From: Archaeoglobi archaeon JdFR-42
GTDB taxonomy: Archaea > Halobacteriota > Archaeoglobi > Archaeoglobales > JdFR-42
Length of the DNA: 32,000 bases
Direction: 5' to 3'
Assembly: GCA_002010305.1 (NCBI GenBank)
Contig: MTND01000027.1
Coordinates: 14,470-46,469, forward strand
The translations under genes were made by a program, and so were the position numbers. Position 1 is the stretch's first letter. Each line of letters opens with the position of its first letter. Positions 1-32,000 of the stretch are shown in pieces. The notes beneath the pieces are model-generated. The model did not search any database and was not told where the DNA came from. It was given only the letters and a program-made list of their open reading frames with translations.

Positions 1-432
1 GTTCATCATCATTTCGCACTCAGCCTTGAACCGCTCCAGTGAAATATTCACATCGGAGGAAGTAATGGAAAATTCAACGTGTTTTCTAAATTCCCCTTTT
101 CCATGATGTACTTCAAGGCCTACGGTTTGGATTGCTCCAACAGGAACACCAAAATCTTTTGAAGGCTCAATCTGACTACCATCAACTCCACAGATCTTTA
201 ATCCCTCTAAAATGGAAATAGCATGGTTTGTCTGGATATTAAAAGTTCTGAAGGAAGGAGGGCTGGCTGGTTTCGCTCCACGGCAGCTCTCATAGTCAAA
301 ATAATCACTCTCATAAATCTCTTTTAGGAACTTAACTGCAGTATTACGAGCTTTTTCAGCTTTTTCCAATTCCATTTCCAGTTCTTTTGAAAATTTTTCA
401 ATAGCTTCTAACATTTTCCCTATATCAAGCAT
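1..432 (-). CDS. nurA: NurA-like 5'-3' nuclease, N-terminal part (ORF runs off the left edge of the window)
   Basis: Absent from the ORF track because no stop lies in the window. My translation of the minus strand from ATG 432..430 gives MLDIGKMLEAIEKFSKELEMELEKAEKARNTAVKFLKEIYESDYFDYESCRGAKPASPPSFRTFNIQTNHAISILEGLKICGVDGSQIEPSKDFGVPVGAIQTVGLEVHHGKGEF..., open for all 144 codons. GVDGS resembles the catalytic-Asp motif of archaeal NurA. The start overlaps the rad50 stop (TAATG), and mre11-rad50-nurA is the classic archaeal gene order. Confidence 0.6.
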   Translation of the reverse strand, partial: MLDIGKMLEAIEKFSKELEMELEKAEKARNTAVKFLKEIYESDYFDYESCRGAKPASPPSFRTFNIQTNHAISILEGLKICGVDGSQIEPSKDFGVPVGAIQTVGLEVHHGKGEFRKHVEFSITSSDVNISLERFKAECEMMMN

Positions 433-3104
433 TATTGCACCACCACAGTGACACCATTAACATTTTCCAGTTTGATGGAGTTGTCTGTAACTTCTTCAAA
501 AGTGTCATCGTGGGAAATAACAAAAAGCTGAGTGAATCCGCCAATATCTCTTAGCTGCTGAGCTAGATTACTTCTTCGAATCTCGTCCATGTTCTGTGTG
601 GGTTCGTCAAAAAAAGCAATATCAATCTCACTCAATGCCTTTAGGAGGGCAAGTCTTACTGAAATGGCTGCAACCATCTGTTCCCCCCCAGATAACTGGT
701 GAAAGCTCATGTCCTTCCCATGATACTTCAATCTGATCCCGAAATCTTTTCCCCATTCTAGTGTCCAGGAATAGTCTCCCATTATTTCATTGAAGAGTCT
801 GTTTGCCTCTAGAGAGATAATTTCTACATAAGCTTTTGTGATAGCTGGAATAGCCTCTTTAAAAACTATCCGCATCTCTTTGAATATTTTTAACTTCTCC
901 TCTTCTCTAGCAATTCGTTCTGTAAACTCTTTATATCTATTATTGAGTTCATTCAACTTTTCTATCTTCTTTTTCAGATCTTCAACTTGCTTGTTTTTCT
1001 CTCCAAGCTCTCCCTCTATTCTAGCCATCTCGTTACTCAGCTTTTCAACTCTCTCTTTGAGTTTTTCCCATTTTACCGGGTCGTACTGCTCCTTCAAAAT
1101 TGTCAATTTCGATTTGACTTCTTCAATGTCACTGTTGTGCTTTTGAAGCTCTTTCTCAGTTTTTTCTTTCTTTTTGTAAAGAGTATTGAGGTTTGCTGCC
1201 TTTTCACTGTATTTTAAATAAGCTTCATACGCTGATTTTTTCTCATCTCTCTTTTTTAATAATTGATCTCTCTCAGACTCAAGTTGCTCAAGCTGTTTTA
1301 CCGTCTTTACAATTTCTTTTAATTCTTCTTCAATGGAATTTATTTCTTCTAAAGTCTGTTGTCGTTTTTCCATTAGTTCCTCTTTTTTTCTAATTGTTTC
1401 CAGTAATATATGTAGCTCTTTTTTGGAATCCATTAGACTCTCTAATCTATCTTGGATATCCTTTATTCTACTGGCATCTTTTTTGAGAACTTCTATTCTC
1501 TCTTCTAATTCCTCTCTTTCCTTTGTTACTTCCATCAATTCTTGGTTGTATTCAGAGAACTTAATTAGTCTACCTTTAAGTTCCCTGTACTCCTCTTCCT
1601 CTTTTCTTAGCTTTTTAATCAGTTCATTAACAGTTTCGAGAGCCTTTTTACCTCTTATTATCTTCTGAGATAGTTCCTGAATATCCTTTTCAATCTCTTT
1701 AGCTTTTTTTCCAACTCTGGTGCAATCTTCCTCGATAAATGGACATCTGCCGTTTGAGATAAATTCAATGTTCTCTTTGTAAAGTTTAATCTTTGAGGAA
1801 ATACTGGCCAGACCAGTCATCAGTTTATCTTTCTTTTTCTCTAATTCATCCAGTTTCTTAAGTCTCTCCTCCAATTCTTTAGTCTGATTTTCAATCCTTA
1901 GGAGTTCGTTAATGTCTTTAGCAAGAGTTTGCTCCCTTTTTTCAATCTTGTGGTACTGAGTTTCTAATTCGGTCAATAGCTGAAGCGATCTTTCTGCCTG
2001 TTTCAAGTCCTTTTCAAGATCTTCCTGGAGTTTAGCCTCTTTTTTGAGATCAGGTATTCGAGATTCAGCCTGGTTAATTTTTTTTAGTTCCTCATCTATT
2101 TGAGTTAGTACTTGGGTAAGCCGGGATTTTTTTACTATTAGTTCTGTGTATTCCTTTCTGTGGGTTTCCATTTTCCTAACGAGATCTCCTATATCTCTAA
2201 TCTTTTTGTCTATACTAATGTACTCTTGGTACTCTTTCTGAAGAAGTTCCATATTCTTTTTTGCTTCAAAGGATTCGGTAATTCTGTGATCTATGTCTTG
2301 TAGGATTCTTAAAATGCCTGATATTTTCTCTTCAAGTACATTTACCCTCCCTTCTGTTGTGGAGATTTCTTCTTTCAGTTTGTCAAGGAACTCTTTCTCT
2401 TTTTTTACGGTTTTAAAAGTCTTTGACTTCTCTTTTAGCGTTCTGGAAAGCTCGTCTATCTCTTTTAAGAGAACTTTTAATTGTGCTTCATGTTCTTTAG
2501 TCAACTCTATCTCTTTCTCTATTCTAGAGATTTCTATCTGAAGATCCTGTATCTTTTTATAAAGGTATTTTTCATATTCTCTGCTTTTTTCGTAGGCTGA
2601 TGAATATACGTTAAGACCAAGAAGAGGAGAAAATACTTCTTTTCTGGCGCTGGGGGGGAGCAAGAAATGTGAGGTCATAGCTCCCTGAGGCACTCCAACA
2701 GCATTCTCAAAAAAAGTTTTGAGATCTGTGTATTCACTCAGCTGAAGATGATCTCTGATCCAAGCCAATACATCGGTTTTCCCATCCCCAATTTTCGTTT
2801 TAAGCTCCATATCCATTACATAGTATTCTGATGTAGAGTTTTTCCGTATCTTTCTTACTATCTTATATTCTCTCTCATCCTTTCGAGATACCACTACTAA
2901 GCGTATCTCTCCAGAACTACTCCCTCTTCTGAGAAAATCACCAAGTTTATAGGGTAAAGAATCAAAAAGCACAAATCCAATTGCCTCAAGTATGGTGGTT
3001 TTACCAGCTCCATTTTCGCCTATTATGGAGTTGGTCCCTGGAGTAAAAGTAAATTCACCCCTCTCATAGCTTTTTATGTTTTCAAGGAACAGACTTTTTA
3101 TCAT
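432..3104 (-). CDS. rad50: Rad50 DNA double-strand-break repair ATPase (SMC-like)
   Basis: Long ORF. I place the start at ATG 3104 (MIKSLFLENIKSY...) rather than the track start at 3146, because GGAGG (rc of 3112..3116) lies about 8 nt upstream. Walker A GENGAGKTT; very long K/E-rich coiled coil with a central Cys hook region (CPFIEEDC); signature LSGGE, Walker B FFDEPT and H-loop VISHDD at the C-terminus. Confidence 0.93.
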   Translation of the reverse strand: MIKSLFLENIKSYERGEFTFTPGTNSIIGENGAGKTTILEAIGFVLFDSLPYKLGDFLRRGSSSGEIRLVVVSRKDEREYKIVRKIRKNSTSEYYVMDMELKTKIGDGKTDVLAWIRDHLQLSEYTDLKTFFENAVGVPQGAMTSHFLLPPSARKEVFSPLLGLNVYSSAYEKSREYEKYLYKKIQDLQIEISRIEKEIELTKEHEAQLKVLLKEIDELSRTLKEKSKTFKTVKKEKEFLDKLKEEISTTEGRVNVLEEKISGILRILQDIDHRITESFEAKKNMELLQKEYQEYISIDKKIRDIGDLVRKMETHRKEYTELIVKKSRLTQVLTQIDEELKKINQAESRIPDLKKEAKLQEDLEKDLKQAERSLQLLTELETQYHKIEKREQTLAKDINELLRIENQTKELEERLKKLDELEKKKDKLMTGLASISSKIKLYKENIEFISNGRCPFIEEDCTRVGKKAKEIEKDIQELSQKIIRGKKALETVNELIKKLRKEEEEYRELKGRLIKFSEYNQELMEVTKEREELEERIEVLKKDASRIKDIQDRLESLMDSKKELHILLETIRKKEELMEKRQQTLEEINSIEEELKEIVKTVKQLEQLESERDQLLKKRDEKKSAYEAYLKYSEKAANLNTLYKKKEKTEKELQKHNSDIEEVKSKLTILKEQYDPVKWEKLKERVEKLSNEMARIEGELGEKNKQVEDLKKKIEKLNELNNRYKEFTERIAREEEKLKIFKEMRIVFKEAIPAITKAYVEIISLEANRLFNEIMGDYSWTLEWGKDFGIRLKYHGKDMSFHQLSGGEQMVAAISVRLALLKALSEIDIAFFDEPTQNMDEIRRSNLAQQLRDIGGFTQLFVISHDDTFEEVTDNSIKLENVNGVTVVVQ

Positions 3105-4404
3105 AGCATTTCCTCCAGTCCCACACCTCCTCCTCTTGAAAATCATCTGGTTGTTGGTTTTCCATAGAGTGTTTCAGTTTTATCTCTGATGTCTCTATTT
3201 TCTGTGGGATTTTAGCATCTATGAGGTCCTCAAGAAACATGTCCACTTTTTCAAGAGTGAAGTCCGAAATGAAAACTTTTTTGAGATCTACTATTGCTTT
3301 CGCGAATCTTTCTTCCACTCCATCGAATATAGGGTGTCTATATAGTAATTTTTGAATGACATCCAGTTCAAAATCCTCTCGTCTGTCTCCCTCGAAAATA
3401 ACATCGTAATCACTAGTCTGTGTTTCAAATCTAAGCCGTATAACTATGGGGGAATAAATGGAGTTGATAATCTCTTTAATTCTCTCTTCATGTATTTCGT
3501 TCCTGGCTATAGAGCCTCGTATGGTGAGCTCCACAACAGGATTCCCTATGGTTTTGTTATTTTCAAGATATTCTTCAAGTTCTTGATAGAGGTTTGAAGA
3601 ATTATCTGCATTGAAATGTAGCCGAATAAATTTCCTTCTTGCGTTTTCAATAAGGGTTACTTTAACACTATCTGATACTTTAACAAAGAAAAAGCCCTTT
3701 TTCCATCCATACTCGTCGATACTCCATGTTTCGGGAGCACCTGGATTATAAATCCAATCATCTTCCATGTAATATTTGTGTATATGTCCGAGAGCAACAT
3801 AGTCTATTTTTTCTCTGAGAGGGAGGAAGGAATGATAATCAACCATTCCGGAAATGTTGGGCACATATCCCTCAAGACCAGCATGCATCATTAGTATGTT
3901 AAATCGATCAGAATCTTTAAATGCATCAGAAAAAGTTTGTAAACCAATCTCAGTTGCAGAGCCTAGGTATTTGATCCCATATATACGAGCCTCATTTATG
4001 TCATAGAACGCCCCTCCTTTCTCCTTTGTCCATGCCCTCAAACTGGCTTTTCCCTTACCAAAATCAGGAGATAGAAGATGTAGTAATCCTTCTCTGGAAA
4101 GATAGTTCATCCAAGACATCTGATCCGAAAAGTGAGCTCTATCATGATTACCTTCCACACAGAAAAGAGGAATATTATTGTCTTTAAGCAGCTTCAGACA
4201 TGTGGTTGCCTGAAGAAGAGTTTTTGGATTGATAGACCTTTTATTGAACATATCCCCTGAAAGGAGAACAAAGTCCACTTTTTTTGAGATGGCATACTGG
4301 ACGATTTCCAGAAAAGCCTGTCCAAAATCCAGAAATCGTTCAGTATTCCCATACTGTTCATATCCCAGATGTGTATCGGCTAAGTGAATAAAACTGAAAG
4401 ACAT
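3082..4404 (-). CDS. mre11: Mre11 DNA repair nuclease (calcineurin-like phosphoesterase)
   Basis: Phosphoesterase motifs in order: ADTHLG, GDMFN, GNHD, MHAGL, GHIH. The 3' end overlaps the proposed rad50 start by 23 nt, so the two form an operon. Confidence 0.93.
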   Translation of the reverse strand: MSFSFIHLADTHLGYEQYGNTERFLDFGQAFLEIVQYAISKKVDFVLLSGDMFNKRSINPKTLLQATTCLKLLKDNNIPLFCVEGNHDRAHFSDQMSWMNYLSREGLLHLLSPDFGKGKASLRAWTKEKGGAFYDINEARIYGIKYLGSATEIGLQTFSDAFKDSDRFNILMMHAGLEGYVPNISGMVDYHSFLPLREKIDYVALGHIHKYYMEDDWIYNPGAPETWSIDEYGWKKGFFFVKVSDSVKVTLIENARRKFIRLHFNADNSSNLYQELEEYLENNKTIGNPVVELTIRGSIARNEIHEERIKEIINSIYSPIVIRLRFETQTSDYDVIFEGDRREDFELDVIQKLLYRHPIFDGVEERFAKAIVDLKKVFISDFTLEKVDMFLEDLIDAKIPQKIETSEIKLKHSMENQQPDDFQEEEVWDWRKCYDKKSVP

Positions 4405-4423
4405 TGGTGTATGATTGAGATGA

Positions 4424-4436
4424 GATTATATTAATG
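4424..4436 (-). promoter_or_regulatory. TATA-like box upstream of mre11
   Basis: The minus strand reads CATTAATATAATC, centred about 26 nt upstream of the mre11 ATG (4404). This spacing fits an archaeal TATA box driving a leaderless or near-leaderless transcript. Confidence 0.4.
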
Positions 4437-4437
4437 T

Positions 4438-4965
4438 TTATCTGTCTTCTGAAAGTATTCCTCTCCTGGCTTTATATTCATCAAACTTCTTTTCAAGGGC
4501 TTTATATTCTTTTTTCAACCTAATAAGAAGTGAATCACTAACATCTTTCACGACTTTTCCTGGGACTCCCAGAACAAGAGATCTGTTTGGAATCCTTGCC
4601 TCAGGGGGGACAACAGAACCAGCAGCAATTAAGCATTCATCTCCAATAACACTTCCATCCAACAATATGGCTCCAATTCCTATAACAGACCTATCCCCCA
4701 CACGAGCCCCATGCACGATAGCCCCATGACTTATAATGGTTTTTTCACCTATAACCACTGGTCTTCCTTTAGGGGCTTCAATCACACAATTATCGAGGAT
4801 CATAGCCCCTCGTTTGAGGATGATAGAGTCGTCATCTCCACGTATAGTTGTATTTGGGTATATCCCAACTCCATCCTCTATTTCCACATCTCCAATAATA
4901 ACTGATGAAGTGTCAATATATGCAACATTAATTCTTGGCTTTTTTCCTGAGAATTCACTTACCAT
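4438..4965 (-). CDS. Left-handed beta-helix (hexapeptide repeat) protein, gamma-carbonic-anhydrase-like/PaaY-like
   Basis: Hexapeptide-repeat periodicity (IGDVEIEDGVGIYPNTTIRGD..., ISHGAIVHGARVGDRSVIGIGAILLDGSVIGDECLIAAGSVV). Two of the three gamma-CA zinc His positions are present (SHGAIVHG). The first is not (NCVIEAP where the paralog has NVQDNTTVHV). Confidence 0.75.
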   Translation of the reverse strand: MVSEFSGKKPRINVAYIDTSSVIIGDVEIEDGVGIYPNTTIRGDDDSIILKRGAMILDNCVIEAPKGRPVVIGEKTIISHGAIVHGARVGDRSVIGIGAILLDGSVIGDECLIAAGSVVPPEARIPNRSLVLGVPGKVVKDVSDSLLIRLKKEYKALEKKFDEYKARRGILSEDR

Positions 4966-5048
4966 GAATTGGAAAATGGCTGTTAATTATTTGAAATTTT
5001 CCTATAATACCATCAAACTTTTAAAGAAAAACAATCCACTTCTGAATC

Positions 5049-6182
5049 ATGGATATAACGCTAACCCCAAAACAAAGATCATTAACTTTACATTTAAGAA
5101 GACGGTTAAATCTTCGAGATAAATATGATTTTGATGCGATACAGAGAGAGGTACGGGCTATAAAAGAATATTCTCTTCAACATATGGATTCTCTCCTGGA
5201 GGAAACAGTGGAGAGTCTTGAAGATGTTGGATGCTCTGTTTATGTAGCCAGTAGCTATGAAGATGCATGCGATTATGCGCTGGAATTTTTCCAGAATGAT
5301 GAACTCATAGTTAAGTCGAAATCTAATGCAGCCAAGGAAATCGGTGTAGTGTCTGCTCTTCTTCAGGCGGGAAAAGATATAATTGAAACGGATCTTGGGG
5401 ATAGAATTGTACAGCTTCTTGGTCTAGAGGCAATGCATCCTCTTGCCCCAGCAATCCATGTTCCCAAAGAGGATGTTGCTCGCGCAATGTCTGCGGAATT
5501 GGGAAAGGAAATCCCTCCTGATGTAGAATTGATGGTAAAAGAGTATAGCCGCTGGTTACTTGAGTATATTTTAAAAGCAGACGGTAGTATCACCGGTGCC
5601 AATGCGATAGCTGCGAGAGAAGGAGCTATCGCCCTCATTGAGAACGAAGGAAACATCAGTCTGATTACAAGAGCAGTTAAAAAGCATCTTGTTGTTGCTT
5701 ATACTACCAAAATTGTACCCCACGTGAAAGATGCACTAACAGTAGTTCAGGCCAATTCTCTGTTCGGAGCAGGACAACCTCTTGGAACATACCTGTCTTT
5801 TATATCAGGCCCTAGCAAGACTGCAGATGTCGAAGGGGTTATTGTAAAAGGGATGCATGGACCTTCTAATGTATCAGTTTTACTGGTAAAGCCACCTGTC
5901 TTGCCCATATCGGATTTGAAAGATGTGAGTTACTGTCTGAACTGTGGAATCTGTCTTTCAGTGTGTCCTGTGTATTATTCTTTGGATCAGTTTGGAGGAA
6001 AGTATGGTCATGGTGGTATTGGGATTGTGAAGGCTTTTATACATGGGAATGTTGGGGAAGAACTCTGGAAATGTACTGGATGTAAAGCATGTGAGTCTGT
6101 CTGTCCTTCTATGATTGACAGTGGAAAAATGATTCATTCCATCAGGAGATATCTTCGCACCACAGAAAACAATTCCGATTGA
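5049..6182 (+). CDS. LUD-domain (DUF162) protein with C-terminal 2x[4Fe-4S] ferredoxin motifs, LutB-like
   Basis: Two ferredoxin-type clusters: CLNCGICLSVCP and CTGCKACESVCP. The upstream part resembles the LUD/lactate-utilisation domain (ITGANAIAAREGAIALIENEGN). The exact start is uncertain. Confidence 0.65.
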   Translation: MDITLTPKQRSLTLHLRRRLNLRDKYDFDAIQREVRAIKEYSLQHMDSLLEETVESLEDVGCSVYVASSYEDACDYALEFFQNDELIVKSKSNAAKEIGVVSALLQAGKDIIETDLGDRIVQLLGLEAMHPLAPAIHVPKEDVARAMSAELGKEIPPDVELMVKEYSRWLLEYILKADGSITGANAIAAREGAIALIENEGNISLITRAVKKHLVVAYTTKIVPHVKDALTVVQANSLFGAGQPLGTYLSFISGPSKTADVEGVIVKGMHGPSNVSVLLVKPPVLPISDLKDVSYCLNCGICLSVCPVYYSLDQFGGKYGHGGIGIVKAFIHGNVGEELWKCTGCKACESVCPSMIDSGKMIHSIRRYLRTTENNSD

Positions 6183-6213
6183 TTTTTATTCTGGTCTGTG
6201 TTATAGGCATACC

Positions 6214-6759
6214 ATGGCAGTGAAAGAGCATCCTATGGATTACCTTTACAAGAAACCTACCATTGGGAAAGATGTGTTTATTGCTCCGAACTCGGTGCTT
6301 CTTGGAGATATAACTCTGAAAGATTACTCTAGTGTGTGGTTTGGAGTAGTTATGAGAGCTGATAAAGCTCCCATTATTGTGGGGAGGTATACCAATGTAC
6401 AGGACAATACCACCGTCCATGTAGGAGATGATGGACCAGTGGTAATAGGTAATCACGTGGTGATAGGCCATAATTCTGTTGTTCATGGGTGTACCATCGG
6501 AAACAACTGCATTATAGGAATGGGGTCTGTTATACTTAACAATGCAAAGATCGGAGATAACTGTATAATCGGAGCAGGAAGTCTCGTTACACAGAATACA
6601 GAAATACCTCCCGGATCACTTGCAGTTGGCTCTCCTGCAAGAGTCATCAAAGAGGTAACGGAAGAACAAAAAAAGTTCATAACTTTCAATGCAGAAGAGT
6701 ATTTCAAGGCAAGCAGAAAATATTATGAGCTGCTAAAGGATTCCAATGAGCAGAAATGA
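6214..6759 (+). CDS. Gamma-class carbonic anhydrase family protein (YrdA/CamH-like, hexapeptide repeat)
   Basis: Canonical family pattern: IAPNSVLLGDITL..SSVWFGVVMRAD...IIVGRYTNVQDNTTVHV...VVIGHNSVVHGCTIGNNCIIGMGSVILNNAKIGDNCIIGAGSLV. All three candidate zinc His residues are present. Confidence 0.8.
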   Translation: MAVKEHPMDYLYKKPTIGKDVFIAPNSVLLGDITLKDYSSVWFGVVMRADKAPIIVGRYTNVQDNTTVHVGDDGPVVIGNHVVIGHNSVVHGCTIGNNCIIGMGSVILNNAKIGDNCIIGAGSLVTQNTEIPPGSLAVGSPARVIKEVTEEQKKFITFNAEEYFKASRKYYELLKDSNEQK

Positions 6760-7624
6760 GCTTTTTTATGGTATATTCATAATGGGTGTGGGAGCGGTTC
6801 TGTTGGGGACACTAGGAGTCATTGGTAAATTGACTTTCAGGTATGTATCTCCCTTTACAGCAACTTTTTTCAGAAGTGTAATTGGTGTTGGGTTCCTGTT
6901 ACCTTATCTTTTATGGAGGGACAGGAATCTATTTCCAGAAACAAACGAGCTAAAAAAATTATTTCCACTCTCTATGATTCTCGCATCGACTTTTGCCATG
7001 TATTTCTTGGCCGTCTCTCTCATAGACGTTTCAATTGCAATTCTTCTTGAGTATACAGCCCCCTTTTATGTTTTACTTGTTTCGTCAATATTTCTAAATG
7101 AGAATCTAACCAGTGGAAAGATTTTAGCAGCCATAGTTGCTTTTTTCGGTATTGTTTTTATAATAGACCCTTTAAACCTGGATTTCGGATTAAGGAACCC
7201 TGGTGGCTATGGATTGGCTCTCATGGCTGGCTTGCTGTGGGGATTATATTTTGTTTTAACCAAACATGCTGTATCAGACATATCTCCAGTGAAAACGACC
7301 GTTTATACCCTTGCTATGGGTATTCCTCTGCTCTTTATTCTTGCTTTGATAATGGAGGGATTTAATGTCAATTTTGAAGAGGGATGGCCGTATCTTCTTG
7401 TGCTTGGAGTAGGGCCAACTGGTATGGCTTACTTGCTGTATTCAGAAGGCATCAAGCGAATAAAAGCTAGCCAAGCAGGAATAGTCGCCAACATTGAGCC
7501 ATTGTCTACAGTCATCTTGGCTTTTTTAATTCTCCATGAGTCAATTGGTATCAATGTTATTGTGGGAATGCTTTTGATATTTTTCGCTATTAGCTGGATG
7601 TGGAAATCCACCAATAAGGATTAA
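6746..7624 (+). CDS. EamA/DMT-superfamily transporter
   Basis: About 10 hydrophobic segments arranged as two EamA-like halves. It overlaps the upstream gene by 14 nt. Confidence 0.7.
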   Translation: MSRNELFYGIFIMGVGAVLLGTLGVIGKLTFRYVSPFTATFFRSVIGVGFLLPYLLWRDRNLFPETNELKKLFPLSMILASTFAMYFLAVSLIDVSIAILLEYTAPFYVLLVSSIFLNENLTSGKILAAIVAFFGIVFIIDPLNLDFGLRNPGGYGLALMAGLLWGLYFVLTKHAVSDISPVKTTVYTLAMGIPLLFILALIMEGFNVNFEEGWPYLLVLGVGPTGMAYLLYSEGIKRIKASQAGIVANIEPLSTVILAFLILHESIGINVIVGMLLIFFAISWMWKSTNKD

Positions 7625-7628
7625 TTTT

Positions 7629-8537
7629 TTATTTCTGTAACATCTCTCTCATCAAATTACATGCTTGGCAAATCTCTCCAGAAGTAGGCTCTCCACATAA
7701 TTTGCAAGAGTTCAGGGATATCTGTGGAAACTCAGTGGAGAGACAATTTCTGAGCTTATCAAGACTCCGTAGGATTGAGTATTTCCTTCCTGGATGTTTG
7801 TGTTCAAATTCGTTGAGAAAGTCCCGTATTTCAGCCCGGATAGGTTCGTGACTATATGGACACTCTTCCATATCAACTTTGAGATTGTTAACCAAAGCAT
7901 AAAGAACTACTTCTTTTTCATAAATACTTCTGAGGGGTTTGATTCTCATAACCATGTCTTTCTGAGTTTTTTGTGGGATGAGTCTTGCTAATTTAGATAT
8001 ATCTGCGTGAATAAAGTTCATAAGAATTGTTTGAGCTTCATCATCCAGATTATGGCCTGTGGCAAGTTTATTTGCTCCTAGATCTCTTGCGGTTTTGTTA
8101 AGGAGATATTTTCTGAGAACACCACAGTAGGTACAGGGTTTTTTATTAGCATCTCTCATCATCTGATCCAGCGTTGAACCAAAAGACTCTTCGAATGAGA
8201 CAATTACATGCTCTAATCCAAACTCTGCACAAATCTTTTTAGCAAGAGGGATTGTATTTTCTCGGTATCCGGCTATACCTTCGTCAACGGTTATGGCTGA
8301 GAGGGTTATATTTTTTGCTCTTTCAAAAAGTTTGCCAAGAATGTAGGTCAATACAAGGCTGTCTTTCCCTCCACTGAGAGCGATTGCTACTGAATCCCCT
8401 CTCTGTATCAATCTTCCGGTTCTCAGCTCCCTTCTAACTCGTTTTTCCACATCTTCGACAAGGTGTTTATGGCAGAGATGTCTTCCTGAATGTTTCTGCC
8501 ATATGACTGCCCGTCTGGAGCATTTTGAGCACTGCAC
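7629..8537 (-). CDS. PP-loop ATPase, TtuA/NcsA(Ncs6)-family tRNA 2-thiolation enzyme
   Basis: N-terminal zinc finger CSKC...CHKH, PP-loop SGGKDS, Fe-S Cys pair CTYCG plus a later ECPYS, and C-terminal zinc finger CKLCG...CQAC. GTG start at 8537. Confidence 0.8.
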   Translation of the reverse strand: MQCSKCSRRAVIWQKHSGRHLCHKHLVEDVEKRVRRELRTGRLIQRGDSVAIALSGGKDSLVLTYILGKLFERAKNITLSAITVDEGIAGYRENTIPLAKKICAEFGLEHVIVSFEESFGSTLDQMMRDANKKPCTYCGVLRKYLLNKTARDLGANKLATGHNLDDEAQTILMNFIHADISKLARLIPQKTQKDMVMRIKPLRSIYEKEVVLYALVNNLKVDMEECPYSHEPIRAEIRDFLNEFEHKHPGRKYSILRSLDKLRNCLSTEFPQISLNSCKLCGEPTSGEICQACNLMREMLQK

Positions 8538-8558
8538 GAAAAGGTGATATACCTTTGG

Positions 8559-8573
8559 TTATATATATTTAAA
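8559..8573 (-). promoter_or_regulatory. TATA-like box in the divergent ttuA-like/rio2 intergenic region
   Basis: The minus strand reads TTTAAATATATATAA, centred about 29 nt upstream of the GTG start at 8537, so the thiolase gene is probably leaderless. It lies only about 13 nt from the rio2 ATG, so it is unlikely to be the rio2 TATA box. Confidence 0.4.
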
Positions 8574-8578
8574 CCCTG

Positions 8579-9442
8579 ATGCGACGATTACACCAGATTA
8601 TTGACCGGATCAGTATGGGAGAGTTGAAAGCCCTGAATGTAGTATATCACTTCAATCATAGCTATGATCTGGTGCCCATACATCTGCTGGAAAAATACGT
8701 TAAGACCTCAGATATTGAAAATCTTCTATTGAGACTTCAAGGAAATGGATTGATTACGAAACAGAATAGAGGATATCCTGGTATTAAACTTACCTTTAAT
8801 GGACTCAGTATTTTAGCATTGCATAAACTTCGACATCAGGGGGTTGTAGAATATATTGGGAAAGTGAAAGGTGAGGGAAAAGAATCAGTAGTGTATGGAG
8901 GATATTCGGATGAAAATGGAGAGGTAGTCATCAAACTTCACAGACTTGGTTCAACGAGTTTCAAGAAAGTTAGGGAGGTGAGAGATTACGGAGGCCATAA
9001 CTGGATTCTTACTTCTTCGGTATCAGCGGGACGGGAATATAATTGTCTGAAGAGGCTCATGGGGGCTCTGAATGTTCCCAGGGTTTTTGGTTATGCTTTG
9101 AATGCAGTGGTTATGGAATATCTTGATGGAAAAGAAATGGTAAGTGTCAAGATTGGAAATCCTGAGGATGCTCTAGATTTTTTAATAGAACAGGTTAAAA
9201 GAATGTATAAATTAGGGATTGTTCATGGAGATCTGAGTGAATATAACGTTCTCGTCTCCAATGGGGATATGTATCTCATTGATTTTCCCCAGTATGCTGA
9301 TGCCCATACAGAGAGAGGTAAAAAACTGTTGGAGAGGGATGTGAAGATTATGCTGACTTATTTCCAGAAAAGGTATGGAATTGATATGGATGTAAATCAA
9401 GTGGTAGAGTATATCAGGAGGGATGTGCCTTCGGAACCATAA
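8579..9442 (+). CDS. rio2: Rio2-type atypical serine protein kinase (N-terminal winged helix + RIO domain)
   Basis: wHTH-like N-terminus, then GKVKGEGKESVVYGG, VIKLHRLGSTSFKKV, catalytic HGDLSEYNVLV and metal-binding IDFPQ. Confidence 0.85.
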   Translation: MRRLHQIIDRISMGELKALNVVYHFNHSYDLVPIHLLEKYVKTSDIENLLLRLQGNGLITKQNRGYPGIKLTFNGLSILALHKLRHQGVVEYIGKVKGEGKESVVYGGYSDENGEVVIKLHRLGSTSFKKVREVRDYGGHNWILTSSVSAGREYNCLKRLMGALNVPRVFGYALNAVVMEYLDGKEMVSVKIGNPEDALDFLIEQVKRMYKLGIVHGDLSEYNVLVSNGDMYLIDFPQYADAHTERGKKLLERDVKIMLTYFQKRYGIDMDVNQVVEYIRRDVPSEP

Positions 9443-9498
9443 TTGGAGTTGACACCGTAAAGGGATCACCAGGAAGCAAAATTCCACCCAAGTATGCC

Positions 9499-11358
9499 AT
9501 GTATATCCTTGGAGATGGGAAAGAACAGTATTCAGAGGTTTCACTGTTCAAACTTTTAAGACTTATCAGGAAATATAAGCCCGATATTGTGGCAGTAGAC
9601 AACATATACGAACTTGTGGAAAGTAAAGGAGATCTCATTAATCTCTTGAAAAAGTTCCCTGATGGGACTTCTCTTGTTCAGGTTACTAGTTTTCAGAAAG
9701 GAGAATCTCTCATTAAACTTGCTCGAAGGTTTGGATTATCTTTTGACCCAAAAAATCCTGTAGATGAAGCTAGAATCTGTGCCCTCTTGGCCGATATGGG
9801 TGTAGGATATAAAGTCTCTGCCTTCTCTCCAGTTAGTGTTTTAACTATTTCAAGGGCAAGAAGTCTTGGAAAAGGTGGATGGAGTCAGAACAGGTATCGT
9901 AGAAAAGTTCACCATAACGTTCAAAGTGTGGTTCGTTCTGTAGAGAAAATACTTAAAGACAGGGATCTCAGATATAACATTGAGAAAAAACCAGGCTATG
10001 GGGGCCTTTCACGGGGGAGATTCAAAGTTTTTGCCCCTCTCAGCCAGATTCCCGTATCTAATATAAAAACAGGTGATGTACAGATCAAAGTAGAAGCTGT
10101 GGAAAAGGATTCTTTGGAATTTATTCCCTTAGGAAAGAGAGATCGGTATACCATTGTAGGAGTAGATCCCGGGACAACTACTGCTGTTGCGATATTGGAT
10201 CTAGAAGGAAAAGTAATTAAAACAAAAAGTCAGAGAAATTGGCCACTTCCAAAAGTAATCGAGTATATATACCAGTTTGGAAAGCCTATCATCATTGCAT
10301 CCGATGTTTCTCCACCACCTGGAGCTGTAATGAGAATCAAGAAATCTTTTGATGCAATTCTGTACATTCCTAAGGAATCTCTATCTGTCGAACGAAAGAA
10401 TATCTTGACTGATGGCTATGAAACTGGAAATACTCATGAGAAAGATGCTCTGGCAGCAGCTTTAGATGGATTTAATTTTCATCGGAGCAAATTTGCCCAG
10501 ATTGAAAAAAAGGTGCCAGCAGGTATGGATATAGATGAAGTTAAGGCTAGAGTGCTGAGAGGAGAAACGATAAGTTCTGCCATAAGAGAAAATGAAGAAG
10601 AAATTGAGGAAAGACCTAGAGAGAAAATTAAAGGAGAAGAAATTGACCGATTGAAGGAAGAACTGAAGCGAAAAGAGATACTCATAAGGGATCTCGAACA
10701 AACGATTGATATTATGAAAAAAGACCTGAAGGAGAAAGAAAAGCGGATTGAAAGTCTTGAGCGTCAGATATATAGAATGAAGAGAGAAGAGTCATATCGG
10801 ATCAGGAAAGAGAGAGAAGTAGCAGAACATCGGAAACTGGTTAACATTCTTAAAGAAAAATTATCAATCAGAGAAAAAGAGATCCAGGAGCTCAACAAAA
10901 GACTCCAGTCCATGATTTCTATGAGGTATATGGAGCTAAAAGGTGATTGGAAGCCGGTTAAAGTTCTTACACAATTTACAAGAGAACTCATTGAAGATAT
11001 GGATGCTACCATGGGGATCAGAGAAGGAGATGTGATACTTCTATTAGATCCTAGTGGGGGAGGGAGGTCAGCTGCTGAAATGCTGTGTGAAAAAAAGATA
11101 AAAGCACTTGTTGTAGTGGGCGAAATGTCTCATATTGCGATGGAAGTGTTTATTGAACACGGCATCCCGATCATTAATTCGGAATCCCTTACGTTACAGG
11201 TGTTTGAAAATTTTGCCGTCGTGAATCATAAGGACTTTGAGTCAGTTTATAGAAAAGAAAAGGATAAAGTGGTTGAAGAGATTAAAAAACGAAAGATAAA
11301 AGAAGTTGAGGCTTTATTTGAAAAGTATAAAAACGAACGAACCAGAAAAATAGGATAA
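9499..11358 (+). CDS. DUF460/COG2433-like archaeal protein: RNase-H-fold (RuvC/YqgF-like) module + long coiled coil + C-terminal domain
   Basis: IVGVDPGTTTAVAILDLEGKV is an RNase-H-like/ASKHA-type first strand. About 120 aa of K/E/R-rich heptad-like sequence sits in the middle. The true start may lie upstream at 9439/9442 (see findings). Confidence 0.6.
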   Translation: MYILGDGKEQYSEVSLFKLLRLIRKYKPDIVAVDNIYELVESKGDLINLLKKFPDGTSLVQVTSFQKGESLIKLARRFGLSFDPKNPVDEARICALLADMGVGYKVSAFSPVSVLTISRARSLGKGGWSQNRYRRKVHHNVQSVVRSVEKILKDRDLRYNIEKKPGYGGLSRGRFKVFAPLSQIPVSNIKTGDVQIKVEAVEKDSLEFIPLGKRDRYTIVGVDPGTTTAVAILDLEGKVIKTKSQRNWPLPKVIEYIYQFGKPIIIASDVSPPPGAVMRIKKSFDAILYIPKESLSVERKNILTDGYETGNTHEKDALAAALDGFNFHRSKFAQIEKKVPAGMDIDEVKARVLRGETISSAIRENEEEIEERPREKIKGEEIDRLKEELKRKEILIRDLEQTIDIMKKDLKEKEKRIESLERQIYRMKREESYRIRKEREVAEHRKLVNILKEKLSIREKEIQELNKRLQSMISMRYMELKGDWKPVKVLTQFTRELIEDMDATMGIREGDVILLLDPSGGGRSAAEMLCEKKIKALVVVGEMSHIAMEVFIEHGIPIINSESLTLQVFENFAVVNHKDFESVYRKEKDKVVEEIKKRKIKEVEALFEKYKNERTRKIG

Positions 11359-11389
11359 AGTGGTATAGATTTATCAGTAAGAAGTAATT

Positions 11390-12424
11390 TTATATCTCTA
11401 TGATTTCAGGGTCATCCACTATCCGGGAAGTTCCAGTTCCCTTTTCTACCCATCCTATTTCAAAAGAGTCGTAACCTCTTTCACCAAGAGCCATCAGAAG
11501 ATCATCTTTTGTATCTTTTCCAACAGAAAGCAGTAAACCTCCAGCCGTTTCTGCAGCCTTTCCGATTTCAAGTCCGTATCCAAGTTCTTTGGATACCTCA
11601 AGTGTCCCTCTGATAACAGGAAGGGCATCAATAATTATGTTTACTCCACTTCGTTTGGCCATCTCAGAAGCATGTCCAAGGAGTCCGAACCCGGTTACAT
11701 CAGTGGACGCATGAACAGAATAATCATTCAATATGGTTGCAGCGAATTTATTGGTGGTAGTCAGAATCTCTATTGCCTTGTCTATGGCCCTTTCAAGAAT
11801 TTTCTCTGATACTATCTCTGTCAAATAATCCTGCATCTCATCATCAAGTCTGAGAAGTGCCATGGCTGGTTGTATGCCCAAGGGTTTTGTTAAAATCAAG
11901 ACATCTCCTGCTCGTGCTGTGGAATTGAGGATAATTCTATCTTTTTTTCCAAATCCAGTTACAGCACCTCCAATAATGGGCCAGGGATTGAAAATGGTGT
12001 GCCCTCCTACCACAGGAGCTTCAATTGATCGACAGAAATCAAAAAATCCTTCTATAAGTTTCTTTTTTACGATATCGGGCATATCAGTTGGAAAACCTAG
12101 CATAAGGAGAACTCCTGAAATGTCCAAAATCCCTTTAGCGTAAATGTCGTTAGTGGAGTTACATGCAGCAATTTGTCCCTGTATATAGGGATCATCAATG
12201 ATAGGTGTAAAAAAATCCACTGTATGAAGGATGGCCACATCCTCAACGAGAGTTATTCCACTATCATCTCCAATTCCTGCAATCACATTCTCAGGATAAG
12301 GGTAGCTTATAGAGAAATGTTTCAACAATTCTTCAAGATCGTATTTTGGTAACTTACAGCTACATCCATGAATACTTACTTTTTGAGTCAATCTGTATTT
12401 CACGTTTTTATAACGGCGCATCAT
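11390..12424 (-). CDS. selD: Selenophosphate synthetase (selenide, water dikinase), Cys-type
   Basis: N-terminal HGCSCKLP matches the SelD C/U-x-C-K active-site loop. The body is AIR-synthase-like (GDDSGI, DFFTP, ...HASTDVTGFGLLGH). GGTGG lies 5 nt upstream of the ATG. Confidence 0.85.
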   Translation of the reverse strand: MMRRYKNVKYRLTQKVSIHGCSCKLPKYDLEELLKHFSISYPYPENVIAGIGDDSGITLVEDVAILHTVDFFTPIIDDPYIQGQIAACNSTNDIYAKGILDISGVLLMLGFPTDMPDIVKKKLIEGFFDFCRSIEAPVVGGHTIFNPWPIIGGAVTGFGKKDRIILNSTARAGDVLILTKPLGIQPAMALLRLDDEMQDYLTEIVSEKILERAIDKAIEILTTTNKFAATILNDYSVHASTDVTGFGLLGHASEMAKRSGVNIIIDALPVIRGTLEVSKELGYGLEIGKAAETAGGLLLSVGKDTKDDLLMALGERGYDSFEIGWVEKGTGTSRIVDDPEIIEI

Positions 12425-12659
12425 TTTCCACCAATTTTAAGCAAAGTTGAACAGTAACTTGGTGAAATTGAACCATCATATATAGTTTGTCCTTTTATCT
12501 TTTTTGATGATAAGCTCTAATGATCAAGATGGCCGAAAGAGAATAATAGGGCTTTTCCTTAATGATTTGATGACATATTTAATTGAGTAAAGCAAATAGT
12601 GAACTTTCAGAGCTCCCTCTTTCAGCTTTCTAATGTTAATACCAGTGATACCTTCAACG

Positions 12660-13346
12660 TCATCTCAGATACACTCTGACCTCTGTTATAAACATGGCGA
12701 CAAAATAGAGGATCACAATAGCCCCGATAAGACAGGAGAGGATGTGAGTGAGAAAAAGTCCTAAATTAGCTGAAATTCCAGCGAGGCTTATAAATGTAAA
12801 GGTCACAAAAGTTCCGTTCAGAAGAGGAATGAGATTTAAAGGCAGTAGCATTTGACTCTTCATTTGTTTCCTGTATCTAAGGAGAGATAGTGATGCATAG
12901 AATATGATGATGGATACTGCCAGTGCAAGAATTCCAAATCCATAAAATGGAATTTCAGGCTCCACAGCCATCTCAATATGCTGGAGGAGAATCCAAGTAA
13001 GTGCGATGTATGAGACTACACTGAGAAATTTTCCACTTGGGGTTACTCTAAGGCCTATACCCGTTCTTTGTGTCAACCATCCTAGTAATAGTATTGCAGC
13101 AGGCATGTAAAGTACTGCAACACCTGCAATATGAGGAAGTGTTACGGAAAACTTTCCGATAATGAGTCCTATGAAAAGTACAAGGTAAATAATCCCGAGA
13201 AATATCAGGAGAATTCCAATTCCTAATGATAGGCTGCTCCAATACTGGTTTAGAAGTGAAAGTTTTTCTAGATCGTGGGAGTTAAGAATAAGAAGAGCCC
13301 ATATGGATACAAGCAAAAGAACCAGGGATACTACCAGGAAACTCAC
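12660..13346 (-). CDS. Polytopic membrane protein of unknown function (about 7 TM segments)
   Basis: Uninterrupted 228-codon ORF with regularly spaced hydrophobic segments and a GTG start. I recognise no family. Confidence 0.5.
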   Translation of the reverse strand: MSFLVVSLVLLLVSIWALLILNSHDLEKLSLLNQYWSSLSLGIGILLIFLGIIYLVLFIGLIIGKFSVTLPHIAGVAVLYMPAAILLLGWLTQRTGIGLRVTPSGKFLSVVSYIALTWILLQHIEMAVEPEIPFYGFGILALAVSIIIFYASLSLLRYRKQMKSQMLLPLNLIPLLNGTFVTFTFISLAGISANLGLFLTHILSCLIGAIVILYFVAMFITEVRVYLR

Positions 13347-13547
13347 GGTTTCTTATTATGATTTTAACTAATTAATTAATTTTTCTCTTTCTTTGACTAT
13401 ATCTGGGCTGAAATGTTTAATTTGAAATGTGGCAGGTTTTTTAGACACATCATTTTCATGGAAACTTTTAATTACAAAGCTTTACACATCAGGGTTAACT
13501 CATGGTTAGTTAATATGCAGAGCAATATCGTTAAGATCAGTTGATAA

Positions 13548-13621
13548 GCCCCCGTGGTATAGTCTGGATAGCATGAGGGCCTCCGGAGCCCTAGACCTGG
13601 GTTCAAATCCCGGCGGGGGCA
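13548..13621 (+). tRNA. tRNA-Arg (anticodon CCG)
   Basis: Hand-folded cloverleaf. Acceptor GCCCCCG/CGGGGGC (7 bp) with discriminator A. D-loop AGTCTGGATA with A14 and G18G19. Anticodon stem AGGGC/GCCCT with loop CT-CCG-GA. T-arm CTGGG-TTCAAAT-CCCGG. CCA is not encoded. The D-stem (GTAT/GCAT) is weak, with two G-U pairs and one A-C mismatch. Confidence 0.85.
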
Positions 13622-13627
13622 TTTTTT
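13622..13627 (+). terminator. Oligo-T tract immediately after the tRNA
   Basis: TTTTTT follows the discriminator base directly. Oligo-T is the usual archaeal termination signal. Confidence 0.5.
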
Positions 13628-13740
13628 GTAATGTTCAGATGCATCCTGTCCCCTTTCTTGGATTAAAATTCTGGACATGTGGAGTGAGACTCTTAAAAAG
13701 TTAAAAACTATGAAGAACACCCGGAAGATATTTATCTTGG

Positions 13741-14673
13741 ATGATTATTGCGACATCTGTGAAAAGTAGAAAGATAGTAGAGGACTCATCATCGGATAAC
13801 AGGATCTACATAATAGCCTTGCTGGTTGTTGTACTGATATGGGCAGGATCCTTTATTTTTATAAAAGTAGGTTTAAGAGAAATAGGGCCGTATAATCTTG
13901 CATTATATCGATACTTGATCTCTGCACCGATTATGCTGTGCATACTGTGGAAAGAAAGTGGTGGGTTCCCTAAAATTGATATAAAGGATCTTCCTATATT
14001 CATTGTTTTAGCCCTTACGGGAGTCACTCTATTGTATGCTGTTCAGTTCGTTGCTATGGAATACACCACAGCTACTAATTCTTCTATTTTAATAAATACT
14101 TCTGTAATTTTTATAGCGATAATGTCTTTTCTTTTCCTGAATGAAAAATTTACACGATTGAAGGCTTTCGGAGTGTTGATCTCTTTCACAGGTGTGGGGT
14201 TGATACTATCTAATGGTAGTCTCAGTTTGACTGAACTCTTTGGTCGAGATACTTTCGTAGGAGATGTCCTAATGGTGTTGGATGGTTTCATATGGGCAAT
14301 CTATACCATTACGGGTAAAAAATTGATTGGAAGATACTCTCCCAATACAATCATTGCTGTATCATTTGTAATTGGGGCCCTTCTCTTATTTCCTTTTGCA
14401 ATCTATGAGAGATTGATAAACCCCTTCTTTCTCAGTCTTACATCATGGATTTCTATATTATATCTAGCCATCTTGAGTTCTGTGGTGGCTTATATCGTCT
14501 GGTTCAGGGCTCTAGAAGTGATGAATGCAACAAATGTAGCGGTATTTGTGTATCTGATACCTCTTTTCACTGTGGTCATGGCAATTCCTGTCCTTGGAGA
14601 GAAGATTGGTATTTTCACTGTTGCGGGTGGTCTCTTGATCATGATGGGAGTCTATCTAACTGAGAGATTCTGA
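13741..14673 (+). CDS. EamA/DMT-superfamily transporter
   Basis: Ten hydrophobic segments in two EamA-like repeats. It ends 55 nt upstream of the PSTK-SelB ORF on the same strand. Confidence 0.7.
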   Translation: MIIATSVKSRKIVEDSSSDNRIYIIALLVVVLIWAGSFIFIKVGLREIGPYNLALYRYLISAPIMLCILWKESGGFPKIDIKDLPIFIVLALTGVTLLYAVQFVAMEYTTATNSSILINTSVIFIAIMSFLFLNEKFTRLKAFGVLISFTGVGLILSNGSLSLTELFGRDTFVGDVLMVLDGFIWAIYTITGKKLIGRYSPNTIIAVSFVIGALLLFPFAIYERLINPFFLSLTSWISILYLAILSSVVAYIVWFRALEVMNATNVAVFVYLIPLFTVVMAIPVLGEKIGIFTVAGGLLIMMGVYLTERF

Positions 14674-14728
14674 TCCACGAGGGTTAACTTTATCAATCCA
14701 TCCCGAGTATCCATCAGAAAGTGGAGGC

Positions 14729-16849
14729 ATGTTCATGAATCCTTATCTGTTAATACTGGTGGGCGTTCCTGGTGCTGGGAAGTCTACCTTTGCAAAGGTC
14801 ATGGCAGACTTACTGAGTGAAAAGAACATTCCATCTGTGATCATCTCTCCGGACAGTTTCAGGGAGATGATTAAGCAAAAAGAATTTGATCCGTCATCTG
14901 AGGAATTTGTTTCTAATGCTGTCCGAACCAGTGTTGAACTTGCACTAAAACATGGTTTCTTTGTCATTTGTGACGATCTTAATTACTATGAATCCATGCG
15001 ACGCAAATTAAAAGATATTGCCGTAAGACTTGGGTTTGAGTATGGGATAGTATACATCTCTACATCTCCAGAAACAGCAAAAGAATGGAATAGGGCAAGG
15101 GGAAATCCTATCCCAGATGATCTGATTGATGACATCTATTTCAAACTGGACATTCCGGGTAAAAAATACCGATGGGATAAACCCATTTTTTCGGTAGATC
15201 TAGGAGAAACCAAGCCTGATGAAGCTGTCATAGATCTTGTCGAGATTATCAATAAAAAGATCAAAAAATCCGACTTACAGAAAAGGAAACCTAGAAAAGA
15301 TAGTTGTGAAAGCAGAAAAGTTAGGGAAATTGAAAGAGTTACGAGACATGCCATGGGAACTCTAATGCGAGAATATAGGCTAGGGGACGCTGCATCTCAG
15401 ATCTCAATGCTTAGAAAGGAGATAGTAAAACAAGCCTTGATGAGGAAATGGCCTCCTGAAAAAGCTGCTTCAGAATTTCTCGAGAATGCTAGGAATATTA
15501 TTAAAGGTTTTCAAATACAGCCTGAAGGTAAAATACACATACATCTGGGTTTATTCGGGCATATTGATCATGGAAAAACCTCTATTGCAAGGTGTCTGAC
15601 AGAAACGGCCTCTACTGCAAGCCTTGATCGGCATCCTGAATCCCAGAAAAGAGGGATGACAATTGATATGGGATTTTCAGCCTTTGAGGCTGGAAAGTAT
15701 ATTGTCACTCTGGTGGATCTCCCTGGTCATCACTCTTTAATGAGTCATGTGGTAGGGGGAGCAAGCATAATCGATGGAGCCCTACTGGTAGTAGATGTGC
15801 TGGATGGGATCAATGTTCAGACTGTTGAACATTTTGCTGTTATAAGGGGTCTAGGGCTGAAGCTAATTATCATATTGAATAAGGTAGATGCCGCCTCTGA
15901 CGATAGAATTAACGAAGTAGAGGAAAAAATCAAGAAAATGCTAGATGGATACTCTGCTAGAATTGTCAGAGTTTCTGCTTTTACAGGTCAGGGAATTGAT
16001 GAGCTTAAAGATATTATTTCAGATGAAATTCCCCCTCCTACGAGGATTATTATTGGATCCCTAAAAATCCCTTTGGATCATGCTTTTCACATCCCTGGTG
16101 CGGGAACGGTTGTTACAGGTACCATTATGCGTGGAGAGGTTAAAAGAGGGGATACGCTCTATTTGTTCCCAATCAAAAGAGAGGTAAAAGTGCGAGGAAT
16201 TCAAATATTCAAACAAAATGTGAATCGAGCCAAAGCAGGAGATCGAGTCGCTCTTGCCTTGAGTGGTGTCAAACCTGATGAGATTGACAGAGGATTCATT
16301 CTTACGTCATCATTCTTGAGTGAAGTGAATTTTGTCAGAGTGGCAGTGAAAAAAGAAAGGTTTTATAGTCATCCAATACGAGTCGGAGAAGTTATGCATG
16401 CGGGCATTGGCTTAAATTCAACTATGGTTGAAGTATACCCAGTTATAGATGAAATGGGTACTCTTGTACTTTCAGAAGCTGGAGATGAATTTGATGCACT
16501 CTTGAGATTAGAAAAAAAGCTTGTAGTTGAAGAAGGAGATATGGTGATGTTGTATCGTGGTGATCTCTCTCCACGAGAAATGAGAGTTGTAGGTGTAGGG
16601 AAAGTAACGGAAATATTTGGTAAGGCCCCTAAGATCTACAGGAAAAAGACAAGGATATGTGAGTTTGTAGATACGAGACACGGTGTAATGGCAAAAATTA
16701 GACTCGAGAAAGAAAAACATTTGGATAAGATACTTGTGGATGGTACGTTAATGGATGTTAAGTCTTTTACAGATAAAGGAGTTATTTTGGAAAAAGTACA
16801 TCCTGGTGAGAAACCTTTAACTTTTTTCAGGAGGGTGAAAATTGAATGA
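14729..16849 (+). CDS. Fusion protein: O-phosphoseryl-tRNA(Sec) kinase (PSTK) module (aa ~1-260) + selenocysteine-specific elongation factor SelB/aEFSec (aa ~265-706)
   Basis: One uninterrupted 706-codon ORF. The N-terminal part has the PSTK/KTI12-type P-loop LILVGVPGAGKSTF, then CDDLNYYESMRRKL, DIPGKKYRWDKPIF, and a basic helical C-terminal tRNA-binding-like region (RKVREIERVTRHAMGTLMREY). From about aa 270 it continues into IHLGLFGHIDHGKTSIARCLTE..ASLDRHPESQKRGMTIDMGF (G1/G2), DLPGH (G3) and NKVD (G4), followed by beta-barrel domains typical of archaeal SelB. No ATG/GTG/TTG lies near the junction (about 15506-15535). Confidence 0.85.
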   Translation: MFMNPYLLILVGVPGAGKSTFAKVMADLLSEKNIPSVIISPDSFREMIKQKEFDPSSEEFVSNAVRTSVELALKHGFFVICDDLNYYESMRRKLKDIAVRLGFEYGIVYISTSPETAKEWNRARGNPIPDDLIDDIYFKLDIPGKKYRWDKPIFSVDLGETKPDEAVIDLVEIINKKIKKSDLQKRKPRKDSCESRKVREIERVTRHAMGTLMREYRLGDAASQISMLRKEIVKQALMRKWPPEKAASEFLENARNIIKGFQIQPEGKIHIHLGLFGHIDHGKTSIARCLTETASTASLDRHPESQKRGMTIDMGFSAFEAGKYIVTLVDLPGHHSLMSHVVGGASIIDGALLVVDVLDGINVQTVEHFAVIRGLGLKLIIILNKVDAASDDRINEVEEKIKKMLDGYSARIVRVSAFTGQGIDELKDIISDEIPPPTRIIIGSLKIPLDHAFHIPGAGTVVTGTIMRGEVKRGDTLYLFPIKREVKVRGIQIFKQNVNRAKAGDRVALALSGVKPDEIDRGFILTSSFLSEVNFVRVAVKKERFYSHPIRVGEVMHAGIGLNSTMVEVYPVIDEMGTLVLSEAGDEFDALLRLEKKLVVEEGDMVMLYRGDLSPREMRVVGVGKVTEIFGKAPKIYRKKTRICEFVDTRHGVMAKIRLEKEKHLDKILVDGTLMDVKSFTDKGVILEKVHPGEKPLTFFRRVKIE

Positions 16850-18158
16850 AGAATGGCTCAGTATTCTTTCTGGTATGATTCCAAACAACATGCTTGAACG
16901 AGGTAGGGTGGTCAGAAAAAACCTCACCTCATCCATTAAGGTTCTTTTTGAGCAGAGATCAGTTCCGTATGAAGGGTGGAGTAATGAAGCCATCTGGGAA
17001 TTGATTCACTTTCTCTCGTCTATGGACACAGATAAGGATGCTCATGCTGCAAGAATAGGCGAGAGGGAAGCAAGAACAGCAAGTCCCTTAAATTCGTATT
17101 ATTCTGGAGGGTTTAATCATGGTGTTGGTAGATCTGGAGAGCTGATAGCCCCTCAACCGAAAGCTCCTGGGACCTCCATCATGTATCAGCTTGCCAATAG
17201 AATTGCTCTTTCCTTTTTGAAACACCTTGGTCTGCCCAATGTAAATGGAGCTTTTGTTGCGCCTCTATCTACTGGTATGGCCATAGCTCTGGCTTTATCG
17301 TACTTCAGGAAGATACATAGAGGTCATGAAGTAGTGTATCCAAGAGCGGATCATAAGTCCCCTATGAAAGCTGTGGAGTTAATTGGTGGAAAGCTAAAAG
17401 TTGTAGAAGGAGTTATAAATGGAGATGAAGTTACGATTCCTATTGAGGACATCCATGAGGCAGTTTCAGAGAACACTTTTGCTATTCTTTCCACCACCAC
17501 CTTTTTTCCTCCACGGGGACCTGATAACGTTAAGGAAATTGCCAAACTTGCTAGGGATCTGGAAATTCCCCATATCATTAATAATGCTTATGGTGTTCAG
17601 AGCCATGAGATCATGAAAAGAATTCGTTCTGCCATTGACGCTGGAAGAGTTGATGTGATAATTCAGAGTACTGATAAAAACTTTCTTACACCAATAGGTG
17701 GCTCGATTCTGGCGAGCTCGGATTCTTCATCTCTTGAAGGAATTTCAAAAATGTATCCGGGGAGGGCTAATGCAAATCCTGTGCTGCAGTTCCTAATCAG
17801 TTCTCTTAGCTTGGGCTTAAATGGATATGAAAGCCTTAGACAGGAGCAAATTTCAGCAAAGAAATTACTAGGGGATCTTTTGAAAGAATTTGCAGATGAT
17901 GTTGGTGAACATGTCCTTCACGTGTACAATCCTGTTGCATGGGCAGTTACTATGGACTCAAAAGATGTGAGGGCTGTAGGAGGTGCTCTGTATAATTTAA
18001 GAGTTACAGGACCAAGAGCTGTAAAAAAAGGGGATTTCGGATCATGTTGCAATGAATATCCCCACTCATACATTACCATGAATGCTGCAATTGGGGTAAA
18101 GAAGAGGGATATAACAATGGCTGTTGAAAGGCTGAGAAAGGCATATAAGTCTGTATGA
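16842..18158 (+). CDS. O-phosphoseryl-tRNA(Sec) selenium transferase (SepSecS)
   Basis: MDTDKDAHAARIGEREAR, GVGRSGELIAPQPKAPGTSIMYQL, the PLP-lysine context IIQSTDKNFLTPIGGS, and LRVTGPR. The TTG start at 16842 overlaps the PSTK-SelB stop (16847..16849) by 8 nt. The N-terminus (LSGMIPNNMLERG) aligns in length with methanococcal SepSecS as I remember it. Confidence 0.88.
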   Translation: MNEEWLSILSGMIPNNMLERGRVVRKNLTSSIKVLFEQRSVPYEGWSNEAIWELIHFLSSMDTDKDAHAARIGEREARTASPLNSYYSGGFNHGVGRSGELIAPQPKAPGTSIMYQLANRIALSFLKHLGLPNVNGAFVAPLSTGMAIALALSYFRKIHRGHEVVYPRADHKSPMKAVELIGGKLKVVEGVINGDEVTIPIEDIHEAVSENTFAILSTTTFFPPRGPDNVKEIAKLARDLEIPHIINNAYGVQSHEIMKRIRSAIDAGRVDVIIQSTDKNFLTPIGGSILASSDSSSLEGISKMYPGRANANPVLQFLISSLSLGLNGYESLRQEQISAKKLLGDLLKEFADDVGEHVLHVYNPVAWAVTMDSKDVRAVGGALYNLRVTGPRAVKKGDFGSCCNEYPHSYITMNAAIGVKKRDITMAVERLRKAYKSV

Positions 18159-18334
18159 GATCGGTCTTTAATGTCGCATCCGTAGAATTACCTGTGAGAA
18201 GTTTTTATCTTAGTCTAGCTGATTGATATTATTCCAAAGCAAGATATCCTCAGTGAATCTTAGCATATCAGTCGAATGGAATATGTGCGGTAAAATTCAA
18301 AAACCTTAATTATCCCAGAATAACATCACCCCAT

Positions 18335-19471
18335 GTGAGTCTCAGAAAGATCATTCCTTATGCGTATTCCCACGCTCTCATTCACTCCTTTGAGTTAATC
18401 CTTCCCCCACTTATACCGATTATCGTGGTATATTACAATATTTCGTATTTTAAAGTCGGAATGCTGGCAACATTCGGCTATTTTCTCTTTGGCATTGGTC
18501 AAATCCCATTTGGCATGTTATATGATAAACTCCGAGGAAACTTCCTTGTTATTCTCAGCTTGGCCGGAGCTGCATTTTTCTCTATACTTGTGGGGCTTTC
18601 GACCTCTTTCCTTACTTTTGTTGTGTTCTTTGCTGCTATGAACCTGTTTCTCAGCATTTTTCACCCTCCTGCTTTTGCTTTAATATCTCATAGATTTAAA
18701 GGGTCAAGAGGAAGAGCCATGGGTATTTTGGGGCTGGGTGGAACCTTTGGCCTTGCGTTAACTCCGACAGTGGTGGCATGGTTGGGAGAAACATACCGTT
18801 GGCAAATACCCTACATCCTCTTTGGAGTTCTGGGACTTCTTGCAGCTGTAATCCATTGGACAGAGAGGAAAGAGTATGATCAACATGTAGAAAGAGAAAA
18901 ATTGGAAAAAAAGCGACGAATAACATCTTACTTCATCCTTTTAATTTCTGTGTATGTGATAAAAGGTTTTATTTATCGAGGGGCTCTAACTTTCCTCCCC
19001 ACATACATATCTTCTTTCAGTTCTGTGTACTTTGGAGGATTAATAGTTACTTTCATGCTGGTGTCTGGAGGATTCGGACAGATACTGGGAGGAGAAATGG
19101 TAGACCGATTTAACAGGGTGGTTTTTCTGGTCGTTCTTCTCGCCCTTGACACCATTTTTCTATTGCTGCTTTTCTCATCTTCTACAACTTTGATATATGC
19201 ACTACCAGTTGCACTGGGTTTTACATACTTTGCAGGTCAGACAGTAATCAACGTACTTATTTCTGATTTTACTCCTGAATCATCCAGAGGCACCGGGTAT
19301 GGTATTGCCTTCTCTATAGCGTTTACTTTAGGCTCTTTTTCATCAACTGTCGCAGGTTACATCGCTGATATTTTAGGATTCGAATACATATTCCTGTTTC
19401 TTGGAGTAATATCTGTATTTTCCGTTATCATAACAATGTATCTATGGAGGTTGTGGCATGAGGCTGCCTGA
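18335..19471 (+). CDS. MFS-type transporter
   Basis: About 10-12 TM segments, a central charged loop (ERKEYDQHVEREKLEKKRR), an MFS-like GxxxDKLRG motif and a GTG start. Confidence 0.65.
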   Translation: MSLRKIIPYAYSHALIHSFELILPPLIPIIVVYYNISYFKVGMLATFGYFLFGIGQIPFGMLYDKLRGNFLVILSLAGAAFFSILVGLSTSFLTFVVFFAAMNLFLSIFHPPAFALISHRFKGSRGRAMGILGLGGTFGLALTPTVVAWLGETYRWQIPYILFGVLGLLAAVIHWTERKEYDQHVEREKLEKKRRITSYFILLISVYVIKGFIYRGALTFLPTYISSFSSVYFGGLIVTFMLVSGGFGQILGGEMVDRFNRVVFLVVLLALDTIFLLLLFSSSTTLIYALPVALGFTYFAGQTVINVLISDFTPESSRGTGYGIAFSIAFTLGSFSSTVAGYIADILGFEYIFLFLGVISVFSVIITMYLWRLWHEAA

Positions 19472-20069
19472 AGATGCATGCATTAAAAAACTCCTTAAGC
19501 TACTACATGAATCTCCATCATCCCACGATTTAGACCATGTTATGAGAGTATTTCGTCTGGCAGTTGATATCGGAGAAAAAGAAGGGGCAGATCTGCGGGT
19601 GATACAGGTCGCAGCTCTCCTTCATGATATAGCTAGGCTCAATAATATTAGAAAGAGATTAGGAGGAATAGAGTACAACCATGCCATAGCTGGAGCTAAA
19701 AAAGCCAGACAGATTCTTTCAGATATAGGTCTCAATGAAAGTTTCATAGCGAGAGTTGAGCACTGTATCGAATCCCACTCCTATTCGTCTCCCATTGTAC
19801 CGTTGACACTGGAGGCAAAAGTGCTCAGTGATGCTGATAAGCTGGACGCTATGGGTGCGGTGGGCATTGGAAGAGCCTTTATGTATGCAGGAGAAAACGG
19901 GAAGAATTTCCCCGCAGTTATTCAACATTTTGAAGAAAAACTCCTCAGGTTATATGATTTGTTGAATACCCCTTATGCCAGAAAAATAGGGAAGAAGCGA
20001 CATAGAGTCCTTAAAGAATTTTTAGAGCAATTGAAAAAGGAATTAGATTGGGTAGAGGAGCCTGAATGA
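19458..20069 (+). CDS. HD-domain metal-dependent phosphohydrolase
   Basis: HDLDHVMRV ... LLHDIAR ... HS ... DADKLDAMGAVGIGRAF. It overlaps the preceding MFS gene by 14 nt. Confidence 0.75.
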   Translation: MRLPEDACIKKLLKLLHESPSSHDLDHVMRVFRLAVDIGEKEGADLRVIQVAALLHDIARLNNIRKRLGGIEYNHAIAGAKKARQILSDIGLNESFIARVEHCIESHSYSSPIVPLTLEAKVLSDADKLDAMGAVGIGRAFMYAGENGKNFPAVIQHFEEKLLRLYDLLNTPYARKIGKKRHRVLKEFLEQLKKELDWVEEPE

Positions 20070-20155
20070 GATTACATCCTGAGTGCTCCTAAAAATGAGA
20101 TTAAATCTTTTCCAAATTCTGAATTTTCATCTATGCTAGTTTTCAAAATTTTCAC

Positions 20156-21358
20156 ATGGGCCAAATATTTTTTATATTGCCTGTGTCATCTAATTCTCGA
20201 ATGTCTCGTGGTAATCTTCTTATCTTGGGAGTCTTGTTCAGTGTTACATCTTTTGATACTCTCCTTCTTGGATTTACAATCCCTAGATTAATCTCGGAAT
20301 ATGGTATTTCTCATGCTCAAGCTGGGTTACTTGGAACTATATTGATGGCAGGTATAGGGGCCGGAGCACTTATTTTAGGAAGTTTGTCTGATTTTACTGG
20401 AAGGAAAAATGTAATTTTATTGGCCTTATTTACTTTTTCAGCGTCTACGGGAATTCTGGGTGTAGTAAAGGGATATGTCCCAATGTCAATTCTGGTATTT
20501 GCATCCGGATTTGGATTGGGGGGAAGTATAACCATGACAATTGCATATCTCCCTGAAATTGTGAATAGATCACTCATTGCCAGATATATGTGCTATCTTG
20601 AATCTTTCTGGGGGGTTGGAGCTCTATTAATCGTGACGGCCTCATCACTTCTTGTAAGAAGCTCTTTGCAAGATATATTTTTCATCGGAGTTTTACCTGT
20701 ATTGCTGATACCTTTTTTATGGAAACTCCCAGATGTCCCTCCATCTGGAAAAGAGAATCTAACTGGCAGTTTAAAAACACTTCTGGTCGATTACAGAAAG
20801 GTTACATTTGTTCTATGGGTGATATGGTTTTGTGCCATTTATACATATTTTGGAGTATTTTTATGGCTCCCTGAAATCTTTATATCTCTCCTCAGGTATG
20901 GTGTTAGTGGAAATTTTATTTTGATACCCATATATGCTGTGCAAATCCTGTCCCCTCTCCTTCTTTCCAGGATAGTTGAGGGAAAAAATACAGGAAAGCT
21001 TATGGGAATATATTCTTTACTTGCTGCTGCCTCTGCCATGCTGTTTATAGCGACATCTTTACCATCGCTCGTTATTATAGGAATATTTCTCGCTTCCTTT
21101 TTCAGCATTGGTAGCTGGGCCCTTCTAATCCTACTTACTCCAGAAAGCTATCCACAATCTATCCGTGGTCTTGGTGTGGGTTCAGCCGCAAGTATTGGTA
21201 GAGCGGGAGGGATCATGGCTCCTTACATTACTGGCCATCTGATTGGTATAACAGGTTCTTACAGACCATCGTTTGTTGTGTTCATCGCCATGTTTGCTCT
21301 GATGGCCCTTTTTGCCTTCATACTGCCTACTACAGAACAAGAGGGGATGTTTTGGTAA
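20156..21358 (+). CDS. MFS-type transporter
   Basis: 12 TM-like segments with the MFS loop motif LSDFTGRKNV. The real start may be the internal Met at about 20201. Confidence 0.7.
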   Translation: MGQIFFILPVSSNSRMSRGNLLILGVLFSVTSFDTLLLGFTIPRLISEYGISHAQAGLLGTILMAGIGAGALILGSLSDFTGRKNVILLALFTFSASTGILGVVKGYVPMSILVFASGFGLGGSITMTIAYLPEIVNRSLIARYMCYLESFWGVGALLIVTASSLLVRSSLQDIFFIGVLPVLLIPFLWKLPDVPPSGKENLTGSLKTLLVDYRKVTFVLWVIWFCAIYTYFGVFLWLPEIFISLLRYGVSGNFILIPIYAVQILSPLLLSRIVEGKNTGKLMGIYSLLAAASAMLFIATSLPSLVIIGIFLASFFSIGSWALLILLTPESYPQSIRGLGVGSAASIGRAGGIMAPYITGHLIGITGSYRPSFVVFIAMFALMALFAFILPTTEQEGMFW

Positions 21359-22595
21359 ATTCCCTCATCAATGAGGTAGCATAGGATCCTTTTGGAAGGA
21401 AAAACTCAAAAGTAGCAGATGGCATATCACACACCCACGTAAAACTTGTATGGGAGTAGTTGATTGTTGCAGGACGCCATGACCCTTTTGAGGAAAATTC
21501 TGGTATTTCGTGGCGAAACTCTGCTAGATCCACCTCTTCCTCCTCTAAAATTTCCATCAGCCGTTCAGCGATCCATCCGTCAGAAAGAGATGTTTCATAT
21601 CCTGGCAAGGGTAGAGATAGTGTTATCTTTTCGGCCTCAATCAGTTTCAGGGCTGTTTTCTTGTAGTTTGAAGTGATTGTTACGACTTTTCTCTCATTGG
21701 GCAACCCATCTTCAGTTAAACATACTACATCCCCGGCATCTATTGTGTATAGGTTCCTGAATTCTCTGATCCTAGCTGAGAGAAGTCTATTAAAGAGAAA
21801 TGACTGGTATGCATGGATGAACATTATTCTTAGATTTTTTGGTAGTTTCAGTAAAGCTTTTCTATAGTCTTTATGTTGTATGTACTCCTGTAGAAGAATC
21901 TTTTCGTATCTCAGGTAATTGGGCAGATCCTTTATCAGTGATGGATCGCGGGTATTCCATAGTTCCTCTCTCAATTTACGTGTCTCTTCAGGTTCATAGG
22001 GAAAAGGCTTTCCTGTATAATGCCAGAATGCATTCTCATAGTCTTTCTTCAATATGAGTTTCCCCACTACGTGTGTAATGGCTCGCTGAGCACCAAACCG
22101 TTGATGTCCAAAGAAATTTGGAATACCCTTCTCTTTCAGCTCCATGGCAGTTTCTTTTATCGGACTACAGGATTCTATTTCACTGACGGTTATTCGAAAT
22201 CGGTTTCCTTTCAAATTTCCCAGTTTCATGGCTTGATCTGATCTTCCAATCACCTCGATTTTCACATCTGGTATTCTAATGGCCTCGATTCTCTCTTCTT
22301 CAACATTCCAGATACTAAAAAATTGTGTGGATAGAGATCTCTTGTCCTTATTTCCAGCAAATCCTATTCGTTTCTGTCCGATTCCAAGCTTATTAGATAA
22401 GACTCGTACAAAATTAAATGTATCCCAGTTTTTTTTGGTAGCTTTTATAATGAGATACTTCCCATCAGTATGAAGTTTGAGCAGAGGTATCTCTTCAACC
22501 TGAAAATCCTCGAAAGTGTTTCTCAGCTTCCCTTTTATACCTTTAGTTGATGTTATATATTCTTCAATTCCGATAGTTATATCAATCTCTGTCAT
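21330..22595 (-). CDS. truD: tRNA pseudouridine synthase TruD/Pus7 family
   Basis: N-terminal FEDFQVEEI and the catalytic-Asp motif GFAGNKDKRSLSTQ. The start overlaps the pth2 stop (ATGA). Confidence 0.85.
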   Translation of the reverse strand: MTEIDITIGIEEYITSTKGIKGKLRNTFEDFQVEEIPLLKLHTDGKYLIIKATKKNWDTFNFVRVLSNKLGIGQKRIGFAGNKDKRSLSTQFFSIWNVEEERIEAIRIPDVKIEVIGRSDQAMKLGNLKGNRFRITVSEIESCSPIKETAMELKEKGIPNFFGHQRFGAQRAITHVVGKLILKKDYENAFWHYTGKPFPYEPEETRKLREELWNTRDPSLIKDLPNYLRYEKILLQEYIQHKDYRKALLKLPKNLRIMFIHAYQSFLFNRLLSARIREFRNLYTIDAGDVVCLTEDGLPNERKVVTITSNYKKTALKLIEAEKITLSLPLPGYETSLSDGWIAERLMEILEEEEVDLAEFRHEIPEFSSKGSWRPATINYSHTSFTWVCDMPSATFEFFLPKGSYATSLMREFTKTSPLVL

Positions 22596-22942
22596 TTCAA
22601 CAAGGGCAAGTCTCTTGTAATCTTATCAATTAGCTTGCTGGGAGCAGGACCGATTACGAGGGCAGTAATAGTTCCAGGAGGTATTTCTGTAAGACCAGCA
22701 TCTTTTACAATGCCTGTTGGTAGTCCAAGTTTTTTTGCATCAATCTCTAGTTTCAAGACATCCTCGAGAGTAGGAACTCGTAGGACCACCTTTTTCTGAG
22801 CTTGGTCTTTCCATCTCTTCAAGTTCTCTTTACCGGCTTTTTCATAACCGAGTATAGCTGCATGGGCAACTTGGGCAGCGAGTTTTCCTTTAGATAGTTT
22901 AAGATCGTCTCTTACTATGATCACCTGTTTGTATTCCTCCAT
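22592..22942 (-). CDS. pth2: Peptidyl-tRNA hydrolase, archaeal/eukaryotic type (Pth2)
   Basis: KQVIIVRDDLKLSKGKLAAQVAHAA ... KDAGLTEIPPGTITALVIGP, at the typical length of about 116 aa. Confidence 0.9.
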   Translation of the reverse strand: MEEYKQVIIVRDDLKLSKGKLAAQVAHAAILGYEKAGKENLKRWKDQAQKKVVLRVPTLEDVLKLEIDAKKLGLPTGIVKDAGLTEIPPGTITALVIGPAPSKLIDKITRDLPLLK

Positions 22943-22981
22943 ACAGATCTCCCTGATACTATTTGGAGATACACGAGAGTA

Positions 22982-23263
22982 TTATTCTTCCAGAGCGAGA
23001 TCTTCAAGAGAAACGGGTCTGGATTTTCTCTCTTTCCATTCTTTGCCTATTGCAATCCCTTCCTTCTCACTGTATTCTGATATTATGATGTTTTCATCTT
23101 CCACTCTGGAAATCGCTTCCAATGGTACTCCAACAAAATTAGTGTCGTTTTTTATGATCAAGTAACCCTCATATATATCCAGACTTTCTCCCACTTTTTC
23201 CCCGTCATGTAATACATACTTGCATATGAGATCCATAGCAGGGACATCCTTCATAACACTCAC
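22982..23263 (-). CDS. Small hypothetical protein (about 90 aa)
   Basis: ORF co-directional with pth2-truD and 39 nt upstream of them, with gene-like composition. Either the GTG at 23263 or the ATG at 23254 could be the start. No family recognised. Confidence 0.4.
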   Translation of the reverse strand: MSVMKDVPAMDLICKYVLHDGEKVGESLDIYEGYLIIKNDTNFVGVPLEAISRVEDENIIISEYSEKEGIAIGKEWKERKSRPVSLEDLALEE

Positions 23264-23446
23264 AGAAATGGGTATCCTTCAACGGTAAATAAAAGTATCG
23301 AATGGTCATTGGATTGAACTTTTAATCAGAAAAGATCATTCGTTGAAAAAACTTTGAATGTTTTGGGGATATTGTAAGCCATAAACTTACAAATTGTCAA
23401 CTACAGTAACAATATTTTTAAGTATTTCATCTAACTTGTATCCAAT

Positions 23447-23863
23447 ATGCCAGAATATTATTTTCCTGAGCAGGTTCTACTGGTAATTAACAAAAAGGCA
23501 ATTAAAGGCAACTATGTCGAATCCTTTGGAGGATTTTGTCATTGTGGCAAGATCATGAAAACCGTAGCAGGTTTTTCAAACGATGAATCTTATGTGGTGG
23601 TAGAATGCCCCTCCTGTGGTAGTATGGAATTGCTAGTTTCTGCTAAATCTCTTGATTTCGTTCGAAAGATGGATTTGGTGGTTGTAAATTCCAGAGATCG
23701 GGTCCTTGAGTTTCTAAGAGATGTTCTCTCTCCGTCAGAATTGGAGACTGTGCTTGAAAGACTTAAAGGTAGTAGATACAATTACTCATCTTTTAATAGA
23801 GCGAAAAAGAAGATTAAAGATTTTAAGCTTGATTTAGACTATCTTCTTGCCTTTTTCCAATGA
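23447..23863 (+). CDS. Hypothetical zinc-ribbon protein (138 aa)
   Basis: CHCG ... CPSCG four-Cys/His arrangement, followed by a helical C-terminal half. No family recognised. Confidence 0.45.
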   Translation: MPEYYFPEQVLLVINKKAIKGNYVESFGGFCHCGKIMKTVAGFSNDESYVVVECPSCGSMELLVSAKSLDFVRKMDLVVVNSRDRVLEFLRDVLSPSELETVLERLKGSRYNYSSFNRAKKKIKDFKLDLDYLLAFFQ

Positions 23864-23880
23864 TGGATTTCTATTCCTGG

Positions 23881-23912
23881 TTTTTTAACTCTCACTTTTT
23901 AAGAAAAAGTGA
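23881..23912 (+). terminator. T6 tract plus perfect 9-bp hairpin downstream of the zinc-ribbon ORF
   Basis: TTTTTT at 23881..23886, then TCACTTTTT (23892..23900), loop AAG, and AAAAAGTGA (23904..23912). Confidence 0.35.
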
Positions 23913-24100
23913 AAATTATATATGAAATATAAAATATATATAATTAAATTCATGTCCTATTAATAATATATTTAAATTAACTAATAAAAATTAAAAAGTA
24001 TAATTTATTGTATTTAATTATTAAGAAAGATTAGTTATATATAAATATTTACTAGATTATTTTTAATATAGTATTTATATTGGAATATTAAAAACGATAT

Positions 24101-24331
24101 TTACACTAAAAAATTAGAGGCCTTTTCACCATTCTTATAAAATATGGAACAGATTATCCTAATCTCTCTGTATTTTGCATCTCTCAGCACATTCGATGTA
24201 TTTACCCCCCCTTGTTTAGACCATGAACCCTGAGTTCCTATATATGCTGGAATAATCTTCTGACGGAAAATAGCTTTTTTAGGTTTTCCTAAATATTGTT
24301 ATTCCACTATATTTGGAATACTAACATTCAT
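24101..24331 (-). pseudogene. Stop-interrupted ORF remnant of unknown family inside the AT-rich island
   Basis: The minus strand reads ATG(24331) MNVSIPNIVE, then an in-frame TAA (24301..24299), then QYLGKPKKAIFRQKIIPAYIGTQGSWSKQGGVNTSNVLRDAKYREIRIICSIFYKNGEKASNFLV, then TAA (24103..24101). The 65-codon open stretch has gene-like composition but no ATG/GTG/TTG start. Confidence 0.35.
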
Positions 24332-24385
24332 AAGTTTAATTTAAAAATTTAATATACATTATTTAATTATATGTTATGAATAATC

Positions 24386-24421
24386 TATATGATTTAATAT
24401 ATGATTTAGTATATGTTATTA
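24386..24421. repeat. 12-nt tandem repeat, three units
   Basis: TATATGATTTAA / TATATGATTTAG / TATATGTTATTA in direct tandem, plus a related TATATGTTATGA at 24368..24379. Confidence 0.6.
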
Positions 24422-24493
24422 AAGTTATGAATTTTTATATTTAAAACTAATTACTTTATTAATTTATTTCAATTATATTGAATTAATAAATAA

Positions 24494-24549
24494 GAAGTAG
24501 AACTGGTGAAGTAGAGCATATGAGATTAAAAGTGAGACTTTGAAGTGAG
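24494..24549 (+). repeat. Four direct copies of a GAAGTRGA-like octamer upstream of the ADP-ribosylglycohydrolase gene
   Basis: GAAGTAGA at 24494 and 24508, AAGTGAGA at 24530, GAAGTGAG at 24542. These are G-rich islands in otherwise A/T DNA, 80-140 nt upstream of ATG 24631. Confidence 0.5.
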
Positions 24550-24594
24550 TTGTTGCACCTCATGTATATTCAGTTCAAGATTACAAAGTAATTA

Positions 24595-24611
24595 AAAAAT
24601 ATTTAAATAAA
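24595..24611 (+). promoter_or_regulatory. TATA-like box upstream of the ADP-ribosylglycohydrolase gene
   Basis: AAAAAATATTTAAATAA, centred about 28 nt upstream of ATG 24631. Confidence 0.4.
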
Positions 24612-24630
24612 GGGATGGCAGGAAAAGAGT

Positions 24631-25602
24631 ATGGGTGGAAATTTGAAGGACAGGCTGAAAAATCGGTTTGTAGGCAGCATTTTAGGTGTTGCTGTTGGAG
24701 ATGCTCTGGGAATGCAGGTTGAAGAGCTATCAAGAGAGGAGATACTGTCCATGCATGGAGTGGTAAGGGATTACGGTAAAGCTCCAGAAGGCCACCCTAA
24801 TGACAGGCTTGAACCGGGTATGTATACTGATGACACCGAGCAGACCATCACGCTCTTAGTATCCATTATTGAGAAAGGAAGATTTGATGTGGGTCATTTT
24901 GCCATGAAGATTTCTGAATGGGGTAAACAGATTATGGAGCATCCTGAACTTGATAGGTTTTCAGGTGGTACCAGTAAAAAGGCTATTAAGAAGCTACTGG
25001 AAGGAATAGATTGGATGGAATCAGGAGAAGAAGGCACCACCTGCGGATCTGCCATGCGTGTTGCACCGATTGGTCTGTTTTATTATTACGATCTCGATTT
25101 TGTCGAAAAATTTGCAAGGATGTCAAGTACTCCAACCCACTCCAGTCATGGTGCGAGGGCTGGAGCTATGGCTGTTGCATTAGGAGTAGCATGCTGCATC
25201 AATGACTATCCTATTGAAAAAATGGTGGTAGAAGTTGTCAAACGGACTGCAAAAGAAGATGAGGAACTAGCAGACAAAATACAGCTTGCCTATGAAATAA
25301 GAGAGGTAGACCTGGATGAAGCTGTAAGAGAGATCGGAAACTCAAGTTCAGTCTATGAAACTGTTCCTTTTTCCTTTTACAGCTATTTTGGTCATGCTGA
25401 TCGATTTGAGGATGCGGTGATAACTGCTGTTAATGCGGGTGGAGATACCGATTCAATTGGAGCTATAACAGGAGGGATGGCAGGTGCTAGGCACGGCGTT
25501 GAGAGCATTCCTGATAGATGGCTAAAGAATCTAGAAAATAAAGAGTATCTTATTGAACTTGCAGAAAAGCTTTACATTCTAGCTGTAAAGGATATGGCGT
25601 GA
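24631..25602 (+). CDS. ADP-ribosylglycohydrolase family protein (DraG/ARH-like)
   Basis: GSILGVAVGDALG, MYTDDTEQT and GGDTDSIGAITGGMAGARHG, the metal-binding signature segments of the family. Confidence 0.85.
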   Translation: MGGNLKDRLKNRFVGSILGVAVGDALGMQVEELSREEILSMHGVVRDYGKAPEGHPNDRLEPGMYTDDTEQTITLLVSIIEKGRFDVGHFAMKISEWGKQIMEHPELDRFSGGTSKKAIKKLLEGIDWMESGEEGTTCGSAMRVAPIGLFYYYDLDFVEKFARMSSTPTHSSHGARAGAMAVALGVACCINDYPIEKMVVEVVKRTAKEDEELADKIQLAYEIREVDLDEAVREIGNSSSVYETVPFSFYSYFGHADRFEDAVITAVNAGGDTDSIGAITGGMAGARHGVESIPDRWLKNLENKEYLIELAEKLYILAVKDMA

Positions 25603-25614
25603 TTTAAAATACTC

Positions 25615-26523
25615 TTAAAAATTCTCTTTAATGTAATTGAAGGCTGAAACTGCTGCTCGGGCTCCATCCCCAGCTGCGGTCACAACCTGTTTCAGAGGGT
25701 TGTTGCAAACATCGCCAGCAGCAAACAGTCCCGGAACGTTGGTTCTTTGTTCTTTGTCGACTATAATGTATCCCTGAGAATCGAATTCAATTTCCAGTTC
25801 AGCCAGGAAGTCGGTAATAGGCGTATTGCCTATGGCAACAAAAATGCCATCTACTTCAACTTCTGTATCTTCTCCTGTCACTCTGTTGTGTAGTATTACT
25901 TTATTGACTTTCATGTTTCCTTTGATCTCCTTGATAACAGTATTCCAGATTACAGGAATGTTGTGTTTTTGTATTTCTTCCTGCAGAATCTTTTCAGCCC
26001 GGAACTCATCCCGTCTATGGACAATGGTTGGATATACTCCTTGGTTTTTGAGATAAATCGCTTCAGTAAGGGCTGTGTTTCCGCCGCCTATTACTAGCAC
26101 CTTTTTCCCCCGGTAAAAGGCAGCATCGCAGGTGGCACAATAACTTACCCCCCTTCCGGTGAACTCATTTTCTCCCGGAACTCCTGCCTTTTTATGGCTT
26201 GCTCCAGAAGCGACGATTACAGCCTTGGTGGTATAGGTATTCTCTTCTCCGATTATCTCAAAGACTTCGTTTATGTTCTTAACTTTGATTACTTTTTCAA
26301 GTTTGATTTCCACTCCAAACTTTAACGCATGCTCTTTAAATTTATCCAGCAGATCCATTCCCCCTCCCATATAACCCGGGTAGTTTTCTATGACAGGGGT
26401 GGTGGATAACTGAGACACTGGATCCACGCTTTCAAGAACGAGAGTCTTAAGCCCATGTCTGGCAGAGTAAATAGCAGCAGATAGTCCAGCAGGACCAGCT
26501 CCAATAATAATAACGTCATACAT
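25615..26523 (-). CDS. trxB: Thioredoxin-disulfide reductase
   Basis: FAD fold MYDVIIIGAGPAGLSAAIY, redox-active CATC, NAD(P)H fold VIGGGNTALTEA, C-terminal GLFAAGDV. I prefer the ATG at 26523 over the track's GTG at 26538. Confidence 0.88.
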   Translation of the reverse strand: MYDVIIIGAGPAGLSAAIYSARHGLKTLVLESVDPVSQLSTTPVIENYPGYMGGGMDLLDKFKEHALKFGVEIKLEKVIKVKNINEVFEIIGEENTYTTKAVIVASGASHKKAGVPGENEFTGRGVSYCATCDAAFYRGKKVLVIGGGNTALTEAIYLKNQGVYPTIVHRRDEFRAEKILQEEIQKHNIPVIWNTVIKEIKGNMKVNKVILHNRVTGEDTEVEVDGIFVAIGNTPITDFLAELEIEFDSQGYIIVDKEQRTNVPGLFAAGDVCNNPLKQVVTAAGDGARAAVSAFNYIKENF

Positions 26524-26534
26524 TAAAAACCGCC

Positions 26535-27032
26535 TCACTTTTTCTTCTCAACTATCTTTGGCCCACGGATCATGGCCACTTTCCCAGTTCTGACCATCTC
26601 TTTTATACCAAACTGTCTCAAAAGGTTAGTGAGAGCATTAATTTTATCCTCATCTCCAGTTACCTCTATTATCATGCTTTTGGGGGATACATCTACAATT
26701 CTAGCTCTAAATATGTCCACAATGAGCATAATTTCGCTTCTATTCTCAGGTTCAGCTTTAACTTTGATAAGGGCTAGCTCTCTTTCCACGGTTTCTACAG
26801 GCTTAAGATCACTCACCTTGATAACGTCAATAAGCTTATTCAACTGTTTTGTTACTTGTTCCAGAACATGCTCATCACCTTCAACCACGATAGTCATTCT
26901 GGAGATGTATTCATTGTCAGTAACTCCTACTGTAAGACTATCAATATTATACCCTCTCCTGCTGAAGAGTCCTGCAACTCTTGCCAGAACTCCTGGCTTA
27001 TTTTCTACCAATACAGCCAATGTATGCCTCAT
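26535..27032 (-). CDS. ilvH: Acetolactate synthase small (regulatory) subunit, ACT domain
   Basis: [35 protein letters not shown] is the canonical N-terminus. The start at ATG 27032 lies 4 nt after the ilvB stop, with GGTGA upstream. The track's upstream extension (27033..27104) overlaps ilvB and is rejected. Confidence 0.88.
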
Positions 27033-27036
27033 TTTT

Positions 27037-28725
27037 TCACCCCAGCATTTCGTTAATGGCAGCTCCAGCGGGCACCATGGGAAAAACATTCTCCTCCCGT
27101 GCAATTTTGAAATCCACCACTACAGGCCCATCATCTATTTTTAGAGCCTCTTTTATGGTCTCCTCTACCTCGCTTGGTTTTGTAACTTCAAAGCCTGTCC
27201 CACCAAAAGCTTCAGCGATTCTGGCGAACTCCATCCCCTTGCACCTCAGGCACACATTAGAGTATCGTTTGTTAAAGAATAACTCCTGCCACTGTCTAAC
27301 CATTCCAAGAAACTGGTTGTTCAGAATAAATACTTTAACCCCGATTTCAAAGTCCACAGCAGTTGCCAGTTCTTGGATGTTCATTAGAAAGCTCCCATCT
27401 CCAGCAAAATCTATAACAGTTTTATCTGGAACTCCAACTTTCGCTCCTATTGCTGCTGGGAATCCAAATCCCATAGTTCCGAGACCCCCAGAGGTAATAA
27501 GCTGCCGGGGGTATTTGAATTTAAAATACTGTGCCACCCACATTTGATTCTGACCGACTTCTGTTGTTATAACTGCATCAGGAGCTATTTCACTGGTTTT
27601 TTCGATTATGTATTGTGGCTTGAGGGTAGACGTGCTTTTTTCATAAGTAAGCTTGTACTCCCTCTTCCACCTCTGAATCTTATCCTCCCATTCTTTTCTG
27701 GCTTTGGACTTTACAAGCTTGATTAGATCTTTTAACACAACTTTTGCATCTCCTACAATTGGGACATCTACTCTGACATTCTTGCCTATTTCAGCAGGAT
27801 CAATATCGATATGAATGATTTTTGCATTAGGAGCAAAGCTTTCCAATTTACCTGTGGCTCGATCGTCAAATCTCACACCAATAGAGATTAGGAGATCACA
27901 TTCAGTGACGGCATAGTTTGCATATTTAGTTCCATGCATCCCGATCATGCCGAGAGTCAAAGGGTGATTTGCTGGAATTGTTCCAAGACCCATGAGGGTC
28001 ATCACGACAGGAGCTGGAATCAGTTCAGCCAGAGTAACCACTTCATTGTGGGCTCCAGAGGATATTACTCCTCCACCTGCAAATATAACTGGTCTTTCGG
28101 CTGTGGCAATAAGTTCACTTGCTCTGTGTATCTGTTTCGGATGTCCCCTGATAGTTGGTTTGTATCCTGGTAGTTCCACTTTTTTTGGGGGATTATATTC
28201 CAGCATCTCTGTAGTGACATCCTTAGGAAGATCAATAAGGACAGGACCTTTTCTACCAGTAGATGCTATGTAAAAGGCCTCTTTTATAATTCGTGGTATC
28301 TCTTCGGCAGTTTTTACCAAGTAGTTATGTTTGGTTATGGGTATTGTAATTCCTGTGATGTCTGCTTCCTGAAAAGCATCATTACCGATCATGTTTCGAG
28401 GTACCTGACCAGTAAGAGCCACTATGGATGAGGAATCCATATAGGCATTGGCGATTCCTGTTACCAAATTTGTTGCTCCAGGTCCAGATGTAGCTATACA
28501 CACTCCCACTTTTCCAGTGGCTCTAGCATATCCATCAGCTGCATGGGCAGCAGCCTGCTCATGTTTGGTAAGTATTTGTTGAATATCTGAATCATATAGC
28601 TCATCATACAAGGGTAGTACTGCACCACCTGGAATTCCAAAAATGGTTTTAACACCCTCCTTTTCCAGAGATCTAATAATCGCTTCAGTGCCAGTTATAA
28701 GCTCTATTTCTTTCAAAATAATCAC
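27037..28725 (-). CDS. ilvB: Acetolactate synthase large subunit (ThDP-dependent)
   Basis: [25 protein letters not shown], and the ThDP motif [14 protein letters not shown]...N. The GTG start overlaps the cimA stop (GTGA). Confidence 0.92.
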
Positions 28726-30209
28726 CCAATGAGCCGATTTATTCCTTCAACTACAGCTTCGACAGATGCCATAATTATATCTGTTCTAGCCCCACGAGAT
28801 GTTATAAGTTTATCTCCTTTACTGAGTTTGACAACGACTTCTACTAGGGCATCTGTACCTCCAGTAATGGAGTCTACATGATATTCTTCCAGAGTGACAT
28901 CAGCGATATTTTTAATACCTTTTTTGATGGCATTAATTGCCGCATCTACCGGACCTAGACCAACTCCCGCCTCTATTACTTCTTTTCCATCGATTTTTAA
29001 CTTAACTGAGGCGGTAGGCATGAGGTTTTTACCAGACACTACGTTCAGATCAATCAATTCAACTCTTCTTTCTTTCTTTATTTCCAGAACCGTTTCTGCA
29101 ATAGCCTGAACATCGGCATCTGTCAGTCTCTTTCCTTTATCTCCAATTTCTTTAATTCTAGAAAGTATATCCTTCATTTGATCTGGAGTCGCTCTATAAC
29201 CCAGTTCTTTCAGAATAGCCTCAACAGAAGCCCTTCCTGCGTGTTTACCCAAAACAAGCCGTCTCTTTCGCCCAACTATTTCGGGAGTTATGGGTTCATA
29301 TGTAGTGGTATCCCTCATTATTGCGTGGGTATGGATTCCTGACTCATGAGTGAATGCATTATCTCCCACGATGGCTTTGTTTGGTGCGACCAAGACACCT
29401 GTAAGTTTTGAAACCAATTTTGACACGTTGTATAAATACTGTTTATTAATTCCTGTTGAATATCCGTACAGTATTTCAGAAGCCATAACAATCTCTTCAA
29501 GAGAAGCGTTACCTGCCCTTTCACCTATCCCGTTTATGGTAGCATGGACCTGCTCAGCACCTCCTTTAATGGCAAACACAGAATTAATAGTGGCAAGCCC
29601 GAAGTCGTCATGGCAATGGATAGAGGTTTCTATTCCAAGTTCTTCATCAAAAGTTTTAAAAATTTCAAATGTCTTTTCAGGGGTTAATACTCCCACCGTG
29701 TCACAATAACAGACCCTGCTTGCTCCGGCTTCTTCAGCTGCTTTGAAAAGCCTTCTGACATAATCAAAATCAGCTCTTGATGCATCTTCAGCTCCAAACT
29801 CGACTGTAAGCCCATGATCTCGAGCATATTCAACGGTCTCAATTCCCTGCTGTAATACCTCTTCTCTACTCTTTTTAAATTTGCTGGATATGTGAATATC
29901 AGAAGAAGGACACACTATAAATACAGAATCCACTCCACAGTTCATTGCAACGTTTATGTCACTCTGTAGAATTCTGGCAAAACTACATATCTCTGCTTTG
30001 AACCCCCTTTCCGCAATTTCTTTAATGGCTTCTTGTTCTCCTTTTGATGTTATGGCTGACCCAGCCTCGATCACATCAACATTCAACTTATCCAGAGCCT
30101 CAGCTATCAGGATTTTCTGTTCAACGCTCAATGATACGCCTGGTGTTTGTTCTCCATCTCTGAGAGTTGTATCAAATACTTTAAAGCCTTTCAAGCCCTC
30201 ATCTCCCAT
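28722..30209 (-). CDS. cimA: (R)-citramalate synthase / 2-isopropylmalate synthase family, CimA-like
   Basis: [27 protein letters not shown] (the CimA-type variant; LeuA typically has AGFP..S), [39 protein letters not shown], and a C-terminal LeuA-dimer regulatory domain. I place the start at ATG 30209 ([15 protein letters not shown]), not the track's 30284. Confidence 0.85.
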
Positions 30210-30231
30210 TTTACCAGCATTAAATAACATG

Positions 30232-30247
30232 TATATATTAAATTTTT
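30232..30247 (-). promoter_or_regulatory. TATA-like box upstream of cimA
   Basis: The minus strand reads AAAAATTTAATATATA, centred about 30 nt upstream of ATG 30209. This suggests a leaderless or very short-leader operon mRNA and argues against the longer ORF start. Confidence 0.45.
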
Positions 30248-30350
30248 GGTGTAAGCCTTGAAATGAAAAAACCGACACATTCACGAATTTGAGGGATACT
30301 CTGATTATGGATTCGAAAAGTTTATTATGAGTTAGTGTTATAGACTCTCC

Positions 30351-30420
30351 GGGTGTGCCTGTTGGAAATTTATTATGACATTGGTCCCGTCGTCGCTACC
30401 ATCTTTTTTATGGCACACCC
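30351..30420. repeat. GC-rich 9-bp perfect inverted repeat with 52-nt spacer in the cimA/cooC divergent intergenic region
   Basis: GGGTGTGCC (30351..30359) and GGCACACCC (30412..30420). Confidence 0.6.
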
Positions 30421-30442
30421 TTTACCAATGAGGCGTTAAAAA

Positions 30443-31204
30443 ATGTCTTTGAAGGTAGCAGTATCCGGGAAAGGAGGAGTTGGAAAAACAACTCTCGTCT
30501 CTATGCTGGCATATATGTTTTCTAAGAGAGGCAAGTCTGTGATTTCAATTGATGGAGATCCAGATATGAATCTTCACAATACCCTTGGCATAAAAGAGAT
30601 TCCACCTCCAATTTCTGAGTTGAGAGAAGTTATTGAAGAAAGGGTGAATCTTGGCAGGGGGATGTTTAGATTAAACCCTAGAGTGGACGATATTCTGAAG
30701 GATTATTCAGCAATAAACGAAGAAGGGATACGCCTTGTAGTGCTAGGAACAATTGAGAAGGGAGGAGAAGGGTGTTTTTGTCCGGCGAGTGCATTTTTGA
30801 AAGCAGTTTTACGTCAGGCTATATTTAGGGAGAATGATCTCGTGTTGTTAGATCTAGATGCTGGAATCGAACATCTAGGCCGAGGAACTGCAAAGGGTGT
30901 TGATTTGCTTATAGTCGTTGTAGAGCCTGGAGCCAGATCCTTGGATACTCTAATCAGAATTTCTAAGTTGAGTTCAGATATAGGTATATCCAGAATAGGG
31001 GTAGTTGTAAATAAATATGTTGAAACCGACAGAATGAAAACTCTTCTGGAAAATATTGAATTTCCAGTCCTTGGGGTGATCCCTTTTGATAGATGTTTTA
31101 TGGAAGCTGATATGGCAAATATACCTCCATACCGGATGGAATGCGTTCCAATGAAGCCTTTTGAAGATATTCTTATGAATGTTATAGATATTGTCGGTGA
31201 ATAA
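30443..31204 (+). CDS. cooC: CooC/AcsF-type nickel-insertion ATPase (MinD/ParA family)
   Basis: Deviant Walker A SGKGGVGKTT, the CxC metal motif GEGCFCP characteristic of CooC, and Walker B-like LVLLDLDAGIEH. Confidence 0.85.
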   Translation: MSLKVAVSGKGGVGKTTLVSMLAYMFSKRGKSVISIDGDPDMNLHNTLGIKEIPPPISELREVIEERVNLGRGMFRLNPRVDDILKDYSAINEEGIRLVVLGTIEKGGEGCFCPASAFLKAVLRQAIFRENDLVLLDLDAGIEHLGRGTAKGVDLLIVVVEPGARSLDTLIRISKLSSDIGISRIGVVVNKYVETDRMKTLLENIEFPVLGVIPFDRCFMEADMANIPPYRMECVPMKPFEDILMNVIDIVGE

Positions 31205-31206
31205 GA

Positions 31207-31887
31207 TTGTCCAAAAAGAAGATCAAAATAGGTATTATTCAGAGGGGGAAATACGGTAAAAGGGCTGAAAAAAGACTTAGGAAGGCAGGATTTATAGTAA
31301 TATCCTATGAGATCCCTGAAAAGATACCAGTGTTGATTGATGATATTGAAGATATCTCTATCCCTCCCTCTATTTTTGATGTTGATATCCTTCTCAGTTA
31401 TGCTTTGCATCCAGATATAAACGCCGCTATTATAGAAAAAGCAGAGAAATTAAAACCTTGGATAATTATTCCAGGGGGTGCAAAAGCCGGTTCCAGAATT
31501 CAACTGAGAAAACTGGCAAAGAAAAAGAACGTTAATCTCATTCTTGAAGATATTTGTTGTTCCACTCCAAAAATCGATGATCCGCGTGTAAAAGAGTTTT
31601 TTGAAAATTTTGGCAGTCCTGAATTTGAGGTAATTGTTAGAAATGGTGTAGTTAAAGATGTCATAGTTAAACGAGAAACTCTTTGTGGTTCGGCTAGGTT
31701 TATTGCTGAAAAACTTAAAGGTACGAAGTTAGAAGAAGCTAGCACGAAAGCGGGTTTTTTAGCTCAAATAAACCCATGTTGGGCATCCAGAGGAATGGAT
31801 GGAAAAATCCATGTGTCAGCATCCCTTCATAAGAAGGCCATGGAAAAGGCCATCAACAAAGCTATGGACTCAAAGGGAAAGTTTTAA
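31207..31887 (+). CDS. DUF166-like archaeal protein of unknown function
   Basis: TTG start 2 nt after the cooC stop. An N-terminal Rossmann-like KIGIIQRGKYGKR and conserved-looking Cys residues (ICCSTP, LCGS, NPCW). The family assignment is from memory and unverified. Confidence 0.45.
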   Translation: MSKKKIKIGIIQRGKYGKRAEKRLRKAGFIVISYEIPEKIPVLIDDIEDISIPPSIFDVDILLSYALHPDINAAIIEKAEKLKPWIIIPGGAKAGSRIQLRKLAKKKNVNLILEDICCSTPKIDDPRVKEFFENFGSPEFEVIVRNGVVKDVIVKRETLCGSARFIAEKLKGTKLEEASTKAGFLAQINPCWASRGMDGKIHVSASLHKKAMEKAINKAMDSKGKF

Positions 31888-32000
31888 CTATCGTAGCTCC
31901 TGTATTACCTCTGGATGGGAAAAGAAGAAATGCGATGGATATATGAACTTATTGTTGAAAAGATCCCTCCATTTTCCCTCCTTCCTAAGGTATATGTTAC

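Follow-up and report, generated by a model that had tools for sequence, protein, structure and literature searches.

The window, that is, the whole 32-kb stretch of DNA analyzed here, contains a group of linked Sec-pathway genes. The central one is a PSTK-aSelB fusion, which occupies positions 14729-16849 of the plus strand (706 codons counted from the first ATG, both in the ORF list and by direct reading of the sequence) and ends with the TGA codon at 16847-16849; no internal stop codon is present in the ORF list or in the DNA read directly. Upstream of it, on the minus strand and divergently transcribed, is the gene for the selenophosphate synthetase SelD (11390-12424), which is of the Cys type (motif HGCSCK) and scores 404.5 bits with the NF010705 model, against a cut-off of 291. 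Downstream, on the plus strand, is the SepSecS gene (16842-18158), identified by TIGR03531 (479.7 bits, cut-off 224.85) and by the Pfam SepSecS family (E-value 2.9e-123). The order SelD (minus strand), fusion (plus strand), SepSecS (plus strand) is also seen in Bathyarchaeia loci.

The fusion gene was initially annotated as a stop-free frame of 706 codons starting at 14729. Though the single ORF holds, its true start is probably ATG 14735, giving a product of 704 aa, because the Shine-Dalgarno-like sequence GGAGG read directly at 14723-14727 of the plus strand, whose function is putative, is separated by 7 nt from this codon and by only 1 nt from ATG 14729. The NCBI (P0001), JGI, and Logan data each contain an identical protein call of 704 aa. 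At the other end of the gene, the initial annotation had SepSecS starting at TTG 16842 and overlapping the fusion stop by 8 nt, in full agreement with the ORF list and the sequence. Within the end of the fusion ORF there is another Shine-Dalgarno-like sequence, GGAGGGTGA (16830-16838, plus strand), with its GGAGG core 7 nt upstream of this TTG. The sequence CAGGAGGGT and the stop-overlapping TTG are also found in a relative with 58% identity (L001/L082), and, since this GGAGGG Shine-Dalgarno sequence and the position of the start are conserved at such a distance, translational coupling of SepSecS to the fusion is plausible.

The product had been described as one polypeptide with PSTK followed by an archaeal SelB, and profile, PDB-sequence, and fold comparisons agree on this architecture. 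The motifs quoted in that description, GVPGAGKST, DDLNYYESMRR, PGKKYRWDKP, GHIDHGKT, ESQKRGMTID, DLPGH, and NKVD, are all found as given. The profile search yields, as had been expected, two non-overlapping blocks in one protein, Pfam KTI12 at residues 7-226 and then GTP_EFTU from 270-435 onward.

The N-terminal kinase domain (approximately residues 7-180; positions 14747-15268, plus strand) is delineated by Pfam KTI12 (PF08433, the PSTK family; E-value 2.7e-38, 132.5 bits, cut-off 22), by AAA_33, and by the alignment with the Methanocaldococcus jannaschii PSTK. The latter alignment (3ADB/3A4L, E-value 3e-33) runs from query residue 6 to residues 249-250; on the structure side it ends at residue 251 of the 259-residue 3ADB chain and, in 3A4L, at residue 245 of 260. 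It thus reaches into the helical basic C-terminal domain (approximately residues 193-258; positions 15305-15502, plus strand), for which the AF2 model predicts three helices, 193-216, 219-239, and 243-258, and a tRNA-binding-like domain of this kind had been noted from the start. By these alignments, residues 7-258 constitute a complete PSTK with its kinase domain and its C-terminal tRNA-binding domain, and residues 193-258 are the sequence homologue of the domain with which the M. jannaschii enzyme binds the D-arm of tRNA(Sec).

Within the kinase domain, the Walker A P-loop GxxxxGK[ST] (G12-S19, GVPGAGKS), the Walker-B residue Asp42 aligned with M. jannaschii D41, the DDLNYYxSxR motif (82-91), the WNxxR lid (120-124), and the PGKKYRWDKP motif (143-152) can be recognized. 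In all 38 fusions compared, G12, G17, K18, D42, D82, D83, N85, Y86, Y87, and R124 are invariant, as are T205, R206, and R229 of the C-terminal domain. The M. jannaschii PSTK MJ1538 (3A4L, 3ADB), which, in contrast to the window PSTK covalently joined to SelB, is a standalone protein, has the same P-loop, Walker-B Asp, DDxNYY and PGKKYxWD motifs, and second lid Arg. As judged from these motifs, the N-terminal half should be an ATP-dependent Ser-tRNA(Sec) kinase. An assignment to KTI12 proper instead of PSTK was rejected, since in the PDB-sequence comparison no Kti12 structure reaches an E-value of 0.01 against this half, whereas PSTK matches at the value given above, and since the gene lies in a context of Sec genes.

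The archaeal SelB moiety (residues 269-706; positions 15533-16846, plus strand) is supported by NCBIfam, Pfam, sequence similarity to 4AC9, and Foldseek. It scores 278.8 bits with the NCBIfam selB model TIGR00475, above the curated cut-off of 242.25, and contains the Pfam domains GTP_EFTU (270-435, E-value 3.9e-36), EF-Tu domain 2 (459-526), and aSelB_III (583-628). The M. maripaludis SelB (4AC9) matches with an E-value of 1e-76, and the top Foldseek matches are 4AC9/4ACB, over approximately 470 columns and with target-normalized TM-scores of 0.73-0.76. The early view of this region (approximately 270-706) as a complete archaeal SelB is borne out by the selB score and by the four-domain fold match, the domains being G (approximately 269-435), II (446-527), III (532-630), and IV (636-706). 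Domain IV is divergent; the sequence alignment with 4AC9 ends at query residue 362 of 439, and the fold match spans this domain.

The G domain has the motifs GHIDHGKT, DLPGH, NKVD, and SAF, with G1, G3, and G4 present. Residues G277, H278, D280-T284, D330-H334, K385, D387, H451, and R506 are invariant in the 38 fusions, and the last two align with H192 and R247 of the M. maripaludis SelB, reportedly residues of its Sec pocket (Leibundgut et al. 2005). The C-terminal moiety is a four-domain archaeal SelB that should bind GTP and Sec-tRNA(Sec) and deliver the latter to UGA. The four domains, the G motifs, and the equivalents of His451 and Arg506 are shared with the M. maripaludis SelB (4AC9/4ACB) and with the eukaryotic eEFSec (5IZL, 7ZJW). 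These standalone factors differ in having no N-terminal PSTK extension, of which the fusion carries approximately 268 residues (30 kDa).

The two halves meet at residues 259-268 (positions 15503-15532, plus strand; alignment columns approximately 280-296), and the junction sequence quoted in the initial annotation, ...NARNIIKGFQIQPEGKIHIHLGLFGHIDHGKT, is found as given. The AF2 model of the fusion (mean pLDDT 85.5) has here a coil of approximately 10 residues between the helix 243-258 and the strand 269-277. The join is indeed short, but its description as having no linker is slightly overstated. All 38 homologues have 10-12 residues in the stretch that corresponds to residues 259-269 here, with variable sequence. 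The pTM of the model is only 0.64, and so the position of the PSTK half with respect to the SelB half is not established by it.

Fusions of this architecture form approximately 38 protein clusters, and in 30 GTDB species genomes of Bathyarchaeia and Archaeoglobaceae, which come from many studies, the fusion is kept as a single uninterrupted ORF; related genomes had been proposed as the place to look for it. The closest relative of the window protein is encoded in an Archaeoglobaceae MAG. Over the full length, the window protein is 59% identical to this second Archaeoglobaceae fusion and 37-42% identical to the Bathyarchaeia fusions, the corresponding values for the best tblastn segments being 58% and 37-46%. 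The two Archaeoglobi-lineage genomes with the fusion, whose proteins are 58% identical, also have approximately 10 kb of downstream synteny in common. The Bathyarchaeia proteins are about 730 aa long, compared with 706 aa for the window protein, whose C-terminal end is shorter. Among the fusions, the pairwise identities of the PSTK half and those of the SelB half are correlated with r = 0.97 (703 pairs), and therefore the two halves have co-evolved with a single shared history.

Though the initial annotation is correct as an observation, the fusion is not new. PSTK-aSelB fusions are known from Bathyarchaeota and from "one Archaeoglobus species" (Mukai et al. 2022, Front Genet, PMC8762117, section 3.4.1, Fig. 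9), and the description is repeated in a review (PMC9499178). The window fusion is very probably the Archaeoglobus case mentioned in PMC8762117. It has the same arrangement as the published fusions, with PSTK N-terminal and aSelB C-terminal in one uninterrupted ORF, the same clustering with SepSecS and SelD, and a matching lineage, as the housekeeping gene truD of the window is Archaeoglobi-like, with its best named matches all from Archaeoglobi. By the published model, genomes of this class should also possess SepRS-SepCysS and have no SepCysE (PMC8762117); SepRS, SepCysS, and SepCysE are absent from the 32-kb window and from the locus L081.

In many Bathyarchaeia loci a tRNA-Sec gene is found next to SepSecS, whereas in the window there is none at this place. 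The spacer 3' of SepSecS is AT-rich and has nothing tRNA-like, and tRNA-Sec was not found in the window by ARAGORN, by Rfam at gathering thresholds, or by two Rfam E-value scans, in which the sole tRNA was tRNA-Arg(CCG) at 13548-13621. A recent horizontal-transfer island was considered as well and rejected, because the GC content of the Sec cluster (0.38-0.41) is not distinct from that of the rest of the window (0.36-0.43).

The Asgard Sifarchaeia and Borrarchaeia have the same gene order, PSTK and then SelB, and closely related proteins, 33-35% identical to the fusion in the PSTK part and 40-42% in the SelB part. In contrast to the fusion, their two genes are adjacent and separate. PSTK ends in TGA, additional stops or a change of frame and 30-45 nt of spacer lie in between, and SelB starts at a TTG of its own. 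For instance, locus L024 has a second in-frame TAG, and in L040 and L048 the frame changes between PSTK and SelB. Read-through of UGA or Sec insertion yielding a fusion product in these relatives was rejected, since the spacer and the SelB TTG are present in four of four loci. The Sifarchaeia also possess SepRS-SepCysS (PMC8762117). Since they keep PSTK and SelB separate, the Sec pathway can exist alongside the Cys pathway without the fusion.

We suggest, with a probability of roughly 0.6, that the fusion is a bifunctional Sec-pathway gene expressed as one, in which the covalent link most likely tethers tRNA(Sec). SepSecS, whose gene follows and overlaps that of the fusion, would make Sec-tRNA(Sec) from the phosphorylated intermediate with selenophosphate supplied by the nearby SelD, and the C-terminal SelB moiety would bind GTP and Sec-tRNA(Sec) and bring the latter to UGA codons. 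Throughout, tRNA(Sec) would stay tethered, plausibly via the D-arm-binding C-terminal domain of PSTK, and its acceptor end would move from the kinase site to SepSecS and then to the SelB pocket. The link would also fix the stoichiometry at 1:1 and keep the local concentration high, and the mis-acylated Sep-tRNA(Sec) would be kept from SepCysS and from the general elongation factor. Protection of Sep-tRNA(Sec) from SepCysS by the fusion has been put forward in PMC8762117, as a hypothesis only.

The proposed logic, a mis-acylated tRNA that is kept bound until converted, is that of the transsulfursome (SepRS-SepCysE-SepCysS) and the transamidosome (PMC8762117). Unlike the fusion, these are non-covalent complexes of a synthetase and a modifying enzyme with an adaptor, whereas in the fusion the elongation factor is covalently attached to the first modifying enzyme, and the middle enzyme, SepSecS, is skipped. 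If tethering is true, the fusion would represent a natural and compact case of substrate channelling, leading from tRNA-dependent amino acid synthesis straight into translation. It bears on how the archaeal Sec pathway is separated from the SepRS/SepCysS Cys pathway, and the remaining value of the re-identified fusion is that of a well-documented candidate for a first biochemical test.

The main competitor, to which we give a little over a quarter of the weight, is a neutral "Rosetta-stone" fusion, whose halves would work independently and would be merely co-expressed, with neither hand-off nor sequestration of tRNA. Such a fusion could have originated from adjacent operon genes merged by the loss of a stop codon and a short spacer. 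The Asgard loci, where the same two genes are split only by the TGA, the spacer, and the TTG described above, fit this origin, as the genes lie so close that one small deletion would create the fusion. The short linker of variable sequence and the modest pTM of the model, with no confident inter-domain interface, are also what independent halves would lead one to expect. On the other hand, at least 30 species, with identities as low as 37%, have retained the intact fusion, and the length of the junction hardly varies. This suggests that selection acts on the joined state of PSTK and SelB; the argument is weak, since un-fusing would need several changes.

Tethering of tRNA(Sec) by the fusion can be extended to a physical complex, though we regard this extension as doubtful, at about one chance in five. 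The fusion would then be the core of a dimeric, SepSecS-associated "Sec-synthesome", in which tRNA(Sec) is held by its D-arm from phosphorylation to GTP-dependent delivery. The M. jannaschii PSTK is a dimer, and by analogy dimerization would proceed via the PSTK moiety. In such a complex the elongation factor would reach the ribosome still bearing a biosynthetic enzyme. As a further possibility, the basic C-terminal domain of PSTK might contribute to the recognition of the archaeal 3'-UTR SECIS.

It is quite improbable that the N-terminal half is a degenerate non-kinase module of the KTI12/PSTK type, retained for tRNA binding, with a separate PSTK encoded elsewhere in the genome. A module of this kind would only add tRNA(Sec) specificity to SelB, or serve other RNA binding. 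The NCBIfam model selen_PSTK (TIGR03574), the best kinase model for this half, gives 173.9 bits and so stays under its equivalog cut-off of 290.5. The lid deviates too. An RxxxR motif (R116/R120 in M. jannaschii) is reportedly important for PSTK (Sherrer et al. 2008); R120 has the invariant R124 as its equivalent, and R116 is replaced by Trp120 in the fusion. This Trp was rejected as the mark of a dead or special kinase, and is no sign of decay, because it also prevails among standalone PSTK homologues (82 of 99) and is found in most non-Methanococcales homologues, the strict RxxxR being a minority, Methanococcales-like form. The P-loop, Asp42, DDxNYY, and Arg124, invariant in 38 of 38 fusions, also argue against degeneration, as does the search for a second PSTK near the cluster, which gave no match in the 30 fused loci.

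Hardly more credit is due, and if anything slightly less, to the production of free SelB alongside the fusion, with translation starting internally at TTG 15437 or ATG 15440. According to the initial annotation, there is no codon from which a separate SelB could start, which is true of residues 239-300 but not of the region just upstream, where these two in-frame codons (residues 237/238) precede the G domain by 32 codons. No well-spaced Shine-Dalgarno sequence was found for them on reading the sequence, the AGGAG present being 15 nt upstream and none lying at a working distance, and in the alignment of the 38 proteins residue 238 does not belong to the columns that are invariant or nearly so.

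Finally, an origin of the fused frame in a sequencing or assembly artefact, such as a missed stop or a frameshift, might be suspected from the metagenome-assembled source and from the truncated SelB halves in the related loci L021 and L028, but it is effectively refuted, with a negligible residual probability, by 30 other genomes, recovered in many studies, in which the ORF is likewise uninterrupted, and by the identical junction on the NCBI contig, on a 233,389-bp JGI contig, and on a separate 3,255-bp JGI contig (P0122).

The gene at 14729-16849 (+), genetically linked to SepSecS and SelD, encodes a single polypeptide that combines an intact PSTK with an intact aSelB and has been conserved in one piece. 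Both the mechanical ORF list and direct reading of the DNA give a stop-free frame of 706 aa, and the latter also recovers the junction peptide ...NARNIIKGFQIQPEGKIHIHLGLFGHIDHGKT and every motif quoted in the initial annotation, which had joined PSTK and SelB in one ORF. A GGAGG sequence (14723-14727) lies 1 nt from ATG 14729 but 7 nt from ATG 14735, and thus the 704-aa product of the second ATG is the likelier form. An assembly artefact is ruled out, since the junction occurs on separate contigs and the fused frame is conserved across homologues and genomes: the identical protein is encoded on two contigs, one from NCBI (233,158 bp; GCA_003935005.1, RSFX01000002.1) and one from JGI (233,389 bp), and another JGI contig, separate from these and 3,255 bp long, has a copy that is cut short at the C-terminus but extends across the junction.

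As anticipated, profile searches find two separate Pfam blocks in this protein (7-226 and 270-628), namely KTI12, the family containing PSTK (residues 7-226, E 2.7e-38), and GTP_EFTU (270-435, E 3.9e-36) followed by EF-Tu domain 2 (459-526) and aSelB_III (583-628). With 278.8 bits, the NCBIfam model selB TIGR00475 clears its curated cut-off of 242.25; the top kinase model, selen_PSTK TIGR03574, reaches 173.9 bits and stays below its cut-off of 290.5. Crystal structures of the M. jannaschii PSTK (3ADB, 3A4L) align to residues 6-249 (E 3e-33), spanning the kinase domain and the C-terminal tRNA-binding domain, while the runner-up structures for this half are generic P-loop kinases with E > 1e-5, and no Kti12 structure is among its structure matches. 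The observation holds, and PSTK and SelB were correctly identified. In the alignment to M. jannaschii PSTK, K17/S18, D41, and R120 correspond to K18/S19, D42, and R124 of the fusion, and the R116 position is occupied by Trp120. Among 99 standalone PSTK homologues, supplied by a search across 1.84 billion representative proteins, the equivalent residue is Trp in 82 and Arg in 11. Trp120 is thus no special feature of the fused protein, and WNxxR is shown to be the usual form of the PSTK lid motif.

The second half matches the M. maripaludis SelB (4AC9, E 1e-76). An AlphaFold2 model of the fusion, built from an alignment of 38 full-length fusion proteins (mean pLDDT 85.5, pTM 0.64), is matched by Foldseek to 4AC9/4ACB over ~470 columns with target-normalised TM-scores of 0.73-0.76, and hence all four SelB domains are present. 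His451 and Arg506, both invariant in the alignment, correspond to His192 and Arg247 of the M. maripaludis Sec pocket, a role reportedly described by Leibundgut et al. in 2005. The model places a coil (259-268) between the final PSTK helix (243-258) and the opening strand of the G domain (269-277). Its confidence is low at 185-191, the linker joining the two PSTK domains, and at 296-315 within the SelB G domain, the switch-I region of EF-Tu-type GTPases. The junction had been described as having no linker, but this coil and the length of the junction stretch (residues 259-269; 10-12 residues in all 38 proteins) reveal a short one of ~10 residues. The claim that a separate SelB has no start codon stands only in part: in-frame TTG 15437 and ATG 15440 exist 32 codons upstream of the G domain, but neither has a well-spaced Shine-Dalgarno sequence, and residue 238 falls in an alignment column that is neither invariant nor nearly so.

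The same architecture was found in other genomes, with ~38 full-length protein clusters (720-747 aa) containing both KTI12 and EF-Tu domains in the database search, and 30 loci where the PSTK frame continues unbroken into SelB (L001-L023 and L026-L032, including the SelB-truncated L021 and L028) in a scan that took one genome for each GTDB species. Catalytic and binding residues of both halves are invariant in the 38-sequence alignment, and pairwise identities of the two halves are correlated with r = 0.97 (703 pairs). Given this correlation and the near-fixed junction, the halves have shared a single evolutionary course, as one gene, from their common ancestor onward. In two Bathyarchaeota loci, L021 (8001-9618) and L028 (8001-9201), the fusion ORF ends within the SelB half (539 and 400 aa, respectively), with additional SelB fragments downstream in L028; these may be pseudogenes or reflect frameshift errors in long reads. 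Bathyarchaeia-type fusions in MAGs labelled Limnocylindrales bacterium, Nanoarchaeia, and Sulfotelmatobacter (L009, L010, L012) have 42% identity to the window, equal to true Bathyarchaeia loci, and the labels are probably binning errors in public MAGs.

The SepSecS gene (16842-18158 (+); TIGR03531, 479.7 bits) begins, as initially annotated and as seen in the DNA, at TTG 16842 overlapping the TGA stop of the fusion, and is preceded by GGAGGGTGA at 16830-16838. The 58%-identical Archaeoglobaceae relative has the same CAGGAGGGT, then a stop-overlapping TTG in a TTGA arrangement. Because both features occur in the two genomes, translational coupling of the fusion and SepSecS seems plausible. SelD (11390-12424 (-); NF010705, 404.5 bits) is of the Cys type, with HGCSCK near the N-terminus and no in-frame TGA, and therefore is not a selenoprotein in the window. 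The order SelD(-), fusion(+), SepSecS(+) recurs in Bathyarchaeia (L002-L006, L022, L027, L031); in L029, SelD and the fusion share a strand, with SelD upstream. The cluster does not stand out in GC content.

The named best matches of the window TruD are all Archaeoglobi (Archaeoglobus veneficus, Geoglobus, Ferroglobus, and Archaeoglobaceae MAGs; ~50% identity), and the nearest fusion (58%, tblastn) comes from a MAG labelled Archaeoglobaceae (L001). Window positions 16842-25602 are syntenic with 12160-20238 of L082, a longer ENA contig of this relative, over ~10 kb downstream of the fusion, the common order being fusion, SepSecS, MFS, HD, MFS, TruD, PTH2, DUF5749, an AF0631-like gene, and ADP-ribosylglycohydrolase. 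Thus at least two related Archaeoglobi-lineage genomes possess the fusion. The upstream genes differ (EamA transporter, tRNA-Arg, and SelD in the window; AMP-binding, TauE, and TGT in L082). The first MFS transporter has a public gene call of 250 aa (L081 13985-14737) versus a 378-aa ORF in the window (18335-19471 (+)); with the GTG 18335 start, the MFS_1 match begins at residue 21, so the public start seems too far downstream.

The possible novelty of the fusion is not upheld, as the architecture is widespread and was described for Bathyarchaeota and one Archaeoglobus species by Mukai et al. 2022 (PMC8762117, section 3.4.1 and Fig. 9) and restated in a 2022 review (PMC9499178); the published Archaeoglobus case very probably includes the lineage of the window. 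The modest additions made here are a second Archaeoglobi-lineage fusion genome, statistics on co-evolution and on the length of the junction, conservation of the Shine-Dalgarno sequence and of the TTG that overlaps the fusion stop at SepSecS, the probable ATG start 14735, and WNxxR as the usual PSTK state. No experimental work on any fused PSTK-SelB protein was found in the literature. We suggest that the PSTK moiety would phosphorylate Ser-tRNA(Sec), SepSecS would then convert the phosphorylated product, and the SelB moiety would capture Sec-tRNA(Sec), with the PSTK C-terminal domain plausibly gripping the tRNA D-arm while the acceptor end travels among the active sites. Such tethering, if true, would improve efficiency and keep Sep-tRNA(Sec) out of reach of both SepCysS and the general elongation factor. 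Mukai et al. 2022 (PMC8762117) report that their one fusion-bearing Archaeoglobus species possesses SepRS-SepCysS without SepCysE, and they proposed shielding of Sep-tRNA(Sec) from SepCysS by the fusion.

The main rival explanation holds that neighbouring operon genes may have merged neutrally, with no effect beyond fixing stoichiometry. How readily this could happen is shown by four Asgard loci (Borrarchaeum, Sifarchaeum, and a Promethearchaeota MAG), where PSTK neighbours SelB in the order seen in the window, each as a gene of its own; a stop-split version in Sifarchaeia was noted by Mukai et al. 2022 (PMC8762117). Such split genes occur where SepRS-SepCysS is present, so the fusion is not obligatory there, and the modest pTM yields no confident interface between the PSTK and SelB halves. 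In the Asgard loci, the PSTK TGA stop is followed by a 30-45 nt spacer with a further stop or frame change and by a SelB TTG start, and on these grounds Sec-dependent read-through of this TGA was rejected. Methanococcales, Thorarchaeota, Helarchaeota, and other lineages gave SelB-only matches in the species genome scan.

Among the remaining genes, tRNA-Sec (anticodon TCA) was identified by ARAGORN in many Bathyarchaeia loci, mostly just past the SepSecS 3' end on the opposite strand (L007 1822-1905, L022 11536-11627, L029 10296-10387; further L010, L011, L013, L014, L016, L017, L020, L026, and L032), and was not found in the window or in L002-L005, L027, and L031, which have the common SelD-fusion-SepSecS order. 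Between SelD and tRNA-Arg(CCG) (13548-13621), a 228-aa ORF (12660-13346 (-)) without a Pfam match encodes a predicted multi-pass membrane protein. At 432-4404 (-), a Rad50-like ATPase (904 aa; AAA_23, SMC_N) adjoins a Mre11-like metallophosphoesterase (440 aa), a pair of ordinary archaeal DNA-repair genes.
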